The notes under the pieces: generated by a model
The model's database searches: none
The model's input: only the letters and a program-made list of their open reading frames with translations
What the model was told of the DNA's origin: nothing
Shown: positions 1 through 64,000 of the stretch, one piece after another
Numbering within the stretch: the stretch's first letter is position 1
Layout: each line of letters begins with the position of its first letter
Position numbers and translations under genes: made by a program
Source of the DNA: Candidatus Undivivens industriae
Lineage (GTDB): Bacteria > Omnitrophota > Gorgyraeia > Gygaellales > Profunditerraquicolaceae
Reading direction: 5' to 3'
Length of the DNA stretch: 64,000 bases
NCBI GenBank assembly: GCA_012514745.1
Contig: JAAYZR010000025.1
Coordinates: 18,930-82,929, forward strand

Positions 1-30
1 AGCCATTCGCTCGTGTGATTGAGAAGATCG

Positions 31-567
31 CTAAGATTCATTGTCCCCGCCGTCCGTTGCCTGCCGTTTCTGGTTGTCTTCCATGTCCCTTATCTTGTCC
101 CGCAGCCCGGCCGCTTCCTCGAAATCCTCCCGCTCCACCGCCTTTAAGAGCCTGCGGCGCAGTTCCTGCAATTCGTTCTTGGCGCGCGGCTGTTCCGCTC
201 TCTGCTCCCGGTTGACAGGAAACTTGCCGGAATGCCTTACCGAACCGTGTATGCGTTTCAGCAAAGGCGCCAGGTACTGGCGGAAGGCGGCATAACAATC
301 GCCGCAACCCAGCCTGCCTATCTTTTTGAATTCGACGTAGGTCAACCCGCAATTCGGACATTTTAAAGAGACGGTCTCCGCCGCTTTCTGCGGCTTGTCG
401 AAATCCGCCATTCCGGCGAGTATATCGCTCAAACCGAACTGCTGCTCCATCTGCGCGCTTTTGTTCCTGGCGCACTCCTCACAAAGATGCAGTTCGCTCA
501 TCTGATCGTCCACGATCTCGGTCAGATGCACAGTCGCCTGGTTTTTTCCGCAAATATCGCAAAGCAT
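31..567 (-). CDS. mcsA: McsA-like UvrB/UvrC-motif protein (paired CxxC zinc fingers + C-terminal UVR helix)
   Basis: 178-aa ORF. Motifs CDICG...CEEC and CPNCG...CGDC, followed by a C-terminal ELQELRRRLLKAVEREDFEEAAGLRDKIRDME UVR-like helix. GGAGGAAGG SD 8 nt upstream of ATG(567). A further minus-strand gene appears to start at nt 6 and run off the window. Confidence 0.6.
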   Translation of the reverse strand: MLCDICGKNQATVHLTEIVDDQMSELHLCEECARNKSAQMEQQFGLSDILAGMADFDKPQKAAETVSLKCPNCGLTYVEFKKIGRLGCGDCYAAFRQYLAPLLKRIHGSVRHSGKFPVNREQRAEQPRAKNELQELRRRLLKAVEREDFEEAAGLRDKIRDMEDNQKRQATDGGDNES

Positions 568-597
568 AAAACGTCCTTCCTCCCGCGCCGGACGGCA

Positions 598-1473
598 TTA
601 TATTTTATATCTCACTCCGTCTTGGGCGGTGATAGTATGGAATTTCCCGATCAGCTTCCTGGTAGTCGGGCCGGGTTTGCCGCTGCCGATGACGCGCCCG
701 TCTATCTTGACCACCGGGATGATCTCTGCGGCAGTACCGGTCAGAAAACATTCATCGGAGATATAAACCTCATGCCTGGTAAGCACGTGCTCGTGCACCG
801 GTATGCGGTTTTTCTTGGCGAGTTCTATCACGGAATCCCTGGTGATACCGCGCAAGGTGCCCATGCACTGCGGAGGTGTGTAAAGACCGCCGTTCTTGAC
901 GATGAATATGTTATCTCCCGTGCACTCCGCCACGAATCCGAGGGCGTCAAGCATGATCGCTTCTTCGCAGCCCGCGTTCACCGCTTCAATCTTGGCCAGT
1001 ATGTTATTGAGATAATTCAGCGATTTTATCTGTGGATTCAACGCTTCCGGCATATTGCGCACCGTAGGCACGGTGACGATCGTCAACCCTTCCTTGTAAT
1101 GTTTTTCCGGGTAAAGAGTTATCTTATCGGCGATGATGATCACGGCCGGTTTCCCCGTGCACTTGCGCGGATCCATGCCGAGATCTCCCGTCCCGCGGCT
1201 GACCACCAGCCTGATGTAAGAATCCTTGAGCTTATTTGCCTTCAAAGTGTCGAGCACCGCCTTGATCATCTCCTGTTTAGTCATCCCTATATCGAGCATG
1301 ATGGTATGCGCGGATTCGTATAAACGGTCGATATGCTCCCTAAGCTTGAAAACCAGACAGTTATAAGAACGAATACCTTCGAACACCCCGTCGCCGTAAA
1401 GGAAACCGTGATCGAACACGGATATTTTGGCGTCTTCTCTCCCGTAAAACTTTCCATTGATGTAGATTTTCAT
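598..1473 (-). CDS. ilvE: Branched-chain amino acid aminotransferase (class IV PLP fold)
   Basis: 291 aa with class-IV aminotransferase motifs (FDHGFLYGDGVFEGIR, EAIMLD, ECTGDNIF, YISDECFLTGTAAEI). GGGAGG SD upstream of ATG(1473). Confidence 0.85.
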   Translation of the reverse strand: MKIYINGKFYGREDAKISVFDHGFLYGDGVFEGIRSYNCLVFKLREHIDRLYESAHTIMLDIGMTKQEMIKAVLDTLKANKLKDSYIRLVVSRGTGDLGMDPRKCTGKPAVIIIADKITLYPEKHYKEGLTIVTVPTVRNMPEALNPQIKSLNYLNNILAKIEAVNAGCEEAIMLDALGFVAECTGDNIFIVKNGGLYTPPQCMGTLRGITRDSVIELAKKNRIPVHEHVLTRHEVYISDECFLTGTAAEIIPVVKIDGRVIGSGKPGPTTRKLIGKFHTITAQDGVRYKI

Positions 1474-1627
1474 TACTTCCTCCCAAATTAAGATAATGAA
1501 TCCTCCCGGGCTTCAGTCCGGGGTTTCTTTCGCGATCAACCCAGATCGGCCGAGGTGTTATTCCCCGTCCGACAATCGACGGACGCGGTTGAAAAAAATC
1601 CGCTGTTCACGCCGCCGCGAATCGCTC

Positions 1628-2359
1628 TCATCTATGGGCTACGGCCTGCGGAGCGTGAACCGCTTTTGTCGCGTGCAGCAAACCGTCCCTCAACGAATAG
1701 ACCGCTTCGGCAACGCGCGCGAGGTCCTGGTTATGGGTCACCAGAACCAGGGTGGTGCCTTTCTCCCTGTTGATCCTCTTCAAAAGATCGGTGACTTCCG
1801 CCCCGGAAACAGAATCCAGGTTACCGGTAGGCTCGTCGCACAACAGGAACTCCGGCCTGTTTATCAAAGCCCTGGCGACCGCCGCCCTCTGCTGTTCCCC
1901 TCCGGAAAGCTGAGAAGGGAAATGCAACGCGCGCTTTTCCATCCCCACCGAACGGAGCAGTTCCTTAGCCTCTTTTTCCGTCTCGAAAGACGACCTGCCG
2001 CCGGCGATGTGCGCCGCCAGCATCACATTCTCCAGCACCGTGAATTCCGGAAGCAGATGATAAAATTGAAAAATGAACCCTATTCTGTTCGCGCGCAGGG
2101 CGCAAAGCGCGGCATCGTCCATGCCGTAAATGTTCCTGCCGCCGACCCAAACCTCCCCCTCTGTGGGCCTGTCCAGTCCCCCGAGTATATGCAAAAGGGT
2201 AGATTTTCCCGCTCCTGACGGCCCGACCAGGGCCGTGAAACTGCCGGCCGGAAGAAACAGATTTATGCCCTTGAGGATCTGCAGGTCGCTGCCGGAATGA
2301 AAATAAACCTTGTGGATATTCCTCGCTTCCAGCGCGCCCGGAGCGCCGGGATTATTCAT
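1628..2359 (-). CDS. lolD: ABC transporter ATP-binding protein, LolD/MacB-like
   Basis: Walker A GPSGAGKST, ABC signature LSGGEQQRAAVARAL, Walker B LLCDEPTGNLD. Overlaps the adjacent FtsX-type permease gene by 8 nt. Confidence 0.8.
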   Translation of the reverse strand: MNNPGAPGALEARNIHKVYFHSGSDLQILKGINLFLPAGSFTALVGPSGAGKSTLLHILGGLDRPTEGEVWVGGRNIYGMDDAALCALRANRIGFIFQFYHLLPEFTVLENVMLAAHIAGGRSSFETEKEAKELLRSVGMEKRALHFPSQLSGGEQQRAAVARALINRPEFLLCDEPTGNLDSVSGAEVTDLLKRINREKGTTLVLVTHNQDLARVAEAVYSLRDGLLHATKAVHAPQAVAHR

Positions 2360-3542
2360 AACGTATTGCCTCCACAGGTTCCAGGCGCGCGGCCTTGGCC
2401 GCCGGATAAAGGGTGGCCGCCATCACGATGGCCGCGGCGCAGCCGACGATCATTACCACGTCCGGCCAGATCTCCACCGCCACCGGGAGATGATCGAGAT
2501 AATAAATATCCTGCGGCAGTCTTATGAATCGGTATTTCTTCAAAAGCGCGCAGACCAGAAGGCCGCCTCCGGCTCCGAGCGCTATCCCCAGCCCGCCGAT
2601 CATCGCCCCGGCGTAAGTAAATATCTTTTTCACCTCCCGCGAGGTCATGCCCAGCGCCTTGAGTATGCCCACGTCGCGGGTCTTATCCACCACCATCACT
2701 ATAAGCGTACTGATGATGTTAAACGACGCCACCAATATTATCAAAGTCAGGATAATGAACATGGTAATCTTCTCCAACTGCAGGGCGGCGAGAAAATTCC
2801 GGTTCACGTCCATCCAGGTATTGACGTTATATTCCGCTCCCAGATCGCGCTCGAGAGCGGCCTTGACCCTGGCGGCCGACTCCAGCCTGTCCAGTTTGAC
2901 CGCCAGCGCGGTCAGGCGGTTCCCCGAGCCGAGGAGTTCTTGAGCGGCCTTGATGCCGGTGAAAGCCAGATTCATATCATAGTCGTACATTCCGGAGTTA
3001 AAGATACCGCACACCCTGAACTGGTACTGTTTCCCCAGCGGTGAATAGACGGTCAGCTGCGAATCCAGGCCGACGTTCAGAAATTTGGCGAGTTCACTGC
3101 CCAGGACCACTCCTTTTTCCGAAGGCTCCGGGAATCTGCCCTGTTTCAGGTATCCGAGGAACCCGCTCACCTTGCCGAGGCTCCCGGGATCCACTCCGCG
3201 CACAGCCACGGCGAAGAGCCTCTCCGCGTCCTTCAATAAAGCCTGCCCCTGCAGGTACGGGCTGACCGCGCGCACGCGCCGGTCGGACATTATCTTCTTC
3301 TCCAGTCCGGAGTAACCGGCCTCCTCTATACCGCGGTAAGAAGAGATGGTGATGTCGGAATAATTGCCGATTATCTTTGCCTTCAGGTCCTGGTCGAAAC
3401 CCGTCATTACCGCTATAACGATAATCAGCGCCATTACTCCTATGGCTATACCGAGCACCGAAATCAGGCTAATCAAAGAAATGAATTTTTCTTTTCTGGC
3501 GGTGAACAGATAACGCAGGCTGACAAAGAGGGCCGTGTTCAT
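2352..3542 (-). CDS. LolC/LolE-family lipoprotein-release permease (FtsX-like, MacB periplasmic domain)
   Basis: 396 aa. N-terminal TM, large periplasmic domain and C-terminal 3-TM FtsX module. Adjacent to and overlapping lolD. Confidence 0.8.
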   Translation of the reverse strand: MNTALFVSLRYLFTARKEKFISLISLISVLGIAIGVMALIIVIAVMTGFDQDLKAKIIGNYSDITISSYRGIEEAGYSGLEKKIMSDRRVRAVSPYLQGQALLKDAERLFAVAVRGVDPGSLGKVSGFLGYLKQGRFPEPSEKGVVLGSELAKFLNVGLDSQLTVYSPLGKQYQFRVCGIFNSGMYDYDMNLAFTGIKAAQELLGSGNRLTALAVKLDRLESAARVKAALERDLGAEYNVNTWMDVNRNFLAALQLEKITMFIILTLIILVASFNIISTLIVMVVDKTRDVGILKALGMTSREVKKIFTYAGAMIGGLGIALGAGGGLLVCALLKKYRFIRLPQDIYYLDHLPVAVEIWPDVVMIVGCAAAIVMAATLYPAAKAARLEPVEAIRYE

Positions 3543-5005
3543 GCCGGCGGTTCCTCCGCCGTCTTCTCCGGCCGCAGCAGCGGGAAAAGAATGACGTCCC
3601 GTATCGAAGGTTTATCGGTCAACAGCATTACCAGACGGTCTATACCTATGCCCAGCCCTCCGGCAGGAGGCATACCGTGCCCCAGAGCGACAACATAATC
3701 CTCGTCAACAGATTTCTCGTCTTCCGGACCGGCTTCCGCCGTTTCCTCGCGGAAACGCGCATTCTGTTCCTGCGGGTCGTTCAACTCAGAATAGGCGTTG
3801 CCCGTCTCCATCCCGGAGATAAAAAGCTCGAAACGCTCCGATAAAAGCGGATTGTCCGCTTTGGTCCTGGCCAGGGGGCACATACTGGTAAAATAATCGG
3901 TGATAAAAGTGGGATCCGGGGTCATCCCTTCTTCCAGGATGTCCTCGATGATCTTGGTGACCTGCGAACGGCTCAGGCGGTTCGCGCTTTTTGCCGCCCC
4001 GCCGGCGTGCAGTTTAGCGAGCATCTCCTCCGCCCCGTCGGAAGGCAAAATGCCGAACCGTTCCTTCACCGTGTCGGCGAAAGAAACCCTTCTCCAGGGG
4101 GTGGATACGTCTATCTCCTTGCCCTGGAAAACGAATTTGCTGCCGCCGTGCAGCTCTTTCACCAACCCGCAAATCATCTCCTCGCAAAGCCGCATCATCG
4201 AAGAGTAATCTTCGTAAGCGGCATAAACCTCCAGCATGGTGAATTCAGGGTTGTGCCTGGTGGATACGCCTTCGTTACGGAAACTGCGGTTTATCTCATA
4301 CACCTTCTCGAAACCGCCCACCAGCAGCCTCTTCAGATAAAGCTCGGGGGCTATGCGCAGGTAAAGCGGCATATCGTATTCATTGTGGTGCGTCTTGAAC
4401 GGCCGGCCGGCCGCTCCTCCGGGAATGGAATGCATCATGGGAGTCTCAACTTCCAGGAACCCCCTGCCGTCCAGGAAAGAACGGATGAAACCGGTGATCT
4501 TCGCCCTGGCCTTGAATACGCCGCGAACCTCCTCGTTGGATATCAGGTCGAGGTAACGCTGCCTGTAACGTATCTCGACGTCCTTGAGCCCGTGCCATTT
4601 CTCCGGCAGCGGCCTCAAGGCCTTGGAAAGCATGGACATTTTATCGACCTTAACGGTGATCTCTCCGGAGTGCGTCTTGAATATCTCTCCGCAAACCTCC
4701 AGGATATCCCCGATATCGAACTGTCCGAGCAGCACCAGGTCTTTGCCGTCGAAGGCGTCCGAACGCAGGTAAAGCTGTATCCTGCCGCCGGCATCACGCA
4801 GGTCCACGAAAGACACTTTGCCGTGGGAACGTTTGGCGGTAACTCTGCCGCAGATACAAACCCTGCTTCCCTCCGGCGAGACCAAGGCATCGGGAACGCT
4901 TACGCGCCCTTTACCGGCTGAGGCCTTATCGTAACCGGAGAATCCCTCTTTCCGCAGCGCGGCCAGTTTTTCTTCTCTTTGCGCGATCAATTCTTGCATG
5001 TCCAT
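3539..5005 (-). CDS. lysS: Lysyl-tRNA synthetase, class II
   Basis: 488 aa. N-terminal OB anticodon-binding domain and class II motifs (FRNEG, GGLGIGIDRLVMLL). Confidence 0.9.
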   Translation of the reverse strand: MDMQELIAQREEKLAALRKEGFSGYDKASAGKGRVSVPDALVSPEGSRVCICGRVTAKRSHGKVSFVDLRDAGGRIQLYLRSDAFDGKDLVLLGQFDIGDILEVCGEIFKTHSGEITVKVDKMSMLSKALRPLPEKWHGLKDVEIRYRQRYLDLISNEEVRGVFKARAKITGFIRSFLDGRGFLEVETPMMHSIPGGAAGRPFKTHHNEYDMPLYLRIAPELYLKRLLVGGFEKVYEINRSFRNEGVSTRHNPEFTMLEVYAAYEDYSSMMRLCEEMICGLVKELHGGSKFVFQGKEIDVSTPWRRVSFADTVKERFGILPSDGAEEMLAKLHAGGAAKSANRLSRSQVTKIIEDILEEGMTPDPTFITDYFTSMCPLARTKADNPLLSERFELFISGMETGNAYSELNDPQEQNARFREETAEAGPEDEKSVDEDYVVALGHGMPPAGGLGIGIDRLVMLLTDKPSIRDVILFPLLRPEKTAEEPPA

Positions 5006-5053
5006 TATTCATTCCTTAGAGGTTGTCGGAGATTTGTATATATAAGATAGATA

Positions 5054-5082
5054 ATTATATAGTAGTTTCCGCGGGGTGTCAA
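5054..5082 (-). promoter_or_regulatory. sigma70-like promoter of lysS (TTGACA-17-TATAAT)
   Basis: Minus-strand reading TTGACAccccgcggaaactactaTATAAT lies about 50 nt upstream of the lysS ATG. No T-box or L-box structure is evident in the short leader. Confidence 0.5.
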
Positions 5083-5213
5083 TAATACAGAACAGAATCC
5101 GGCAACCCCTGATCGACACTCCGCAGCAAGAACAGATATGGATTTGTTTCGCGGAATTTCCGTGGCCTATGGCCCGTGGACTATTTTGTCGTGCGCTATC
5201 CGGAGGCAGAATA

Positions 5214-6179
5214 TCAGCGATTATAGTCCGACAGTTTCTTGATACGGCGGAGCATGTTGGGATGGGTGCTCAGCGCCTCCATCAGTTTGTCGGCGAAGTT
5301 CAAGCGCACATTCTTATTTGAAAGCGCGGCGAGTTCCGCGAGGTCTATGCTGCCGTCGCTGTTGGTGTCCAACTGACGCAATTCGCGTATCTCGTTCATC
5401 GCCTGGGAAGGATCATTGACGAAAAACGCCTTGAGCCCTTCGTATTCGCGCACCTCTTCCTTGTCTGTCCGCGCCGAGCCGTAAACCAGCTTGTAAAGGC
5501 TGGAAGCCAGGTCCGAAGGGGAATTGCCGAGCTCCACCGATCCCCTGTCGGCGAAATACTCGCGGATCCTGGAGGCGTAAAGCACCAGCAGGTTCGTAAT
5601 GAAATAAAAGATGAAAGCCGCCAGCCCGATCAGCGCGGCTCCCCCGCCTGAACGGTTGTTGCTCCTGCCGCGGCCGAAAAACAGGAACTGCCAGGCGATG
5701 CGGTACATTATCAAAGGGATCACCGACAGTATGGTTATAGTCAGCACGTCGCGGTTCTTAATATGGCTTATTTCATGCCCGAGAACGGCCCTCAATTCTC
5801 CGGCGTTCAAAAGCCTCAAGATACCGGAAGTGACGCAGACCCTCCCGTCCTTCACCGAGCGGCCGAACGCGAAAGCGTTGGGAAGCGTTATGTCGGATAT
5901 TGCCACGCGCGGCATCGGAATGCCTGCCTGAACCGCAAGTCCTTCGACCATGTTGTAAAGGGCCGGATTGTCCTTTCTCTCTATATAACGCACCCGCATC
6001 GTCCACTGGACGATCAAGGGGCCCATCATATATTGCAGCAGCATTATCCCCACGGAGACAGCCAGATAAAAATAGAAATTGCTTATTCCGGCGTAATAGC
6101 CGAGCATAACTACCAAGGCGTATACTATACCGAAAAGAACGGTCACCAAAAGCCACATTTTCAGTCTAAGCATGAACAT
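5214..6179 (-). CDS. htpX: Zinc metalloprotease HtpX (peptidase M48)
   Basis: HEISHIKNRD (HExxH) motif with a downstream REYFADR motif, plus 4 TM segments. Has a C-terminal EF-hand-like DTNSDGSIDLAEL segment. Confidence 0.8.
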   Translation of the reverse strand: MFMLRLKMWLLVTVLFGIVYALVVMLGYYAGISNFYFYLAVSVGIMLLQYMMGPLIVQWTMRVRYIERKDNPALYNMVEGLAVQAGIPMPRVAISDITLPNAFAFGRSVKDGRVCVTSGILRLLNAGELRAVLGHEISHIKNRDVLTITILSVIPLIMYRIAWQFLFFGRGRSNNRSGGGAALIGLAAFIFYFITNLLVLYASRIREYFADRGSVELGNSPSDLASSLYKLVYGSARTDKEEVREYEGLKAFFVNDPSQAMNEIRELRQLDTNSDGSIDLAELAALSNKNVRLNFADKLMEALSTHPNMLRRIKKLSDYNR

Positions 6180-6294
6180 CGTATTATCCTCCAGTAATTC
6201 GGTAACGGTAACGAAACCTGTTTCGTCTCCCGGTTACGGTTACGCAAGTGTTCAGTCCTTCATGCCTCGCGCTTTGTCTTTCGTATAATGAAGC

Positions 6295-6723
6295 TCACCG
6301 GGGGACCACCACCGCTTTTATTATAAACTTCAGCGCCTGATTGTCAACATCATCGGTATTGACGTAAACGAACTGGGTAACCGCCCCGGAATACCCCTTG
6401 CTGTCGAACTTCACATCCAGGAACGTTTCTTCCCCAGGCGCGAGCGTGTTTTTTCTTAGCGACGCGGATGCGCAGCCGCAGGAAGCCACGGTGCCGGTTA
6501 TCGTTAATTTCCGCTTCCCCTCGTTCTGGATAAGAAAAGCGTGCTCCCGGATGTCTCCCTCCCGTATAGAGCCGAAATCATAGCTCACGCCCTCATTCCT
6601 GTTCTCTTGTCCTCCTGCCGGCACAAAAGATACCGCCGGGTTTTTGACCGCGGCGGACTTACGAGCGGCGCATCCGCACAAAAAAGAAGACACGAGCAAC
6701 CCGGAGATTATAAGTGTTTTCAT
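6295..6723 (-). CDS. DUF1573-like secreted lipoprotein
   Basis: The internal start MKTLIISGLLVSSFLCGC (lipobox) is chosen over the longer ORF. Its ATG overlaps the stop of the upstream gene (TAATG). Confidence 0.55.
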   Translation of the reverse strand: MKTLIISGLLVSSFLCGCAARKSAAVKNPAVSFVPAGGQENRNEGVSYDFGSIREGDIREHAFLIQNEGKRKLTITGTVASCGCASASLRKNTLAPGEETFLDVKFDSKGYSGAVTQFVYVNTDDVDNQALKFIIKAVVVPR

Positions 6724-7922
6724 TAAGGCCTCCTGATCAAAAGAAAACCCATTATGAAGAAGACGGCGGCCATAGCCGCTTTTAAAACAGGAATTTTTCT
6801 GCTCACGAACGATGCCATCCTGGACGAAGTCACCCCCCAAAGGGCTATGGTAAGCACCGCGGCCAGAGGTAAGATGAACATTATATTGTAAAGAAAGAGA
6901 TAAAACCACGCTTTGGCCTTGAACTCCGCGGTCTTCAACACGAAGACGATCGTAGGCAGATACATCTGTCCGGTGCATACCGACTCCAGCAAAGAAACAA
7001 GGAATCCGGTGGAAAAAGCGGTCACGGCGTGCGCGCGCAGGCTGCGCCGTTCCAGCCCGGGGTCCCTTCCTCTGCGGTAAGAATCGCCTATGATTCCCTG
7101 TATCCTGGCTTTGACCGCGGCTGGAAGACGAAGCGCCATCTTATCGCCGCCTCCCCTGGAATAAAAAACGATTATGTCGTATACCGCCGCTACTCCCAGC
7201 GCCAGGCTGAAGATACCGAAAACGAAATTAACGGTGTTGGCAACCTGCCAGAACCGGTTAAGTTTATAGAGAAATCCGAATATGCCCAAACCGATCATTA
7301 CATAAGCGAAGAATACAGCCAGAATGAATACCGCACCCACGAAAAGCAGTTCTTTGCGGGAGTACTTCTGCAGGGCGAGGAACGAAATGAAGAAAACGAT
7401 CACGGTGAAAGCGCAGGGATTGATGCCGTCCACCAGTCCGGCGGAAACGATCGCCAGCATCCCCAGTCCGGCAAAGTTATCTTTGATATCCATCGGAGCG
7501 GACCCGGAGCCGGTTTTGCCCGCGGCACCGCCATTCTGTATGATCCTGCGCACGAACGATTCCGGCGGTTCCTTGCTTTTTCCGGACAGAAATTGCCCCT
7601 CAAGAAAAAACACCGGCCAATGATCGTTTTGCAGAGCATAATAATACTGCCGGCGCAGTGAGAGATAAAATTTATATTGTTCGGGCAGGCTTATGTCCAG
7701 TTCAACAACGTCAATCTTCTCGCCGAAAAGCGACCGCAGAGAAGGTAGAGTCGTCATCCTGGCATCGGCGCACTCCCTGCAGGTCGGAGAATAGAAGAAA
7801 TAAAGCTGTTTCTTACCTTTGTCCTGTGCCGGCTGCGCACGGACAGCGCTTATCCAGCCGAGCGACAGTAAAAATATACCGCATAGCGCAAGAACCAGAT
7901 CTACTCTTCCGCGACACCTCAT
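6723..7922 (-). CDS. DsbD/CcdA-like thiol:disulfide interchange membrane protein with N-terminal thioredoxin-like CxxC domain
   Basis: Signal peptide, then YSPTCRECADA (CxxC). Multi-TM CcdA-like core with GINPCAFTV and ESVCTGQMY cysteines. Confidence 0.7.
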   Translation of the reverse strand: MRCRGRVDLVLALCGIFLLSLGWISAVRAQPAQDKGKKQLYFFYSPTCRECADARMTTLPSLRSLFGEKIDVVELDISLPEQYKFYLSLRRQYYYALQNDHWPVFFLEGQFLSGKSKEPPESFVRRIIQNGGAAGKTGSGSAPMDIKDNFAGLGMLAIVSAGLVDGINPCAFTVIVFFISFLALQKYSRKELLFVGAVFILAVFFAYVMIGLGIFGFLYKLNRFWQVANTVNFVFGIFSLALGVAAVYDIIVFYSRGGGDKMALRLPAAVKARIQGIIGDSYRRGRDPGLERRSLRAHAVTAFSTGFLVSLLESVCTGQMYLPTIVFVLKTAEFKAKAWFYLFLYNIMFILPLAAVLTIALWGVTSSRMASFVSRKIPVLKAAMAAVFFIMGFLLIRRP

Positions 7923-7949
7923 CTGTCTTCCTTAGCGTTAAGTTCCGAG

Positions 7950-8075
7950 TTCCGGGGACACAATACTTAATTATACGGGGACACGATACTTAAAGAGTAT
8001 CGTGTCCCCGGAATTCAAGTAGTATAACATAGAGAAAGAAGTGTGGCTATAATTAAGTATTGTGTCCCCGGAATT
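7950..8075. repeat. Composite REP-like element between addB and the dsbD-like gene
   Basis: Two 23-25 bp copies of AATTCCGGGGACACAATACTTAATT in inverted orientation (7950-7972 and 8051-8075) flank a central 14-bp-stem hairpin (7977-8009). The addB TAA stop overlaps the first copy. Confidence 0.7.
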
Positions 8076-10944
8076 ACACGCACATCGCCCCGAACGGGCA
8101 ATAAGAACACGCCTGGGGGTCGCTTTTATCCGGGCTGAAAGGCACTTCCGGAGCCAGTATCCCGCGAGTAAAAAGAGATCCCAACGCCGACAAATAGTCC
8201 TTCATCGCTTCTTCCCGCGCCTGCGCCTGCAGATCGTCTCCGAAAAGCTTCATCAGCGCGGCCGAGCGGTCAGCGTCCCTGAGACTGTAAAGGGCGGCGT
8301 TAACCAGCCGAAATTCGGGGTAATCGCGGGAGGCGAAATAAACGTATACCGGAAGTTGGAAAGATCCGATCTCCTTCTTTATCTCTTCCCTCCCCGGAAA
8401 AGCGCCCGAGAAACGGAATTTGCCGCCCGGGACCTCCGCTCCTCCTGTTTTATAGTCCAGAACCATCAGCGATCCGTCTTCCAGGCCGTCTATCCTGTCA
8501 ACCCTGGCTTTGAACGACACATCCACGCCGGCTAAAGGAATGCTTCCGCGGAAATCCTTCTCCAAAGCCAGAAGAGAAGCCACCGGGCGCGCCCCTTCCG
8601 CAAGAAGGAACTTCTCAAGACGGTGACGCATTATCTCCTTGACCATAAAGGCGTCTGATTTCATACGCTTGCCGAGTTCGGAATCAAACTTTTTCTCGAA
8701 AATCCCGAAAAAGAAATCCCTGAACCTGCCGTCTATTAACGGCTTTCTGCCCAGGAAACCGCCGAACGTTTGTTCCAGCAAAGAGTGCAGGAACGTGCCT
8801 ATGTCGGCGCCGTCCGGGTCCTGCAAAGAGTCCTCTTTTTCCTTCAATCCCAGGACATAACGGTAATAGAATTTCAACGGGCAGGACAGGTAGGCGTTCA
8901 CCGATGAAGCCGAATAAGTCATGCCGTGAAGATGTTCGAGCACACGTTTGTTTTTCTCGATAACAACTCCCCGGGGGTTAAAACCGACATTGAATCCGGC
9001 CCTGGATACGGCCGGCTGCTGCCGGTAGCCGGAAAGTTTCTGCCGTTCCCAGACAAGCTCCTCTATAAAACGGCTTCTTTCATTCTCCGGGCATTCGCGG
9101 TAAACCAGGTTGACTTTCTCGGCGCCGGCGATGAGCCTGCGGAAGAGATACCGCTGTATCTCTTCTTCTTTCTCCAGCCGGTTGATGCCCAGGCTGATCA
9201 ATATCTCTCTGGGTATCAAAGGCTCGTAAAGGCGCAATCTTGGCAGATAGCGTTCGTTGGCCTCCATGACGATTATCTCGCGGAACTTAAGGCATCTCGT
9301 CTCCAGTAGTCCCAGTATCTGCAGCCCTTTCAAAGGCGATCCGCTGAAAGCGACGGACGCCTTTTCCAGTCTTTCCAGGAAAAGCGTGAACAGGTCCTGC
9401 CTGGAGAAGTCTTCCCCGGCAAAAGGCGCGGAAGCGAACTCCCCCGCTATGCGCAGCAATCTCTCGATCGCCGCCGAGTTCAAAGGATACGTCTCGAACA
9501 TGCCTCGCTGCACCAATGCTCCGGCAGCCTCTTCCAGAAGCAGCGAGAACGCCTTGATACTCTCCACCTTTTCCCATTTTCTGAAAAAAAGCCCGTGCAC
9601 CGCCGATAAGATTTGCGCAAGTCCGTCCCTGTCCGCCGCCTCTTCCGATTCCGCCGCGAGATCGTAGATCAAAGCGGTTTTCTCTATTTCATCGAGAGAA
9701 ACAAACAGTCTGCCTCCCAGATCGGAATCCAGCCTGCCGCGCAGGACTTCTTCCGTTTTATGCATCAATATTCTGGTCACCGAAGGCGCGTAAGAAAACC
9801 TGAGATTCTTCACCAGAGGATGCAATATCACCCGCAGGTAATCGGAGGCGTAATATCTGCCCGAAGCGTCCCTGCTTTCCTGCGCCTCGCAGACCGCCCG
9901 GAACAAAGAATAGACCGGGCTCCTTTTTAAAGGATACCCCATGGAAACGTTGAAATCATCCATCAGGCTTGAGACCTCGGACAACAACGGGACCAGTCCC
10001 TCCGGTTCAGGCAATACCACCGCCGTGCCGGAGAAACCGCCGTCCTTCTTCCCGGCAAGCAGACCGCGGACCACCCCGACTTGAGAATGCAGGTCGAATC
10101 CGGCATAAAGCGATATCTCGGGCGCCCTGACCGGGTCCGCGCGGCCTTCGCTCCGCGAATGGCCGAAAAACGACATGGTTTTGCTCAATACCGGCCACTC
10201 CCGCGGATCACCCTGGAATACCGGGACCGCCTGCCCGCGGGAATAAAGACTACCGATGATATTCTCCTCGCAGGAATGCAGATAGAACAACCCGCAGAAA
10301 TATATCCTCTCGAAACCGGGGACGGGCGCGCGGGCGGCGCACTCGGCCGCCCGCAGGTAGAGCATTCCGCGCGAATAACGCCTATTATCGGACTGATAGG
10401 CGTGATACTCTTTTCTTATTGAATTCACGCTTTTCAACAGCTTGTTGACGTGTTCCGGCACGTCGTAACCGATCTCGGCTTTAAGCTTCAGATCCTCCAG
10501 CACCGGTTCCTTTATTCCTTCCAAATCGAGCTGCTCTATCATATCCAGTATCTCCCCGGCCCAGGGATAAAAACGGGAAAAACTCTGCGCTCCGCCGAGG
10601 ATAGAAGGCGAGATACCTTTAGCCAGCGAATACACCAGATGCGCGGCTTCCAGCTCCGGCATGCGGGTAAACTGTTCGTTCTTCGAAACGATATGCGAAA
10701 TGAATTCGTCCATGGAAAAAAACGACGGCGGGTAAAAACTCCCGCCCAGACGGCGCGCCAGTTCCTTTTTCAAGAAAAGAGCCGGGCGTCTGCCCCCGAA
10801 GACCAGGGCGGCGCCGCCGAGCCCCGGGAAGGAACCGGCGGGAAATTCCCGCAGTAATTCATCCGCCAGGAAACTTATCATATCGTCTTCCATCCGCAGC
10901 AAGATCGTCTTATCCGCCACCGACCGCCTCCGTCTCCAGCTCAT
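8074..10944 (-). CDS. addB: AddB-like helicase-nuclease subunit (PD-(D/E)xK nuclease with C-terminal Fe-S cysteines)
   Basis: 956 aa with a C-terminal nuclease region ending CSYCPFGAMCV. Sits directly downstream of the UvrD-family AddA-like gene. The start is ambiguous between M1 (10944) and M18 (10893). Confidence 0.65.
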   Translation of the reverse strand: MSWRRRRSVADKTILLRMEDDMISFLADELLREFPAGSFPGLGGAALVFGGRRPALFLKKELARRLGGSFYPPSFFSMDEFISHIVSKNEQFTRMPELEAAHLVYSLAKGISPSILGGAQSFSRFYPWAGEILDMIEQLDLEGIKEPVLEDLKLKAEIGYDVPEHVNKLLKSVNSIRKEYHAYQSDNRRYSRGMLYLRAAECAARAPVPGFERIYFCGLFYLHSCEENIIGSLYSRGQAVPVFQGDPREWPVLSKTMSFFGHSRSEGRADPVRAPEISLYAGFDLHSQVGVVRGLLAGKKDGGFSGTAVVLPEPEGLVPLLSEVSSLMDDFNVSMGYPLKRSPVYSLFRAVCEAQESRDASGRYYASDYLRVILHPLVKNLRFSYAPSVTRILMHKTEEVLRGRLDSDLGGRLFVSLDEIEKTALIYDLAAESEEAADRDGLAQILSAVHGLFFRKWEKVESIKAFSLLLEEAAGALVQRGMFETYPLNSAAIERLLRIAGEFASAPFAGEDFSRQDLFTLFLERLEKASVAFSGSPLKGLQILGLLETRCLKFREIIVMEANERYLPRLRLYEPLIPREILISLGINRLEKEEEIQRYLFRRLIAGAEKVNLVYRECPENERSRFIEELVWERQKLSGYRQQPAVSRAGFNVGFNPRGVVIEKNKRVLEHLHGMTYSASSVNAYLSCPLKFYYRYVLGLKEKEDSLQDPDGADIGTFLHSLLEQTFGGFLGRKPLIDGRFRDFFFGIFEKKFDSELGKRMKSDAFMVKEIMRHRLEKFLLAEGARPVASLLALEKDFRGSIPLAGVDVSFKARVDRIDGLEDGSLMVLDYKTGGAEVPGGKFRFSGAFPGREEIKKEIGSFQLPVYVYFASRDYPEFRLVNAALYSLRDADRSAALMKLFGDDLQAQAREEAMKDYLSALGSLFTRGILAPEVPFSPDKSDPQACSYCPFGAMCV

Positions 10945-13900
10945 CCATATAAACTATCACTCCCGATACCTTCCTGCCGGGGTATATACCGGACACGGCT
11001 CCGATATACTCCTTTATCTGATCCAGATACCTTTCCCGTCCGGCACGCGAACTCTTGTAATCCACCACGACGATATTATCCTTTTCTTCTATAAGCCTGT
11101 CTATCCTCAGGCTGCGCCCGGAGGCGAGGACGATTTCTTTCTCGCAGTAAACTCTTCTGCCTCCGGACGTCCCTTCGAATATCCACGCCGCAGCATCGCT
11201 TTGCAACAAAGCCAGCGCCTTTTTTCGAGCGTTCCCCACTCTCTTTTCCTCTTCCGCCAGGAACGCGCAGGCCGCGTCCAGTTCTTCTTCGGAAGAAAGA
11301 CGCCCGTCGGACGAGCCTACTGCCGACAATAGATAATGGAGCGTTTCCCCTTCCGCTATCGCCTCCCTGTTCTTCAATTCCTCTCCGGAAAGGAATTCCT
11401 CCCGCAGTAACTCCATCCAGCTGCCGTAACGGGGGGGCGGAAGCGGAAGATGCCCTCCGGGTAAGACCCTGTTAACACGGTATTTCACCGGGGCCCCGGC
11501 GGCGTATCCGCCCGGAGGAAACAATGCCGCCGCCGGATTGGCCTTACCGGTAACCGGAATTATTACGTGCAGTTCGCAGACCGCCCTGGTGCAGGCGACG
11601 TAAGCGGCGCAGAGCTCGTCTCCCACCGCCCCGTAATATTCCCTTAAGTGGAGGCTTTTAAGAACGGGAGAGAAATCGAAGGCTTCCCGGGAAGCCAGAT
11701 GCACGAGGTGAGCGGAATCCTTACCGGCTTCGAATATGAACGACTCCGTCCCTTCGATTCCGCGGGATCCCGTCTTAAACCTGAATTCCATGAAAGGGAC
11801 TATCACCAGGGGGAACTCCAGTCCCTTCGCTTTATGTATCGTAAGCACCTTCACCGAACCGCTGGAAGGGACGCGCAGGTTAAGCCTGTCCGCGGGGAGC
11901 AAAGCGAACCATTCCAGGAATATCCCGGCGGACCCGCGGCATTCAGGTTCGCTTTCTTTTATCAGTTCCAGAAGTCCGCAGATAAAACCGCTCTCTTCGG
12001 AAAAATTGGCGGAGAGCGAAAAACGGGAAACGATATCCACGGCCATCTCGTAAAGCGGCATCAATCCGGCATTCTTGAAGAAAGGCTCAAACAATTCCTT
12101 CCAGGCCCGCGGGAATTCCTTCTGAAATTCGCGGTAATAATACAGCCCCCCTGCGGAACGATCGCGCGCCCCGGCAAGACGGAAAAAGAAATCGTGGAGA
12201 GAACCAGCCGGGATGCCTGAAGCCGCCGGGAATATCCTGCCGAGGATAAAAGATGCGAAAGAAAGATTGTCGAGCGGCGAGTCGAGGAACGCCAACAGCG
12301 AAACGATCTCCCTGACCAGGCCGTTATCGCGGATATTCATGGTCTTTTCCGACTCAACCGATATTCCCCTTTCCAGCAGGCTTGCGGTGATCCGTCCGGC
12401 TTCGCTGTTGGAACGGCAGAGCACCGCCATATCTTCGAAACCGAATCTTCCTGATTCGCGCGCTTCCCCGATTATCTCCGCAGTCCTGACGCATATATTC
12501 TCCCGGCAGGCGTCCTTATCATCTCCGCATTCCTCGCGGATAGAGACATATCCCGGGGGTATTTCCGGTCCGGCCGAAGCCTGCTGGCCGGCGTTGGCGA
12601 ATATGTCCAACACCGTTTCCGCCTGCGGAGATCCCCCCGTCTCCTGCGGAGAAAGCGCGGACAAGAATTTCCCGAGATTCTCTCGTGAAAAGACTTGATT
12701 ATTGAATTCCACTATGACGCGGCCGCTGCGGTAGTTGCGGTTAAGTACATCGGGGGATACATTGAAACGGGATAATGAAAGAGGAACAGCCTGCATCAAC
12801 GAGGTGTCGCCGCCCCGGAAACGGTATATTCCCTGCTTCCTGTCCCCGACCAGAAAAAGAGAACCTCCATTGGCCAACGCCTCCTCCGCCATAGGCAGCA
12901 GATTCTGCCACTGGATGACGCTGGTATCCTGGAATTCGTCTATAAGAAAATGCCGGTAGCGGGTGGCAAGTCTGTAATACAATTCCGGGACGTCTACGTT
13001 CCCTTCTTCCCATAACAGATGAAGCCGGCTGTTCAGTTCATGAAGGAACAGGACGTTCTCCTTCCTGGACAAAGACGACAGATTCTTTCTTACGCCTTCG
13101 AAAATATCCACGTAACAATTGAACCGCGAATAAGCGGACCACTCGCAATACTCCGATATCTCCTTCTTTATCCTGCCCCAGAGCGCCTCGGCCTCCGCCG
13201 GGGCGCGTTCTCCCTTTCGCATCTTTAATTCTTCCTTGGAAAAAGGCTTCCAGAATCTCTCCATCTTCGACTGTTCCGCCTCGGGGGTCAATTTTTCCAT
13301 GAAGGTCCGCCAGGTGGACATATTGATCCCTTCGGAAAGCAGCGGCTTCAATTCCAGCATCAGGGAAAAGATATCGCCGCGTTTCTTGATCAGCTCCGCC
13401 GGTTCCACGGGATATTTAGCCAGCGGAAGGCCGTAGGAATTGCTCTTTTCGAATAATCCCGATATTATCGAGATTATGTCTTTTCTGGGAATCCAACTTT
13501 TACGGTTTTCGAGATAAATATACTGCTTCAGGAAACGAAGAAGAACCTCGCGTTCCCTGCCCGGGACTCCGGCGTCGTCCACCATCCTGTCGAAACCGTA
13601 GGCGATATACCGCCTAAAGTCGTCTTTTATGCGGAAAGAAGGGGAAATATCCAGGCGAAAGGCGCAGCCCGAAAGCACCGCGTTTATAAAACTGTCTATC
13701 GTCTGTATCTGGAGGAAATTGTACCCGGCCAGGATGCCGTCTAAGGCCGAGAAAGCGGCGACGCGCACGTCCCCGGAAGCCTGGAGATAATCGTAAAGAG
13801 ACTTTTTGCTCTTTTCGTCGCGGAAAGAGTCGAGCGCGATCCTTTTCAGCAGATCAAGGATACGGCTCTTCATCTCGACAGCCGCTTTATTGGAGAACGT

Positions 13901-14038
13901 GATCGCCAGGATACTGCGCGGCGCGACGCCGGAAAGAAGAAGCTTGACGTATCTGCCTGCCAGGGCGTAAGTCTTGCCTGAACCGGCCGAGGCTTCCACC
14001 ACGCGCACTTCGGAAGTCTTGAATCCTCGATTTTCCAT
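10910..14038 (-). CDS. addA: AddA/UvrD-family ATP-dependent helicase-nuclease subunit
   Basis: Walker A ASAGSGKTY and UvrD helicase motifs throughout. The start is set at MENRGFKT (14038) rather than the Arg-rich upstream extension. Confidence 0.75.
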   Translation of the reverse strand: MENRGFKTSEVRVVEASAGSGKTYALAGRYVKLLLSGVAPRSILAITFSNKAAVEMKSRILDLLKRIALDSFRDEKSKKSLYDYLQASGDVRVAAFSALDGILAGYNFLQIQTIDSFINAVLSGCAFRLDISPSFRIKDDFRRYIAYGFDRMVDDAGVPGREREVLLRFLKQYIYLENRKSWIPRKDIISIISGLFEKSNSYGLPLAKYPVEPAELIKKRGDIFSLMLELKPLLSEGINMSTWRTFMEKLTPEAEQSKMERFWKPFSKEELKMRKGERAPAEAEALWGRIKKEISEYCEWSAYSRFNCYVDIFEGVRKNLSSLSRKENVLFLHELNSRLHLLWEEGNVDVPELYYRLATRYRHFLIDEFQDTSVIQWQNLLPMAEEALANGGSLFLVGDRKQGIYRFRGGDTSLMQAVPLSLSRFNVSPDVLNRNYRSGRVIVEFNNQVFSRENLGKFLSALSPQETGGSPQAETVLDIFANAGQQASAGPEIPPGYVSIREECGDDKDACRENICVRTAEIIGEARESGRFGFEDMAVLCRSNSEAGRITASLLERGISVESEKTMNIRDNGLVREIVSLLAFLDSPLDNLSFASFILGRIFPAASGIPAGSLHDFFFRLAGARDRSAGGLYYYREFQKEFPRAWKELFEPFFKNAGLMPLYEMAVDIVSRFSLSANFSEESGFICGLLELIKESEPECRGSAGIFLEWFALLPADRLNLRVPSSGSVKVLTIHKAKGLEFPLVIVPFMEFRFKTGSRGIEGTESFIFEAGKDSAHLVHLASREAFDFSPVLKSLHLREYYGAVGDELCAAYVACTRAVCELHVIIPVTGKANPAAALFPPGGYAAGAPVKYRVNRVLPGGHLPLPPPRYGSWMELLREEFLSGEELKNREAIAEGETLHYLLSAVGSSDGRLSSEEELDAACAFLAEEEKRVGNARKKALALLQSDAAAWIFEGTSGGRRVYCEKEIVLASGRSLRIDRLIEEKDNIVVVDYKSSRAGRERYLDQIKEYIGAVSGIYPGRKVSGVIVYMDELETEAVGGG

Positions 14039-14290
14039 AAAACCTGTCCGTGTCCCGGGAACCCGCTGCTGCCTCCGGGTAGGCCCCGGAGCGCGCAATA
14101 AAGCTCCCCGGTTTAATCCCCTGGTAGTGGAACCTGAGATAGACCCGACTCTTATCCCTTTAGCCGTGTTTTGGCCAAGGGCCGCGGACTGTTTCGATTA
14201 CGATATCCCCGGCTTGCGCGCCGGCGGCAAAGTATATGACCGGCTGTGGCATTATCCTGAACATCCCGCTTCCAGGCGGCCCGCTCAAAA

Positions 14291-14677
14291 TCATTTCTTT
14301 TTTTCCTGTTTCTTGATCTTCTCCCAGTTGCTGAGGATCTGCCTCGTCGAAGAGACCTTCTCGTTCCCGAAGACGTGCGGATGCCTTCTTTTCAATTTGT
14401 TTATAAGCCCGCCTATGACATCCTCTATATCGAAAAGCCCGTTCTTCCCCGCTATCTGAGAATAAAACATCACGTGAAGAAGCACGTCTCCGAGTTCCTC
14501 TTTGATATGCTCTTTCTTTCCGCCGCGCACCGCCTTTATCAACTCCCCGGATTCTTCCTTGAAATGCGAAATAAGCGTGGCGAAAGTCTGCTTTTTATCC
14601 CACAGGCATCCCCGAGGGCCGTGCAGTATGTCGAATATTTCCTTAAGCTCTATGAATGCCGTCTTTCTATTTTTCAT
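14291..14677 (-). CDS. mazG: MazG-family nucleotide pyrophosphohydrolase
   Basis: 128 aa with EExGELxxA and EELGDVLLHV MazG motifs. Confidence 0.75.
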   Translation of the reverse strand: MKNRKTAFIELKEIFDILHGPRGCLWDKKQTFATLISHFKEESGELIKAVRGGKKEHIKEELGDVLLHVMFYSQIAGKNGLFDIEDVIGGLINKLKRRHPHVFGNEKVSSTRQILSNWEKIKKQEKKK

Positions 14678-14779
14678 ATTTTGATCCCCTCGCCCAGGAA
14701 TCCCCGGGTTTTAACTTTGGCCAATGGGAGAAACACCTTGCCTTGTGTCGAAAATCGAGATTCGATCAGAATGTAATAG

Positions 14780-14846
14780 TTTCTGAAATAAAGAATCCGG
14801 CTGCGGGGGGATGATAAGCAGAGTGTCCGCCGCCGCAGCCGGAATC
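14780..14846 (-). terminator. Rho-independent terminator-like hairpin
   Basis: 14-bp stem GAUUCCGGCUGCGG/CCGCAGCCGGAUUC followed by UUUAUUUC on the minus strand. Sits 8 nt after the stop of the lysine-rich reading frame at 14855. Confidence 0.45.
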
Positions 14847-14854
14847 AGAAACAA

Positions 14855-14960
14855 TTTATTTCTTTTTCTTCTTGGCCGCTTTCTTCACTGGTCTCTTCGC
14901 GGCTTTCTTAACCGCCTTCTTAGCCGGCTTTTTCTTTTTGGTGCAGCAGCATTTCGCCAT
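14855..14960 (-). CDS. Candidate small lysine-rich protein gene with an apparent frameshift
   Basis: GGAGG SD 7 nt upstream of ATG(14960). Frame 0 encodes MAKCCCTQKEKAG* (13 aa, stop at 14919). The +1 frame continues as PKKKKPAKKAVKKAAKRPVKKAAKKKKK* and ends at 14855, just before the terminator. The shift occurs in a CCCAAAAAG homopolymer tract. Confidence 0.3.
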
Positions 14961-15047
14961 GACTATACCTCCTCTCTTCTGTTGGCCCCCGGGCAGTTAA
15001 CCCGGGGACATCCGTTGTTTATCGCTCTACAACAGCTAAGGATACCG

Positions 15048-15764
15048 TCATTTACGCAAAGGATATTTCCCGCAGGTGAACTTCTCCCCTTCCGGGCAGT
15101 AACCAAGCCCTCGGCATTTTGCGCCGGCGCCGAAAAAAACCTCCGGCAGTTCGCGCCTGCACAGTTCAAGCATACGGTCGGCAAGCGCTTTTATCTCCCA
15201 CTGCGCGCGCGAACAGCAGCGGAGCTTAAAAAAATGCAGCAGCTCTCGGCAATTCATAGTCACGACTATTTTGGTTTCCGTCGCCTGGGGTAAAACGAAA
15301 CGCGCGTCTTCATTGGCTTTCTCAGCGGAAACCCCCGAAGCCCTGATGGCTTCTCTCAATCTGTTGTAACTTTGCTGTATCGCCCCCATCGCCGAAACGA
15401 ACTCTTGCTTCAACGCCCGGTCATTCTCGATCGCCGGCGGGACGACGTAATCGAACGAATCTTCCTTCACGTAACGCTGGCTCTGCTGGGAATAAGAAGC
15501 GAGCCGGTGGCGGACCAACTGGTGCGTCAACGCCCGGGAAACCCCCTCGACCGCAAAAGTGAATTTCACGTGCTCCAGCGGGCTGTCGTGCCCGGAAGCG
15601 ACTATCTTTTTGACGAACTGCGACTTCTTTCCTCCGTCGACGGTTGCACGCATGAGCGACCCGGCGAATTCCTCCGAATAACACTGCCGGCACGCCGCGT
15701 ATATCAGATCCAGGGCATTACGGGTAACCTCCAGGACTACGACGTTAAGTTTTGCCTGCGACAC
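15048..15764 (-). CDS. thyX: Flavin-dependent thymidylate synthase ThyX
   Basis: 238 aa containing the ThyX RHRxxSxxQxSQRY signature (THQLVRHRLASYSQQSQRY). Confidence 0.85.
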   Translation of the reverse strand: MSQAKLNVVVLEVTRNALDLIYAACRQCYSEEFAGSLMRATVDGGKKSQFVKKIVASGHDSPLEHVKFTFAVEGVSRALTHQLVRHRLASYSQQSQRYVKEDSFDYVVPPAIENDRALKQEFVSAMGAIQQSYNRLREAIRASGVSAEKANEDARFVLPQATETKIVVTMNCRELLHFFKLRCCSRAQWEIKALADRMLELCRRELPEVFFGAGAKCRGLGYCPEGEKFTCGKYPLRK

Positions 15765-17005
15765 TATATCTCCATACCGGCCGGGATGGCCGTGTTTTTC
15801 GGAACTATTATTATTCCGTTGCGGATCACGCAGAATTCGTTCTCGAAATCGCTCACCTGCTTATCATTTATCAATTTAACCCCGTCGCCCATCATAACGT
15901 TCTTGTCTATTATAGCCTTTTTGATTATACAGCCGCGGCCTATGGCAGGGACCGGGATATCAAGCCTCTGTTCGCCGTCACCGGTATACAGGCCGTAATA
16001 ATCATTCCCCATCAATATGGAATCCTCGATGACCGCGCCGCTGCCGATCCTGCTGCGAAGCCCGACTATGGAATGGGCTATTCTGGCGCTCTCTATCAGA
16101 GCGCCGTCGGCTATGCTGGAGCTCTCCACTGTGCTGTCCGTTATCCTGGAGCAAGGCAGGTAACGCGGCCTGGTGAAAAACGGCCATCCTTCGTTGAAAA
16201 GGTCGAGCGGCGGATCCGTGCGGGTGAACGCCAGGTTCTCTTCGTAGAAAGAATTGATCGAACCTATGTCTTTCCAGTATCCGTCGTGCAGGAAGGCGTG
16301 CACCTGTTTGGTCTGGAGCGCCGCCGGGATAATGTCCCTGCCGAAATCCACCGCCTTGCTGCCGAAGAGCAGATCGAAAAGAACGTCCTTATTGAAAAGA
16401 TATATGCCCATCGATGCCGGATACTTGCCGCCGGGGACACGCAGATGCGCGATATCGGAACCCGCGGCCGGTTTCTCTACGAACTCCCGTATACGCAGGC
16501 TGCCGTCCATACCCATTATTCCCAGTTCCGGCGTCTCCTCTTCCGGCACCGGGTTACAGACCACGGTGATCTCGCTGTTTTTCTCCATATGCCTGCGCAG
16601 CAATTCCTGGAAATTAAGCTTGTACAGCTGATCTCCGGAAAGTATCAATATATATTTTACCGACGGATCGTTGAAATGCCTGAATGACTTACGCACGGCG
16701 TCGGCCGACCCCTGGAACCAGTCGGCGTGCTCCATCGACTGTTCCGCCGCTATTATCTCCACGAAACTTTCGGAAAAGATGTCGAAACGGTAGGCCCTGG
16801 TTATGTGCTTATTAAGAGATTCGGAATTGAACTGGGTCAGTATGAATATCTTCCTGAGACCGGAATTAAGACAGTTGCTGACCGGCACGTCGATAAGCCT
16901 GTATTTACCGGCTACGGGGACTGCCGGTTTGGCGCGGTATTTGGTAAGAGGATAGAGCCTGGTCCCCCTGCCGCCTCCGAGTATCACGCAAAGCACGTCT
17001 TTCAT
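15764..17005 (-). CDS. glgC: Glucose-1-phosphate adenylyltransferase
   Basis: ILGGGRGTRLYPLTKYRAKPAVP and the GlgC nucleotidyltransferase core, plus a C-terminal left-handed beta-helix. The start is set at MKDVL (17005), not the upstream extension. Confidence 0.8.
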   Translation of the reverse strand: MKDVLCVILGGGRGTRLYPLTKYRAKPAVPVAGKYRLIDVPVSNCLNSGLRKIFILTQFNSESLNKHITRAYRFDIFSESFVEIIAAEQSMEHADWFQGSADAVRKSFRHFNDPSVKYILILSGDQLYKLNFQELLRRHMEKNSEITVVCNPVPEEETPELGIMGMDGSLRIREFVEKPAAGSDIAHLRVPGGKYPASMGIYLFNKDVLFDLLFGSKAVDFGRDIIPAALQTKQVHAFLHDGYWKDIGSINSFYEENLAFTRTDPPLDLFNEGWPFFTRPRYLPCSRITDSTVESSSIADGALIESARIAHSIVGLRSRIGSGAVIEDSILMGNDYYGLYTGDGEQRLDIPVPAIGRGCIIKKAIIDKNVMMGDGVKLINDKQVSDFENEFCVIRNGIIIVPKNTAIPAGMEI

Positions 17006-17040
17006 ACAATGACCGCCTTTATTGTGCCCGTCAACCGCCG

Positions 17041-17847
17041 TTAACTTCGTTCCCCGGCCGCCTGCTCTTCTCCCGCGGGATTCTTGGGGAATTCTCCCCG
17101 CAGTGCTTTCTCCGCAAGTTCCTTGACCGAAAGGCTGAAATCCGCCGAGACTATCCATTCCAGATATTTTCTGTCTTCCCTGGCCAGATCTTCCAGGCTG
17201 TATTTCCTCGCGTATTTGCCGAACATGATGTAAAGCTTGCCGTTCCACCATCTGAATCTGCGTTCTTCGTCGTAGAACTCCGGCTTCGGCTTATAATCGA
17301 ACTTGCCGAGCTCTTCTATACCGGAGCCCTCTCCTATATACTTTGAGGCCTGGGAAACGAGGACCTCCAGGCAAGCGCGGGTGTCGGCAAGCGCCGAATG
17401 CGCGTTTTCCAGCGTCTTGCCGCAGTAAAATCTGTAAGCCGCGGAGAGGTCCCGTTTTTCGTTAAGATGATAAATCTTCTTGGCGTCGTATATCCGTCGC
17501 CCCTGCGCAGAAAACTTGTACCCGCAGGAATTAAGCTCTTTTCCCAGCAGCGGCAGGTCAAAGGCCTCTATGTTGAACCCGGCCAGATCCGCGTCACCGA
17601 GGAAAGCGCTGACCTCGCCCGCGATCTCGCCGAAAGCCGGCGCCTCTTTAACTGCTTCGTCGTCTATACCGGTCAACTCGGTCACCGCAGGCGGAATATT
17701 CATCCCGGGATTCACCCGCTTGCTGTAAACCTGTTCTTCTCCGGAAGGAAAACTTTTTATCATGGCGATCTCGATAATTTTATCTTTTTCTATCCACGTT
17801 CCGGTGGTTTCCAGGTCGAGAGTAATAAGTTCCTTGGAGAGTTTCAT
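17041..17847 (-). CDS. DnaQ-like 3'-5' exonuclease (DEDDh)
   Basis: Exo I LITLDLETTG, Exo II-like segment and Exo III HSALADTRAC motifs. The start is set at MKLSKEL (17847). Confidence 0.65.
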   Translation of the reverse strand: MKLSKELITLDLETTGTWIEKDKIIEIAMIKSFPSGEEQVYSKRVNPGMNIPPAVTELTGIDDEAVKEAPAFGEIAGEVSAFLGDADLAGFNIEAFDLPLLGKELNSCGYKFSAQGRRIYDAKKIYHLNEKRDLSAAYRFYCGKTLENAHSALADTRACLEVLVSQASKYIGEGSGIEELGKFDYKPKPEFYDEERRFRWWNGKLYIMFGKYARKYSLEDLAREDRKYLEWIVSADFSLSVKELAEKALRGEFPKNPAGEEQAAGERS

Positions 17848-18020
17848 AAGGCCTCTTAATGGTAAACGCTTCCTTGCTTTCACAAAACGCAGCAGTAAAC
17901 TGCTCGCTGATTTCGGTTCGCAAGTCAAAAATTTCTGTGGTTTGAGCAAAAAAATAAATCTATATGATTTACTATACCATCCATCTCGATTTTAGTAAAC
18001 GCAATTTTATTTTTTTGGGG

Positions 18021-18129
18021 GAATTCCGGGGACACAATACTTAATTCGGTAACGAAGCCCGTTAGTACGCTGTTTGGCGAGACGAACTAATTTCTATTTT
18101 CGATTATCCGAAACTTTGGTAACAATGTA
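18021..18129. repeat. MITE-like element: 25-bp REP plus conserved module of about 85 bp
   Basis: REP AATTCCGGGGACACAATACTTAATT (18021-18045) is followed by a module that is about 80% identical to 62400-62468. The element ends exactly at the dnaE TAG stop (TAG-TACATTGTTACC). Confidence 0.6.
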
Positions 18130-21100
18130 CTATATCGTTATCGAGACCCTGTCCTCGCCGAGGATATCTTCCATCTCGTGGATGAGGTTCTCGCCGGGGG
18201 CGACGAAAAGTCCGTCTCCGACGATGACCCTGGCGCGGGATTTTGCCGAAGTATCCACATGAAGATAAACCGGCGTCTGCCCGGGGTTGGCGGCAAGCAA
18301 TTGTTTCAGCGTTTCCAGGACATTCTGCCTTAACCCGGTCAGGTTGACGTTAACGCAGGAAATAAGCCGGTAAACTTCCTCGACCGGGATCACGTCGTTC
18401 ACCACTATCTTGGGCGGTTCCTCTTTGAGATTAAGCCGGCCCTTGACGATAACCACCGCCCCGCTCAAAAGATACCTGGAGACCTTCTGAAAGGTCTGCG
18501 GAAAAACGAGCCCTTCGATAAAACCTTCCAGGTCTTCCAGTTTGAGTATCGCCATTTTCTCCTGTTTGGCGCGGGTAACGGTCTGCTTGATCTTTGCCAG
18601 CAACCCCGCTATTTTGACTTCCTCTCCGTCGGCGTGGTTTTTAAGCTTGCCGGTAGTGGTGGATGCGAAACGGGAAAGCTGACCGGCGTACCGAGCCAGA
18701 GGATGGCCGCTGACGTAAAACCCGAGCATCTCCTTCTCGAAAGCGAGTATCTGCGGCTCCGGCCACTCCTTGACTTCGGGGAGTTTGACGCTGCCGCCGC
18801 CGAGGGAAGCCTCCAGCGAGCCTCCATCGTCGAAGAAAGACAATTGGCCGCTGTTCTGCTGTTTCTGGATGCGGGCAACCGTATCCAGTATCTGCTCCAG
18901 TCCCATCACCATCGCCGCCCTCACCGGAGAGATCGAATCAAGAGCCCCGCATTTTATCAAACTCTCCAGCACCTTCTTGTTCACCGCTCTCAAGTCTATC
19001 CTGCGGCAGAGATCATACAACGATTCGAAGCGCCCGCCGGATTTTCTCGCCGCGATTATAGATTCCACCGCCGCCGCCCCCACATTCTTCACCGCCAGCA
19101 GCCCGAAACGGATGCTCTTTTCCCCGGCTACGGTGAAGAACGCGTCGCTCTCGTTGACGTCCGGGGGAAGTATGCCGATCCCCATGCGCACGGATTCGTT
19201 TATGTATTCCACTATCTTATCGGTATTGTCGCGTTCGGAAGTAAGCAGCGCCGTCATAAATTCCACCGGATAATTCGCCTTGAGATATGCGGTGCGGTAA
19301 GAAATCAACGCATACGCGGTACTGTGCGATTTATTGAAACCGTAACCGGAGAAATATTCTATGAAATCGAATATCCTGCCGGCCACGGCGGAGGATATCG
19401 AGTTTTTCGCCGCCCCCTGCAGAAAAGCGCTCCTCTGCTGCTCCATTACCTCGGGATTCTTCTTGCTCATCGCCCTGCGCAGAAGGTCCGCCTGGCTCAG
19501 GCTGAAGCCTGCCAGCGCGGAAGCGATCTGCATGATCTGTTCCTGGTAAACTATGATCCCGTAGGTCTCCCTGAGTATCCCTTCCAGCAGTTTATGGTCG
19601 TACTTTATCGGAACGAGCTTATGTTTGCGCTTGATGAAATCTTCAAGCATGCCGGAACCTATGGGCCCCGGGCGGTAAAGGGCGAGCAGGGCGATTATGT
19701 CCTCGAAACGTTCGGGTTCCAGCTTTCTCAGCAGATCGCGCATCCCGGAGCTTTCCACCTGGAATATGCCGACGGTCTGAGCGGAACTGAACAGCTTATA
19801 AGTGGCCGGGTCGTCCAGAGGGATATTGTCTATGTCTATGGTTATCCCCTGCCTTTCCAGGATGTTTTTCAACGCCATCTCGATAACGGTCAGCGTTCTC
19901 AACCCGAGAAAATCCATCTTCAACAGGCCGATCTTCTCAAGAGAAGACATGCTGTAACCGGTGGTGATCTGTTCGTCCTGCGTCTTGAAGAGCGGGGCGT
20001 AGTTGTCGAGCGGCTTATCGCCGATCACCACTCCCGCGGCGTGTATCGAAGCGTGCCTGTTGAGCCCTTCCAGATTCAAAGCCACGTCCATCAGCTCGGT
20101 AAAAGAAGGGTCGCTTTTATAAAGTCCCTTTAGCTCCGGCTCGTTCTGAAGCGCGTCCTTGAGCGTTATGTTGGGATCGGAAGGTATCAGCTTGGCGATC
20201 CTGTCCACATCCGCGTAACTCATGCCCATTACCCTGCCCACGTCGCGCACCACGCCTCGCGCCTGCATGGTGCCGAAGGTTATGATCTGCGCGACGTTGC
20301 TGCGCCCGTATTTGCGCGTTACGTAATCTATTACCTCCTGGCGGCGTTCGAAACAAAAATCTATGTCTATATCCGGCATGCTGACCCTGGCGGGGTTGAG
20401 GAACCGCTCGAAAAGCAGGCCGTATTGCAAAGGATTGACGTCCGTTATCCCGAGAAGATATCCCACCAGGCTGCCGGCCGCGCTGCCTCTTCCGGGCCCC
20501 ACGGCGATATCGCGGCTCCTGGCGTAATTGATGAAATCGCAGACGATAAGAAAATACCCGGTGAATCCCATTTGAGCTATCATCTTCAACTCGTAATCCA
20601 GGCGCTCTTTTATCTCCGCGGTGCAGGATTCCCCGAATCGTTTCTTCAGCCCGCCGGCGCAAAGCTCGCCCAGGTATTCCTCCTTGCTCTTGCCGCCGGG
20701 GACCTCGTATTTGGGGAGGTGATGACCTTTGAAATCCAGTTCCAGATTGCAACGGCCGGCTATCTCCCTGGTGTTGGCAATCGCTTCCGGTATCTCCGCG
20801 AATGCGCCGCGCATCTCTTCCGGAGACTTGAAATAGAACTCGTCGCTCTGAAAACGGAACCGGTTCTTGTCCTCTATGGTGGACTGGGTCTGTATGCACA
20901 GCATTATTTCGTGGCTGCGGGCGTGTTCTTTTTTAAGATAATGGACGTCGTTTGTGGCTACGAGCGGAATGCCCAGCTCGGAAGATACCCTGACCAGACC
21001 TTCGTTGACCGCGCGCTGATCCGGGATGGAATTCTCCTGCAGTTCAAGATAAAAGTTGTCGCGCCCGAATATAGAGCGCAGGTCGTCCGCCGATTTGAGC

Positions 21101-21564
21101 GCGTCGTTAAAACGTTTCTCTCTTATCAAAGACGGGACCTCTCCTTTTATGCAGGCGGTCAGCGCGATCAATCCCTGGCTGTGGGCCGAAAGCGCTTCTT
21201 TATCCACCCTCGGACGGTAATAAAACCCTTCCAGATAACCTATGGAAACCAGTTTCATCAGGTTGTGGTATCCTGTTTCATCCTTGGCAAGAAGTATCAG
21301 ATGGTTGGAGGACTCTTCCGAGGTCCTGTCCAGGCGGCCGCGCGGCGCGACATATACTTCGCAGCCTATGATCGGCTTTATGCCGGCTTTCTGCGCGGCG
21401 AGGTAGAACTCGATGGCGCCGAACATATTGCCGTGGTCGGTTATCGCCAGGGAGTCCATCTTATAATGGGAAGCCGTCTGCAGCAATTCGTCTATCCGGC
21501 AGGCTCCGTCCAGAAGGCTGTATTGCGTGTGCAGATGAAGATGGATGAATTCGGAATGGGACAT
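18130..21564 (-). CDS. dnaE: DNA polymerase III alpha subunit
   Basis: 1144 aa with the N-terminal PHP domain (HLHLHTQYSLLDG) and polymerase core. Confidence 0.9.
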   Translation of the reverse strand: MSHSEFIHLHLHTQYSLLDGACRIDELLQTASHYKMDSLAITDHGNMFGAIEFYLAAQKAGIKPIIGCEVYVAPRGRLDRTSEESSNHLILLAKDETGYHNLMKLVSIGYLEGFYYRPRVDKEALSAHSQGLIALTACIKGEVPSLIREKRFNDALKSADDLRSIFGRDNFYLELQENSIPDQRAVNEGLVRVSSELGIPLVATNDVHYLKKEHARSHEIMLCIQTQSTIEDKNRFRFQSDEFYFKSPEEMRGAFAEIPEAIANTREIAGRCNLELDFKGHHLPKYEVPGGKSKEEYLGELCAGGLKKRFGESCTAEIKERLDYELKMIAQMGFTGYFLIVCDFINYARSRDIAVGPGRGSAAGSLVGYLLGITDVNPLQYGLLFERFLNPARVSMPDIDIDFCFERRQEVIDYVTRKYGRSNVAQIITFGTMQARGVVRDVGRVMGMSYADVDRIAKLIPSDPNITLKDALQNEPELKGLYKSDPSFTELMDVALNLEGLNRHASIHAAGVVIGDKPLDNYAPLFKTQDEQITTGYSMSSLEKIGLLKMDFLGLRTLTVIEMALKNILERQGITIDIDNIPLDDPATYKLFSSAQTVGIFQVESSGMRDLLRKLEPERFEDIIALLALYRPGPIGSGMLEDFIKRKHKLVPIKYDHKLLEGILRETYGIIVYQEQIMQIASALAGFSLSQADLLRRAMSKKNPEVMEQQRSAFLQGAAKNSISSAVAGRIFDFIEYFSGYGFNKSHSTAYALISYRTAYLKANYPVEFMTALLTSERDNTDKIVEYINESVRMGIGILPPDVNESDAFFTVAGEKSIRFGLLAVKNVGAAAVESIIAARKSGGRFESLYDLCRRIDLRAVNKKVLESLIKCGALDSISPVRAAMVMGLEQILDTVARIQKQQNSGQLSFFDDGGSLEASLGGGSVKLPEVKEWPEPQILAFEKEMLGFYVSGHPLARYAGQLSRFASTTTGKLKNHADGEEVKIAGLLAKIKQTVTRAKQEKMAILKLEDLEGFIEGLVFPQTFQKVSRYLLSGAVVIVKGRLNLKEEPPKIVVNDVIPVEEVYRLISCVNVNLTGLRQNVLETLKQLLAANPGQTPVYLHVDTSAKSRARVIVGDGLFVAPGENLIHEMEDILGEDRVSITI

Positions 21565-21685
21565 TTGTGTACCGGTTTTATCCCTTGATTCTCAAAAGGA
21601 ACTTCTTTCCGGGATTATGACAAGAGCGGAATTCTACCGCGAATTACGGGATAAAATATGCCGTAATGACCCGCCTTTAAGACGT

Positions 21686-23227
21686 TCATTCCCACTCTAT
21701 GGTGGCGGGAGGCTTGGAACTGATATCGTAGACTACGCGGTTAATGCCTTTAACCTCGTTTATGATGCGGTTGGATATTTTCTGCAGCAGTTCCGGGGCA
21801 AGCCTGGCCCAGTCCGCCGTCATGCCGTCTATGCTCGTCACGCAGCGTAAAGCGGCCACGTTCTCATAGGTGCGTTCGTCGCCCATGACTCCCACGCTCT
21901 TGACCGGAAGAAGTATCGCGAAGGACTGCCATATCTGTTCGTAACAGCCCGCGGCTTTTATTTCCTCGATCACGCGCTTGTCGGCTTCCCTGAGTATATC
22001 AAGCCGGGCTTTCGTCACTTCCCCGATGATCCTGACGGCAAGCCCCGGACCGGGAAAAGGCTGGCGGTAAAGAACGAAATCCGGCAGCCCCAGCTCTTTG
22101 CCTACGGCCCTGACCTCGTCCTTGAACAGTTCGCGCAAAGGTTCCAGGAGCTTCAACTTCATGTGCTCCGGCAGACCGCCCACATTGTGGTGGCTCTTGA
22201 TACGGCTGCTGGGAGCGCCGGTGGGAGAAACAGATTCTATGACGTCCGGATAAAGCGTCCCCTGACCGAGGAACTTCACGCCCTTGACCCTGGCCGCCTC
22301 CTCCTCGAAAATCTTGACGAATTCGTTGCCGATGATCTTTCTTTTCTGCTCCGGATCGCTCACGCCTTCGAGCTTGGTCAAAAACCTTTTAGCGGCGTCC
22401 ACGCAGTAGAGATTGAGACGAAAATTGCTGGTGAATACTTTCTTTACCTGCTGCGCTTCGTCTTTTCTAAGCAATCCGTTGTCTATAAAAATGCAGCGCA
22501 GGTTCTTGCCGATGGCGCGGTGTATGAGCAGCGCGGCTACGGAAGAATCAACTCCGCCGCTCAAACCCAGCACCACTTTATCCTTTCCGACGGTTTTCTT
22601 GATATTCTCCACCGATTCTTTAACGAAGGAGGCCATGGTCCAGCGGCTCAAACAGCCGCAGATCTTGAAAAGAAAATTGCCGAGTATCTGACTTCCTTTT
22701 TCGGTATGGGTCACTTCCGGATGGAACTGCACCGCGTAAATCCTGCGGTTCTTGTTGGCGACCGCCGCGATCGGGCTGTTCATGGAGTGGGCAAGCGTCC
22801 GGAAACCGTCCGGAAGCTTCTTCACCAGGTCCCCGTGGCTGGCCCAACAGGTAAGGTTGCCGGGCAGATGATGGAAAAGATCGGAATTGTCGTCTATAAA
22901 CAACTCGGTGCTCCCGAATTCCCTGTCTTTGCCGACCCTGACCTTGCCTCCGAGCATCTCGGTGATGACCTGCATACCATAGCATATCCCGAGTATGGGA
23001 ATGCCGAGCTTGAATATACCTTTATCCGGGTAGTGTCCTTTGCCTCCGGCTACCGAAGAAGGGCTTCCGGAAAGGATCAAACCTTTCGGGGCCATGGCGG
23101 CTATCTGCCCGGCGGGGGTGTTATATGGTATTATACGGGAGAAAACCTTGTTTTCCCTGACCCTGCGCGCGATCAACTGTGTGTACTGCGATCCGAAATC
23201 AAGTATAAGTATCGTTTGTCTGCTCAT
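21686..23227 (-). CDS. guaA: GMP synthase (glutamine-hydrolysing)
   Basis: N-terminal GATase domain, ATP-PPase SGGVDSSV motif and C-terminal dimerisation domain ending ATIEWE. Confidence 0.9.
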
Positions 23228-24384
23228 TTCCCCATTCCGACTCTCTGTCCTACCTGGAAGATCTTCCCTTCCGTCTGTATGGAAGGAGCGATGATGATCT
23301 CCACGTTATGCATCTCCTTAAGATTAGTCGCCCCCAGAGATCCCATGGATGTCTTCAGGGCCCCGATAAGGTTCTGTGAACCGTCGTCCACCTTGGCCGG
23401 CCCGAAAAGTATCTCCTTCAGGCTTCCGGTGGTGCCGACGTAAATACGAGTTCCCCTGGGCAGGTTCATGTGCGAAGTGGCCATACCCCAGTGGTAACCC
23501 CTGCCCGGGGCTTCCTTGGCGCGCGCGAAACTGGAGCCGATCATGACCGCGTCCGCTCCGCTGGCGAACGCCTTGCAGATATCTCCGCCGCGGTTCATTC
23601 CTCCGTCGGTTATGATGGGAACATACCTGCCCTTCGTCTTAAAGTAAAAATCCCTGGCAGCGGCGGCGTCCACAGTCGTGGTAACCTGCGGCACTCCTAT
23701 GCCGAGCACGCCCCGGGTAGTGCAGGCCGCGCCGGGCCCCACCCCGACCAGCAAGCCGGAAGCTCCGGTCTCCATAAGAGCGAGGGTGGTCTCGTAAGTA
23801 ACGCAGTTGCCGAGAATAACCGGGATCTTCATCTTCCTGCAAAAAGCCTCCAGATCCAGGCTCTTATATTCCTTGGCGATATGCTTTGTGGTGGTAACGG
23901 TGGATTGGACGACAAAGATGTCGGCCCCTGCGCCGATCGCTATCTTTGCGAAAGCCTCGGCGTGAGCGGGAATGCAGCTGACTACCGCTATGCCTTTACG
24001 CTGCTTTATCTGCTCCACTCGTTTCTTTATAAGCTTTTCTTTAATAGGAGTCGTGTAGATTTTCTGTATAAGCTCGGTGGCTTCTTGAGGAGAAGCCTTG
24101 GCTATACGATCCAGCACTTCTCCGGGGTTCTCATAACGGGTCTGCACGCCGTCCAGGTTCAACACCGCTATACCACCGAGCTTGGACATAGCCACGGCAA
24201 AATCCACGTCCACCACGCCGTCCATGGCCGCGGCCATTATAGGAATAGAGAATTTTCTGCCCACTATTTCCAGGGAAGTATCCACTTCCGCCGGATTTAC
24301 AGTCTTATCCCCGGGGACAAGAGCTATTTCGTCGAACCCATAACACCTGCGCGCGCGTTTCCCTATGCCGATCCACTCACCCAT
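23224..24384 (-). CDS. IMP dehydrogenase/GMP reductase-family protein lacking the CBS pair
   Basis: 386 aa with catalytic loop [11 protein letters not shown] and [19 protein letters not shown]. There is no CBS subdomain insertion. Confidence 0.7.
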
Positions 24385-24483
24385 TCTTCCCCCTTATGTG
24401 CTATTCAGCGCCGACAGTGCGGCGTTGTTGTAACTATCTAAAAATCAACGGGTTGCCGAATAACATTATAAATTATTTATAAA

Positions 24484-24512
24484 ATTTTACTATATCCGGG
24501 AGTGATTGTCAA
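24484..24512 (-). promoter_or_regulatory. sigma70-like promoter (TTGACA-17-TAAAAT) upstream of the IMPDH-family gene
   Basis: Minus-strand reading TTGACAatcactcccggatatagTAAAAT within the 414-bp AT-rich spacer. Confidence 0.45.
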
Positions 24513-24798
24513 CTGTTTTTAACCTGCCTTCTGCAACGGGGTATCACAGTTTTGTCTTAACATACTGCGGCTCAATATGATAATTCTGCCGCGCTGGACA
24601 AGACTGCGGAAGAGAGCACGTTACGGTTATATCTATCAACTAACGTCCCAGAGCCTGAAGGCGGAGGGTTACTTATAATCCTGATACTGATCCGAGCCTA
24701 AATCCTCCGCGCCCTGAAAGGCGTGGTTCAGGCGCTGTCGAGGTATAAAACCGGCAAATTTTTCACCTTTTCCGCTCCTTCCTCGACCTGGGCGGCGT

Positions 24799-25215
24799 TC
24801 ATTGCTCCCAATTCACCACATCATCCGAACTCTCTACCCCGTCCTTGCCGTAGGAATAAAGATCGTAATCATACGCGCGGTGTGTCCCCGGGGATTTATA
24901 CTGATACGCGTTACCCCAGGGATCAAGCGGCTTCTTCTCCACATAAGGCCCTTTCCAGTTCTTTGCCGATGGCGGCGGGGACTGCAGGGACGCCAGCCCT
25001 TCTTCCGTGGTAGGAAAAGCGCCGTTGTCTATTTCATAGAGCTTTAAAGCCATGGGGATATTCATGCCTATATCCGCCTTGGCCACCTCTATCCTGGCCT
25101 GCTCAGACCTTCCGGCCATTCTGGGGACTACCATGGATACCAGCACGCCCAGAATGATCACTACCAGCATCAGCTCAATAAGCGTAAAACCTCTGTCTGT
25201 ATCTTTATAAAACAT
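24799..25215 (-). CDS. gspG: Major pseudopilin GspG-like (type IV pilin N-terminus)
   Basis: Prepilin motif G|FTLIELMLVVIILGVL and a GspG-like C-terminus (GNAYQYKSPGTHRAYDYDLYSYGKDG). The start is set at MFYKD (25215). Confidence 0.75.
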   Translation of the reverse strand: MFYKDTDRGFTLIELMLVVIILGVLVSMVVPRMAGRSEQARIEVAKADIGMNIPMALKLYEIDNGAFPTTEEGLASLQSPPPSAKNWKGPYVEKKPLDPWGNAYQYKSPGTHRAYDYDLYSYGKDGVESSDDVVNWEQ

Positions 25216-25235
25216 ACCCCGCCTCCTAATGATGG

Positions 25236-26090
25236 TTAGCGCTCGCGCCATTCCAGCACGCTCCCTTTGCCGATGAGCGCCTCATAATTCATCGCCTCTT
25301 TGTTGAAAACATAAGTTTTGATCTTGACGCGGTAATACCGGGAGCCGGCCGTGAGCAGATCGGTGATCGCCGCAAGCGTTTGTTCCTGCGCGGTCATGAA
25401 AGAAACTCTGGAACGCATCCGGCTGAGGACCTCGGACGGGCTCTCGAACACCTCGTCGTCGGAGGTCCCTTCTTTTCCGTCCGCTCCTTTACGGAATTCA
25501 ACTATCGCGGCCGCCAGGGACTTCTCTATGCCCAGAGCGGTCAACACCTCCGCGGGAGCCGTATTTATGTTGACCTTCCCTCCGGAATAAACGCTGACGA
25601 AATTCTTCAGACCTTCGAATATCTCCCCGCTGATGCCTTCCACAAGCAGGAGTTCTTCTTTCGCCGCGAAAGGCCGCAGGGAAGAATTGACCAGCGCTTG
25701 CGCAAGTTCGGAGTTCAAACCGGGCAGCCCGGCAATGATCTCCGCCGGGCTCTGGTTGACATCTATTCTTCTTTCCTCGTCCTCTACCGTATAAACGAAT
25801 CTTCCGCCGCCTACGGACTTGTCATGTTCTTCCGACAGGCTAAAAAGAGTATCGTAGGCGGGCTTGTCGTTTACGAACAGAACGGCCTCCGCGTCGTTCA
25901 CGGCCGACTTGGCCAGATAATACGACACTATCCTGGATTCTACCGCCTGCGACATCAGGATCCTGGCCGAGGCTATACGGTATAACCCGGCGCCGAATAT
26001 TGTAAGCATCACCAATATCCATATCGCGGCGATCAGCACGCTCCCCGGGCTACCTGCCCGGCACCATAATGATCCTGCTGAATTCTTCAT
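25236..26090 (-). CDS. GspK-like minor pseudopilin
   Basis: N-terminal hydrophobic segment and HhH motif NINTAPAEVLTALGIEKSLAAAIVEFR. The start is uncertain; the ORF overlaps the upstream gene by 41 nt. Confidence 0.55.
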   Translation of the reverse strand: MKNSAGSLWCRAGSPGSVLIAAIWILVMLTIFGAGLYRIASARILMSQAVESRIVSYYLAKSAVNDAEAVLFVNDKPAYDTLFSLSEEHDKSVGGGRFVYTVEDEERRIDVNQSPAEIIAGLPGLNSELAQALVNSSLRPFAAKEELLLVEGISGEIFEGLKNFVSVYSGGKVNINTAPAEVLTALGIEKSLAAAIVEFRKGADGKEGTSDDEVFESPSEVLSRMRSRVSFMTAQEQTLAAITDLLTAGSRYYRVKIKTYVFNKEAMNYEALIGKGSVLEWRER

Positions 26091-26670
26091 CCCCGGCCTT
26101 GAAAGTTAATCTTACGGCGCCGAAAGCGCCGAGGGACTTGTCCCAGGTTTCCTGCCAGACGAACGATTGATTGTCTTTATCAAAACTCCGGTACTCCGCC
26201 GATAAACCGTTGAAGCATTCGACGTAGCGCTCCGAAGTTTCCTCATCTTCGGCGAGAATAGAAGCCATATCGGTCTCCGAACGTTTGAGCCTGTTCTCCT
26301 CCCGGAGAAATTTATAGTTTACCCGCACCACCCTGCCTCCGGGGGAGACGAATGGAAAGCTTATCTCGTCCTTCTTTCCGGAACAGCCGACGGACTGCAG
26401 CGGCAAACACTGCCTGATTTCCGAGCAGATCCTCTCGGCCTCAAGCGAGGCGGACATGCGGGAAAAACCGCCGCCGGAAGCCCTTTTCCATATTCTCACC
26501 CCGGCGAAAAAAACCGACATCAATCCCGCGGCGATTACCGCAATAATGCTCACGCAAACGAGCATCTCCACCAGAGAAAAACCGCTGCGCGCCTCCGGTC
26601 CGCTCCCGGTAACCGGGGGATGCCGGTCACTCTTCCTTTTTTTGCTTAAAATACGCGGCCAGAACGGCAT
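26050..26670 (-). CDS. Minor pseudopilin (GspJ-like) with prepilin-type N-terminus
   Basis: G|FSLVEMLVCVSIIAVIAAG prepilin motif after an unusually long leader of about 30 aa. Confidence 0.5.
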   Translation of the reverse strand: MPFWPRILSKKRKSDRHPPVTGSGPEARSGFSLVEMLVCVSIIAVIAAGLMSVFFAGVRIWKRASGGGFSRMSASLEAERICSEIRQCLPLQSVGCSGKKDEISFPFVSPGGRVVRVNYKFLREENRLKRSETDMASILAEDEETSERYVECFNGLSAEYRSFDKDNQSFVWQETWDKSLGAFGAVRLTFKAGDEEFSRIIMVPGR

Positions 26671-27043
26671 TCTTGTTTTTATTCCCTTCTTTCCAGCTCA
26701 CGGTAAGGATATCCTCTACCAGAGAAATATCCTCCTCATCCGCTTGAGGATTGTCCACAACGGTCGCCCGGTTTATGCATACTGCGGCCCTGTTTCCCAG
26801 TTGCAGGCTATTTTCCTCCTCCGCCTCCGCGATGCCGGCCTCCTCTTTTTCCCGCAGTTCCGTCTCTGCCATCTTCGCAGCCATGAACCGCACGGCGGCA
26901 ACGCGGTTGTCGCAATTGTCCAGCGCGGCCGCGATCGAAGAAAAAGAACGGACCACAAGGGCTATACCGGAGGCCAGGATGGATACCGCAACCATCAGCT
27001 CCACGAGGGTGAATCCTTCGCGCACTTCATTCTTCGTTTTCAT
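26627..27043 (-). CDS. Minor pseudopilin (GspH/I-like)
   Basis: Classic leader MKTKNEVREG|FTLVELMVAVSILA. Confidence 0.6.
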   Translation of the reverse strand: MKTKNEVREGFTLVELMVAVSILASGIALVVRSFSSIAAALDNCDNRVAAVRFMAAKMAETELREKEEAGIAEAEEENSLQLGNRAAVCINRATVVDNPQADEEDISLVEDILTVSWKEGNKNKNAVLAAYFKQKKEE

Positions 27044-27084
27044 ATCGCCCTCTTGTGCGGATCCCTCCCATTACAAATCGCGGG

Positions 27085-27621
27085 TTAAAGAACCACTATG
27101 CTGATTACTCCTTCCAGCTTGATCGATAACCCGGTCTCGTCTTTCGGCGCGAGCAATAGCCTATCGAAACCTATAAGCAGTTGATTATCCTTTACTCCGT
27201 TCATAAAAGTCAGCACCTGCGCAAGATTACCTTCCATCTTGAAATCGGCCTTGAACTTCAGCGTGTCCTTTAACTTCTCCGGTTCGGAATGCGGGCTTAA
27301 CGCCACTATGGACACTCCCGTTTCTTTGGCCAACCGTTCTATTTCCTTCATAAAATCGGAGATGACTTGAGTATGGTCTTTTTCAGCGTATTTAAAATAA
27401 CCCTGGTATGACTTGTATTCTTGGACCAGATTATCTTTATCCTGTTCTATCCCGATGTCCCTGGCGAGTCTGGCTTCCGACAGCTTGATCTGTTTATCCA
27501 GCGACCTCATCTTTTCGCCGATACCGCCGATTATGATCTTGTTAAAGAACAAGAGCAGCAATATGCCTGCGACGGCGGAGGCGATTATCTTCTGTTTTTT
27601 CTCGAGTTTGAAAGCGGCCAT
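27085..27621 (-). CDS. PilO/GspM-like bitopic assembly protein
   Basis: Single N-terminal TM, a coiled-coil segment and a periplasmic alpha/beta domain. Confidence 0.45.
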   Translation of the reverse strand: MAAFKLEKKQKIIASAVAGILLLLFFNKIIIGGIGEKMRSLDKQIKLSEARLARDIGIEQDKDNLVQEYKSYQGYFKYAEKDHTQVISDFMKEIERLAKETGVSIVALSPHSEPEKLKDTLKFKADFKMEGNLAQVLTFMNGVKDNQLLIGFDRLLLAPKDETGLSIKLEGVISIVVL

Positions 27622-27759
27622 ATAACGTCCTATCCTTTGATGCCCCCTCCGATAACTAAGGGTGCTGTTCTATTCCTCAATGCATATGTGGAAAATAGCT
27701 CAAAAGAGCACTACCTATGCCGATCCTTCGCCGGGCCTTGGCAGTAAAGTGGTCCCCTC

Positions 27760-27784
27760 AATTAAGTATCGTGTCCCCGGAATT
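27760..27784. repeat. REP-like repeat copy (variant GGGGACACGATACTTAATT)
   Basis: AATTAAGTATCGTGTCCCCGGAATT on the plus strand. The TGA stop of the gspL/pilMN-like gene overlaps the element (tTGAATTCCGGGG on the minus strand). Confidence 0.6.
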
Positions 27785-29184
27785 CAAATAACGAGCTCCA
27801 GTTCAAAATCGGTAAATTCCCCGTCCTTGGTCTTTTTTTTGCGGGTATATTTCGTCTGTATATCTTTGAAATATTTGGATTCCTCAAGGGTAGTCACGAA
27901 TTTATAAACGTCCGACAACTGGGGCCCCCTGCCCCTGATCTTTACGCTCCGCTGGTCCATATCGAAAGCGGTGACCGATATCTCCGCAGGAATGGCGTTG
28001 AACAATTGTTTCATAACCGATAACGGTTTGTTCCTGGCGGAGAGATAATCCCTGATGAAACCGATCTTGCCCAGCCTGCCGAACAATTCCCCCATATCTC
28101 CTTCTATTCCCGCAGCTTTGCCTTCAAGCTCCTGAAGATAATTCTGGCGGGCATACATCCTGGAAAGAAATACCGCGCATACAACTGTGAGTATGTATAT
28201 TAACGTGCTGCCTAAAACGAGCAGCAGCCGTATTTTTTCCTTCAAAGACTTGCGTATCTGTATTTCCGGCACGAGGAAAAAGAAACCTTCTTCCTCCTGG
28301 TGAGAGGCCAGGGCGGCGACCCCGGAAAAAGAAACGTCCCTTTTGCCCGGAGCGGCCATATTCTGCCCGCAGGGCGCCGAAAAAAGCGTGACCGGGATGT
28401 TAAGCTCCGAACCTACCGTAGAGCTGAAATGCCCGACAAGATCAGCCCCTCCCAGGAATATACGCGCCGGCTTGCGGTTGATCTCCTCGTTATAAAAAAT
28501 TATGAGCGACTGTTTCAACTCGCCTATGAGCTTGGATATACCGGCTTCCGGAGTCATCTCGATGTCCCTGGCGCCGATGTTTATACTGCGGGTAAAAATA
28601 AGCTTATCGCGGTCGCAGATAATAAAATCCGTAAAGTCACGGTCCACATCCAGCAAAATATAGATATCCTGTCCGGAAAGTTCCCCGCGATAGACGGAGA
28701 CCACCGATCTCCACACCCCGTATGAACTCAAGCTAACCCTGTCGATGAAAAGGCCGGCCTTTTCCAGCATATTCACCTGTTTTCTCACCGCCCCGATATT
28801 GATGATCGCCAGAAGCACCTTGCCGTACCCCATCTCGTCCACGCCGAGAAAACTGTAGGAATAAATGATCTCCTCTTTTTTGTAGGGAACGATCCTGACC
28901 ATGTGCAGTTCTACCATCTCCGCTATTTCTTTTGGGTCCTGAGAAGGCAAATGCAGGTTCCTGACGGTAACCAGGCTGCGCTGCAGGCAGAGCGTAGCCT
29001 TTCCGGGGACAATCTTGTGGCGGTCAAGCAGTTCAGCCGCTTTTACGGAGATCTGCTCGTCCGTGAGCGAAACTATGTTCTCGGAAAGACAAAGCGAATC
29101 CCTAAGTCTGCCTTCGTTATCCGGGAAGCCGGAAACAAGTTTCAGGCTGGATTGGTCTATTTCTATGGCAACGGGTGATTTCAT
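27784..29184 (-). CDS. GspL-like / PilM-PilN fusion (cytoplasmic actin-like ATPase fold + TM + periplasmic domain)
   Basis: 466 aa. N-terminal PilM-like actin-fold region, one TM (LLLVLGSTLIYILTVVCAVFL) and a C-terminal PilN/GspL periplasmic region. Confidence 0.6.
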   Translation of the reverse strand: MKSPVAIEIDQSSLKLVSGFPDNEGRLRDSLCLSENIVSLTDEQISVKAAELLDRHKIVPGKATLCLQRSLVTVRNLHLPSQDPKEIAEMVELHMVRIVPYKKEEIIYSYSFLGVDEMGYGKVLLAIINIGAVRKQVNMLEKAGLFIDRVSLSSYGVWRSVVSVYRGELSGQDIYILLDVDRDFTDFIICDRDKLIFTRSINIGARDIEMTPEAGISKLIGELKQSLIIFYNEEINRKPARIFLGGADLVGHFSSTVGSELNIPVTLFSAPCGQNMAAPGKRDVSFSGVAALASHQEEEGFFFLVPEIQIRKSLKEKIRLLLVLGSTLIYILTVVCAVFLSRMYARQNYLQELEGKAAGIEGDMGELFGRLGKIGFIRDYLSARNKPLSVMKQLFNAIPAEISVTAFDMDQRSVKIRGRGPQLSDVYKFVTTLEESKYFKDIQTKYTRKKKTKDGEFTDFELELVI

Positions 29185-29238
29185 ATCTTCTACGGTAAAA
29201 ACGGCGTTCTATCAGATTATATTTATACTCTCTTTCCC

Positions 29239-29690
29239 TAAATTCCGGGGGAACCTCGCAAATACAGTGATTCTCTTTCGAGAATCCCTTGCGACCTTTC
29301 GCTCCGCTCTGTACCTTAGCCTAATCTAAATAGCCCCTTGCCCTTATGCGGAATTGGGCAAGTGTTCCCCCGTGGGAAGCGAATTTTGCCACTGCAAAAA
29401 TGTATCCCCGGAATTTGTTATAGCTTTCGCTTTCCCTTCTCACAGCAACAAATCAATGCTTACCTCTATTCTACAAATTCCGGGGGAACCTCGCAAATAC
29501 AGTGATTCTCTTTCGAGAATCCCTTGCGACCTTTCGCTCCGCTCTGTACCTTAGCCTAATCTATAACACCCTGCCCTAATTGAGAAACAGGTGTTCACCA
29601 GTGTGAAAGTATTCCCCAGCGATAGCACCTTGCCCTTATGCGGAATTGGGCAAGTGTTCCCCCGTGGGAAGCGACTTTTGCCACTGCAAA
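29239..29690. repeat. Duplicated intergenic module (A1-B1 ... A2-B2) between gspF and the gspL-like gene
   Basis: Unit A (about 88 bp; 29241-29328 and 29476-29563) and unit B (about 64 bp; 29336-29400 and 29628-29690) each occur twice at over 95% identity. A1-B1 is bounded by inverted AAATTCCGGGGG / CCCCGGAATTT ends (29239-29251 and 29408-29421) that share the REP core. Confidence 0.7.
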
Positions 29691-29698
29691 ATTCGGGT

Positions 29699-30919
29699 TC
29701 AATGCACCAGTTCCGTTATCTGGAATATGGGAAGGAGAACGGAAAGGACTATTGTCCCCAGTATCGCCCCCATCCCGAGTATAAGCATCGGTTCAAGCAA
29801 AGAAGAAACGAGCGCTATATCGGATTCCACTTCCTGGGTATAGGAAGACGCCACCTCGTCGAGCACCTCGGACAGCCTGCCCGACTCCTCTCCGACGGCT
29901 ACCATCCTGGTGAAAAAAACCGGCAGGTCCGTGTAATTCTGCAGGCATTTGGCGATGCTCTGCCCGGAGGCTATGTCCCTCCCCGCCTTTGCCAGCCCTT
30001 CCTTCAACCTGTTGTCCTCCACGGTGAGCGTCGCGATATCCAGCGACTTCAGCGCGGGGACGCCGCTTTTTAAAAGCAGGCTCAACCCGCTGGCAAAATA
30101 CGCCAGTTCCTGATTCATTGCCATCCTTTTCAACAGCGGCACGCGCCGTTTCAATCTGGTGGCCGTGTCGCGAAAAAAACGGTTGCCCTTCACGCGCAGC
30201 AAAAGCAGGATCCCCGCCGCGCATCCGATCACTACCGCGGGCCACCACTTCCGGCTGAAATCGCTTACCCGGAAAATAACCCCTGTTATGAAAGGGAGCT
30301 TCCCTCCCATGCCGGAAAATACCGGTTTAAGGCTGGGGAGCACGTAGTTTATGAGAATGAATATGCTGACCGCTCCGACTATCAGCAGGACGGCCGGATA
30401 CGCCAGAGCGGTCTTGACCTTATTGGACAAGGCGGCGTCCCTGCCCATAAATCCGGCTATCTGCTCGAAACTCAAGTCAAGCCTTCCGCTGGTCTCTCCG
30501 GCCTTGATGATGTTGATAAAAAGCGGAGAGAAGTATTCCGGATAAACGGCAAGGGCCGCGGAAAAAACCTTCCCTTCCTTGACGCTGTTATAAAGTCCCT
30601 GCACGACTTCGCGCATCTTCTGATTATCGGTCTGCTCGTAGATTATCTTGAGACTGGCGAGCAGTTCCACCCGCGCGCGTATAAGCGTGGTAAGTTTCTT
30701 GGTGAAGATATGGATGTCGGCGGGAGAAACGCGTTTATTCATCAGCCAGGAGCCGGCGGAGTTCCGCGATTTTGCTTCCGGCGGAAGCTCGCGTATAGAG
30801 ATAGGGAAAAGTTCTGCGGCGATAATTTTATTCAGCGCCTCGGCTTCGCTGGAGGATTCGATCACGCCTTCTACATGTTTGTCCAGCCCGCGCTTGGCTT
30901 TATAGGCGAACTTGGGCAT
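29699..30919 (-). CDS. gspF: Type II secretion / type IV pilus platform protein GspF/PilC
   Basis: 406 aa with two T2SS-F domains and 3 TM segments. Confidence 0.85.
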   Translation of the reverse strand: MPKFAYKAKRGLDKHVEGVIESSSEAEALNKIIAAELFPISIRELPPEAKSRNSAGSWLMNKRVSPADIHIFTKKLTTLIRARVELLASLKIIYEQTDNQKMREVVQGLYNSVKEGKVFSAALAVYPEYFSPLFINIIKAGETSGRLDLSFEQIAGFMGRDAALSNKVKTALAYPAVLLIVGAVSIFILINYVLPSLKPVFSGMGGKLPFITGVIFRVSDFSRKWWPAVVIGCAAGILLLLRVKGNRFFRDTATRLKRRVPLLKRMAMNQELAYFASGLSLLLKSGVPALKSLDIATLTVEDNRLKEGLAKAGRDIASGQSIAKCLQNYTDLPVFFTRMVAVGEESGRLSEVLDEVASSYTQEVESDIALVSSLLEPMLILGMGAILGTIVLSVLLPIFQITELVH

Positions 30920-30920
30920 G

Positions 30921-32612
30921 TTATTCCCTTCCCCACTCTACCACGCGCAGCAGCTCTTCCGGAGTTGTCTGTCCCAGGCGGACCTTTTCCAACCCGGCTT
31001 TCTTCAACGTGGTCGCCCCCAACTCCAGGGCCTTGGCCTTGATCTGCGATGCGGAAGCTTTATTCAGGATAAGGGAACGTATCTCTTCATCCACGAAGAA
31101 TATCTCATGGATAGCGGTGCGGCCTTTATAGCCGATGAATTTGCAAAGTTCGCACCCCTTGCCGCGGTATATCTTCATATCGCGGAATTCCTCCGGGAGC
31201 GCCCCTTTATCCTTGACTTCCTCCTTGCAAGCCGGGCAGATTACCCGGACAAGACGCTGGGAAATAAAGGCGTTTACCGAAGAAGCGACGAGATACGGTT
31301 CTATGCCTATATCAAGCAGCCTGGTCGCTCCGCTGGCCGCGTCGTTGGTATGCAGGGTGGAGAAAATCAGGTGGCCCGTCAAAGAAGTCCTTATGGCGAG
31401 TTCCGCCGTTTCCAGGTCCCTGACCTCTCCGACCATCATTATGTCCGGGTCATGCCTGAGTATGCTGCGCAGGGCGTTGGCGAAAGTAAACCCTATCTCC
31501 GGCTTGATCTGGATCTGCATCACGCCGCCGAGCTCGTATTCGATAGGGTCCTCTATGGTTATGATCTTCACAGCTTCTTTGTTGAGTTTGCTGAGGCAGG
31601 CATACAAGGTGGTGGTTTTTCCGCTGCCGGTGGGGCCGGTCACAAAGATTATCCCGTGCGGTTTCTGCATCATGGTCTCTATTTTCTTCAGGTCTTCCGG
31701 GAAGAAACCGAGGTCATCCAGGTTGAAAAGCAGCTGCACCGGCAGGATCCTTATAACCACGTTCTCCCCGTATATGGAGGGGATAATCGAGATACGCAAG
31801 TCCACCTGGCGGTCCTGTATCTTGATGATCGCCCTGCCGTCCTGGGGAAGCCGTTTTTCCACCACGTTCAGGTTGGAGATTATCTTTATACGCGAGACGA
31901 CGGCGGAATGCAGATGTTTGATCGCCTCCGGCACGCGCATATCATATAAAATACCGTCTATCCTGTATCTAACCCGCACGTAATCGCGGAATGTTTCCAG
32001 GTGTATATCCGTGGCCCTGGCGTTGACCGATTCCGAGAGGATCTGGTTGACCAGCTTTATGACCGAAGCGTCCTCGGCGGTCTTGCCCATATCCCCGATA
32101 TCCTGTATCTCCTCCAGCGTTTCGTATCTGGATTGTTTGCCTTTGCCGGTTTTTTCCTGAGTGAGGATCTCCTCCACGGTATCCGCGCCGACCCCGTAAT
32201 AACGTTTTATGCCGGCGAGGATCTCTTCCTGCGTGGCCAGCACTCTTTCGATGTCGAATCCAAGATGCAGCTTTAGATCTTCCAGAAGCCAAACCGCCAG
32301 GGGATCGGAGACGGCGACGGTAAGGACATTCCCTTTCAGTTTTACCGGCATGAATTTGTAATGCTGGATGAACTTCGGGGACACGGCGTTGATGACTTCC
32401 TGCGGAATATCAAGCTGCTGAAGACTGGGATAATACGGGATACCCAGCTGCTCTCCCAGCGCCATAAGTAATTTCTCCTGGGTCACAAGCTTCATGCGAA
32501 GCAGGGTTTTACCGATCAATTCTCCGCTGATGCGGCTTTCCTTGAGAGCGCGCTCCAACTGCTCGCGGTTGAGCAGCCCTCTCTGCACCAGAAATTCCCC
32601 TATCTTGGTCAT
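30921..32612 (-). CDS. gspE: Type II secretion / type IV pilus assembly ATPase GspE/PilB
   Basis: N-terminal GSPII_E_N domain, Walker A GPTGSGKTT, Asp box, His box and tetracysteine CPAC...CELC. AAGGGAG SD sits in the 11-nt gap after the atpD stop. Confidence 0.85.
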   Translation of the reverse strand: MTKIGEFLVQRGLLNREQLERALKESRISGELIGKTLLRMKLVTQEKLLMALGEQLGIPYYPSLQQLDIPQEVINAVSPKFIQHYKFMPVKLKGNVLTVAVSDPLAVWLLEDLKLHLGFDIERVLATQEEILAGIKRYYGVGADTVEEILTQEKTGKGKQSRYETLEEIQDIGDMGKTAEDASVIKLVNQILSESVNARATDIHLETFRDYVRVRYRIDGILYDMRVPEAIKHLHSAVVSRIKIISNLNVVEKRLPQDGRAIIKIQDRQVDLRISIIPSIYGENVVIRILPVQLLFNLDDLGFFPEDLKKIETMMQKPHGIIFVTGPTGSGKTTTLYACLSKLNKEAVKIITIEDPIEYELGGVMQIQIKPEIGFTFANALRSILRHDPDIMMVGEVRDLETAELAIRTSLTGHLIFSTLHTNDAASGATRLLDIGIEPYLVASSVNAFISQRLVRVICPACKEEVKDKGALPEEFRDMKIYRGKGCELCKFIGYKGRTAIHEIFFVDEEIRSLILNKASASQIKAKALELGATTLKKAGLEKVRLGQTTPEELLRVVEWGRE

Positions 32613-32623
32613 TTACTCCCTTT

Positions 32624-34885
<2,262 letters not shown>

Positions 34886-34889
<4 letters not shown>

Positions 34890-36370
34890 CCCCGGTTCTC
34901 CTGATCCCGGAGCGAAGAGAAGAACTCCTCGATCTCCGCGTCCAGGGCGGTTTTTATTTCGTCGCTGAGATCGCGCTTGGAATCCAGGAGTCCGGCGAGC
35001 TCCGAATCCGTGTCCGTCAGATAAGTGAAAAATCCCTCTTTGAACGCCTTGACTTCTTGCGCGCCGCGTTTTTCCAGGGCGCCGCTCTTAAGGGCGTAGA
35101 AAGTCACGATCTCCTCTATCGTCGAGACCGGCCTGCCGTTCTCCTGGGTGAGAAGCTCCCTCAATATCTCGCCGCGTTTCATCTGGCGCATGGCCTCATC
35201 GGAAAGTTTGGTCCTCAACCTGGTCAAGCGCAGCAATTCCCGGTATTGCGCGTATTCCAAACGCAGCCCGCCGCTGACCTTTTTTACCGCGGGGCACTGC
35301 ACCTTGCTTCCGATACGGGAGACGGAAAGCCCCATGTCTATGGCCGGCTTGAAACCTTCGTGAAAAAGCGACGCGTTAAGATAAACCTGCCCGTCGGTCA
35401 TGGAAACGAGGTTGGACTGCACGTAACCGGTGATGTCGCCCTGCAGGGTGGAAACGATCGGCAGAAAAGTCATGGTCCCGCCTCCGTGTTCCGGTTTGAG
35501 CTTGCCCGCCCTTTCCATAAGCTGCGAATGGATATAAAAGATATCTCCCGGATAAGCCTCTCTTCCGGGCGGGCGCTCCAGCAGAAGCGACATCTGCCTG
35601 TAAGCCCAGGCGTGCTTTATGAGATCATCGAATACCACCAGCACATCGCGGCCATGGAACATAAAATATTCTCCGATGGCGGAGGCGGAATACGGGCAGA
35701 GATATTGTTCCGCCGAGGATGTGGCGGCGGTCGAAGCCATCACAATGGTATAATCCAGCGCGTCCTTCTGCGCCAGAAGCGAGACAGCGCGTTTGAGGCT
35801 GGTATAGCTGCCGCCTATGCAGACGTATATACAGACGACGTCTTTGCCTTTCTGGTTTATGATGGCGTCTATGCCGATGCTGCTCTTTCCGGTCTGGCGG
35901 TCCCCTATCAGCAGTTCCCTCTGGCCTTTGCCTACCGGAATGGCCAGATCGATGATCTTGATGCCGGTCTCAAGCGGATCTACGACCGGGTCACGCTCTA
36001 TAACTCCCATCGCCTCGCGGAACACAGGGTAGTGCTCGGACGCGGTTATCACGCCTTTATCATCGAGAGGCCTGCCGGCGCAATCCACTACCCTTCCCAG
36101 GTAACCGTCCCCCACCGGGACGGTCAATAACTCGGAACGGCTGACCAGAGTATCCCCCATCCTGATATTGCTGTCGTCTCCCAGGGAAACGATAAGCACC
36201 GACTCGGGGTTAAAACCGAGTATCAACCCCTTGGTCCCGTTGGAGAGATCCACAAGCTGGCCGTAAATACAGGAAGGCAGTCCCGATGCCATGACTATAC
36301 CCTGGCGCACCTCCTGCACCCGTCCTACTTCGCTGATGTCCAGATTAGGTATATGCGGTTGATTGCTCAT
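34886..36370 (-). CDS. atpA: F-type ATP synthase alpha subunit
   Basis: GDRQTGKS P-loop with F1 alpha core. Overlaps atpG by 4 nt. Confidence 0.9.
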
Positions 36371-36432
36371 GCTGTTCCTTAAGCAGCCCCGAAGAATGGG
36401 GCAGAATGATGTCCGCGGGGAAAAAGAAAACG

Positions 36433-37161
36433 CTATTTGCCCGGGCCGTTCTTGAGAAAAGGTATGACCTTGCGTAATTTATTCCTGAGACTGGCGTCTA
36501 TCACCAGGTCTCCGGTCTGAATCACTATACCGGTGATCAAATCCGGGTCCACATCTTCGTTTATTTCGACATCCGTCTTCATCTTGCGCGAAAGCAGGTC
36601 TTTCAGCTTCGCGCGCTCTTCTTCCTCCAGCGGGCAGCTCGAGGATATCCTCACCGAGCCTGTGCCAACCGAGAACTTCTCTTCGTCAAGTCCCTCTATC
36701 TCGCCGGTGATCTCTTTTATGATCTGCCTCTGGAGACTGCTTCTTCCATCGCCGCTGAAGGCGTACCTGATCATCTCCGTGGCCAGAGCTATTGCCTTTT
36801 CTGCCGTCTGAGATTCCATGCTCTGCCGGAGCTTATCCAGTTCTTCCTTACCGTGCAGAACGGCCTTGCGGCTGTTCTCCCTGGCCTGCTCTTCGGAGTG
36901 GGCAAGGATGCTTTCCGTCTCTTTCTTGGCCGCCTCGACCATGCTTTTCGCCTCCTGCCTGCCTTTTTCGACCTCAGCGATCCTCTCCGCCTTGGCTTTC
37001 TCCAACTCCTCCCGCAGCGCGGCTTCCTTCATCAGCGCCTTTTCGTTAAGATCGCGCAGGCGCCGCAAAGCGGAATTAAGATGGTTGTAGAAAAGGAACC
37101 GCAGTATGAATATCAATCCCACGAAAGTCACGATCTGTATCAAGGCCAGCTGAAGAAGCAT
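36433..37161 (-). CDS. F-type ATP synthase b subunit fused to a delta (OSCP)-like C-terminal domain
   Basis: N-terminal TM plus a long charged helix typical of subunit b. The C-terminal part (EIEGLDEEKFSVGTGSVRISSSCPLEEEERAKLKDLLSRKMKTDVEINEDVDPDLITGIVIQTGDLVIDASLRNKLRKV) resembles the delta C-terminus. Confidence 0.6.
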   Translation of the reverse strand: MLLQLALIQIVTFVGLIFILRFLFYNHLNSALRRLRDLNEKALMKEAALREELEKAKAERIAEVEKGRQEAKSMVEAAKKETESILAHSEEQARENSRKAVLHGKEELDKLRQSMESQTAEKAIALATEMIRYAFSGDGRSSLQRQIIKEITGEIEGLDEEKFSVGTGSVRISSSCPLEEEERAKLKDLLSRKMKTDVEINEDVDPDLITGIVIQTGDLVIDASLRNKLRKVIPFLKNGPGK

Positions 37162-37220
37162 CTGCTTCGCTCCGGGTTAAAGTCCCGGCCAGGCCCATTA
37201 CGGGGCCCGGCGCCGGGATG

Positions 37221-37430
37221 TCATTTAAAAAGATTGAATACTATAAGCAGGGCGATGACGGCGATCGCCTCCGCGAATAAAAAAGCGCTGATCATGGCCA
37301 GCATGACCCTCGGGGTGGCGGAAGGATTACGCCCTATGGCCTGGACGGAAGCATACCCCACAAAGGCTATTACAAGGGCGGGCCCCAGGGTGCTCAAGAA
37401 CATTATCAGGAGTATGGTCAGGTTACGCAT
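37221..37430 (-). CDS. atpE: F-type ATP synthase c subunit (proteolipid)
   Basis: 69-aa two-helix hairpin. The conserved carboxylate lies in AFLFAEAIAVIALL. Confidence 0.85.
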   Translation of the reverse strand: MRNLTILLIMFLSTLGPALVIAFVGYASVQAIGRNPSATPRVMLAMISAFLFAEAIAVIALLIVFNLFK

Positions 37431-37435
37431 AATAT

Positions 37436-37687
37436 CTATCCTTCCACAAGGATATCCAGAGAATTGTCCTGCAGAGCCGCGACCCCGTCCTTTATGAAAA
37501 TATTACGTTCCTGTCCCGGCATAGCGGAAGAGGCCGTTCTCAGCTTGACGTACCCGCTGCGCAGACGATACAGAAAAGGCTGGTGAAAATCGAGCACGCA
37601 AACCTCTCCGTCGCAGCCGGGAAGGATGACTTCTTTCGCCTCGCCCTCGAAAAGCTTCTCGTAAATGGTCAAAACCCTGGTCTTCAT
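37436..37687 (-). CDS. atpC: F-type ATP synthase epsilon subunit, N-terminal beta-sandwich domain only
   Basis: 83 aa. LFEGEAKEVILPGCDGEVCVLDFHQPFLYRLRSGYVKL aligns to the epsilon N-domain. The C-terminal inhibitory helices are absent. Confidence 0.65.
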   Translation of the reverse strand: MKTRVLTIYEKLFEGEAKEVILPGCDGEVCVLDFHQPFLYRLRSGYVKLRTASSAMPGQERNIFIKDGVAALQDNSLDILVEG

Positions 37688-37699
37688 GCCGTATGCGCG

Positions 37700-38497
37700 T
37701 TATTTGAACAGATACGCCTTCCAACGCTCACCCATATCCGTCATATCCCTGAATCCGTATATCTCCATAAAGAACGTTCTCCAGTCATTGTTGAGCTTAT
37801 TATCCCTTAGGGCCCTGCAAAAATCAATGAATTTCTCCTTCCCGTATTCCTGAATCAGGAATTCTACCACCGCCGCGGACTCCGCGTAGAAAACCTCCGG
37901 CATGAACAACCCGGGTTTGGTTATTTCCGTCAGTTTATCCAGATGAATGAACATGCTGGTCTTCACCAGCACCCGGGCTATCGCCGTGTATTGTCCGCCG
38001 TCTTTCTCCTGCGAACAGGCGATACCTTCGTCCAGCCATAAAGGAAGACGGCGGTCGTAGCCCACGAACTCCCTGAAAATAAGATGGGTCATTTCATGCG
38101 GCAGGGTGGTGTCCAGGAAACTCTTGGCGTAGAAAAAGGTGTCGATCCTGCGTTTGCGGACATTGGCGATGCCCCCCGACCAATGCGGCTGTTTGGTGCC
38201 GGCGAGATAGTCTTCCCGGGAAGGATAAAGATTAATGGTGCAGGCGTTGTCCCAGGTCCAGAAATTGAAACGCCGGAAACCCAGATTCTCGGTGATACTA
38301 TCGTAGTATTTCTCGGCCTTTTCAAGGACCTCGTCAACATAATGCTCCGGGTCGGACTTGTAATAGACCTTGAAATGCGTGCTTTTCTTTACCTGCCAGA
38401 GCTCGTTCGCCTCCCCGCGCCGGACAGGTAAAAGGAAGAAGGAGATCGGGATCAAAAGCGCCAAGAAGGGGCTTAGCGATCTATGGAGACACTGCAT
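37700..38497 (-). CDS. Secreted HExxH zinc metallopeptidase-like protein (gluzincin/peptidase-MA-like)
   Basis: Signal-like N-terminus, HEMTH motif and a downstream EGIACSQE as a candidate third ligand. The start is set at M25 (38497), 10 nt after the upstream stop. Confidence 0.5.
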   Translation of the reverse strand: MQCLHRSLSPFLALLIPISFFLLPVRRGEANELWQVKKSTHFKVYYKSDPEHYVDEVLEKAEKYYDSITENLGFRRFNFWTWDNACTINLYPSREDYLAGTKQPHWSGGIANVRKRRIDTFFYAKSFLDTTLPHEMTHLIFREFVGYDRRLPLWLDEGIACSQEKDGGQYTAIARVLVKTSMFIHLDKLTEITKPGLFMPEVFYAESAAVVEFLIQEYGKEKFIDFCRALRDNKLNNDWRTFFMEIYGFRDMTDMGERWKAYLFK

Positions 38498-38507
38498 AAG
38501 CGCTCTT

Positions 38508-39251
38508 TCATACCGCCGGTTTGCCGTCGTCCTGCTGAGAGGCGTTTTCTTTATCTTCGGAGGTCTCACGGCTCTCTTCGCCGAAAGTGGGCGTGGAGAT
38601 TACTTTGATCTGCGTCTGCCAGATAAAGTAGGAAGCGATTCCGATGAATCCGAGGAACAGTATTATTATCAGGATCAGTCTCCAGACCGCGGCAGCGGGA
38701 ACCGGTTTGGCCTGGGCGAGCAGTCCTCTGGCCGTGGACAGGTCCTCTTTCGCCGATTCCATCAGACGCTGGTTATCGCGGAACAGGGAGATGTGTCTTT
38801 CCGGGTTTACCGACTCGACTTTCTGGTTCTCCTCAATCATCTTGAGTTTGCGTTCGATGTTTTCTTTCAGAAAATTCACCCTCTCCCGAAAGTCCGTTTC
38901 CGCCAGCAGTTTTACCGTCTTATCGAGTTCAGAACGCATCGACTCTATCTCAGCCGCCGGGACCATCCAGACATCCATCATCTCTATTTCCCGTTCCACG
39001 CTCTCGCCCGGCGCCAGTTCATACTGACCGTAAACGAAATAAGACCCCTGCTGGTTGTCGTAACCCACTTCCAGGTCGCCTCTATCTATGATATGCTCCG
39101 GTTTGACTTCCTTGGGCAGATATACCTTGATGGGGACCGACTGCTTCTCGGTCTTGGAAGGGTTGAAAGCCATGGCCTTCAGGACTATGCCCGCGTGAGC
39201 GTCCGCGGCGCAGGCGAATAGGAAAAACAACAGGATGAATATCTTCTTCAT
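38508..39251 (-). CDS. Secreted protein with C-terminal TM anchor, unknown function
   Basis: Signal peptide MKKIFILLFFLFACAADAHA, a coiled-coil middle and a C-terminal TM (WRLILIIILFLGFIGIASYFIW) with an acidic tail. Confidence 0.5.
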   Translation of the reverse strand: MKKIFILLFFLFACAADAHAGIVLKAMAFNPSKTEKQSVPIKVYLPKEVKPEHIIDRGDLEVGYDNQQGSYFVYGQYELAPGESVEREIEMMDVWMVPAAEIESMRSELDKTVKLLAETDFRERVNFLKENIERKLKMIEENQKVESVNPERHISLFRDNQRLMESAKEDLSTARGLLAQAKPVPAAAVWRLILIIILFLGFIGIASYFIWQTQIKVISTPTFGEESRETSEDKENASQQDDGKPAV

Positions 39252-39380
39252 ATCGATCCCCCCTTCAATTCAAAATATCGCTCCATAGCCTATCGCGCTT
39301 GTTATGGATAAAACAACCGCTATTGCTAAAACATTACGGATTCTTCCGGTATTTACTATGGACAACGAGCCGGACCGCTG

Positions 39381-42300
39381 CTATTTAAACTCGAACCACG
39401 TCTGAGTGACGGGTTTATTGGCGATGTTGTCTATCATCTTCTGGTTGATGTCCATTACCGCCTTCAATTCCTGGGTTTTGTTCTTCAAATAGGTCATATC
39501 GCTCTTTTTCTCTTCGTTGACCTCCAGAAGCTTTTCCAGGCTGACGTTCTGTTCCGTGCTGACTTTCTTCAATTCCCTGCCGATATTTACCAGCTGCATG
39601 TAAACCGAATTGATATCGGTAGCGCTTCCCGCCACCTCCTTGACCTGATCTACAAGGTCTTTGCTGATCTTGCCCAGGGCCGACTCTATCACGGCGAACT
39701 GGCTGCTGAGAGTATCGGCGACTTTTGAAAAGTTATTCAGGCCGGATGTGGTGCCGAGCACGGCGGAGACCTGCCCGGCTATCTGCTCGATGTCCGAACG
39801 GATCACCGAAATGATCATCGCGTCCAGAGAGCCGTATGTGGATTCCGAACAAACGACTGTAAAATCACCCCTGCCCCAGCCGGAAGAGACGGTAATGGTG
39901 TATTCGTAGATACCTCCGGAGACCTCGGTCATCACGCCTTTAGACACGCGCTGGACGTTATTCGGGTCGTAGAAGTCCACCGTCGGCTGGACCCCCGGGT
40001 ACGTCCGGTAACGCACCACCAGGTCCGTGCCGCTCCTGACCGAATTCTCCCGGTTCAATATCTCCGATCTTATGTCCGTTTCCTGCTGCCGGCGCTCCTC
40101 CTCTATCTTCTCGGGGATGTCGGTCTCGGTGGCGGTGAGTATCCTGGCGGTATCCTCCCTTATCTCCTCCTTGGCCTGAGTGATCTTCTGCGGTATGTCC
40201 TGCGTGACCTGTGACTGAATGGTCGCGGTCTGCGTCTGCAGGTTTTGCAGTATGGCCGTCTGGCCCTTGGCGGTCAATTCCGTCGTTACGTCTATCGAAG
40301 CCCCGGAATTGTAAGTGCTGCCGCGGAAGACGACCGTGGATTTGACGAAATAAGTCTTGCCGGAAGTAAGGCCGGTATCGGCCCAGGTGAACCAGAAGGC
40401 GCCGTTGCCGTCCGGCGTGCCGGAGGTCAATGTCTTTATCAACGTTTCCCCGTCGTAAACGCTTAAGGTCGCGGAAGTGAGATCCGCCCTGTCGATGTCG
40501 TTCAAGCCCACGATCTTTCCCCTTCTTTCCAGCCAGGAAGAGGCGCTGATGGTATCGGTGGCGGAGTTGTAGGCCGTGGAAAGCAGGACGTGCCACTCGA
40601 TCTGCGCGCTTATGGAATTTTCCAGCAGGAGCGTGATGCTTTTATTGCCGTCGGCTATCCAGTCCGTGCTTCTTTCTATATAACCCTCTTTCGACCAGAA
40701 GGTGGTGTAATGCCCGTAGGGATACTCCTGCGTGACCGGACAGATAATGGTAGCGCTGGGGTCGGACCACCAGGTATCCCTGACGCTGAGGTTCTGCAAA
40801 TTATCCATATTATCGTAATCCTTGACCATCCAGGTGATCCGGTAATAGATGATGTTGAAAGAAGGCGATACGGAATAGACGGTGTCGTCCGTCGGGTCGG
40901 AAACCTTGAGCAACGCCTTTTGCCCGTGGTAATCCGGAGGCGCCCAGGTATAGACGCCGGTATTTGGAGTGCTGGTAACTATGGTCGTCCAGGTGTTCCC
41001 GGCATCCACGCTGTAATCAAGCTTGACGTTGGGGATCTGCCCTCTGGTCTGCCAGGTGACGGAGCGCGGTTCGTTAACCGCCCAATCGATGTTCGCCGCA
41101 GGATAGGTTATATTGAATCCGCCGCGTATCCTGAAATTGTTGTTTGAGGCGTCCGAGATAACGGTGCGCGTGGGATCATATATCTTTATCTTCAGGGTAT
41201 TGACGCAGATGGTGTCGTCCGGGATCACCCAGTTGTAACTGCCGGTATTAGGCGCCCCGGTCTTTATGGTGTGCGTGGTGGCGAAATTATCGGAAGAATA
41301 AACTATGGTCAGCGGATTGATCGACAACCCTTTGCTGGTCCAGGTGATGTTCACGCTGTCTCCTACGACATACTCCTCTCCGCCGTTGGGAGAAGTAACG
41401 GCGATCTGCGGATATTGCAGGACGTTGAATGCCTCCGAGGTGGCAATCGTCGCCGGCCGGTTGCCGTCCACGATGCGGATCTTCATATTGTTGGTCGGTT
41501 CGTCCGGCACGCTCCAGTTATAGCTGCCGTCGTTCGCCTCGCCCACACCTATCGTTTCTAAAGTGATGAAGTTATCGGTGGAATACTGCAGCAGCAGATT
41601 ATCGCTGACCGCACCCTCGGAGACCCAGGTGATGACCGCCGGGTCTCCTACAGCCCAGGAAGTGGCGGAGACCGGAGCGGTAATGGTTATCTTGGGATAA
41701 TCGATGATGAATGCGGCGTCCGAATGATCGACTGTGGTGGCGCGCTGGTTGTCGGTTATCCTCACCACGGCGTTGACGGAATAATCCTCGGGAATGGTCC
41801 ATTCGTAAGAGCCGCTGTTGGGGACCCCGCCGGATATCGGTTTCCAGTTCGAGCCGCCGTCCACGGAGTATTGAAGCACAAGGTTGTTGCTCAAGGGGCC
41901 GCCGTTATCGTGCCAGGTGATATTGTGTTTGGTTCCTATCCTCCACCTTTCGCCTCCGTTGGGGGAATCGATGGTAACCACCGGGAACGGCAGGATCGAA
42001 AAACCGGCGTTGGACTTATCCGTTATCTGGGGGACGGAATTGTCGGTGATCCTGACCCTCAAAACGGTAGAAAGGACTTCCGGGACGCGCCAGATATAGA
42101 CCCCGGTGTTGGCTACGTTATCCGCGATCTCGTTTATGTCCAGCACGAAGTTGTCGCGGGAATACTCGATCTTCAGGCTGTTGCTGACCGTCCCCTCCGT
42201 GGACCAGGTGATGTTCTCGTTGTCGGTGACCACGAGGATTTCCCCGCCGTTCGGCCGCGTAACCGTGATGATGGGATACGCTATGGAAAAGACGGTGTCG

Positions 42301-45300
42301 GTCGTATCCTCGATATACGGAGGTTCATTATCCTTGATCTTGATCTTGCAGGTCGAAGAGATATTTTCCGGAACGTTCCAGGCGTAGGAATGGTTGTTGG
42401 TAGGCCCGCTATAGACCGGCAGCCAGGTTGTTCCGCCGTTGACGCTGTAGGTAATGGTCACGTCGTCGGAGACCTGCCCGATGATATTCCAGAGTATCTC
42501 ATGGTTTGTCCCGTAAGGCCAGGCCTCCCCGCCGTTGGGCGTGGTGATGGTGATACTGGGAGCGGATATCTTGAAGACCGCGTCGGATGTATCCTGCGTC
42601 GCGGTGCGGGAATAATCGTATATGCGCACCTTACAATTATCCGAAATATCGTTCGGTATATGCCAGATATAGGTACCATCGTTGGGAATACCGCCGGCAA
42701 TGCTTTTCCAGGTGCTGCCGTTGTTGACCGAATATTGCAGAACGAGATTGTTGCTGATTGAATTATGGTCCCCGACGGAAGTCCAGGTCACGGGGTAATC
42801 GATGCCGACCACCCATAATTCACCTCCGTTGGGGGAGGTCAAAGTCAGCGAGGGCGCGATGATGGAGTTGTTATTTTTGGATTCTCCTTTGACTCCGGGC
42901 TGAGAGTCATCGGAGACTCTGATCTTCAACTCGCTGGTAGGCGAATCGGCGGTCTTCCAGGAATAACTGCCGCTGTTGGCCAGGCCGCCGCTGATCATCT
43001 GCCAGGTGCTCCCGCCGTTGACGCTGTATTCAAGTTTGATGGCGTTCAACCCGATGCTCCCCACCGACTCCCAGGTAATACTGTAGGTCCCGGCGGCGTA
43101 AAGAGACTCCCCGCCGTTGGGCCAGGTAAGCGTAAGCTGCGGTTTCTGAATGGTGAAGTCGGCGTCGGAAGAGTCTTCCACCCAGGGGAAATTCTCGCTA
43201 TCGTCGCATTTGATCTTGATCCTGGCGGTGCTGATCTCCACCTCCGGAGGTATCCAGAAATAAGAACCGTTATTGGGCCTCTGGTCGGAAATGACCTCAT
43301 AATGCTCGCCGGAATCGGGAGAGAAATAAACGGTGAGGAACTGGTCGTCCAGGGCATCCCCGATGGTGAACCATTTAACCTCATAGGGGGCGCCGATGGT
43401 GGTCTTTTCCCCGCCGTTCGGCTGCACCAGCACGATTATAGGCTTATCCAGCACCTCGAAATAGGCGTCGCTTTCATCAAAGACTTCCGGCCTGCTGGTA
43501 TCGGTTATCCTGATCTTGACGTTGCCGCCTACAGCGCCCTGAGGTATCACCCAGGAGTAACTGCCGTCGTCCGCCTCGTCCTCGGAAACCGCCGCCCAGT
43601 TCTCTTCCTCATCCACGGAATATTCTATACGCAGGGCGTTCTCTCCTATGGCCCCGTCCGAAGACCAGGCGATCTCGCGAGTATCTCCTCTCACCCACTT
43701 CTCGGAACCGTTGGGAGAGGAGAGCTTGATCGTCGGCAGTGTAATGGTGAAATCGCCTTCGGACGCGGTCTCCATTTGGGCCTGGGTGTCCCTTCCCGGC
43801 GGGACGGCGGTCTCCGCGATGCGGATCCTCACCCGCGAAGAGAGGACGTTCGGGACCGTGCAGGCGTAGGTCCCGGTGTTGCTCACCGATGACTGCAACA
43901 GCGTCCAGTTCGAGCCGCTGTCAACGGAATAATACACGTTAACCAGCGGATTGACGTTACCCCTGTTGTCCCAGGTGATATCCTTCGCGCTGCCGGCTTT
44001 CCACACCTCTCCTCCCACCGGAGAAGTGATGGTCATGGACGGTTTCGGCACGATGGAAAAGACGGTGTTGGAACGATCGGTAATATTGGTATTGTTCATA
44101 TCCGTGATGCGCATTAAACAAACGGAAGAAATATAGCTTTCCCTGTTCGGTATATTCCAGGTGTATAACCCGTTATTGATACGCTGGTCGGCGACCGGCG
44201 GATAGAGCCAGGTAGTCCCTCCGTCGAGCGAACATTCTATCTTCAGGTTGTTGGATACGGTGCCGTAGGAAGACCAGGTGATATTGTGCGTGGAACCGAT
44301 CTCCCACTGATTGCCGCCGTTGGGAGAATTCAATATCAACCCCATTATACCGAACGCGGCGTCCGAAGTATCCCGGATGGCGGAATACTTCTTGCTGGTT
44401 ACCCTGATCAGGGCGTTGGGAGAAGGATTGTTCGCCACCTGCCACTCATAAGCGCCGTTATTGGCCAGATTATCCACTATCAGCATCCAGGTGGAGCCCC
44501 CGTCGGTGGAATACTCGATCTTTACCTGATTATCCGCCCCGTCGATACCCTGCGACGTCCAGGTTATCAAAACGGTGGTGCCGATAGGCAGGGACTCTCC
44601 TCCGTTGGGGGAGGTTATCGTCAACACGGCGTCGAGATAAGAAAATCCCACGTTCTGCAGGACCGGGGTCTCCTGCCCGTAGGAATTCAGTACGGCCTTA
44701 TACTGCACCCAGCGGTCGTTAACGATATCGGAATTCAGAAAATTGACTAAGCTTCCGGAGGGCGTGATGTAATAAGTCGGCTCGGAAGTGGTAAAAACGC
44801 TGACCGTGTCCAGCAGAGGCGTGCCGACGCCGTCGGCGGAATTCAGGAAAGCGCGGAAAAAGAATTCCCCGCTGGGGAATTTTGTCTGGAAAGCGGCGAG
44901 ATTATTATTGATCTCCGGGGCCTCGTTGGTCTGGCTGAACCCGCCGCTCACCTCCTTCCAGGCGGTCCCGTCCCACCAGTGCCAGTTGTAACCGTCGCAG
45001 GAAACCTGGTACTTGATATCGGTGTCCAGCGGTATGGTGTTCACTTCCTGGAAAGCCGTGAGGTTATTGTCATAGAACACCCCCAGCACCGGCTGGATGA
45101 CCGGATTGGTGGTGTAATAAACCTCCATACCGGTGGGATTGGCGGTCTCGGTAAAGACGAAACCCACGTAAGGCTTGACCACGGCCTTCTTATAGACCAT
45201 TATCTTGTCCACGTAGATGGCATCGCTGGAAGAGCGTATGGTCGGCTTTATCGCCAGGCCCGGGCCCGCTACGTATCCGGCGTTATAGGTGAGCTTGTCG

Positions 45301-48300
45301 CCGGTGCTCAACTCGAAGATTACCTGGCCGGTCTGTCCGTTCAGCGTGTCGTGCGGTTTCCAGGACATCTTGTCTTTGTTCCACATGGCGAAGGTATACG
45401 GCGTGCGTATAGAATTCCAGGTCGTGTAGCCGTTGCCGGACTCGGCGTAATAGTAACCGTTGGAACTGATCAACACGTCGTAACCGGCCTTGTAATTGGA
45501 ATTGTTTATGCCGGTGGAGACCTTGGCGTTGGGGTCGCAGATGCCGATGAAATGCCTGCCGGTCTTGTTGGCCGTCTGCCAGGTCACCTCGGTGGTGATA
45601 TCGTAATTCGGGCTGACGTTGGATTTCGCCTGCAGATAACCGTTATGCGCGACCTTGGCCACGCTGCGGCCGCCCTGCGTGGTATCGGTAAGGGTGAATC
45701 TCCAGAAAAGGCTGTTCAGAGAAACCTCGGCGGCATTATCGAAGGTGCCGCTGATGGAGGCGCTCGTGCCGCCGGTAACGGAAGAAGGCAGAACCGGCCC
45801 CGAGCTCAATTGGAATTTACAGGCGATATTGAACAGTGCCGCCGGCGCCGCGGAACTGGAAAAGAGCTGGTTATTGTTCTGGTCGAGGACTGCCCATGAC
45901 CAGGAATAAAGATGCCCTGCGGTCAGGCCGGAAGGCATAGTTATGGAAATATTGCTGATTGTGCTGGTCCCGACCGGTACATTGAAGGTGGTACTGTCTA
46001 TCTCCTGGAAAGATGCCCCTGTGTCCACATCGGTCAGCGTGAAACGGAATCTTAATCCGTTCATGGCTATGGAATAGTTGTTTGTAAAGGTGCCGCCGAT
46101 GGTAGTTATGACCTGCCCCGGCGCCACGTTCTTCTCCATAAAAGGACCGGCCGTCATTCTCAAAAGGTCGTGGTAAAGGGTGAACGGCTGCGCTATACTC
46201 TGCGCCTCCACCAGGGCGCCGTTGGGCCAGCGCAGTTCCCAGTACCAGTCATACGTCCTGCCCGCGACTATGCCGGAAGGGATAGCGACCGTGGTCGAGA
46301 CCGTGCTCGCGCCGGCGGAAAGGTTAAAAGGGCTGCTGTCCATACCGAAGATAGAGGAAATAGTGGTCAGGTTGCAATACTGCGAATCCCATTTGTCCAA
46401 TCCGGCGTCGAAATCATCGAAAAACTCGAAAACGCCGTCCCCGTCGCTAAGGCTGGCCGCGTCTGCCTTGCCGTAATACATATAGATGATCTTCTGCTCC
46501 GTGTACGGCAATACCGGTATCTTCACCCAGAAACGCGCCTCTTTCCCGGTATAAGAGAAAGATTCCGCGTAATAATTCAGCAGGGCGCTTCCGTCTCCGT
46601 CCACGAAACGCACATCCCCGCCGTCGGCCAGGCAGTGCAGCCAGAAATCCCTGTGGTTCTTGTCCACGTCCACCGCCACCTGGAAATCGGTGAGCTCTTG
46701 CGTGTTCAAGGTATTGTCTATCTTGATGGTCTCTTTGTAAAGCCAGCCGGCAAGAGCGGGGCCGTCCGCGGGTTCCTCTTTCGCCACCAGGTAGGTGGAG
46801 ATAAGGTGATTGAACTCCGTGGGTTTCAACACCGGGGTGATCGCCTCTCCGTAAGAACTGTAGGCGTAAACGGCGAACTTTTTCGTGCCGGTCAAATGAA
46901 GGTTGCGCCAGGTGCTCCCGGGATCGAGAGTAGCCATACCTCCCCTGGCCGAAAGGGTCAAAGTGGTGGGGGACGGGCTGATGTCCCCGGTGACGGTGAT
47001 ATTGTTGGCGCCTTCTTCATAATCTATGAGCTTCAGATAACGCGCGCCTCCGGTATTTATATAATAATCCTTGCCCACGCTCACCAGTGTATCGGCGCTC
47101 TGATAGATCTGCCCCTTGCCTCCGTTCATATCGTCTGCCACCGCGCACAGCGGCTTGTCGGCGCTCAAACGCGCGCGCAGGGTCATGGCGCTCCCGGAGT
47201 TCGGGATATGCCTGTAACTCTGCCCTTTGTTCAACGTGCCGCTGTAATCCCCGGTGACCCCGTCCAGATTGTCGAAAACGATGTTGGTGTTATCCTCATA
47301 GGCGGTAAAGGTAACGTTGGCGTCCGGGCAATAGAAATAATACTCCCGCATATCGGGAGAACGCATCTGCTCCGAGGAATCGCCGTGGCCGATCAGCCCG
47401 GCCTGGACCGTGACCGGCTTGGTCGCCTCTATATGCCAAACCTCGCCCCTGGAATCCACCCTGTTCCAGCCGAACCAGAAATTTCCGGCGTCAAGCGTCA
47501 GGGTGCCGGTATCGTCGCCCTTGCCGTAGTCGGTGATCTTGATCTGGGTATCGTCGTTGTAGGCGGTGATGATCACGTCCCCGTCGTAGTTGTAAGCCGG
47601 ACACCAAAGCCAGAGGTCGTTGCCGCTGGCGGTGTAGTAATCGTCGTCCGAGGTGCTGCTCGGTTCTATGGATGAGGCGAATAAGGTAATCGGTTTCTGG
47701 GAATAGACGTGGTAGCAGGTCAGCGCCGTGTCCGTGTATCTCTGCGTTTCTCCCACGGAGGTGAAGTCCAGGAAGGTGGATGCCACCACCTGGCCTTCGG
47801 CGTTCAGTTTCTCTATATAGACGCGGTTGGGGGCATCGGTGGAGATGATGTCGAGGAAAGTGAAGGTCAGGGCGTAGAAATCAGTGCCTATCATAGATTC
47901 CGCCAGACTGGCGTCCGATTCCGAAGTCGCGCTCCATTTACCGTATAACAGGTATATCTCTTTTGCCGTCCCCTGCGGGATACTCGGCACGGTGACCCAG
48001 CAGGAGGCGCTTTTTTTGTCCTTGCTGAAACCCATTACGCGGTATTTCAAAGGCGTTTTGCCGTCGGAATCGGTGAAACGGATGTCGGAGCCGTCGTCTG
48101 CCACATGGTCCCAGAAGTCTATGTCCGCCGAGGGGATCTCCACCTTGACGGTGGTATTTGCGTAGGAGGAGCTCCCCGATGTGTTATCTACCACGATCTT
48201 CTGCCGGTAGAGATAATCTGCCAGCACCTTGGAGAGTTTAGCCGTGCCTGCGGAAAGCACCACCTCGGAGGTGTTGGCGTATTCATAGGCATTCTCGAAG

Positions 48301-51300
48301 TCATAAGTAATTTCCTGCACTCCCTCCGGGCCCAGCCAGGAAGACCAGGCCCCGGGAGAACCGTTGGAATCAGGCGCGGTGCGCATCTGAAAACGGATGT
48401 CGGTACCGGAAGGCAGCGTGGAGGTCCAGAAAAGGCTTTTCAGCCTGTCGGTGGTAAAAGTGGTGTCGTAAGCAGTGGAGACAAGCGTTTCCTGCGCTGG
48501 ATACTTGTTATAATTTATGGTAATACTATCCATCTGCGGCGGGCTGGCAAGGTCGTAGCAGAAGAACCTAAGCCTGTATTGCAGGTATTTGTCCTTGTCG
48601 TTCACCGAGCTGTATGAGGACAGGTCCCTACCCTTGGTTATCTTGCCGGCGTATCCCCAGGCAATGGCGTCGGATAAGGAACTGTTGTTTCCGGTGCGCA
48701 CGCGCACCTCGATCTGCCCCTGGGAGTTATCCTGCCAGGTAACGGCACCGTATCCGGCGTTGTTGCCGATCTCCTTTATCTCCGAGGTGTATTCCCCGGA
48801 AGAAAACAGCAGATACTTCATCAGCGAATAGTTGCCGTATCCGCTGGAGACATAGATGTAATCACCGCTGCCGGGATACATGGCGTTGGCCTGTCCGTCC
48901 ATGGAAAAAGGCATATCCTCGTTCTTCTCCCAGGTATTACTGCTGATGGAATACCTGTAAAAATACGGGGTGCCATAGGCAATATCGTAATTATAGGAAA
49001 CAAAAAGATAGATATAGTCGCCGAACCCGGGGCTGAACAGGCTCGCTCCGACGTTGAGCATCGGCAGAACGGTCAATGTTGACCAGGTGTTGGCCACCGT
49101 ATCGTATTTCCAGAAAGCGGTGGAGCCGTTGCCCGGAGTAACGTAGATGTAATCCCCGCTTCCCGGATATACCAGGTTTGCTCCCAGAGCACAGGCGGAA
49201 GGAGCTGAAGCCACTTCCTTCCAGTCGTTGTTGGCGATCGAATACCTCCATAAGGTAGTGGTGGAACCGCCGCGCAGGACGTAAATATAACCGTCTTTAT
49301 ACTCGATCGCCTGGCCGGTGGAGAAAGTGGCGGGCGGGGCGGCGAGGTTGGTCCAGAGGTCGGTGCTCACCGTGTATTTCCAGAAATCGGAATAACCGCG
49401 CCCCCTGGTAACGTAGATGTCGTCTCCTGTGCCCGGGTAAACGCTCTTGGAATCGTAATAAACGCCCGAAGGCGTGGATTGCAGGGTGTACCACACCGAG
49501 GAAGAAAGATTGTATTTATAACAGGAGGTGGAGTTGCCGCCGCGCAGATAGAATACGTCGTCCCCGGAAGGCATCGGGCATATCGAGGCCCCGTAACTGG
49601 CGCTGGCAGGATAGACTATGGTTTCGTCCCACCTGTTCTGGCTGATGGAATAACGGTTGAAATTAGTGCCCAAATCTCCGTGCCCGGTGCCGAGATAGAA
49701 ATAAATGATATCACCGCTGCCCGGGTAATAACCGCCCGGCATACCGGAGACGGAAAGCGGGGCCTCGGTAAGAATAGTCCAGGAGTTCTGGCTTAAGGAA
49801 TACCTGGCGAAATCCCTGCCCCCGCCCTTCAGGCAGTAGAGATAATCCCCCGCGCCCGGATACATCAGATAACAATAATCGGCGATAGACCAGGGGGCGT
49901 CGGAGAGATATCCCCAGGTATCGCTGTCAATACTGTATTTAGTGAATTTGACCGCCCCGGCCTGTTTAAGCATATAAATACCTTTATACGGGCCGTCGGG
50001 GATGAGACAGGTGCCGTTGCCCTCACTGGAGATCCCCTCCAGCATCGAGGTAAGCGCGACCCAGGAACCGCCGGACTCGTCGTCAGTGAACTTGAGAAAA
50101 GTGGTGGAGTTATAGTACCCGGGGCAGACGTAGATACTGCTTTCGTCGCTGACCATACGCGCGCCATAGGTGAACATATAGGGGCTGGAATTTATCTGCA
50201 TCCAGATCCCGGTCTCGGTGTTGTATTTCCAGAAATTCTTGTTCATATTCCCTTCCGAGACATAGATGTAATCCCCGCTGCCCGGATAAACCGCCCTGTG
50301 CCCTGCCCCGTGCACGATAAAGGGGAGTTTTATAAGATTCACCCATTTTTTTCGGCTGATAGAGTATTTCCAGACGTAGTTCGACCATCTGTTCGAGAAG
50401 AGATACATATAATCGCCTTTTACCACCAGACTACCGGAGACGTTCCTGCCCGGCCCGAAGTTATAATTCACCAGCGGATTGTTCCACTCTCCTGTGGCAA
50501 AAGTATAAGTCTGCACTCCTCCATATCCGTAGTAACCTACGTTATACAACTTTGTGTCGCTGGCGCACAGCTTGCCTTTTTGAAACACCGGAGGGAAAAA
50601 AAGCGTCTGCCAGGAATTGGTGGATATATTGTATTTAAAGAAAGCTCTGCGAAATTCCAGGTTGCATGCCCCTCCCTCGCTGTAATAAATGGCGTTCTCG
50701 GAAGATGAATAAACGAGTCTCCCCTGGCATTGCGACCTCCAGCAGTCGGGAAGGTTGGCCCTGCGCTCCCAGGTACCGGTAGAGAGCCTGTAACTCATGA
50801 ACTCCGTGCGGGCACTGGCGCGGAACATATATATGTAATCCGAACCGTCGTAAGCGGCGCAGACCCCGGTCTGAAAGGTCCCGTAGGGATTGGTGCTCAC
50901 CGTGGCCCAGGCGCGGCCGGTTTTATCGTACCTGTATAGATTCGCGGTATAGGTGACCGTGCCGCCGGTATTATTCCTGCCTCCCAGACAATACACGTAA
51001 TCATCCGTAACCACCAGCCTATTCCCCCCATAAGCCAAGTTCTGCGGCAAGGCCGGCAGCTGTTCCCAGCTCTGGGATGTGAGACTATAGCGGGAAAATC
51101 CATCCTGCTCATACCCCTGGAGGCAATATATATAATCATCTCCCTGTTTATACCCCAGACATCCTCCTCTGTGGATTCCTAAAGTATTGCCGGCGAAAGT
51201 AACATCCGAAAGCTTCTCCCATTGAAAGGAGACTGCGGTATTGCTGGAATTGACGGGATTGAAAGTAAGGAAATACCGATAGAAGTTTCTGGTGCCTTCG

Positions 51301-52700
51301 CCCCTGGTCAGATAAATGGCGTCCTGCGAAGCCACATACACGGCATCGCCGCCGTAGCGCAGTTCAAAAGCCGCCGCCGACTCTTCCCTCCACTTCTTTT
51401 GCGCGGGATAATACCGGTAAGTGGAGCTGTAGCTGTGGTTGCTCAACAGGCGCAGTTCGCTGCCGCTGCCGTCCGGGTCGTAAATATACATCCTGCCATA
51501 GATGTAGAACGGCAGAGCCGGCATCTCCACGTTTTTGGCGAGCGTGGATGAATAAGCCGAACTCTCCCAGGTGTCGGAGCCTATGGAATATCTGCCGAAC
51601 CACCTGCCGGCGCCGTACCAAGAGTAAAGGTAGTCCCCGGAACCGGGATAGACCACATCGGAATCCCAAGTCTGGCCGGTGGGACAGTTGGAAAGCGTGG
51701 TCCAGGCGTTGGAGCCGGCGGTATAATCGAATTTGGCGAAAGTGACGGAACCGCCGCCCGCGGTAGCGTAGATATAGGGAGAATCGGCTTTGGGATAACA
51801 AAGAGAAGCGCCGACACCCACGGTAAAAGGCGCGGATTCCACCGCCGACCAGGAACCGGTGGCGTTGATGTCCAAAGGCATCACGAACCTGTAGAAGACC
51901 GAAGTGTTGTTGCCGCAAAAGGCGTATGCCCGGCCGATGGAAGACACGATAGCGATCGTCCCGCCGTAACCTACGGTGGAAGGGACGTTGGCCTTGACAT
52001 GCCAGGTATTGGTGGATATTTTATAAGCGTAAAACTCCTTGCGATTACCTCCTATCAAGGCATATATTACGTCGCTGCCGTCGTAAGCCAAAGCGGCTCC
52101 CTGGCCTGTGCTCACGGGTATGCTTTCCATCAATTCCCATTTCTCTTCGTCAATGGACCAACGGGCAAACGCCTTATTGTCGTTGCCGCACTGCCATAAG
52201 GAATAGATGTAATTCCCGGCCTTGACCAGCGGTGATGTCCTGCCCATATAAGGAGAGAAAGGAAGACTGGACCATTGGCCGAGAGAACTGCAGAAAGGGT
52301 CCTGGTAAACCGTGTTGATCTCTACCCTGGCGGAGGCGCCGCTGCCTCCGACCACCACGTTGTTTTTCGTCCCCAGGGAAAAGTCCGTATCCGTGTCGTC
52401 TGTCAGTGCGAGGGTCAGCGGAGACATCACCAACTTGCCCGTAACGCTGGTGGTAAGATTGGAGCTTTTGGAGGAATATTTGGTCCAGTTGCTCTTGTTG
52501 GTAGGGTGTTTGGCTGTATCGGTGGAGGCTCCGCCTCTCCAGTCGCCCTGGCTGAAGTTATAGTATTCTTCACAGAAGGCGCCGGAACAGAGACAAAGAG
52601 AACAGACCAGGAGCGCCGCCAGCGGCATTATCATTATCAATATTCCGGGGTATCCCCTTTTCTTCATCTCTATCTTTCCTTCAGCGCCATACTTACGCAT
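39381..52700 (-). CDS. Giant (4,439 aa) secreted multi-domain protein: beta-propeller blades, DUF2341-like regions, tandem Ig-like modules, coiled-coil C-terminus
   Basis: Uninterrupted 13.3-kb ORF with a signal-like N-terminus. It has more than 15 Kelch-like blades marked by (V/M)YPGSGDY(I/L)Y. Two regions carry D-x-RF-x-D-x-DG...L-x-Y motifs. At least 12 tandem modules of about 85 aa have the form TSPNGGE-W--G----ITW---G-------YS-D-G-TW--I------G-Y-W-VP. The last 300 aa or so are coiled coil. Its ATG overlaps the upstream radical SAM stop (ATGCGTAA). Confidence 0.8.
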   Translation of the reverse strand: MRKYGAEGKIEMKKRGYPGILIMIMPLAALLVCSLCLCSGAFCEEYYNFSQGDWRGGASTDTAKHPTNKSNWTKYSSKSSNLTTSVTGKLVMSPLTLALTDDTDTDFSLGTKNNVVVGGSGASARVEINTVYQDPFCSSLGQWSSLPFSPYMGRTSPLVKAGNYIYSLWQCGNDNKAFARWSIDEEKWELMESIPVSTGQGAALAYDGSDVIYALIGGNRKEFYAYKISTNTWHVKANVPSTVGYGGTIAIVSSIGRAYAFCGNNTSVFYRFVMPLDINATGSWSAVESAPFTVGVGASLCYPKADSPYIYATAGGGSVTFAKFDYTAGSNAWTTLSNCPTGQTWDSDVVYPGSGDYLYSWYGAGRWFGRYSIGSDTWESSAYSSTLAKNVEMPALPFYIYGRMYIYDPDGSGSELRLLSNHSYSSTYRYYPAQKKWREESAAAFELRYGGDAVYVASQDAIYLTRGEGTRNFYRYFLTFNPVNSSNTAVSFQWEKLSDVTFAGNTLGIHRGGCLGYKQGDDYIYCLQGYEQDGFSRYSLTSQSWEQLPALPQNLAYGGNRLVVTDDYVYCLGGRNNTGGTVTYTANLYRYDKTGRAWATVSTNPYGTFQTGVCAAYDGSDYIYMFRASARTEFMSYRLSTGTWERRANLPDCWRSQCQGRLVYSSSENAIYYSEGGACNLEFRRAFFKYNISTNSWQTLFFPPVFQKGKLCASDTKLYNVGYYGYGGVQTYTFATGEWNNPLVNYNFGPGRNVSGSLVVKGDYMYLFSNRWSNYVWKYSISRKKWVNLIKLPFIVHGAGHRAVYPGSGDYIYVSEGNMNKNFWKYNTETGIWMQINSSPYMFTYGARMVSDESSIYVCPGYYNSTTFLKFTDDESGGSWVALTSMLEGISSEGNGTCLIPDGPYKGIYMLKQAGAVKFTKYSIDSDTWGYLSDAPWSIADYCYLMYPGAGDYLYCLKGGGRDFARYSLSQNSWTILTEAPLSVSGMPGGYYPGSGDIIYFYLGTGHGDLGTNFNRYSISQNRWDETIVYPASASYGASICPMPSGDDVFYLRGGNSTSCYKYNLSSSVWYTLQSTPSGVYYDSKSVYPGTGDDIYVTRGRGYSDFWKYTVSTDLWTNLAAPPATFSTGQAIEYKDGYIYVLRGGSTTTLWRYSIANNDWKEVASAPSACALGANLVYPGSGDYIYVTPGNGSTAFWKYDTVANTWSTLTVLPMLNVGASLFSPGFGDYIYLFVSYNYDIAYGTPYFYRYSISSNTWEKNEDMPFSMDGQANAMYPGSGDYIYVSSGYGNYSLMKYLLFSSGEYTSEIKEIGNNAGYGAVTWQDNSQGQIEVRVRTGNNSSLSDAIAWGYAGKITKGRDLSSYSSVNDKDKYLQYRLRFFCYDLASPPQMDSITINYNKYPAQETLVSTAYDTTFTTDRLKSLFWTSTLPSGTDIRFQMRTAPDSNGSPGAWSSWLGPEGVQEITYDFENAYEYANTSEVVLSAGTAKLSKVLADYLYRQKIVVDNTSGSSSYANTTVKVEIPSADIDFWDHVADDGSDIRFTDSDGKTPLKYRVMGFSKDKKSASCWVTVPSIPQGTAKEIYLLYGKWSATSESDASLAESMIGTDFYALTFTFLDIISTDAPNRVYIEKLNAEGQVVASTFLDFTSVGETQRYTDTALTCYHVYSQKPITLFASSIEPSSTSDDDYYTASGNDLWLWCPAYNYDGDVIITAYNDDTQIKITDYGKGDDTGTLTLDAGNFWFGWNRVDSRGEVWHIEATKPVTVQAGLIGHGDSSEQMRSPDMREYYFYCPDANVTFTAYEDNTNIVFDNLDGVTGDYSGTLNKGQSYRHIPNSGSAMTLRARLSADKPLCAVADDMNGGKGQIYQSADTLVSVGKDYYINTGGARYLKLIDYEEGANNITVTGDISPSPTTLTLSARGGMATLDPGSTWRNLHLTGTKKFAVYAYSSYGEAITPVLKPTEFNHLISTYLVAKEEPADGPALAGWLYKETIKIDNTLNTQELTDFQVAVDVDKNHRDFWLHCLADGGDVRFVDGDGSALLNYYAESFSYTGKEARFWVKIPVLPYTEQKIIYMYYGKADAASLSDGDGVFEFFDDFDAGLDKWDSQYCNLTTISSIFGMDSSPFNLSAGASTVSTTVAIPSGIVAGRTYDWYWELRWPNGALVEAQSIAQPFTLYHDLLRMTAGPFMEKNVAPGQVITTIGGTFTNNYSIAMNGLRFRFTLTDVDTGASFQEIDSTTFNVPVGTSTISNISITMPSGLTAGHLYSWSWAVLDQNNNQLFSSSAAPAALFNIACKFQLSSGPVLPSSVTGGTSASISGTFDNAAEVSLNSLFWRFTLTDTTQGGRSVAKVAHNGYLQAKSNVSPNYDITTEVTWQTANKTGRHFIGICDPNAKVSTGINNSNYKAGYDVLISSNGYYYAESGNGYTTWNSIRTPYTFAMWNKDKMSWKPHDTLNGQTGQVIFELSTGDKLTYNAGYVAGPGLAIKPTIRSSSDAIYVDKIMVYKKAVVKPYVGFVFTETANPTGMEVYYTTNPVIQPVLGVFYDNNLTAFQEVNTIPLDTDIKYQVSCDGYNWHWWDGTAWKEVSGGFSQTNEAPEINNNLAAFQTKFPSGEFFFRAFLNSADGVGTPLLDTVSVFTTSEPTYYITPSGSLVNFLNSDIVNDRWVQYKAVLNSYGQETPVLQNVGFSYLDAVLTITSPNGGESLPIGTTVLITWTSQGIDGADNQVKIEYSTDGGSTWMLIVDNLANNGAYEWQVANNPSPNALIRVTSKKYSAIRDTSDAAFGIMGLILNSPNGGNQWEIGSTHNITWSSYGTVSNNLKIECSLDGGTTWLYPPVADQRINNGLYTWNIPNRESYISSVCLMRITDMNNTNITDRSNTVFSIVPKPSMTITSPVGGEVWKAGSAKDITWDNRGNVNPLVNVYYSVDSGSNWTLLQSSVSNTGTYACTVPNVLSSRVRIRIAETAVPPGRDTQAQMETASEGDFTITLPTIKLSSPNGSEKWVRGDTREIAWSSDGAIGENALRIEYSVDEEENWAAVSEDEADDGSYSWVIPQGAVGGNVKIRITDTSRPEVFDESDAYFEVLDKPIIVLVQPNGGEKTTIGAPYEVKWFTIGDALDDQFLTVYFSPDSGEHYEVISDQRPNNGSYFWIPPEVEISTARIKIKCDDSENFPWVEDSSDADFTIQKPQLTLTWPNGGESLYAAGTYSITWESVGSIGLNAIKLEYSVNGGSTWQMISGGLANSGSYSWKTADSPTSELKIRVSDDSQPGVKGESKNNNSIIAPSLTLTSPNGGELWVVGIDYPVTWTSVGDHNSISNNLVLQYSVNNGSTWKSIAGGIPNDGTYIWHIPNDISDNCKVRIYDYSRTATQDTSDAVFKISAPSITITTPNGGEAWPYGTNHEILWNIIGQVSDDVTITYSVNGGTTWLPVYSGPTNNHSYAWNVPENISSTCKIKIKDNEPPYIEDTTDTVFSIAYPIITVTRPNGGEILVVTDNENITWSTEGTVSNSLKIEYSRDNFVLDINEIADNVANTGVYIWRVPEVLSTVLRVRITDNSVPQITDKSNAGFSILPFPVVTIDSPNGGERWRIGTKHNITWHDNGGPLSNNLVLQYSVDGGSNWKPISGGVPNSGSYEWTIPEDYSVNAVVRITDNQRATTVDHSDAAFIIDYPKITITAPVSATSWAVGDPAVITWVSEGAVSDNLLLQYSTDNFITLETIGVGEANDGSYNWSVPDEPTNNMKIRIVDGNRPATIATSEAFNVLQYPQIAVTSPNGGEEYVVGDSVNITWTSKGLSINPLTIVYSSDNFATTHTIKTGAPNTGSYNWVIPDDTICVNTLKIKIYDPTRTVISDASNNNFRIRGGFNITYPAANIDWAVNEPRSVTWQTRGQIPNVKLDYSVDAGNTWTTIVTSTPNTGVYTWAPPDYHGQKALLKVSDPTDDTVYSVSPSFNIIYYRITWMVKDYDNMDNLQNLSVRDTWWSDPSATIICPVTQEYPYGHYTTFWSKEGYIERSTDWIADGNKSITLLLENSISAQIEWHVLLSTAYNSATDTISASSWLERRGKIVGLNDIDRADLTSATLSVYDGETLIKTLTSGTPDGNGAFWFTWADTGLTSGKTYFVKSTVVFRGSTYNSGASIDVTTELTAKGQTAILQNLQTQTATIQSQVTQDIPQKITQAKEEIREDTARILTATETDIPEKIEEERRQQETDIRSEILNRENSVRSGTDLVVRYRTYPGVQPTVDFYDPNNVQRVSKGVMTEVSGGIYEYTITVSSGWGRGDFTVVCSESTYGSLDAMIISVIRSDIEQIAGQVSAVLGTTSGLNNFSKVADTLSSQFAVIESALGKISKDLVDQVKEVAGSATDINSVYMQLVNIGRELKKVSTEQNVSLEKLLEVNEEKKSDMTYLKNKTQELKAVMDINQKMIDNIANKPVTQTWFEFK

Positions 52701-53562
52701 GAAAATACTCCGAACTCCCCGCCGGTTTCTTCTCTTCCAGGCCGGGGATACCGCAGGCGTCGGCCCTGCACTGCCTGCACTTCCTGAACTGGTTTATGCA
52801 AAGCTCACACGCGCTCCTGGCCTCCTGCAGCTCCACGCAGGTGGGAGGCCGCTTATCCTTCATCTGCGAGACCGGGATAAGCGGGATAATATTCATTATG
52901 TGCGCGCCCAGCGCCGAATACTCCTTGGCTATCGCAAAAACCTGCTGCTTGTTGATCTCCGGGATAAGCACGGTATTGACCTTCACCGTGAAGCCGGCCT
53001 TGACGGCTTTTCCGACCCCGTCCTTCTGCCGCTCTATGAGAAGCGCGGCGCCTTCTTCTCCTGTATATGTCTTACCTTTAAAGTTGACGAACCCGTATAT
53101 CTGCGCGCCTATTGCGGCATCGAGGGTATTGACGGTGACCGTGACCGTCCCCACCTTAAGTTCCTTCAATACGGCGATCTTATCCGCAAGCAGCAGCCCG
53201 TTGGTGGAGAGGCACTTCATCAGATCCGGATGGTGTTTCTCCATCAGCCTGAAAGTCTCGAAGGTCTCCTCGTTGGCCAGGGACTCTCCCGGCCCGGCTA
53301 TGCCGGCAACGGTTATACAGTATTTCCTGCGCGCCTCGCTCACTTTTTCCAGCGCCTCGGCCGGTGAAATTATCTTCTCCGACACCCCGGGCCTGTCTTC
53401 AGTCAGATTAAGAGAGCGCAGACAGTATTTACAGCCGATATTGCAGTCGCGCGCCACCGGAAGATGCACCCTGCCGTAGCGGGAATGCGCCGCCTCCGAG
53501 AAACAGGGGTGCCTGTCGAGAGAAAAGGTCTTTTTACGCAGGAACCTGCCGAGAATATTCAT
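52693..53562 (-). CDS. NifB-like radical SAM protein (radical SAM core only)
   Basis: RHPCFSEAAHSRYGRVHLPVARDCNIGCKYCLRSLNLTEDRPGVSE resembles the NifB N-terminus with a CxxxCxxC cluster motif. 289 aa with no NifX-like C-domain. The stop overlaps the giant gene start. Confidence 0.7.
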   Translation of the reverse strand: MNILGRFLRKKTFSLDRHPCFSEAAHSRYGRVHLPVARDCNIGCKYCLRSLNLTEDRPGVSEKIISPAEALEKVSEARRKYCITVAGIAGPGESLANEETFETFRLMEKHHPDLMKCLSTNGLLLADKIAVLKELKVGTVTVTVNTLDAAIGAQIYGFVNFKGKTYTGEEGAALLIERQKDGVGKAVKAGFTVKVNTVLIPEINKQQVFAIAKEYSALGAHIMNIIPLIPVSQMKDKRPPTCVELQEARSACELCINQFRKCRQCRADACGIPGLEEKKPAGSSEYFHA

Positions 53563-54137
53563 CTGACGGCCCCTCCGGATTTATATATGTAAAGCGCTCC
53601 CGTCAACACAAGTATGACCCCTCCCGCTCTTTTTATGACGTGCCTGTGCGGCGCCACCCTCCCCAGCAGACCGGCTGAAACAAATCCCAGAGAAAGATAG
53701 ACCGAAGAGCTTAAGGCGTAAGCCAGCGAAACAAGCATGCCCTGGAACAGCTTTGTGCCCAGTATCAAAGGCACAAGATAAATGTATTTTCTGCCGGGAT
53801 TCAGCATACCCCGCATAAGTCCCATCCCGAACCCCACCCTGCCCTGCAGAGAGCCGCCGTTTTTTTCCCGGTGATTCCCGACGGACAAAAGGGAATATAT
53901 CCCCATTGCGGCGACCGCTATGCCGAACAGCAGATTCACGGCCCTTTTATCTATAGTCAAAGAACGCCCCAGCAAAGCGACTATCAGGCCGAAAATGAGC
54001 AGACCGATCAGCCTGCCGAGAAGGAATTTCAGGCCCGCGTACCTGTCCGATAGAGTGAGCCCGAAAGCCAGGAATGGGCAGATGAACAGCCCTTCCGCGG
54101 ACAACCCTATCACCAGCGCCGTTAATATCCTCTCCAT
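53559..54137 (-). CDS. Polytopic membrane protein (about 6 TM), unknown function
   Basis: 192 aa, hydrophobic throughout. Overlaps the downstream radical SAM gene by 4 nt. Confidence 0.5.
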   Translation of the reverse strand: MERILTALVIGLSAEGLFICPFLAFGLTLSDRYAGLKFLLGRLIGLLIFGLIVALLGRSLTIDKRAVNLLFGIAVAAMGIYSLLSVGNHREKNGGSLQGRVGFGMGLMRGMLNPGRKYIYLVPLILGTKLFQGMLVSLAYALSSSVYLSLGFVSAGLLGRVAPHRHVIKRAGGVILVLTGALYIYKSGGAVR

Positions 54138-54155
54138 ACGCTCTGCCCGCCCTTT

Positions 54156-54695
54156 TCAATGGCACTTAAAACTCTCCACGATACCCCGGAATTCGCTTTT
54201 AGTGACCGTTCCCAGCAGATCCAGAAAAAGGAATTGCCTGCCGGTCTCCGGACAACTGAAGCGGCAAAGCAGTATCTCCTCTTCGGAAGACTTCCCGCAG
54301 GGGCGCGTAACGTTCACGCTCCCTTTCGAGAAAGATACCGCGTGCCCGTTTACCCGGGTCTCTTTATCATCCTCACGTTCTCCGGAAGAAAGCCTATACC
54401 TTTCCGCGGGGAAAAAAGACATTACCTCCTGTCTCTGTTTTCCCCAGGAAACGGCGAATAAACGCTCGAACATCCCCCGCTCTGTCGTGCTTACGAAGAT
54501 CACCGTCCCTTTCTCTTCGCCGCCTTCCACCGTTTCCGGAGGAAGGAACGCGGGGACTTCAAAACTTATGTTGCTGTCCTTCTTCCGATCTATCTGTCTC
54601 TTGTCGCCGGCTCCCGGAGCGTCCTGCGCGGCTAAAAGCAGAAAAACCAGGGACAAAAAGAACGTCCATGAGCTTCTGTATCCGGGGATTCTCAC
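54156..54695 (-). CDS. Secreted hypothetical protein
   Basis: Signal peptide WTFFLSLVFLLLAAQDAPGA. The GTG start overlaps the stop of the upstream HUH gene (GTGA). Confidence 0.45.
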   Translation of the reverse strand: MRIPGYRSSWTFFLSLVFLLLAAQDAPGAGDKRQIDRKKDSNISFEVPAFLPPETVEGGEEKGTVIFVSTTERGMFERLFAVSWGKQRQEVMSFFPAERYRLSSGEREDDKETRVNGHAVSFSKGSVNVTRPCGKSSEEEILLCRFSCPETGRQFLFLDLLGTVTKSEFRGIVESFKCH

Positions 54696-55678
54696 TTCTT
54701 CCCGCCTTTTGCCTTTTCTCTTTCTTCCGTGAGTTCTTTCACCTTCTGTTTCTCTATATCAAGGCGCTTCTGCATCGCCTGATAGGATACCAGGTCGGCG
54801 CGGTACAATTCCTGCAGGTCCTTCTTGATGAATTCCCTGTCCTTCATCAACCTTTCGCTGTACTCCATATCCTTACGGCGAGAGATGTTTTTAAGCCTGT
54901 TTTTCAGATTGACCTGCACGATCAGCAGCGAAACGGCGATAACACAGAAAACCGGGATAAGCATCTTCGCCCGGCGCAGGGAGACCTCGTTTTCGCCGTG
55001 CGCTCCGGCCGCGGCGGAAGTTTTCTCGCTCTCGACTTCCGCTCTCACTTTAGCCACGAAATCATCGCTGCCGAGGATGTTCTTCCTGACCAGCTCTTTA
55101 CCGAGCGCTTCCATCTCCGGAGCCGAAAGAAACCCCATATATTCCGGATACGTCAAAGGCGCGTCTGCGGCCTGCGACAAAAGCGCTTCCATTTCCCTGC
55201 GCTCCGCCTGCATATCGAAAAGACTGCCCTGCCCTTGCCCGGCGAATGCCCGATAACTGCTGAATTCATAGGCCCCGGGATCATCGGCAAACCCCAGTTT
55301 GCAAGGGTTCTTGTGCATATACGCGCTTACCCCGGGTAAATAACCGCTTTTTTCCAGAATGGTGATCTTCGCCCTTTCCTGGAGAAGATGCCCTTTCCTG
55401 CCGTAACGGGAATTGAAATATTTGGTGTAATTGGAGTTCAAGGCGTGCATTATCCGGGAAACCGTGCATCCCTCCCTGGGCTCGATAAGCAGATGCACGT
55501 GGTTCGGAAGCAGAACAAAAGAAAACACCCTGCAGCCGAACTGTTCTTTATATTTTCTTAATAATTCAATGTATGTCCGAAAGTCCCGGCTGTCTTTGAA
55601 AATGACTTCTTCATTATCTCCGCGGGAGGTAACGTAATAAACGGAGCCCTCGATGTAAATGCGTGGTATCTTCTCCAT
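54692..55678 (-). CDS. HUH/Y1 transposase-like (IS200/RAYT-like) domain protein with C-terminal TM + coiled-coil extension
   Basis: The N-terminal 150 aa carry YYVTSRG, HuH motif LLPNHVHLL and tyrosine motif AYMHKNPCKLGFADDPGAYEFSSYRAF. A TM segment LIPVFCVIAVSLLIVQ and a K/E-rich coiled coil follow. GAGGAGTG SD precedes the chosen ATG(55678). Confidence 0.6.
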   Translation of the reverse strand: MEKIPRIYIEGSVYYVTSRGDNEEVIFKDSRDFRTYIELLRKYKEQFGCRVFSFVLLPNHVHLLIEPREGCTVSRIMHALNSNYTKYFNSRYGRKGHLLQERAKITILEKSGYLPGVSAYMHKNPCKLGFADDPGAYEFSSYRAFAGQGQGSLFDMQAERREMEALLSQAADAPLTYPEYMGFLSAPEMEALGKELVRKNILGSDDFVAKVRAEVESEKTSAAAGAHGENEVSLRRAKMLIPVFCVIAVSLLIVQVNLKNRLKNISRRKDMEYSERLMKDREFIKKDLQELYRADLVSYQAMQKRLDIEKQKVKELTEEREKAKGGKK

Positions 55679-55716
55679 TTTCACTCCTCTATGCGTGGCA
55701 CGCCGCCGCAAAACAT

Positions 55717-55743
55717 AAAAAAAACCGGGCAGTCCTGCCCGGG
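55717..55743 (-). terminator. Intrinsic terminator (candidate riboswitch expression platform)
   Basis: Minus-strand CCCGGGCAGGACUGCCCGG followed by U8. Lies about 30 nt after the aptamer-like segment and 27 nt upstream of the RBS/ATG at 55678. Confidence 0.7.
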
Positions 55744-55774
55744 ATCGTCAAATCAAGCATATCCCAAGTCTTCG

Positions 55775-55862
55775 GCAGTCTGCCGTTCCTTATAAACAGC
55801 CAAGGAAGCATGACTTTGCGCCCTCCGGTTACCCGGAGTTTGCCTTTTCGGATCGAGATACA
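55775..55862 (-). ncRNA. c-di-GMP-I (GEMM)-like riboswitch aptamer
   Basis: Minus strand: AAAAGGCAAAC-UCCGGGUAACCGGAG-GGCGCAAAGUC-AUGCUUCCUUGGCUGUUUAUAAGGAAC-GGCAGAC. This parallels the Vibrio cholerae Vc2 aptamer, whose sequence is given here from memory: GGGCAAACC, a P2 hairpin with GNRA tetraloop, GACGCAAAGCC, a P3 hairpin, then GGUAGC. Confidence 0.55.
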
Positions 55863-55876
55863 ATCTACCTGTATAA

Positions 55877-55904
55877 AGTATACCACAAATAGCGCTTTTA
55901 TCAA
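55877..55904 (-). promoter_or_regulatory. Extended -10 sigma70-like promoter driving the riboswitch leader
   Basis: Minus strand TTGATA-16 nt-TATACT, with TG immediately upstream of the -10 hexamer (TGGTATACT). The predicted TSS is near 55870. Confidence 0.45.
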
Positions 55905-56087
55905 TCCAGCGGCGTTCGCCCGGATCTCTTTCGGGATATTCTCCCAATATCCCGGAAAAACGGACTTGAACGCCTCCCAATACGCCCAGATCTCCAGAAG
56001 TGGTGCCCGGCCGCGCTCCCATTTAAAAGAAACCCCCTATAAGTAGTGCGCTGTTGAAAATTTATGTTACACTACGGTAACTGCTAT

Positions 56088-57017
56088 TCAGCTCGCGGTG
56101 ATAATGTCGAAGAAACTCCTGATCCTCGCCTTCAAATCCTCATATCCCTTCTCTTCCAACAGGTTCTTGGACAACAGCCTGTTTTCGAAAACCTGCCTGT
56201 TCCCGTTCACGGTCCGGATCGCGAAAAGATATCTGCCGGCGAAATTGTATTTTTTGGTCACGGTGACCGCGATCACGAAATTGTCCTTATCGAATACGCC
56301 GTTCACGTCTTCGACCACGATAGCCAGCAGATAATTCTTCTTTATAAGCAGCGGAAAGGCCGTGGAAATGGGCAGGGTCATGTCTCTCTCTTTGTCCTCA
56401 ACAAAACCCACGTTGGCCATCCGCTCATGGAACAGATAGTCCTCGAATTCATCAAGCCTGCCGTAACGGTGAAAAGAAGGATCCAGCACGAAAATATCGT
56501 TGTCGCCCCGCGCCCCGCCGGCCGGCGTTATGAACAGTACCATGTGAGTGGCTTTCGGGGTCTGGAAATAACCGGACTGCACGGCGCGCGCGAACTGGAT
56601 ATCATAGGCGTCCCCGAACAGAGGCTTGACGTACTTATAGGTATAAGAAGCGAGCTCGCCGCAGGTGCCGTATCTGCCGCCTTCCAGGATAAGATTCCCG
56701 TCCTCGCCGAAACGATGTATATTGCGGACTGTCCAGAGCCTGTTTTCAGGGTCTATGCTCACGGAAACGTCTTTCTGTTCCAGCATCGGCAAACCGGAAT
56801 ATACCAGTTTCTCGATGATGCCCTCCACTTCTTTCCGAAAAGGCGGAACTGCCTCCGACTGTTTATACGATCTATCCACTTCCGGAGTCACGCGGGAGGA
56901 GAGGATGAACCATATTAGGCCGGCGACCGCCGCTGAAAGAAAAAAACAAAGCCATTTCAAAACACGTTCCTTTCTCCGCATCCGCGCGATGATGATTTTT
57001 TCCTGCTGGGAATTCAA
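56088..57017 (-). CDS. Membrane-anchored transglutaminase-like cysteine peptidase-fold protein
   Basis: N-terminal TM, then GRYGTCGELASYTY (candidate Cys), THMVLFI (His) and VLDPSF (Asp) in transglutaminase-core order. Confidence 0.4.
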   Translation of the reverse strand: MNSQQEKIIIARMRRKERVLKWLCFFLSAAVAGLIWFILSSRVTPEVDRSYKQSEAVPPFRKEVEGIIEKLVYSGLPMLEQKDVSVSIDPENRLWTVRNIHRFGEDGNLILEGGRYGTCGELASYTYKYVKPLFGDAYDIQFARAVQSGYFQTPKATHMVLFITPAGGARGDNDIFVLDPSFHRYGRLDEFEDYLFHERMANVGFVEDKERDMTLPISTAFPLLIKKNYLLAIVVEDVNGVFDKDNFVIAVTVTKKYNFAGRYLFAIRTVNGNRQVFENRLLSKNLLEEKGYEDLKARIRSFFDIITAS

Positions 57018-57036
57018 GTTTCTCTCCTCTCGACTG

Positions 57037-57387
57037 TCATTTTACCGCAGCCGCCGCAGGCCCCTTCAAGGCGGGTGCGGACGGCTTGTTTTTCTTTTTT
57101 TTCGCTGCGGCTTCCGCTTCAAGCTCCGACCGGATCTCCCGAAAAAGATCCTTTTCTCTTTCCAGCTCTTTGGCTTTTCTGCCGTATTCTTCCGTGAAGG
57201 CCCGGTGTTCCCGCGAGAGGTCTTTTACGAAAGCGTCCCTCGCCTCTTTCAGCTTCGCGGCATGTTTCGCTTTCGCGATACCGTCTATATTACCGATCTT
57301 CACCGCCGTGATGATGCAGGAAAAGAGCAGATACGCAAAACAGGCGGCTGTTAGAACGGCAATAATTTTCATCTTATGTATCCGCAT
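57037..57387 (-). CDS. Small membrane-anchored coiled-coil protein
   Basis: 116 aa with an N-terminal TM and a K/E/A-rich tail. Confidence 0.4.
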   Translation of the reverse strand: MRIHKMKIIAVLTAACFAYLLFSCIITAVKIGNIDGIAKAKHAAKLKEARDAFVKDLSREHRAFTEEYGRKAKELEREKDLFREIRSELEAEAAAKKKKNKPSAPALKGPAAAAVK

Positions 57388-57556
57388 ATCTCACCGGAAT
57401 CCATGCTGGGGCGCGGACAATATGGCCGCCGCTCGCTGTTCATTTTAGCGCGGCGTCAAATCTCGCTGATCCGACGGCGCGCAGTTTACTCCCCTCGCCC
57501 GGAAATCCCGGAGCTTGAAGCCCGGGGAGTTTCATTGTTGAACCGGGAAAACTCCG

Positions 57557-58249
57557 TTATTTGAGTCTTTCGATCGCCGCGCGGATATCCCCGGCTTCGG
57601 AGGCGTCCGGTTTCAACTCCAGGTACTTACTATAGTGCTCCACCGCCTTCTCCGGGTCCTGTCTGAAGGCGTCGTAAACAACGGCAAGATTGTAATGGGC
57701 GTCGGCGTTGGACGGATCCAATTCAAGAGAACGCCGGTAGGCCTCGACCGCCTCGTCATAATATCCGGCGCCGGTATAAGCCACCCCGAGATTATAACTA
57801 TAAACGGAGCGTTCCTGTTTTATATGTTTCTGCAAAAGTAACAAGCCCTGCTGAGCTTTTTGCGCGGTATTGACGTAATTGCCGCTTTTCTTCAACTCCC
57901 CCCTGGTCTCCTCCAGCTGGCTCTTCAACAACCGCAGGTCGTTCTCCTTTTCGCTTATGCTCTGCTGGAACGCTTTCAGGTTTTTCTGCAGTGTTTCGTT
58001 GTCGTTCTGAAGTTTCGTGCTCAACGACAGGTAGGACACCGAGTCGCTCTGCAGGCGTTCGTTTTCTTTCTCTACCTTCTCTCTCTCGGCCTGCATCACG
58101 GCCAATTCTTCCTGCGCCTTCTGCATCATTTTATTCAGCTGGCCGAGCTGGCCGGTAAGATACACGTTCTTCGAATAAATACCCACCCCGATTCCCAGCG
58201 ATATTGCCAGCACCATACCCGCGGCGGCGATCAACAGTATTTTTTTCAT
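57557..58249 (-). CDS. TPR-repeat protein with N-terminal TM and coiled coil
   Basis: Signal/TM at the N-terminus, a long Q/E/L-rich coiled coil and C-terminal TPRs (AYNLGVAYTGAGYYDEAVEAYRRSLELDP...). Confidence 0.6.
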   Translation of the reverse strand: MKKILLIAAAGMVLAISLGIGVGIYSKNVYLTGQLGQLNKMMQKAQEELAVMQAEREKVEKENERLQSDSVSYLSLSTKLQNDNETLQKNLKAFQQSISEKENDLRLLKSQLEETRGELKKSGNYVNTAQKAQQGLLLLQKHIKQERSVYSYNLGVAYTGAGYYDEAVEAYRRSLELDPSNADAHYNLAVVYDAFRQDPEKAVEHYSKYLELKPDASEAGDIRAAIERLK

Positions 58250-58818
58250 GGATAAGACGTCCCGCTATACTCCAGCATCCGGATAAGATACTTCACATCT
58301 TCGGCGTCTCTGGCCAGAGGGGCAAGCGTGAGATAACGCTTTAAATAAGCCGCCGCCTTTTTGTTGTCGTTCCGCTGGTGTTTATACAACAGACCCAGGT
58401 CGTAACAGACGGCTGCGTCATCGTGGTCAAACGATAACGCTTTCTCGAAAGCGTTTATCGCCTGCTCGAACTGTTTTTCTTTCAGGTACCCCTGCCCGAG
58501 CTCTTTATACAAAATGGCCTCTTCCGCTGCCGCCGCTGCGGCGGTGTCTTTTTCAGCAGAAACGGTTGTCTTAACCTTCTTTTCGCTTTTCCCCGCGGCT
58601 GCCTTGCGCCCAAGCCGCTGTTTAAGCCCCGGATCAACCTTCCCGGACTTTGAGAGAGCCGCGTTCTGCGCGTGCAGTTCCGCCACCAAGCCGGCGTTCT
58701 CCCGCTGCAGCTCTTCTATTATCCTGCGCAGTTGTTTTTCGCTATCCGAAGCGGCAAAAAGACTGCTTTGAGAAAGCAAAATACCGGCCGCCAGGACGCT
58801 CAATATTTTTCCCGACAT
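58246..58818 (-). CDS. Secreted TPR-repeat protein
   Basis: The start is set at MSGKILSVLAAGILL (signal peptide). Coiled coil plus TPRs. Overlaps the downstream TPR gene by 4 nt. Confidence 0.55.
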   Translation of the reverse strand: MSGKILSVLAAGILLSQSSLFAASDSEKQLRRIIEELQRENAGLVAELHAQNAALSKSGKVDPGLKQRLGRKAAAGKSEKKVKTTVSAEKDTAAAAAAEEAILYKELGQGYLKEKQFEQAINAFEKALSFDHDDAAVCYDLGLLYKHQRNDNKKAAAYLKRYLTLAPLARDAEDVKYLIRMLEYSGTSYP

Positions 58819-58849
58819 TCCCACCTCCACAGCGAAACAAAGCCGCTCT

Positions 58850-58874
58850 AATTCCGGGGACACAATACTTAATT
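58850..58874. repeat. REP-like repeat copy
   Basis: AATTCCGGGGACACAATACTTAATT lies about 32 nt upstream of the TPR gene start and about 65 nt downstream of the secretin stop. Confidence 0.6.
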
Positions 58875-58940
58875 AAGAAGGACTTAGGAGGAGTATCATC
58901 GTCCTCATCTCTGCCCTCCGGGAGAAGGGGAATAAAGTAA

Positions 58941-60839
58941 TCAATACTTCTTCAACCCCTTCAATTGTAACTCCGGCCGGTTCTCCGCCGGCCCCCCGGA
59001 CGCGGGCCTGACGACTTTCTCTCCGCCGGGTGAGGATTTTTCATCCCGGCCCTCCGAAGGTGTTATTTTCTGCATCCTGCGGTTCAATATATCTTCCTTC
59101 ATACTGTCTGTAAGGACCTCGGGCGAGACCCATTTCTCCGGTTCCATCCCGGACGCCATAGCCTCTCCCGTGACTATGTGGGGCGTGAGGAAGATGACCA
59201 ATTCTGTCTTCTTGTGCAGCGAAGCCTTGCCGCCGAAGAGTCCGCCGATCACCGGTATCTTAGACAACAAAGGCACTCCGGTTATGTCGTTTCTCTTATC
59301 GTCTTTCATCAATCCGGCGATCATGATCATCGAACCGTCCTTTACCTTGACAACGGTCTCGGCTTCTGAAGTCTCGACAATAGGCACGATACTTCCCAGA
59401 CCGGTCTTAAGCGTCTCCCGGACCGAACTGACTTCCGGCTTAATCTTCAAGGTGACAAAACCGTCCTGGTTTATGGTCGGGGAAACGTTAAGCTTCACCC
59501 CCACGTCTATAAACTGGATGCTCTCGGAAGTAACGGTGGTGGTGTCTCCCTGGCTCAATGTCTGGGTCACGTAAGCCTCTCTCGCCCCGACCATTACCTT
59601 TGCTTCCTGGTTATTGAGAGCGGTAATGCGGGGGCTGGAAAGTATCTTGGTCTCGCCGTAAGTCTGCAGCAGCTGCAAAGTGGCGGTATAATCGTCGTCA
59701 TTCAGCACGCCCATGGTCATCTTCAGGTTATCCGCGGTCAACAAAGGAGACGGGGTAAAAGAAGGCGAGGCGGGAAAAGTCCCCGCGAACTTCAAGGAAT
59801 CGCTGAACACATCTTCCCAGTTGATGCCGCGCTGGTATTCGTCCTTCAGCGTGATCTGGACTATCTCCGCTTCGATAAATACCTGGCGGCTGGATTCGTC
59901 GAACGCCTTGACCATGCGCCGGATCTTCTTCATTTTATCCGGGAGGTCCGAAACGACGAGCTTGCTGGACCTCTCATCCACGTATACCTCTCCGGCGCCT
60001 CCGGTTATCACGTTCGACAGCTGCGTCTTTATGTCCGCGGCCTTTGCGTACTTGAGATCGAAGACCTCAGTTTGCAGCGGCTGGTCAAGGTCCTCGACGG
60101 TCTTCTCCATGAGATCCAATTTCTCGGGAATATCTATCAAAAGCAGGGTGCCGGAGGTCTCGTCGGCGATGATCTTGCCTATATCCGACTTGACCAGGCT
60201 CAACGCGTTGAAGACGTTGGAAGGTTTGGCGTATTTAAGCTTTACGCTCCTAAAACCGCGTTTTTCGTTGAACCTTCTGCCGTAGAGCTTCTCATACTCG
60301 GCGGAGGTCATTATATTGACTATATTCCCTTTTCTATCGCAGGCGAGGTCCTGGCTCATCAGAATGACATCCAGGGCGTCATCGAAGGTAAGTGAATTCA
60401 TGAAGATATTCACCCTGCCGGCGACGCTTTTACTCGGTACGATGGTGAGGTTCATCTTCATGGAGAGGATACGGAACAATTCCACGATATCTATCCCTTT
60501 CAGATCAAGGGATATCCTTTCCCCGGAGGTCTTGACCCCGTCCATCTTGGCCGCTGCATCCGCCGTTCCGGCGCCCTGCGGCGCAGTATCGGCTGGGGCT
60601 GGCCCGGGTAAAGATTGCCCGGGGTCCACAGGCGCTTGTCCGTTCTGCGGGCGGATGTCCGCCGAGTCTATCGGTGTGTCTCCGGGCGAACCGGCCGGCG
60701 GAGGAGACTCGGGAACTCCCCCGGATTGATCTGCGGGAGGATCCGCGGAAAAAACCGGGAAGCAGACAGCCGTCAAAAGAAAAGAAAACACGGCTATCCT
60801 TAACCGCCTCGACAATCTGCATCCTGGATTGATAGGCAT
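58941..60839 (-). CDS. gspD: Secretin (GspD/PilQ family)
   Basis: Signal peptide, a Pro-rich low-complexity linker, N-domains and a C-terminal secretin domain (VIFLTPHIVTGEA). Confidence 0.85.
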   Translation of the reverse strand: MPINPGCRLSRRLRIAVFSFLLTAVCFPVFSADPPADQSGGVPESPPPAGSPGDTPIDSADIRPQNGQAPVDPGQSLPGPAPADTAPQGAGTADAAAKMDGVKTSGERISLDLKGIDIVELFRILSMKMNLTIVPSKSVAGRVNIFMNSLTFDDALDVILMSQDLACDRKGNIVNIMTSAEYEKLYGRRFNEKRGFRSVKLKYAKPSNVFNALSLVKSDIGKIIADETSGTLLLIDIPEKLDLMEKTVEDLDQPLQTEVFDLKYAKAADIKTQLSNVITGGAGEVYVDERSSKLVVSDLPDKMKKIRRMVKAFDESSRQVFIEAEIVQITLKDEYQRGINWEDVFSDSLKFAGTFPASPSFTPSPLLTADNLKMTMGVLNDDDYTATLQLLQTYGETKILSSPRITALNNQEAKVMVGAREAYVTQTLSQGDTTTVTSESIQFIDVGVKLNVSPTINQDGFVTLKIKPEVSSVRETLKTGLGSIVPIVETSEAETVVKVKDGSMIMIAGLMKDDKRNDITGVPLLSKIPVIGGLFGGKASLHKKTELVIFLTPHIVTGEAMASGMEPEKWVSPEVLTDSMKEDILNRRMQKITPSEGRDEKSSPGGEKVVRPASGGPAENRPELQLKGLKKY

Positions 60840-60873
60840 AATTAGTTTTAGGAAAAACGGCGGCAGGGTCCCT

Positions 60874-61491
60874 TCATCGGAGTTCCCATTCTCTGCCGTC
60901 CTTGCTTAATACCACCTTATCCACGTATATCTTCTTGACCTTAAGTTCGTTGACGGAATCTCCGTCATTGAGCAAATAGGTCTTGGAATTCTTGGTATCT
61001 TCTACCATCGCCTGAGGTTTCTCGGACCACAGGATACCGACCAGCTTCAAAGTGCTGACCGCCTGGGCCGTTTCCGCGGAAAGCAGATTCTCGGCCTTGG
61101 CAGGCTCTACGGAAAATATATTGTGCTTACCAGCCGAGCCAAGCAGATCTTTGAATGCCGGCGCTTTTTCCGCCGCGGCCACGGAATGAACATCCGCCGT
61201 TCCGCGGGAAAAGGCCTTCTTGAGCCTCACCGATGAATCGCTTGAAACGGATACGTAATCGTACAACAGGAACAAAGTAACCAACACCGCGGAGACAACG
61301 GACAGCTGGACCGCCGTTCTCAAAGTGAAACCTCCGGCTGGGAACTGCGAAAAACGGAAGGCAGCGCTATCCGCGTTTTCTTTGCCTCCGGCATCCGCCA
61401 GGGGACGTCTGACGGCGCCGGACGCCTGATTGCCGGGATTCTCTATTATCTTCAGCAGCCTTTCTTCCGGGGTCAGATTCTTATTTTCCAT
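60874..61491 (-). CDS. Bitopic GspC/PilP-like protein
   Basis: N-terminal cytoplasmic segment, one TM and a C-terminal beta-domain (TYLLNDGDSVNELKVKKIYVDKVVLSKDGREWEL) resembling PilP/GspC HR. Confidence 0.45.
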   Translation of the reverse strand: MENKNLTPEERLLKIIENPGNQASGAVRRPLADAGGKENADSAAFRFSQFPAGGFTLRTAVQLSVVSAVLVTLFLLYDYVSVSSDSSVRLKKAFSRGTADVHSVAAAEKAPAFKDLLGSAGKHNIFSVEPAKAENLLSAETAQAVSTLKLVGILWSEKPQAMVEDTKNSKTYLLNDGDSVNELKVKKIYVDKVVLSKDGREWELR

Positions 61492-61497
61492 ATAATA

Positions 61498-62343
61498 TCA
61501 TATATTTGCCGTGGCCGCCGTAAGTTTTACATCATTATTTATGATATCCCAGATGACCCTCGCGTCAACCGAAACCCGGTTGGACATAATCAGCGCCTTG
61601 AGCGCGTTGTGACAAAGCATTGATATCCTGCGCGGGTACCCTTTAGTATATCTGTGTATTTCGGCTATCGCGTCGTTTGTGAACAGACTTCCTCTTGAAT
61701 CGAACCCGGCAACTTTCAACCGGTAATTGATCATTTCTTTTGTCTCCCTCTCATCCAGCGGATTAAGCATATATTTCAGGCTTATCCTGTCCCAGAGATT
61801 GGGCATCTGGTTGAGTTTCGGCAGCACCTCCAGCTGAGATAACAGAACCAGCTGCAGGAGCTTATATTCGTTGGTCTCGTAATTGAGCAGCACGCGCAGC
61901 ACTTCCAGAGACGCCTGGTTAAGTTTCTGGCATTCATCCACCACCAGAACTACCGTTTTATTTTCCTGCACCCCTTTCATAAAGAGATAATCTTTCAATA
62001 TCTCCTTATAATCCAGGGTCGTGGGAGAAGGTTTCGCCGTCTCTATCTTGAAAGTCCTCACCAGCGACTCCAGAAAAATATGCTCGTTGTCGTACGTCGG
62101 ATCCAGTATAAGATGGAAGATAATGTCTTCCCTCTCCTTAAGCATTTGAAGCAATCTGCGGGAGAGCGTGGTCTTCCCCACTCCCACGTCCCCGAGTATA
62201 AGGCTCAAGCCGCGTTTAAGACGGATCTCCACCAGCAGGCGCATCAACGCCGCGCGGTGTTCCTGCGATTCATAGAAGAACTCCGGATCCGGGCTGGTCG
62301 AAAACGGCTCTTTCTCCAACCCGAGGAGCCGATAATAACTCAT
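61498..62343 (-). CDS. gspA: ExeA/GspA-like AAA ATPase
   Basis: Walker A GDVGVGKTT, Walker B VLVVDE and AAA_16/ExeA architecture. 281 aa. Confidence 0.7.
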   Translation of the reverse strand: MSYYRLLGLEKEPFSTSPDPEFFYESQEHRAALMRLLVEIRLKRGLSLILGDVGVGKTTLSRRLLQMLKEREDIIFHLILDPTYDNEHIFLESLVRTFKIETAKPSPTTLDYKEILKDYLFMKGVQENKTVVLVVDECQKLNQASLEVLRVLLNYETNEYKLLQLVLLSQLEVLPKLNQMPNLWDRISLKYMLNPLDERETKEMINYRLKVAGFDSRGSLFTNDAIAEIHRYTKGYPRRISMLCHNALKALIMSNRVSVDARVIWDIINNDVKLTAATANI

Positions 62344-62468
62344 ATTCCCCCTTCCGATAGTGCGCTGTTGAATAAGTTCTTTGAACAGCGCACTGAGTCC
62401 GCCAACGTTTCAGTGGCGAGACGATCTAATTTCGATTCTCGACTATGAGAAACTTATGTAACAATGCA
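62344..62468. repeat. MITE-like element copy with terminal 13-bp-stem hairpin
   Basis: 62400-62468 is about 80% identical to 18061-18129 and begins at the TAG stop of the MerR-like gene (TAG-TGCATTGTTACA). Hairpin TAGTGCGCTGTTGAA/TTGAACAGCGCACT (62355-62392) lies 4 nt upstream of the gspA RBS. Confidence 0.55.
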
Positions 62469-62696
62469 CTAAATACCGACTATCTTTTTGCGGATCAGAT
62501 GCAAAGGATAACCTTCCTTGCTCAAGGCATTTATCCTGCGCAGACGCGACCTGACCTCTTTTTCCTCATACATACGCTGGTTACCGGACTTGGCGAGAAC
62601 CTGCAGAAGCCCCATGGCCGTGTAATAATTCAGCGTATGGTAAGGAATGTTGAATTTCCTGACCACTTCCTGCGCCGTTATCTCTTTCTTCATCAT
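62469..62696 (-). CDS. Small MerR-family/HTH_17 DNA-binding protein
   Basis: 75 aa with HTH ITAQEVVRKFNIPYHTLNYYTAMGLL and no effector domain. Confidence 0.55.
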   Translation of the reverse strand: MMKKEITAQEVVRKFNIPYHTLNYYTAMGLLQVLAKSGNQRMYEEKEVRSRLRRINALSKEGYPLHLIRKKIVGI

Positions 62697-62758
62697 CTTC
62701 TCTATGGCTTGGAGTTTGAGTAGTTACTATAACTACCGCATTTCTCTAACTTGCGATA

Positions 62759-62786
62759 AATATAGCATATCCAGAAAAAAAGTCAA
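62759..62786 (-). promoter_or_regulatory. sigma70-like promoter (TTGACT-16-TATATT) upstream of the MerR-like gene
   Basis: Minus-strand TTGACTttttttctggatatgcTATATT. The leader contains the palindrome GTAGTTATAGTAACTAC (62717-62733). Confidence 0.4.
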
Positions 62787-62880
62787 GACATATCGTCACC
62801 GGTGGCATGCCGTTACCGGCTTACCGGCCATGATGTCGGACGCTTTATAGCGAGAATGGATATTGGGATTTTACTATGTG

Positions 62881-63237
62881 TTACTGTATGCTTCTTCGCA
62901 GAAGCACGAGGATGGCTGAATGCGGGACGACCATGTATTTCTTGCCGTCGTATTCCATTTCGATCGCCGAAGCGCGCAGGAAGACGCACTTGTCTCCTTC
63001 TTGTGCCTGGAGCGGGAAATACTTCTGGCCCAACTCCGGCGCCGCCCAAGGTTCCGCTTCCAGGGCCGAAGGATCGGGCACGGGATACCCGGGGCCGGTC
63101 TTTACCACGGTCCCGGACTGTATCTTCTCTTTCTCCCTCACCCCCTGAGGCAGATAGAGGCCGCTTCCGGTCATCTCCTCCCCTTCATCCGGCAGTATCA
63201 ATACCCTGTCGCCGACCACTAAAAGTTCTTTATTCAT
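62881..63237 (-). CDS. GroES/Cpn10-like protein with extended loop (no GroEL partner adjacent)
   Basis: 118 aa. The N-terminus (VGDRVLIL...EEMTGSGLYLP...GTVVKTGPG) and C-terminus (GDKCVFL...YDGKKYMVVPHSAILVLL) align to GroES. An insertion of about 30 aa sits at the roof-loop position. Confidence 0.45.
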   Translation of the reverse strand: MNKELLVVGDRVLILPDEGEEMTGSGLYLPQGVREKEKIQSGTVVKTGPGYPVPDPSALEAEPWAAPELGQKYFPLQAQEGDKCVFLRASAIEMEYDGKKYMVVPHSAILVLLRRSIQ

Positions 63238-63932
63238 TCCCGTCCCGTCTTTAATTTATCGAGTTCTCCGTTCTTCTCTTCCAGCAAAACGAGAACCCTG
63301 GTGTATTCTTCTTTAGATATCCATTCGCTCTCCGCAGCGCGCCTGCGCTGTTCCGACAACGCTTTTCCCTGTTCCGCGGATACCTTCTTCAAAACGGCTT
63401 CCCTGTTTTCCGTGTCCCTTAATTTTTCGCAGAGTTCCTTGTTCCTGCGGGAAATATCCTGGATATGTTTCTCTTTCTCCTGAAGTTCGCGGCGCAGGGC
63501 CAGATTGGAAGAAAACTCCTTTTCGGCGTCTTTCTGCGTCTGCAAAAAGCGGGACTGAAGAGAATTATTTTCTTTGCGAAGTTTATCCAGTTCGCTCTTT
63601 TCCTTATCCCCCCAGCCCTTCAACCTCTGTATCTCTTTTTTGAATTCTTCTTCCTGCCTGCGCTTGACGTTCAGCTCCTTTTCCATCTCGTCGTGCAGCA
63701 ACTGGTAGTCGTCGTTTGCCTTTTCCAGTTCGGCTCGCAGCCTCTTGAGCTCTTCTTCAAAGCCGTGCTTCAGGGAAAACAATCCATCCTTGACAGACGC
63801 GGAGTCGGGAACGCCGCGCGGTTTTTCTTTTTTCTTCCCGGCTCCTGCGGGTTTACGTTTATGCGGCCACAGAAAAAGAAGGACCCCGGAGCTCAAAAGC
63901 ATTACTATCAATATAATTATAAGGCTATCCAT
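63234..63932 (-). CDS. Membrane-anchored coiled-coil protein
   Basis: The start is set at MDSLIIILIVMLL. One TM, a KKKEKPRG linker and roughly 190 aa of coiled coil. Confidence 0.45.
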   Translation of the reverse strand: MDSLIIILIVMLLSSGVLLFLWPHKRKPAGAGKKKEKPRGVPDSASVKDGLFSLKHGFEEELKRLRAELEKANDDYQLLHDEMEKELNVKRRQEEEFKKEIQRLKGWGDKEKSELDKLRKENNSLQSRFLQTQKDAEKEFSSNLALRRELQEKEKHIQDISRRNKELCEKLRDTENREAVLKKVSAEQGKALSEQRRRAAESEWISKEEYTRVLVLLEEKNGELDKLKTGRE

Positions 63933-63937
63933 AGTGG

Positions 63938-64000
63938 AATTCCGGGGACACAATACTTAATTCGGCAACGGCTGCGGTCGCCAACAGATTTCAACCTGTC
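63938..64000. repeat. REP-like repeat plus start of a third MITE-like module (truncated by window end)
   Basis: AATTCCGGGGACACAATACTTAATT at 63938-63962 lies 6 nt upstream of the ATG at 63932. The following CGGCAACGGCTGCGGTCGCCAACAGATTTCAAC parallels 18046-18080 and 62380-62410. Confidence 0.55.

Follow-up and report, generated by a model that had tools for sequence, protein, structure and literature searches.

The 25-nt repeats dispersed through the window (the whole 64-kb stretch of DNA analysed here) are very probably the terminal inverted repeats of a TIRtron of approximately 0.8–0.9 kb, in which a RAYT-like HUH/Y1 gene (a TIRYT gene) lies between inverted copies of AATTCCGGGGACACRATACTTAATT. 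The window holds solely non-autonomous derivatives of this element and no cognate transposase. RAYT-like genes with long terminal inverted repeats instead of REPs were named TIRtrons, and their enzymes TIRYTs, in the passages on these elements of Di Nocera, De Gregorio & Rocco (2013, BMC Genomics 14:522, PMC3733652). According to the same passages, many TIRtron ends are placed at an identical distance from the gene and have the motif GGGGWSAS in common; copies of the ends make up moderately abundant families, as singles, dimers, and groups (PMC3733652).

The 21-mer CCGGGGACACRATACTTAATT was found six times in the window at 0 mismatches, at 7952-7972(+), 8051-8071(-), 18026-18046(+), 27760-27780(-), 58854-58874(+), and 63942-63962(+); a further copy with 3 mismatches lies at 7975-7995(+). 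Dinucleotide-preserving shuffles of the window (n = 100) gave 0 matches, that is, approximately none are expected by chance. The repeat family claimed in a preliminary description of this DNA is thus real (six exact 21-mers and two truncated hairpin arms), and its frequency is not the one expected from composition. The 14-nt core GGGGACACRATACT was observed eight times (0.53 expected), a tally that takes in both arms of the 7977-8009 hairpin. Reading the flanks by position extended the 21-mer by an AATT prefix to the full 25-nt unit. The inventory of the window comprises four solo ends and one nested end-pair group:

7941..7947, plus strand: "stutter" AGTTCCG, 7 nt that partially duplicate the flank and the outer end, just beyond copy 1
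7948..7972, plus strand: full end copy AGTTCCGGGGACACAATACTTAATT, which begins with AGTT, not AATT; outer end at 7948, 25 nt from the start of a 399-aa gene (7922)
7977..7993, plus strand: left arm of the inner hairpin, GGGGACACGATACTTAA, without the outer AATTCC
7996..8015, minus strand: right arm of the inner hairpin, AATTCCGGGGACACGATACT in the minus-strand reading, without the inner TTAATT
8051..8075, minus strand: full end copy; outer AATT overlaps the TAA stop of an addB-like gene (8074-10944)
18022..18046, plus strand: solo end copy between dnaE (stop 18130) and an RNase_T-domain gene; outer end toward the downstream gene
27760..27784, minus strand: solo end copy, G variant; outer end overlaps the TGA stop of a PilM/PilN-like gene (27784-29184)
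58850..58874, plus strand: solo end copy between a secretin gene (stop 58941) and a TPR gene
63938..63962, plus strand: solo end copy; outer end 5 nt upstream of the ATG at 63932

The coordinates given in the preliminary description were correct with the exception of 18021-18045, which was off by one and should read 18022-18046. GGGGACAC, which fits GGGGWSAS, was found in all window copies. A scan of the window with the 8-mer core gave no additional TIR-like copy, and no degenerate partner copy was seen by eye in the inner flanks of the solo copies. An Rfam scan of the entire window returned nothing at the repeats (the sole match was a riboswitch elsewhere), and a tRNA search of the window returned none. 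The gene content of the window is that of ordinary chromosome, with addA/addB-like nuclease-helicase genes, thyX, glgC, dnaE, guaA/guaB, genes for type II secretion, pseudopilins, and ATP synthase, and an ORF of 4439 aa; nearly all of the genes are on the minus strand.

The outer (AATTCC) end was the gene-proximal end of every window copy. Two outer ends overlap stop codons, namely the TAA of the addB-like gene and the TGA of the PilM/PilN-like gene (called gspL-like earlier), as had been described, and outer ends also lie 5, 25, and approximately 32 nt from likely start codons. The copy reported just before the ATG at 63932 is present at a distance of 5 nt. The overlaps and the proximity to stops and starts that had been presented as a polarity of the repeat are therefore seen, but they reflect the outward-facing end of an element and not a relation to transcription.

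A single 25-mer had a minimum free energy of 0 kcal/mol on either strand; the unit is non-palindromic and without self-complementarity. The copies at 7948-7972 and 8051-8075 pair as the outer stem of a nested palindrome, and the fold of 7935-8085 bore out the compound palindrome noticed earlier (RNA, -68.8 kcal/mol, z = -10.2; DNA, -46 kcal/mol, z = -12.5). A terminator scan of 7700-8300 gave no site, and no terminator-like T-run follows the hairpin. The reading of the cluster as an intrinsic terminator, one of the roles suggested earlier for the repeats, was dropped because of the absence of a site in 7700-8300. The region 7948-8075 is probably an end-pair that lost its gene and that encloses a second, truncated end-pair as a hairpin, a confidence that applies to the TIRtron reading as a whole. 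Between addB and the gene that follows, the nested palindrome could incidentally serve as a structure at the RNA or the DNA level.

The gene that belongs between such ends was found in other genomes. At the loci with an exact 21-mer (at least 112), 27 pairs of ends had TTAATT facing inward and lay -5 to 86 nt apart, and another four inward-facing pairs had gaps of 699–789 nt (among the matches listed). In the opposite arrangement, no pair among the matches listed was closer than 284 nt. The pairs approximately 700–790 nt apart enclose a Y1_Tnp-domain gene of 200–233 aa, at L038 (Omnitrophota WOFB22), L065, L005, and L103. The four TIRYTs are approximately 47–50% identical to one another; their ends show 0–2 mismatches to the consensus 19-mer, and each locus has at least one exact 21-mer. 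The layout consists of the left end, 30–110 nt, the ATG, the gene, and the right end abutting or overlapping the stop codon, with AATTCC outward; at L005, the TAA stop lies within the AATTAAG of the right end. A promoter-like TTGAC is present just inside the left end, and a leaderless transcript is predicted to arise from it. A further TIRYT gene (L093) has the variant ends GGGGACATGATAC, and C-terminal gene fragments lie beside the right end at L008, L020, L027, L056, and L074. The tie to Y1/HUH (RAYT-like) enzymes as a class that had been drawn earlier therefore holds: copies flank Y1/RAYT genes elsewhere, in inverted orientation, at L038, L065, L005, and L103. Within the 64-kb window, no TIRYT gene was found.

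Because these loci had been picked by the 21-mer, 80 metagenome loci were selected by protein similarity only (43–58% identity to the L038 protein), and the best 19-nt inverted repeat between the upstream and downstream flanks of each gene was searched de novo. Most of the 80 genes were surrounded by a 19-nt inverted repeat with at most 2 mismatches, and 56 elements had a GGGGACA-like core at both ends. The left end of the protein-selected loci was mostly 33–39 nt from the ATG (mode 36). The majority-base consensus of the 56 elements, GGGGACACAATACTTAATT, is exactly the window sequence. GGGGACA was at least 85% conserved at each position (112 ends of 56 elements), positions 8–10 were variable (C/G, any, A/T), and TAC and TTAATT were preferred. 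Left and right ends agreed at 17.0 of 19 positions within an element versus 13.0 of 19 between elements, and end similarity was weakly correlated with protein similarity (r = 0.23; reached in 30 of 2000 permutations). The agreement between left and right ends, together with the correlation with the protein, indicates that the two ends evolve in concert, and in concert with the protein, as would be expected of recognition sites. The description of the ends as ultra-conserved across the whole protein family was rejected: outside GGGGACA they are variable, with left and right ends changing together. The window allele is the family consensus, not a universally fixed sequence.

Terminal inverted repeats of 25 bp and short end-pair derivatives are typical of DDE insertion sequences and MITEs, and in this respect the window copies look like the ends, or the MITEs, of a conventional DDE-transposase insertion sequence with which the Y1 gene would be associated by coincidence. 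The flanks of the protein-selected elements make this highly improbable. In elements whose outer 4 bases are not AATT (L182, L144, L150, L191, and L188), the bases at one end are complementary to those at the other, and no direct repeats were found outside the ends. The elements thus lack a target-site duplication, and this speaks against a DDE transposase. In addition, most of the protein-selected loci have no gene other than the Y1 gene between their full-length end pairs, and its distance from them is fixed.

The exact 21-mer was found in at least 112 stretches of other genomes (scan of one genome per species), so it is not restricted to this locus. Among the matches listed, it occurs under more than ten phylum labels: Omnitrophota (many bins), Gamma-, Alpha-, and Zetaproteobacteria, Desulfobacterota-type bins, and Bacteriovoracaceae, and also Planctomycetota, Clostridia, Elusimicrobia, Desantisbacteria, Saccharibacteria, Spirochaetota, Nitrospirae, and WOR-3. 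One isolate, Kordiimonas lacus, is among the matches listed. The phylum spread comes mostly from MAG bins, some of them represented by short contigs for which mis-binning is possible; several matches are on contigs of 0.1–3.8 Mb, and binning error therefore cannot account for all of them, although it could account for the short ones. Phages and plasmids were rejected as vectors: 2.9 million viral contigs contained 0 exact matches to the 21-mer, and TIRYT relatives in 72,556 plasmids reached at most approximately 43% identity. Two 13-mers of the repeat had no match in the searchable literature, in which 10-mers matched unrelated primers only.

Conservation in 161 unique copies (among the matches listed) spanned positions -4 (AATT, 79–98%) to +21. 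The 25-mer is sharply bounded, because conservation collapses outside this span; the first base beyond +21 was A or C in 136 of the 161 copies, and there was no signal further out (among the matches listed). Copies elsewhere were mostly intergenic, as had been proposed for a dispersed family: 166 of 182 were outside and 16 inside a long predicted ORF (other genomes, among the matches listed). In 51 of 151 cases the outer end came within 20 nt of an ORF end, compared with 15 of 143 for the inner end (182 copies, among the matches listed). The simplest reading of this proximity is that the elements landed in short intergenic gaps and that the inner-side DNA belongs, or once belonged, to the interior of the element. 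Targeting of stop codons was rejected, there being no strong TAA/TGA signature: position -5 was T in just 30% and G in 37% of the copies (161 unique copies, among the matches listed).

In approximately one-fifth of the exact copies (28 of 140, among the matches listed), the flank and the outer end are partially duplicated in tandem, one to four times, just beyond the repeat; this tally includes a few chance word matches. The same word was found on the inner side in 10 of 140 copies (among the matches listed). One stutter unit differs between the window and its relative L193: the 7-nt duplication AGTTCCG, which is present in the window, is missing at the orthologous site.

Two window sites could be compared with relatives. 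The Omnitrophota MAG WOFB22 has a locus (L054) that is 91–92% identical to window positions 53743-61333 (7.6 kb), and the 58850-58874 copy is present at the orthologous site, identical at 24 of 25 positions (A>G at the R position), with the DNA on the inner side unalignable between the window and WOFB22. The relative L193 is 93.9% identical over 4 kb and carries the 7948-8075 cluster at the orthologous site, with approximately 9 substitutions and 2 indels over approximately 150 nt; a 39-nt insertion lies within the first copy. No empty site was found at these two sites, both of which are occupied in the relatives, so the insertion polymorphism for which a comparison of relatives had been suggested was not seen. 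The window copies were inherited, with decay under way in at least some of them; most likely they are passive relics.

The 399-aa protein encoded beside the cluster has its closest homologues in Omnitrophota, and this, together with the identity to WOFB22, places the window in an Omnitrophota bacterium. Where relatives share only 81% or 68% amino-acid identity, the gene for this protein directly follows a PilM-like operon, with no repeat. The upstream genes of those relatives have no homologue in the window, and the cluster therefore marks a synteny break. A rearrangement or inversion between the 7950-8075 cluster and the 27760 copy was considered and set aside, the evidence giving only the break at the cluster.

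The same comparisons bear on the possibility that the copies are host-exapted cis elements kept by selection without mobility (protein-binding sites, stabilisers or attenuators of mRNA 3′ ends, or operon punctuation). This would agree with the almost exclusively intergenic location of the copies between co-directional genes, with the very stable structure in the addB 3′ UTR, and with the preservation of 24 of 25 positions of the 58854 copy in WOFB22 next to inner-side DNA that does not align. The divergence of the L193 cluster, however, equals the 93.9% regional average, and there is therefore no evidence of special constraint. The orientation relative to the flanking gene is mixed, with the outer end toward a stop in 84 cases and toward a start in 67 (182 copies elsewhere, among the matches listed), and no T-run terminator is present. 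A lineage-specific regulator also would not explain why the same 21-mer lies beside transposase genes in unrelated phyla. We consider exaptation without mobility improbable as an account of the repeats.

The preliminary description had proposed a classical REP/BIME system mobilised by the Y1/HUH gene of the window at 54692-55678. That gene does encode a Y1_Tnp domain with an HVH motif and a Tyr in the expected helix, its protein scored 66.6 bits against REP_Tyr_transpos (under the 80-bit cutoff), and the copies cluster and form a compound palindrome. These features favour the proposal, but the repeat units are non-palindromic and have no GTAG/CGTC tag, and the gene itself does not look like their mobiliser. 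Its protein is approximately 26% identical to the TIRYTs that carry these ends, and no repeat copy flanks the gene, the nearest lying approximately 3.2 kb off. The protein has a long C-terminal extension, in which a hydrophobic/transmembrane segment followed by a lysine/glutamate-rich coiled-coil helix was seen by eye. Upstream of the gene are a c-di-GMP-I-GGC riboswitch match (60.4 bits; gathering score 59) and a terminator-like hairpin followed by a T-run, and a homologue with 90% amino-acid identity is syntenic in WOFB22. Because of the low identity, the lack of a flanking copy, the C-terminal extension, the riboswitch, and the synteny in WOFB22, the gene looks like a regulated host gene, a paralogue and not the transposase of the repeat. 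Mobilisation of the repeats by this local gene as a REP/BIME system is accordingly unlikely.

The TIRYT proteins match Pfam Y1_Tnp and scored 54–64 bits against NCBIfam REP_Tyr_transpos (under the 80-bit cutoff). H61, H63, and Y120 were invariant in their alignment; H61 and H63 are taken to be the HUH motif and Y120 the catalytic Tyr. The closest solved structure to the TIRYT profile was E. coli TnpA-REP (4ER8, E = 1e-5), and the match to ISDra2 TnpA was weak (E about 0.004). The WOFB22 TIRYT (L038) has an apparent frameshift near the C-terminus. Passages on the classification of these enzymes place TIRYT in TnpA-Y1 subclass 2.1 and give this subclass a C-terminal extension resembling Bac_DnaA_C, HTH_23, or HTH_28, with mention of a "short version" (Quentin et al. 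2018, PMC6006769). In a Pfam search of the C-termini of three TIRYTs, no HTH match was obtained at E values as high as 10. The TIRYT alignment does show a conserved GRP motif at the C-terminus, which could be the "short version" named in the passages of PMC6006769.

Under the TIRtron reading, a putative TIRYT encoded elsewhere in the genome would recognise the invariant GGGGACA core and, by analogy with TnpA-REP and IS608 TnpA, would nick single-stranded DNA at the outer boundary by its HUH/Tyr active site. Nicking of this kind is established biochemistry for those two enzymes. The inverted ends may pair on one strand and join both boundaries as a hairpin, as proposed for REPINs, and hairpins with loops of 4–86 nt would be a REPIN-like mobile unit. 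End-pairs could be moved or copied in this manner, and solo ends would be products of decay or of one-ended events. The mode of recognition (duplex or two-end hairpin) is conjecture, because inverted ends should not be necessary for a Y1 enzyme that is specific to single strands, and our confidence in these mechanistic details is much lower than in the identification of the element. To our knowledge, no TIRtron transposition has been demonstrated experimentally.

A wider reading joins several of these observations. The 25-mer would be the ancestral, near-optimal site of a promiscuous ssDNA transposon lineage that crossed more than 10 phyla while its transposase diverged to less than 50% identity; orphan ends in Omnitrophota would have been co-opted by the host, for example as substrates of the Y1 paralogue at 54692-55678, which is conserved, under riboswitch control, and apparently membrane-anchored; and the stutters would be footprints of repeated HUH nicking. 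We hold this combination to be doubtful, with little probability as a whole. If it were true, a signal of the cyclic-dinucleotide type would be coupled, through the co-opted ends, to the processing of DNA at scattered sites.

The TIRtron identification gives a puzzling intergenic repeat from an uncultured phylum a place within a defined mobile-element class, and it implies that a nearby Y1 gene is not to be presumed the mobiliser. To what is described of TIRtrons it adds a 25-nt consensus that recurs verbatim across many phylum labels and end-pair hairpins that resemble an equivalent of REPINs. Where the outer end is partially duplicated, the duplications may point to the place at which the enzyme acts, and AATTCCGGGGACACAATACTTAATT is the obvious substrate for TIRYT biochemistry.

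Among known systems, the IS200/IS605 elements (IS608, ISDra2) share with the element described here a Y1 HUH transposase, the absence of target-site duplication, and a small size. Their ends, however, are subterminal same-strand hairpins without inverted repeats, whereas the ends described here are inverted and unstructured.

REPIN-RAYT systems are reported to be mostly vertically inherited. Like the REP/BIME-RAYT and REPIN systems, the present element has a Y1/HUH gene bracketed by an inverted short repeat that is also scattered intergenically; its inverted doublets form long hairpins, as in REPINs, and, as in REP/BIME systems, its copies are mostly between co-directional genes and 4ER8 is the structure closest to its enzyme profile. 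The literature on the REP/BIME-RAYT (TnpA-REP) and REPIN systems includes Nunvar 2010, Bertels & Rainey 2011, Ton-Hoang 2012, and Messing 2012 (PDB 4ER8). A REP is an imperfect palindrome of 20–40 nt, for which the passages on these repeats give a GTAG or CGTC tag at one end (PMC3733652). The REP unit is thus a tagged palindrome, whereas the 25-mer does not fold, is without GTAG/CGTC, and forms hairpins only as pairs; REP sequences are lineage-specific, whereas the 21-mer is common to several phyla. The resemblance to REP/BIME elements suggested by the preliminary description does not extend to the repeat unit, with its minimum free energy of 0 and no tag.

A search of open-access PMC and bioRxiv for the terms TIRtron and TIRYT returned nothing beyond PMC3733652 and PMC6006769. 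Omnitrophota and the other uncultured phyla found here are not among the species described in the TIRtron passages, and the 25-nt consensus, its verbatim recurrence under more than 10 phylum labels, the TTGAC, and the outer-end stutters are not stated for TIRtrons in those passages. The identity of the window sequence with the consensus, the occurrence of the 21-mer across more than 10 phylum labels, and the partial duplications of the outer end seem to be new. The likeness to TIRtrons lies in the non-palindromic inverted ends that flank a RAYT-like Y1 gene (at related loci, not in the window), in the fit of GGGGACAC to the TIRtron end motif, in the near-constant distance of the end from the gene, in the arrangement of copies as singles, dimers, and groups, and in the occurrence of TIRtron elements in genomes without classical REPs.

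Full elements had a TTGAC word that began in or just past the left-end TTAATT, with 34-35 nt from its start to the ATG of the RAYT-like HUH/Y1 transposase gene (TIRYT). We observed this arrangement, in the stretch from left end to ATG, at the following comparison loci from other genomes:
L065, 6682-6716, a full element
L115, L118, L124, L135, L145, and L176
This arrangement points to a candidate promoter within the left end and to a transposase mRNA that would be leaderless.

Within single genomes, the 25-mer repeat recurred with identical adjoining inner sequence or with an identical hairpin loop. The loci with such recurrence were:
L096 and L084, Clostridia bin WJOT01
L107
L012
L045/L034
The sequence recurring at L096/L084 was TTAATT followed by a[tc]gtgaaaaaaaggg.tcagagtcattttttta, and the hairpin loops caacag/ctgttg recurred in one Elusimicrobia bin. 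Recurrence of the repeat together with the same inner sequence or loop suggests lineage-specific, non-autonomous units that multiply whole. In Omnitrophota, a second lineage-specific module (cggcaacggttacggtaacgaagctcgtttcggttctcggctacggttaccaatagagttcaac) often adjoined the inner end of the repeat, and beyond it lay tandem units similar to tcctcccc-atgggga. Inner-end module sites were found as follows:
window, 18047-18075 and 63963-64000
L048, 1721-1783
L049
L051
L054 (Omnitrophota WOFB22), 5248-5575
L001
In the window, the cggcaacggttacggtaacgaagctcgtttcggttctcggctacggttaccaatagagttcaac module was present as fragments only.

The WOFB22 TIRtron (L038) had two left-end copies, at 4172 and 4283, and adjoined a tRNA-like sequence. 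Its TIRYT ended in ...FIEKLKN, and the conserved C-terminal tail (LTGKILYKQKPGPKK...) continued in another frame (4990-5090); the gene is either a frameshifted pseudogene or the product of an assembly error.

The repeat cluster, a nested palindrome between the 399-aa gene and the addB-like gene, marked the exact position of a synteny breakpoint (window 7923-8073 versus 2990-3001 of L194 and 2901-3001 of L195). Among relatives with amino-acid identities of 81% and 68%, a PilM_2/191-aa/149-aa operon came before the 399-aa gene. The genes of this operon had no homologue in the window, and addA/addB-like genes occupied its place upstream.

One intergenic duplication was observed in the window:
29240-29698, tandem duplication between the PilM/N-like gene and the T2SS-F gene
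It comprised blocks of 89 nt and 70 nt, with copies spaced 235 and 292 nt. One end of the unit at 29240-29416 read AAATTCCGGGGGAAC... and the other ...GTATCCCCGGAATTT; the outer 11 nt were common to the 25-mer repeat, the interior differed, and partial matches were found solely in one further Omnitrophota bin (L080). The unit may represent a small element in its own right, with the same outer end as the repeat.

Elsewhere in the window, 39381-52700 (- strand) was a single ORF of 4439 aa, the only stretch of the window with positive + strand GC skew.

The Y1/HUH-domain gene of the window (54692-55678, - strand) was syntenic in WOFB22 (L054), with 90% identity. Two features lay upstream:
55770-55853, - strand, c-di-GMP-I-GGC riboswitch (RF03167), Rfam match directly upstream (60.4 bits at E = 9e-12, where the gathering score is 59)
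approximately 55710-55740, hairpin and T-run
The protein had a long C-terminal extension that, by eye, resembled a transmembrane segment and a coiled coil. An HUH protein under riboswitch control, possibly anchored in the membrane, is unusual.

Follow-up and report, generated by a model that had tools for sequence, protein, structure and literature searches.

The window, a stretch of 64,000 nucleotides from Candidatus Undivivens industriae, carries a single tight operon on its minus strand. As an earlier sequence-only reading of this DNA had described, the operon encodes a HUH/Y1 transposase-like protein, a secreted protein, a membrane protein, a NifB-like radical SAM enzyme and a giant secreted protein. 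At its head lies a c-di-GMP-I class (GEMM-I) riboswitch aptamer (55770..55853, minus strand), for which the best model is the GGC variant (RF03167; 60.4 bits with a gathering score of 59, E 9e-12). The same aptamer class is found at the same position, upstream of a Y1_Tnp-like gene, in 7/7 related giant-type loci, and thus in 8/8 loci when the window is included; three of the seven related aptamers score best on the canonical RF01051 (50.7-69.5 bits, gathering score 35). An intrinsic terminator (55717..55742, minus strand; CCGGGCAGGACTGCCCGG followed by T8) would serve as the expression platform. Just upstream of the riboswitch, a promoter-like site (55877..55904, minus strand; TTGATA-16 nt-TATACT with an extended -10 TG) is the top-scoring minus-strand site in 39000..57500, with 10/12 matches, and should be regarded as a consensus match only.

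The first gene, encoding the HUH/Y1 transposase-like protein (54692..55678, minus strand), likely starts with the ATG at 55678, while the mechanical ORF (54692..55711) reaches a TTG at 55711. The protein presents a RAYT-like N-terminal domain (PF01797, E 3e-11; NF047646, E 2e-18) and one TM helix at about residues 245-272 of the 339-aa ORF, followed by a coiled-coil tail; its relatives are annotated at 324-328 aa. All genes preceding the enzyme had been described as joined by 4-nt overlaps. The gene identities hold, as do the GTGA overlap between the HUH gene and the gene of the 179-aa secreted protein and the ATGA overlap between the membrane-protein stop and the NifB-like start, but the secreted-protein and membrane-protein genes are separated by an 18-nt gap.

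The last gene (39381..52667, minus strand) encodes a giant secreted protein of about 4,428 aa from its conserved start, with a signal peptide, Kelch propellers, DUF2341, Kre9_KNH Ig-like and Reelin-type repeats and a coiled-coil C-terminus. The NifB-like TAA stop had been read as overlapping the giant-gene ATG. The string ATGCGTAA is indeed present (TAA 52695..52693, ATG 52700..52698), its ATG arising where CAT GCG encodes the His-Ala of EYFHA, the conserved NifB-like C-terminus. However, as the frame of this ATG meets a TAA after 6 codons in L026 (96% identical), as the ATG is missing in L029 (CACGCGTGA) and as the downstream start ATGAAGAA (MKKRG/MKNR..., signal peptide) is common to all relatives, the junction is most likely a 25-nt spacer with the giant start at 52667, and the overlap ATG is probably not functional. 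In the relatives, GAAGGAAAG stands ahead of the conserved start, and in the NCBI annotation of L007 the giant gene begins 25 nt past the NifB-like stop. Coupling to the giant gene by overlap was an artefact of choosing the longest ORF; the two genes are nonetheless co-operonic.

The operon is surrounded by T2SS/T4P-like genes. Upstream, the minus strand encodes a secretin (58941..60839), a T2SSC-like protein (60874..61491) and an ExeA-like AAA ATPase (61498..62343), accompanied by two TPR proteins (57557..58863), and these upstream genes occur in the same order in L007, L014, L017, L018, L021 and L026. Downstream, on the same strand, are a T2SSE ATPase (30921..32612), a T2SSF protein (29699..30919), a PilM/PilN fusion (27784..29184), a pseudopilin (26050..26670) and a T2SSK-like protein (25236..26090).

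Family identity of the NifB-like enzyme

NifB builds the iron-sulfur-carbon core of nitrogenase and is a radical SAM enzyme that forms an 8Fe core by joining a pair of [4Fe-4S] clusters. The ORF at 52693..53562 (minus strand, 289 aa, ATG start) is real and is a genuine NifB relative in a bacterium of the candidate phylum Omnitrophota. The NifB-type N-terminus reported for it (HPCFSEAAH...VARDCNIGCKYC) is found in the protein, which, as had also been stated, is a radical SAM core only. It matches Pfam PF04055, and as its alignment to TIGR01290 (NifB; 265.8 bits) covers only profile positions 9-277 of 441, the NifX domain is absent. This score is under the equivalog cutoff of 343.65, as are those of genuine minimal methanogen NifBs (288-303). 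In phmmer searches, the protein matched the NifB of M. thermautotrophicus over its full length (PDB 7BI7; E 7e-84, residues 16-277) and Methanothrix NifB (E 1e-77). Placement among NifB, MoaA and SPASM families, which had been proposed as a check, thus yields a NifB type. MoaA identity was rejected (61.6 bits versus 265.8 for NifB), as was a SPASM peptide maturase (22-36 bits on peptide-maturase models with cutoffs of 380-650).

The closest known systems are the minimal, NifX-less archaeal NifBs of M. thermautotrophicus (PDB 7BI7, 7JMA, 7JMB) and Methanothrix thermoacetophila (6Y1X). They share with the window enzyme a length of about 290 aa, a gap-free end-to-end alignment, the CX3CX2C motif, the K1 Cys/His/Cys set, the K2 CxxC with its His and the loop Glu. 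The window enzyme differs in its bacterial host, in a Thr where the M. thermautotrophicus enzyme has C52 and in its coupling to membrane and periplasmic tri-Cys genes. In a neighbor-joining tree, the membrane-associated NifB-like proteins without the loop cysteine form one clade apart from methanogen NifB. The classical bacterial NifB-NifX fusion (the TIGR01290 equivalog) has a homologous radical SAM core, whereas the window enzyme has no NifX domain, no nif neighborhood and a score under the equivalog cutoff. The Desulfuromonadaceae-type modules preserve the bacterial loop motif DCANESRPGV, and a NifX-like protein is encoded there by a gene of its own.

Metal cluster ligands

Ligand assignments and MthNifB numbering were taken from PMC8179604 and 10.1101/2023.10.20.563283. 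The window enzyme retains the RS cluster ligands C40/C44/C47, the K1 ligands C20/H33/C117, the K2 ligands C262/C265 with H26, and the loop E55. The sole ligand lost is the flexible-loop cysteine (MthNifB C52, MaNifB C63), which is Thr54 in the window enzyme and T/V/I/A/N/F across the NifB-like clade. Initially assigned to K1, this cysteine was seen in the Methanothrix structure to coordinate the RS cluster as its fourth ligand. As it is replaced in the whole clade, the chemistry may differ from that of NifB. From the conserved ligands, we infer that the enzyme would bind RS, K1 and K2 clusters and make a NifB-co-like Fe-S(-C) cluster and, as all K-cluster ligands are kept, that its substrate would be its own cluster pair.

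One alternative is an ordinary NifB that matures a Nif, Mar or Nfl-type enzyme (nitrogenase or nitrogenase-like) encoded elsewhere in the genome, with the gene location functionally meaningless. Strong full-length similarity and the complete K1/K2/RS set fit this, as do the NifX-like genes adjoining the module in several loci and, outside Omnitrophota, a PF00148 nitrogenase-component-1-type gene 6 kb from the module in L046. Nonetheless, in agreement with the first reading of the sequence, the 40 window ORFs scanned yielded no nitrogenase-type Pfam family. Nor was a Nif-type family found in the Omnitrophota loci, where called genes or scanned ORFs were covered as far as 10 kb to either side. 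A literature search pairing Omnitrophota or Omnitrophica with NifB or nitrogenase terms yielded nothing on either in this phylum. The control by a c-di-GMP-class riboswitch rather than in a nitrogen-regulated nif cluster, the translational coupling to the membrane protein in about 25 loci and the separate clade without the loop cysteine also argue against an ordinary NifB, which we consider rather improbable.

For bacterial NifB, nitrogenase maturation is stated to be the only known role, while in methanogens, including those lacking nitrogenase, NifB is universal and essential (10.1101/2023.10.20.563283). The non-diazotrophic methanogen enzymes resemble the window enzyme in their complete ligands and nitrogenase-free context, implying that a NifB-type cluster is used for something other than nitrogenase. 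The window case differs in being bacterial, with a well-defined, conserved module of genes under riboswitch control. The gene could be of archaeal origin with a nitrogenase-independent housekeeping cofactor role, its envelope neighbors being incidental. In favor of this, the nearest matches from named organisms beyond the clade are NifBs of methanogens and ANME (52-55% identity), the only exception being one Altiarchaeota sequence at 56%. However, a c-di-GMP riboswitch would not be expected ahead of a housekeeping gene, nor would a coupling to one pair of envelope proteins that persists from phylum to phylum, and we find such a role rather doubtful.

Membrane and secreted partners

The 192-aa polytopic membrane protein (53559..54137, minus strand) is a divergent DsbD_2 protein (UreH/CcdA/TauE-like), whose relatives exceed the Pfam DsbD_2 cutoff. 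A single conserved cysteine (C20) lies in TM1, and the sequence contains the motifs RGxLNPGRK and YALSSSVYL. The family is rare, being represented by 108 clusters in a set of 5.8e9 proteins and by 112 representatives in one of 1.84e9, and structure search with the AF2 model (pLDDT 78.6) gave no significant match in the PDB. With CcdA/DsbD thiol-disulfide transporters and UreH/TauE-like permeases (DsbD_2, LysE-type superfamily), it shares the DsbD_2 match and a TM1 Cys-Pro motif. The second redox cysteine is, however, replaced (NPGRK versus TPC[MA]K in distant fused relatives), which precludes an electron relay of the classical two-cysteine kind.

The 179-aa protein (54156..54695, minus strand) is secreted or anchored; its beta-rich fold is PsbP/Mog1-like, and three of its cysteines are conserved (C133 in a PCG motif, C148, and C178 in a C-terminal KCH). 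With its AF2 model (pLDDT 84.9), Foldseek found PsbP and Apa (E about 1e-3, TM 0.45-0.5). It is homologous to a 175-185-aa Desulfuromonadaceae-type protein (hhalign probability 99%, E 5e-18).

Conservation of the gene neighborhood

Comparison of about 25 loci shows that the constant neighbors of the NifB-like gene are the DsbD_2-like membrane protein and the secreted PsbP-like tri-Cys protein, not the giant gene. The membrane gene is directly upstream in every Omnitrophota-type locus that reaches far enough (L007, L009, L012, L014, L015, L017-L021, L023, L026-L031, L033, L036-L043, L048, L049; in L037, a NifX-like gene stands between). For 17 NifB-like database clusters, the longest contig is equally long as that of a membrane-protein cluster. 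PF02579 NifX-like genes occur alongside the membrane protein in L022, L024, L037 and L047.

The module is found without a giant gene in L012, L013, L015, L016, L023, L024, L036 and L045-L047. The full trio lies among pseudopilin genes in other Omnitrophota (L012, L015, L023), beside gyrB/dnaN on an unassigned contig (L036) and in Desulfuromonadaceae-type loci (L024, L045-L047), which also carry TonB receptors and NifX-like proteins. A giant gene follows the NifB-like gene in one Omnitrophota clade only. The conserved adjacency that had been proposed as a check is thus kept across that clade, but not in other loci with the same trio. Within Omnitrophota, the module always occurs in pilus/T2SS-like or giant-gene loci, and a functional tie to the apparatus or the giant protein is therefore possible.

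The tie suggested earlier was post-translational modification of the giant protein, or cofactor chemistry on it, by the radical SAM enzyme; this would take place before or during export. Consistent with this, both genes lie in one operon under one riboswitch, and a homologous giant gene follows in all giant-type loci, even as NifB-like proteins fall to 60% identity and giant proteins to about 29-30%. Radical SAM/SPASM peptide maturases, too, can be encoded immediately upstream of a secreted protein. However, they act on a short precursor, while the putative substrate here is 4.4 kaa, and only generic radical SAM core matches were obtained; profile search found no SPASM, twitch, RRE or other peptide-recognition domain in the enzyme. 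Together with the retained K1/K2 ligands, this makes chemistry on a 4,400-aa polypeptide unlikely. Moreover, at least five other contexts contain the trio with no giant gene present, 1-3 unrelated small genes separate enzyme and giant gene in L009, L014, L017 and L048, and the overlap-based coupling is spurious. Giant orthologues have a common N-terminal domain (F.Q.DW.GG.S...H..N..GW), but the N-terminal cysteine cluster shows no conservation among the giant homologues compared. Direct modification is thus unlikely, and we leave it only a slim chance.

A proposed membrane-spanning metallocluster module

The explanation that we prefer, giving it about an even chance of being correct, is that the enzyme belongs to a new bacterial NifB subfamily, acting in a membrane-spanning metallocluster or metal-trafficking module that was recruited into a c-di-GMP-controlled giant-adhesin/T2SS-like operon. 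The enzyme would make a NifB-co-like cluster in the cytoplasm. As its two partners, the coupled inner-membrane protein and the periplasmic tri-Cys protein, lie in and beyond the membrane, the three-gene module would span it. The partners may supply metal or sulfur species to the enzyme or send its product outward. TonB-dependent receptors are importers, and because the non-Omnitrophota versions add such receptors and cytoplasmic NifX-like carriers, inward supply is favoured. In the Omnitrophota lineage, the module appears to have been built into an operon that begins with the riboswitch and terminator, ends with the giant Kelch/DUF2341 surface protein and sits inside a T2SS/type-IV-pilus-like locus. 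It would thus be switched together with the adhesion/secretion apparatus, leaving the giant protein chemically unmodified. The partners would point to a non-nitrogenase job for NifB in bacteria.

The locus resembles the Omnitrophota giant genes of West-Roberts et al. (10.1101/2023.11.21.568195) in that a giant secreted protein is flanked by secretin, GspE/F-like and pseudopilin genes, although the window giant is smaller (4.4 kaa), has a Sec signal and is of Kelch/DUF2341 type. A term search of that work found no mention of NifB or a riboswitch, and its one match to 'radical' comes from the name of a Pfam domain in the legend of a supplement. Links to c-di-GMP are seen in both cases, as PilZ genes were noted in the giant loci of that study.

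The NifB-like enzyme

The 289-aa ORF at 52693..53562 (-) is genuine: it opens with ATG, has the NifB-type N-terminus quoted in the sequence-only reading and carries the radical-SAM motif CNIGCKYC. That reading had also described the protein as a radical SAM core only, and Pfam indeed finds just this core. Against TIGR01290, the NCBIfam model of NifB, the protein scores 265.8 bits over profile positions 9-277 of 441, which is below the equivalog cutoff of 343.65 bits. As genuine NifX-less methanogen NifBs, taken as a control, score 288-303 bits and likewise miss the cutoff, the sub-threshold score is uninformative; the cutoff reflects the absent NifX domain. Earlier work has described NifBs that lack NifX and the occurrence of NifB in methanogens without nitrogenase (10.1101/2023.10.20.563283). 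Other radical SAM families were rejected on score. MoaA (GTP 3',8-cyclase), named earlier as a grouping that would count against a special role, reaches only 61.6 bits as compared to 265.8 for NifB and to a TIGR02666 cutoff of 284. The WgkB, FlmE and TrsS models of SPASM peptide maturases give 22-26 bits where the cutoffs are 490-650, and the viperin, HpnH and AhbD families stay at noise level. The SPASM domain itself (PF13186) has no match in the protein.

Residues 16-277 align without a gap to two solved structures, those of M. thermautotrophicus NifB (MthNifB, 7BI7; residues 14-275, E 7e-84) and of Methanothrix NifB (E 1e-77). Ligands were assigned according to PMC8179604, from which the K1 numbering is taken, and 10.1101/2023.10.20.563283. 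The CX3CX2C cysteines of the RS cluster (C40, C44 and C47) are invariant in all 130 of the 130 aligned sequences. The K1 ligands C20, H33 and C117 (MthNifB C18, H31 and C115), the K2 ligands C262 and C265 with H26 (MthNifB C260, C263 and H24) and the loop glutamate E55 (MthNifB E53) are kept as well, and the RS, K1 and K2 ligands and E55 are all essentially invariant across these homologues. The sole exception among the ligands is the flexible-loop cysteine (C52 in MthNifB, C63 in the archaeal MaNifB numbering), which is Thr54 here; this cysteine is absent from the whole membrane-protein-associated Omnitrophota clade and present in all aligned methanogen NifBs. By sequence, the enzyme belongs to the NifB family with a complete K-cluster ligand set, and it would fuse two [4Fe-4S] clusters into an 8Fe core, possibly one that contains carbide.

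The nearest homologues come from Candidatus Omnitrophota MAGs (60-93% identity). Outside this group we found one Altiarchaeota sequence at 56% identity, and the next nearest organism-named sequences are methanogen and ANME NifBs at 52-55%. In a neighbour-joining tree, the NifB-like proteins that are associated with the membrane protein and have no loop cysteine group in a single clade, apart from the methanogen NifBs, all of which retain that cysteine.

A conserved three-gene module

To place the gene in context, we considered about 25 distinct loci (L numbers), which were collected by exact-protein look-ups together with a genome scan and a metagenome scan with the membrane protein, and were annotated by BLAST and Pfam. 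Their constant feature is the membrane protein gene (192 aa, 53559..54137 (-) in the window) followed by the NifB-like gene, usually with an overlap of 4 nt; in L037, a NifX-like gene stands between the two. The gene of the secreted tri-Cys protein (PCG ... C ... KC[HS]-COOH; 179 aa, 54156..54695 (-)) is usually found upstream of this pair. In addition, 17 NifB-like database clusters have a longest contig of the same size as that of a membrane-protein cluster, which provides independent support for the gene pair.

The pair or trio was seen in four contexts. In the giant type (window, L007, L009, L014, L017-L021, L026-L029, L040, L041, L048 and L049), the order is riboswitch, Y1_Tnp/TM protein, tri-Cys protein in some cases, membrane protein, NifB-like gene, 0-3 small ORFs and a giant gene of 4.3-7.3 kaa, always inside a secretin/TPR/AAA locus. 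The small ORFs between the NifB-like and giant genes of L009, L014, L017 and L048 were rejected as core components, since tblastn found no counterpart in the window. In the pseudopilin type (L012, L013, L023, L015, L016, L039 and L043), the trio lies among N_methyl pseudopilins and an ABC transporter and, in L012 and L023, ends its transcription unit. In L036, the trio is found beside gyrB and dnaN. The non-Omnitrophota type is complete in L024 (6322-16409) and L025, from a Desulfuromonadaceae MAG, and in L045/L046 (932-10575) and L047 (1-9215), and comprises a TonB-dependent receptor, a NifB-like gene with the bacterial DCANESRPGV loop, an FGE-sulfatase-like lipoprotein, the tri-Cys protein, the membrane protein, a YtkA or He_PIG/cytochrome c lipoprotein and a cytoplasmic NifX-like protein; a TonB gene also lies near the trio in these loci. 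L032 and L034 share the periplasmic and membrane genes of this type, with no NifB-like gene found within the available sequence. In L022, from a Fibrobacterota MAG, the membrane protein gene overlaps a NifX-like gene. The idea that the NifX-like neighbours are periplasmic was rejected, as their N-termini have no signal peptide, which makes them cytoplasmic. Judged by gene content, the non-Omnitrophota loci look like an uncharacterised metal or cofactor acquisition locus.

The module of three genes, spanning the membrane, is thus conserved across phyla. The adjacency to a giant gene, on which the sequence-only reading had built, is kept in one clade and limited to it; elsewhere the module occurs without a giant gene. 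The same reading was right that nitrogenase genes are absent from the 64-kb window, and the called genes or scanned ORFs of the Omnitrophota loci, which cover up to 10 kb per side, include none of the nifHDK/nifEN type. L046 has a PF00148 gene, of the nitrogenase-component-1 type, 6 kb away.

The membrane protein appears to be a divergent member of DsbD_2 (PF13386), for which the window copy itself, at 21 bits, is under the gathering score of 24.9, while the L022 and L024 orthologues reach 31.0 and 29.6 bits. The family is very small; a set of 5.8 billion proteins contains 108 clusters of it, and one of 1.84 billion contains 112 representatives. CcdA/DsbD thiol-disulfide transporters have two conserved redox cysteines, in TM1 and TM4, whereas the membrane protein keeps only the Cys-Pro motif of TM1 (C20) as its sole conserved redox cysteine. 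At the TM4 position it has NPGRK in place of the TPC of distant fused relatives, so it is not a classical two-cysteine relay of the CcdA type, and the TPC retained in these relatives suggests that the window family has lost one of two ancestral redox cysteines. Four of the distant relatives (database proteins P0327, P0330, P0331 and P0332) carry an N-terminal fusion to an extracytoplasmic domain, about 200-270 aa long, and the N-terminal domains of these and of P0298 match no Pfam family. The AF2 model of the membrane protein (pLDDT 78.6) has no significant structural neighbour in the PDB. For the tri-Cys protein, the AF2 model (pLDDT 84.9) shows likeness to the PsbP/Mog1/Apa fold at borderline significance, and the Omnitrophota and non-Omnitrophota tri-Cys proteins are homologous (hhalign probability 99%, E 5e-18).

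A riboswitch at the head of giant-type operons

Window 55717..55904 (-) holds a good promoter-like site, an aptamer of the c-di-GMP-I (GEMM-I) clan at 55770..55853 (-) and, directly upstream of the Y1_Tnp-like gene, a strong intrinsic terminator (stem + T8). The aptamer scores 60.4 bits on RF03167, the GGC variant model (E 9e-12), barely over the gathering score of 59; no paper that we found names the ligand of this variant. For the orthologous leaders, the scores are 50.7-69.5 bits with RF01051 (gathering score 35) or 59.7-60.3 bits with RF03167, and three of these leaders fit the canonical model, RF01051, better. The same aptamer class was present at the same position in 7 of the 7 independent giant-type loci tested (8 of 8 with the window): L007 7729-7812, L009 7823-7899, L014 7668-7743, L017 8233-8313, L018 6778-6861, L029 2357-2445 and L048 5627-5726. 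It was present in none of the seven other loci tested, namely two of the pseudopilin type, L036, L022 and three of the non-Omnitrophota type. The giant-type clade therefore has a conserved predicted riboswitch. As aptamer and terminator lead the operon and are conserved in giant-type loci, expression of all its genes, that of the NifB-like enzyme included, is most likely governed by a second messenger, as in many adhesin and pilus operons.

The junction with the giant gene

The 4-nt overlaps that had been claimed upstream of the NifB-like gene are present between the membrane protein and NifB-like genes (ATGA) and between the Y1_Tnp-like and tri-Cys genes (GTGA), while the tri-Cys and membrane protein genes are 18 nt apart. 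The NifB-like stop was also said to overlap the ATG of the giant gene (39381..52667 (-)), which was read as coupling. The string ATGCGTAA is found at this junction, but its ATG arises from the codons for His-Ala in the conserved C-terminus EYFHA*. In L026 (96% identity), the overlapping frame reads ATG CGT AAG TAT GAC GCT TAA, and L029 has no overlapping ATG. A downstream ATG is common to all relatives, is preceded by a GAAGGAAAG-type Shine-Dalgarno sequence and opens a signal peptide (MKKRGYPG.../MKNRIY...); the NCBI annotation of L007 starts the giant gene at this same ATG. Because the overlapping frame fails in L026 and L029 and the relatives share the downstream ATG with its Shine-Dalgarno sequence, the giant gene most likely starts at 52667, 25 nt past the NifB-like stop, and the overlap coupling is, on this comparison, an artefact of ORF calling.

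This bears on the proposal that the NifB-like enzyme modifies the giant protein. As the module exists without giant genes elsewhere, has no hallmark of peptide maturases and is not coupled in the manner claimed, we judge such modification unlikely. A run of cysteines after the signal peptide of the giant protein (C33, C36, C38 and C43) was considered as a cluster site and rejected, since it is not found in L014, L009, L017 and L048.

Possible functions

NifB acts as gatekeeper in the synthesis of the nitrogenase cofactor; recent methanogen genetics reportedly point to a second role, essential and still undefined. In bacteria, NifB is known from nitrogenase maturation only (10.1101/2023.10.20.563283). 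That the enzyme studied here is an ordinary NifB serving nitrogenase is improbable, as this fits poorly with the regulation and with the invariant partners.

The membrane and periplasmic partners may supply metal or sulfur species to the enzyme, or may carry its product. We lean towards inward supply, as the non-Omnitrophota versions come with TonB-dependent importers and with NifX-like carriers in the cytoplasm. A bolder reading, which we hold to be quite improbable, is that a NifB-made Fe-S(-C) cluster or precursor is trafficked across the inner membrane and switched by c-di-GMP together with the giant adhesin. The carriers would be the dedicated single-Cys DsbD_2-like protein and the periplasmic tri-Cys PsbP-like protein. 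Export would serve an extracytoplasmic acceptor, possibly the adhesion/secretion apparatus; alternatively, metalloclusters would be salvaged from prey. Salvage is conceivable because methanogens depend on NifB and are among the cells on which Omnitrophota have been reported, or predicted, to prey. If true, cluster trafficking would be the first role of a bacterial NifB outside nitrogenase and, in any organism, the first linked to the envelope, and a module that truly moves metal or cluster across the membrane would represent a new kind of Fe-S trafficking.

This compact bacterial NifB subfamily offers a tractable handle on the non-nitrogenase role of NifB, with complete K-cluster ligands, no nif genes in the window or in the sequenced flanks of related loci, two obligatory partners that lie across the membrane from it and a conserved riboswitch. 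Omnitrophota giant genes beside T2SS-like loci are known (10.1101/2023.11.21.568195). Term searches found no mention of NifB or a riboswitch in that work, and neither in a second Omnitrophota giant-protein preprint, where the two radical-SAM matches are Pfam domain listings. Literature on Omnitrophota with NifB or radical SAM, and on 'NifB-like' with membrane, yielded no description of the module. The c-di-GMP-class riboswitch and the metallocluster module are two previously unreported components of these loci.

Other genes of the giant-type loci

The giant proteins of the window, L007, L009, L014, L017, L029 and L048 share an N-terminal module, F.Q.DW.GG.S....H..N..GW..Y.SK, with overall identity down to about 29% and lengths of 4.3-7.3 kaa. 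In all giant-type loci, the operon opens with a gene (33-93% identity; 54692..55711 (-) in the window) for a RAYT/IS200-like HUH-Y1 domain with intact HVHLLI and YMHKNP motifs, to which a single TM helix and a long coiled coil are joined; a membrane-anchored 'transposase' domain within a secretion operon is odd and unexplained. Close to the secretin in L017 (1-1578) and L048 (2745-5295), two of the more distant members of the giant type, there are two more radical SAM genes, one with SPASM; they, and not the NifB-like gene, would naturally be considered for a role in modifying peptides or proteins. The stretch at 37700..39251 (-), immediately downstream of the giant gene, codes for a 247-aa protein without a family match and a Peptidase_MA_2 (zinc metalloprotease-like) protein, both of them possible accessories of the giant protein. 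Between the giant gene with these two downstream genes and the T2SSE/T2SSF genes lies a gene set for an F-type ATP synthase (b/delta-like fusion, alpha, gamma and beta; 32624..37161 (-)).

Follow-up and report, generated by a model that had tools for sequence, protein, structure and literature searches.

We have found that a Y1/HUH gene of Omnitrophota encodes a protein with a predicted membrane anchor (referred to as Y1-TM), and the conserved gene order shows it to be inherited, as far as can be judged from sequence, as the first gene of an operon ending in a giant surface protein. A sigma-70 promoter is predicted to drive transcription of this operon, which would run through a c-di-GMP-I-GGC riboswitch that has an intrinsic terminator. 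On balance we lean towards Y1-TM being a domesticated, non-mobile, membrane-tethered nucleic-acid-binding protein that is docked to a secretin complex, with the motif GTGCCA(C/G)GCA as its candidate target.

The gene was found in a 64-kb window (the whole stretch of DNA analysed) of Candidatus Undivivens industriae, where it is the only Y1 gene. It is an ORF of 328 aa with an ATG start (54692..55678, minus strand), and this ATG is served by a GAGGAG Shine-Dalgarno sequence. An in-frame TTG at 55711 is unlikely to be the start, since it lies immediately 3' of the riboswitch terminator. The protein consists, in this order, of a Y1/HUH domain, a helical linker, a single TM helix and a long C-terminal helix. 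A preliminary description of the same DNA had claimed that a Y1 domain, a TM helix and a coiled coil are joined in one ORF, and this was borne out by the ORF length, a profile match, a hydrophobic segment and a helix in the AF2 model.

The first 150 residues (55229..55678, minus strand) make up the Y1/HUH catalytic core, as judged by profile matches, the AF2 model and residue conservation. PF01797 (Y1_Tnp), the Pfam model with which the preliminary description had proposed to delimit the domain, matched aa 26–123 with 43.9 bits (cut-off 23, E 3e-11), and the four motifs previously read in the protein (YYVTSRG, HVHLL, AYMHKNP and FSSYRAF) are all present. The HUH motif, H60-V-H62, is encoded at 55493-55501 and the tyrosine of Y-MHK-NP, Y120, at 55319-55321 (both minus strand); the latter is followed by a serine motif, Y137/S140/S141. 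The NCBIfam model REP_Tyr_transpos (NF047646) gave 66.6 bits over aa 5–140, so that the protein does not reach the equivalog threshold for RAYT/TnpA_REP (80 bits), and NF033573 (transpos_IS200) gave 20.3 bits against a cut-off of 55. The AF2 model (pLDDT 85.7) had TnpA_REP, 4ER8, as its best Foldseek match (E 2e-8, TM 0.72), followed by the TnpA structures of IS200, ISDra2 and IS608 (2F4F, 2XQC and 2VJV), and 4ER8 was the only PDB match at the sequence level. The profile match, the HUH motif, the tyrosine and the ferredoxin-like HUH fold place the protein in the Y1/HUH superfamily.

With regard to class, the protein lacks the Y-x3-Q of class 1 IS200/IS605 TnpA and is 328 aa long compared to about 130–155 aa; its Y-MHK-NP is instead the class-2 signature of TnpA_Y1, Y-x3-NP (PMC6006769). 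Nor does a multi-copy element of the IS200/IS605 type seem indicated, as there is one copy in the window, no flanking inverted repeats and synteny across genera. The protein does possess the class-2 core and the serine-bearing extension of TnpA_Y1 subclass 2.1 (TIRYT); Y137, S140 and S141 are conserved in 52–56 of 57 sequences of subfamily A, to which the protein of the window belongs, and in 18–21 of 22 sequences of its sister, subfamily B. The closest homologues without a TM helix are Y1+Bac_DnaA_C proteins. By its sequence, the Y1-TM gene is a class 2 TnpA_Y1 gene resembling subclass 2.1.

The core is followed by a helical linker (aa 157–227; 54998..55210, minus strand) with the invariant residues G203 and F207 in an ILGSxxF motif. 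Soluble Y1+HTH relatives have this linker as well and align to about aa 215–225. The single TM helix (aa 238–258; 54905..54967, minus strand) has a Kyte-Doolittle value of 2.49 over 19 aa and is the one strong hydrophobic segment, in agreement with the TM segment foreseen in the preliminary description. Such a segment was present in all 33 TM-type loci, and in the AF2 model it is part of one continuous helix from aa 232 to 324. The remaining residues (aa 259–328; 54695..54904, minus strand) form a coiled-coil tail, predicted to be extracytoplasmic, with the conserved motif YRADxVSYxAMxKRLEIEKxKVKELE. Pfam gave no HTH match in the protein, and the Bac_DnaA_C HTH of the soluble relatives starts at about aa 232, which is where the TM helix of Y1-TM starts. 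The alignments thus show what is most probably an exchange of an ancestral C-terminal HTH for one TM helix and an extracytoplasmic coiled coil.

The tail itself has relatives nearby. Comparison by hhalign matched it to a free-standing 116-aa TM and coiled-coil protein (57037..57387, minus strand) with a probability of 99.0% (E 8e-18), and to the N-terminus of a 230-aa protein (57557..58249, minus strand), which has an N-terminal TM segment, a coiled coil with a D-x-V-S-Y motif and TPR repeats, with 94.4%; these two neighbours matched each other with just 45%. It should be underlined that coiled-coil profile matches may be inflated by composition. As BLASTP of the tail against the 230-aa protein gave no match and the similarity was detected by profile-profile comparison alone, a negative control was run; another coiled-coil TPR protein of the cluster gave 0.8%. 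These profile comparisons show that the tail in all probability arose by fusion with a copy of the small TM/coiled-coil gene (57037-57387), which belongs to the neighbouring secretin/TPR cluster. Its free-standing paralogue, the 116-aa protein, is also a likely interaction partner of the tail, as judged from sequence relationship; an ortholog lies just 5' of the riboswitch in L001, L002, L004, L006 and L007. Given one TM helix and no signal peptide, Y1-TM is predicted to have its N-terminus in the cytoplasm and its C-terminus in the periplasm. In neighbouring proteins, homologous modules sit behind N-terminal anchors or signal peptides. Moreover, the C-terminal domain of about 110 aa in subfamily B is also encountered in 12 signal-peptide proteins of the neighbourhood (E 1e-13 to 3e-32), which supports the N-in/C-out topology as well as docking via paralogous periplasmic modules.

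The secretin cluster lies upstream of the Y1-TM gene. Besides the 116-aa and 230-aa proteins it encodes a TPR-205 protein (58246-58863), a PilQ/GspD/MshL-like secretin (58941..60839, minus strand), a T2SSC-like protein (60874-61491), an AAA_22 ATPase (61498-62343) and a MerR-type HTH protein (62469-62696), and the gene order is the same in L001, L006 and L007. Between the Y1 gene and the giant gene there are three tightly packed genes (52693..54695, minus strand), which encode a 179-aa signal-peptide protein whose start overlaps the Y1 stop (54156-54695), a DsbD_2-like membrane protein (53559-54137) and a radical SAM protein (52693-53562). These genes are also found in L001 and L007 and are absent from L002, L004 and L006, and they are therefore accessory. 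Pfam and NCBIfam gave no matches for the 179-aa, 309-aa and 116-aa neighbour proteins. The last gene of the operon (39381..52700, minus strand) encodes a giant signal-peptide protein of 4439 aa with Kelch-type beta-propellers, DUF2341 and Ig-like repeats, and the genes of the operon overlap or abut.

This arrangement is highly conserved. The order secretin, TPR, TPR, small ORF, riboswitch, Y1-TM and giant gene recurs in L001-L007 at protein identities of 40–81%, and homologous giant genes lie 3' of the Y1 gene in L002, L004, L006, L007, L012, L014 and L017. A giant ORF of at least 1045 aa, running off the end of the locus, was present in all 26 loci with at least 5 kb of downstream sequence, in accordance with the earlier remark that the Y1 gene stands ahead of surface-protein genes. 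A search for orthologs with the same extension, as had been suggested, yielded 57 aligned full-length homologues. At 50% identity, the full architecture is represented by about 45 clusters; the Y1 domain and the linker are shared by over 100 additional ones, many of them with other and longer C-termini. As far as sampled, the Y1-TM family is limited to Omnitrophota-type MAGs, in which the secretin/TPR cluster, the riboswitch, the Y1-TM gene and the giant gene follow each other in a fixed arrangement, with one conserved syntenic position for the Y1-TM gene in each locus examined. Since the riboswitch-controlled first-gene position is kept across giant-protein operons, the gene appears to be a fixed part of the export system and not a mobile element. 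Naming sources annotate the Y1-TM proteins as "transposase".

The leader of the operon contains a predicted sigma-70-type promoter, TTGATA-16-TGgTATACT with an extended −10 TG (55877..55904, minus strand; 10 of 12 matches), from which transcription of the riboswitch leader is expected to start; five further loci share the conserved pattern TTGAnA...TGnTATACT in their leaders (alignment A3). The promoter is followed by a c-di-GMP-I-GGC variant aptamer (55768..55855, minus strand), which scored 60.4 bits with Rfam RF03167 (match at 55770-55853, gathering score 59, E 2e-12) and 98.6 bits with R1, a covariance model built in this analysis. An intrinsic terminator, CCGGGCAG-GA-CUGCCCGG at 55742-55725 followed by U8 (55717..55742 in total, minus strand), lies 26 nt 3' of the aptamer and would serve as the expression platform. 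Its stem and U-run are kept in every aligned leader, and folding indicated a candidate antiterminator, UUGGGAU/AUCCCGG. Of 32 assessable TM-type loci, 31 have the aptamer 100–250 nt 5' of the Y1-TM gene, as opposed to none of about 48 non-TM Y1 loci. The proposal that the gene lies behind a c-di-GMP-like switch was thereby confirmed in terms of an aptamer above the gathering score, on the same strand and with a terminator and a promoter, and the gene is predicted to be controlled by a c-di-GMP-I-GGC riboswitch (RF03167). From the predicted promoter and riboswitch upstream of the operon it follows that a cyclic-dinucleotide-type signal would set the joint production of Y1-TM and the giant protein.

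Between the terminator and the ribosome-binding site lies the candidate cis target, GTGCCACGCAT (55691..55701, minus strand), and a second, near-identical copy, ATACCACGCAT (55659..55669, minus strand), is located inside codons 4–7 (I-P-R-I). In 31 of 33 loci the region from −20 to −110 carries the consensus, GTGCCA(C/G)GCA, once or twice, and the leaders of the 33 loci together contain 54 occurrences, the background density being 0.19 per kb. Which variant is found goes with the Y1 subfamily (CAC in A, CAG in B), even inside one MAG (L014 compared to L027), and in subfamily B two copies are placed at a constant spacing of 31–32 nt. In subfamily A the codons for P5-R6 are CCA CGC, so that the leader motif is repeated in the start of the coding sequence; in L007 two tandem copies encode MPRVPR. 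Flipped copies occur in two loci and copies 5' of the promoter in six, which favours recognition at the DNA level. The motif is able to form a small GTGC-CAS-GCAC hairpin; counts of its pairs showed wobble variation only and not a single compensatory pair for the RNA-hairpin reading. Inspection by eye led us to reject a sigma-54 promoter, for which spacing and orientation are unfit, and a CsrA site, as subfamily A has no GGA. Since the MPR codons are repeated, the motif could also have been left behind by duplications that copied the 5' end of the ORF, or it could be bound by the MerR-type protein of the cluster or by an unlinked factor instead of by Y1-TM.

How these elements might work together can be outlined as follows. 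The Y1 domain would be located in the cytoplasm. Its docking beneath the secretin machine would come about in the periplasm, where the coiled coil of the tail would pair with the paralogous 116-aa protein and 230-aa TPR protein. The docked domain would then bind nucleic acid, for which the leader motif is the best candidate. Such binding might keep the locus under transcription, or the transcript itself, at the site of export; alternatively, it might feed the state of the envelope complex back to the expression of the operon in a ToxR-like manner. Both options would require binding and not DNA cleavage; proteins of subfamily A, with their active site intact, may still nick or join single-stranded DNA. 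That Y1-TM acts as the sequence-specific cytoplasmic head of a trans-envelope complex (secretin, TPR protein, coiled-coil trio), either tethering the operon or transcript or reporting the state of the machine, is put forward tentatively, as a possibility with the odds against it.

Several other explanations have to be weighed against this. The chance that the ORF is a frameshift or assembly artefact, made of an ordinary Y1 gene and an independent gene for a membrane protein, is practically negligible. Nothing was found in its support; the homology of the tail to a free-standing neighbour gene shows the origin of the fused part. The same uninterrupted ORF occurs in dozens of independent assemblies at 38–95% identity, and AF2 gave one confident, continuous model. 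The split of the ORF that the preliminary description had named as grounds for refutation is contradicted by the full-length architecture of the homologues, and an artefact was accordingly rejected. It had also been suggested that the protein mobilises the 25-bp REP-like/MITE family of the window (AATTCCGGGGACACAATACTTAATT), which now appears highly improbable. The repeat includes GGGGACAC, matching GGGGWSAS, the consensus of the inverted repeats flanking subclass-2.1/TIRYT Y1 genes (PMC3733652, PMC6006769), one copy is located in the same cluster (at 58852), and L036 has an inverted pair 5' of the Y1-TM promoter. However, the exact 19-mer core of the repeat occurs on at least 120 metagenome contigs. 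Eleven of these hold a Y1 gene, and on 10 of them the repeat directly adjoins one that encodes a soluble protein and is distinct from Y1-TM. This gene encodes 218–228 aa in five of six cases scanned (282 aa in the other), is 27–32% identical to Y1-TM, and is bracketed by inverted copies of the repeat in L109, L117, L151 and L203. Judging from these sequences, the soluble gene of 218–228 aa is the natural cognate enzyme of the repeat (a TIRtron), and with the repeats being its terminal inverted repeats, the mobiliser reading is left unsupported. The repeat is furthermore missing from most Y1-TM loci, including orthologous loci in other genera, and the degenerate 8-mer GGGGWSAS occurs in the window about as often as expected (19 times against 18). 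As previously stated for this DNA, no copies lie beside the Y1-TM gene: there are none within 3 kb, the one at 58852 being the nearest. The gene is flanked neither by cognate REP/REPIN repeats (REPtron) nor by GGGGWSAS terminal inverted repeats.

The remaining two explanations concern the Y1 domain itself. It might be an active, membrane-placed enzyme that nicks or rejoins ssDNA at a defined position within its own operon or close to it, such as the leader motif when exposed during transcription or replication, resulting in a covalent 5'-phosphotyrosine link to the chromosome or in a programmed DNA change that affects giant-gene expression. H60, H62, Y120 and N/H124 are retained in 55–57 of the 57 subfamily-A members, the fold is like that of the catalytically active TnpA_REP and IS608 TnpA, the leader motif could form the hairpin mentioned above, and all TnpA_Y1 subclasses retaining HUH and Y have been argued to process ssDNA (Quentin et al. 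2018, PMC6006769). With HUH, Tyr and Asn conserved almost without exception in subfamily A (56–57 of 57), a catalytic role is indicated that a pure tether or regulator model leaves unexplained. Nevertheless, we find the active enzyme doubtful as a general explanation: 9 of the 22 subfamily-B proteins have lost HUH and/or Tyr in the same riboswitch, motif, TM and giant-gene context, and no inverted partner site of the motif was found 3' of the Y1-TM gene. As riboswitch, leader motif and giant gene persist in eight of these nine (the exception is L029), the conserved job seems to need no catalysis, which appears dispensable in subfamily B. As for the "domesticated Y1 nuclease" of the preliminary description, domestication is supported by the fixed synteny, the lack of repeats and the replaced HTH, whereas nuclease activity is putative. 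Conversely, the domain might be a decayed scaffold or folding unit without any nucleic-acid role, the protein being a membrane/coiled-coil subunit of the secretin. This is unlikely: even though part of subfamily B is devoid of catalytic residues and the tail also occurs on its own, encoded by a free-standing gene of the cluster, the Y1 core and the linker are under strong purifying selection in both subfamilies (P5, R6, T17, H122, G203 and F207 are invariant despite the catalytic loss in B), the catalytic set is intact in subfamily A, and the conserved leader motif co-varies with the Y1 subfamily. A domesticated, membrane-tethered nucleic-acid-binding protein therefore remains the reading we prefer.

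RAYTs and related domesticated Y1/HUH proteins are widespread, and their host functions are largely obscure. The Y1-TM family is an unusually constrained case, with a fixed giant-gene/secretin partner and a fixed variant riboswitch, and it comes with a candidate cis target in the gene's own leader as well as with a naturally "catalytically dead" sister group. If our interpretation is true, Y1-TM would be the first HUH protein with a membrane anchor, and giant-protein biogenesis would involve a domesticated transposase under cyclic-dinucleotide riboswitch control. The membrane anchor would be a new architecture for domesticated Y1 proteins; the published TnpA_Y1 classification never mentions a membrane or transmembrane segment (PMC6006769). 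The loci also provide a coherent gene context for the orphan-like c-di-GMP-I-GGC variant, for which other literature lists the family name and nothing further. For the Omnitrophota giant-gene loci, proposed to act in prey attachment, Y1-TM adds an unrecognised, near-universal component, and when giant-gene neighbourhoods are scored for mobile DNA, its "transposase" label can mislead by making them look rich in it.

Compared to known systems, Y1-TM is closest to TnpA_Y1 subclass 2.1/TIRYT, which combines a Y1 core and a serine-motif extension with a C-terminal Bac_DnaA_C/HTH_23 (PMC6006769, PMC3733652). Both have a class-2 core with HUH and Y-x3-NP, the serine motif YxYSS after the tyrosine, a homologous helical linker to about aa 225 and a length of about 320 aa, and neither is REP-associated. 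In Y1-TM, however, the C-terminal HTH is replaced by a TM helix and coiled coil (A) or a domain of about 110 aa (B), flanking GGGGWSAS inverted repeats are absent, and the gene is fixed between riboswitch and giant gene in the Omnitrophota-type MAGs sampled. E. coli TnpA_REP/RAYT (4ER8) is likewise a domesticated Y1 gene with one syntenic position per locus, but it is soluble, about 165 aa long and flanked by REP/REPIN, whereas Y1-TM is membrane-anchored without flanking repeats. The TIRtron Y1 genes of L109, L117, L151 and L203 share the Y1_Tnp domain at the identity given above, and their cognate repeat lies 25–70 nt 5' of the start codon, in the place of the Y1-TM leader motif; unlike Y1-TM, their products are soluble with 218–228 aa, and the genes are bracketed by inverted GGGGACACAATACTTAATT and scattered over many contigs. 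As a working analogy and not as family membership, Y1-TM, for which a nucleic-acid-binding N-terminal domain in the cytoplasm, a single TM helix and a C-terminal module in the periplasm are predicted, may be compared to the membrane-bound one-component regulators ToxR/CadC/TcpP; its gene, too, adjoins those on which it would act. In Y1-TM the cytoplasmic domain has the Y1/HUH fold, and Pfam gave no OmpR-type winged helix. Finally, Omnitrophota giant-gene loci have been described with type II/IV-secretion-like clusters and c-di-GMP-related genes, including downstream pilZ genes and GGDEF domains in some of the giant proteins (West-Roberts et al. 2023, bioRxiv 10.1101/2023.11.21.568195). The text of that study nowhere mentions a transposase, secretin or riboswitch, and the giant proteins here, of 4–5 thousand aa, are below its largest class; common to both sets of loci are a secretin-type cluster preceding the giant gene and a link to c-di-GMP.

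The ORF at 54692-55678 (-) encodes a 328-aa product, here called the Y1-TM protein, from an ATG start preceded by GAGGAG. The Pfam Y1_Tnp model matched aa 26-123 (E 3e-11) and the NCBIfam RAYT model aa 5-140 (66.6 bits, below its cut-off of 80), and strong hydrophobicity was found in one segment only, aa 238-258. An AlphaFold2 model built from an alignment of 57 sequences (pLDDT 85.7) consisted of a beta/alpha core (aa 12-127), a helical domain (aa 157-227) and a single long helix (aa 232-324). In Foldseek searches the core was nearest to E. coli TnpA_REP (4ER8; E 2e-8, TM 0.72), which was also the sole PDB match at the sequence level, followed by the IS200, ISDra2 and IS608 transposases. Together with the RF03167 aptamer, these results recovered every element that the preliminary description had read from the ORF and its upstream region, including the TM helix in the C-terminal extension.

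Orthologues with the same extension were also found. A word-indexed search retrieved about 60 clusters (86-100% query coverage, 35-95% identity), several of them labelled Candidatus Omnitrophota, and 1.84 billion representatives searched exhaustively with a profile yielded 2758 proteins at E <= 1e-30. Of the 150 top-ranking proteins, about 45 matched the whole profile (subfamily A, the window's own type, 290-350 aa) and more than 100 matched positions 1-220/290 only, many of the partial matches being proteins of 375-760 aa with the Y1 domain and linker in common and a different C-terminus. As judged by these searches, the Y1-TM family is real and large. A scan of one genome per species gave 80 loci, in which all TM-bearing proteins came from Omnitrophota-type MAGs and fell into two subfamilies, A with a coiled-coil tail containing YRADxVSY, and B (375-420 aa) with a TM helix followed by another domain. 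The closest relatives of the window protein were found in two Omnitrophota MAGs (L009 and L010, 91-92% identity). Two further loci, L019 (a complete 259-aa ORF) and L020 (a candidate division WOR-3 MAG, ORF ending at the contig edge), showed 42-44% identity over aa 1-217, with neither TM helix nor aptamer detected, and could be intermediates between soluble and anchored forms.

Among relatives without a TM helix, the nearest combine Y1 with Bac_DnaA_C/HTH_23 in proteins of 300-330 aa, i.e. subclass 2.1 of Quentin et al. 2018 (PMC6006769), equated there with the TIRYT proteins of Di Nocera et al. 2013 (PMC3733652). Their alignment with the Y1-TM protein extends to about aa 215-225, and their HTH starts at about aa 232, exactly where the TM helix begins, indicating that a membrane anchor has replaced the DNA-targeting HTH. 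With regard to the origin of this anchor, hhalign matched Y1 aa 240-328 to a 116-aa TM/coiled-coil protein (57037-57387; 99.0%, E 8e-18, 91 aligned columns) and aa 231-311 to the N-terminal TM/coiled coil of a 230-aa TPR protein (57557-58249; 94.4%, E 9e-8), whereas a different coiled-coil TPR protein from the cluster, taken as control, reached 0.8%. The Y1 tail and the 230-aa protein have the motif D-x-V-S-Y-x-[AS]-[LM]-x-x-[KR]-L in common, 37-44 aa past the TM helix, and orthologues of the 116-aa protein lie directly 5' of the riboswitch in other subfamily-A loci. By these profile comparisons, the anchor is not a generic sequence. Subfamily B follows a parallel scheme with another module: its C-terminal domain (~110 aa) recurs in 12 neighbouring proteins of 165-250 aa (E 1e-13 to 3e-32), all with a cleavable N-terminal signal peptide, which supports an N-in/C-out topology of the Y1-TM protein. 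A periplasmic module common to the neighbours suggests that the Y1 protein may dock through it to envelope machinery. The ~110-aa extracytoplasmic domain has no Pfam match; its consensus is W.I.L...D.L.F..GKF.S...GF..SNYS...WETMQ...SWRGE...M.G..SLR...PQDFSF.S, and besides the Y1-TM C-terminus it occurs in one to three adjacent signal-peptide proteins (L016 444-998 and 1958-2452; L024 4980-5663; L030 5060-5686; L036 3499-5620).

Five divergent homologues (40-81% identity) have the gene order of the window: MerR-type HTH, AAA_22 ATPase, T2SSC-like protein, secretin, one or two TPR proteins, a small ORF, a gap of 250-490 nt, the Y1-TM gene, zero to four small genes, and a protein of 4100-5100 aa with Kelch, DUF2341 and LamG domains. 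The MerR-AAA_22-T2SSC head was seen in L001, L006 and L007, the loci with enough upstream sequence. In the window, the five operon genes overlap or nearly abut, and are preceded on the same strand by a promoter (55904-55877, -), a c-di-GMP-I-GGC aptamer (RF03167; 55770-55853, -; 60.4 bits, gathering score 59) and an intrinsic terminator with U8 (55742-55725, -). Rfam placed the GGC-variant aptamer in the gap of all five divergent loci. With our own covariance model, trained on six aptamers, 31 of the 32 TM-type loci that could be assessed had a same-strand aptamer 100-250 nt 5' of the Y1-TM gene, and about 48 non-TM Y1 genes had none beside them. Downstream, wherever 5 kb or more of sequence was available (26 loci), the Y1-TM gene was followed by an ORF of at least 1045 aa that runs off the locus end. 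The window's giant gene is homologous to those of subfamily A (29-34% identity over ~1550 aa in the best cases), the giants of subfamily B being another family; L014 and L027 represent one locus of each subfamily in one MAG. The overall pattern is, on comparative evidence, that of a vertically kept accessory gene and not of a mobile element. Between the Y1 and giant genes of the window (52693-54695, -) lie genes for a 179-aa secreted protein, a DsbD_2-like membrane protein and a radical SAM protein, a trio that the window shares with L001 and L007 only; the N-terminus of the last (HPCFSEAAH...CNIGCKYC) resembles that of NifB.

The Y1-TM protein had also been proposed as a possible mobiliser of a 25-bp repeat, a role for which the repeat turned out to have a canonical enzyme of its own. 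Six copies of TTCCGGGGACACAATACTTAATT, none being expected, occur in the window, at 7950-7972 (+), 8051-8073 (-), 18024-18046 (+), 27760-27782 (-), 58852-58874 (+) and 63940-63962 (+); L009 and L010 have the repeat at the syntenic position as well, and L036 carries an inverted pair. Its segment GGGGACAC fits GGGGWSAS, the consensus of TIRYT inverted repeats (PMC3733652, PMC6006769). Exact copies of its 19-mer core GGGGACACAATACTTAATT occur in at least 120 metagenome contigs; of those listed, 11 carry a Y1 gene, abutted by the repeat in 10. A full TIR(+)-Y1-TIR(-) layout was seen in L109, L117, L151 and L203 among the contigs listed, with a spacing of 25-70 nt between the upstream copy and the Y1 start codon and an overlap of the downstream copy with the stop codon. 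Five of the six repeat-linked genes scanned encode soluble Y1_Tnp proteins of 218-228 aa (the sixth, L205, 282 aa), with 26-32% identity to the Y1-TM protein. Judged by this layout, a widespread TIRtron has the "REP-like" repeat as its terminal inverted repeat, and since the repeat brackets soluble Y1 genes, it can be explained without the TM protein. Other repeats of the window include a 61-nt sequence (18075-18135 and 62414-62474, 84% identity), one copy 30 nt from the TIR copy at 18024-18046 and the other adjoining the MerR-type gene of the secretin cluster, which may be part of a longer MITE. Two direct-repeat pairs (29240-29328/29475-29563, 89 nt, 100% identity, opening with AAATTCCGGGGGAACC; 29330-29399/29622-29691, 70 nt, 97%) are interleaved within ~450 nt.

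The leaders of Y1-TM loci contain an A-rich tract followed by GTGCCA(C/G)GCA between terminator and ribosome-binding site. In subfamily-A leaders a single GTGCCACGCA lies 20-45 nt before the start codon, or at about -110 in the case of L014, and six loci carry an extra copy 5' of the promoter; in the window the copy after the riboswitch terminator is at 55691-55701 (-) and a second, inside the ORF, at 55659-55669 (-), codons 4-6 of the subfamily-A ORF repeating the leader 9-mer (xTG CCA CGC A). The subfamily-B form of the motif, GTGCCAGGCAC, is palindromic and typically present twice, with a spacing of 31-32 nt. In total, 54 in-leader matches were counted across 33 loci (background 0.19 per kb, both strands), and the CAC/CAG-type variant tracks the Y1 subfamily even inside a single MAG. 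In the leader, the motif also opens a mini-ORF (GTG/ATG CCA CGC, MPR...). Since pair counts revealed no compensatory changes, and two loci carry flipped copies, the motif is less likely to be recognised as an RNA hairpin than as DNA. In REPtrons and TIRtrons the cognate repeat precedes the Y1 start codon by 25-70 nt, and by analogy the motif is the foremost candidate for binding by the Y1 domain. Alternatively, the MerR-type protein of the secretin cluster may bind it instead.

Binding by the Y1 domain would not necessarily involve catalysis. In subfamily A (n=57), H60 is kept in 56 members, H62 in 57, Y120 in 56 and N/H124 in 55, and the window protein may have retained enzymatic activity. 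In subfamily B, 9 of 22 members (L016, L024, L025, L029, L030, L034, L036 and the proteins P0063 and P0064) have lost one or more catalytic residues, with QLN, RLS, KIM or RIS for HUH and F or H for Y; P5, R6, T17, H122, G203 and F207 are invariant throughout both subfamilies. Riboswitch, leader motif and giant gene are kept by eight of these nine, indicating that the clade-wide function does not need HUH chemistry. The suggestion of a domesticated Y1 protein with a new role is supported, any nuclease activity being putative. The exception, L029 (KIM for HUH), is the sole TM-type locus with upstream sequence in which aptamer and leader motif were both not found, and may be a decaying or rewired copy. 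The nine proteins otherwise keep the Y1 domain and form a natural catalytically dead set.

The layout of the locus shows that a signal sensed by the GGC-variant aptamer would gate transcription of the Y1 and giant genes together, and that the predicted Y1-TM protein combines a cytoplasm-type N-domain with a single TM helix and a tail that shares homology with envelope proteins encoded nearby. In the most probable reading, the tail would join the coiled coils of the 116-aa protein and the 230-aa TPR protein beneath the secretin, and the Y1 domain would bind the candidate leader motif, thereby keeping locus or transcript at the export site or feeding back on expression. A text search of Omnitrophota giant-gene papers returned no mention of a riboswitch and nothing on the Y1-TM family, and the published TnpA_Y1 classification (PMC6006769) does not mention membrane-anchored members. 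Compared with IS200 TnpA, RAYT and TIRYT, the Y1-TM protein departs from defining features of all three in terms of the Y-x3-Q motif, size, equivalog cut-offs, flanking repeats and HTH; it belongs to the Y1/HUH superfamily, with TnpA_Y1 subclass 2.1 as the closest group.
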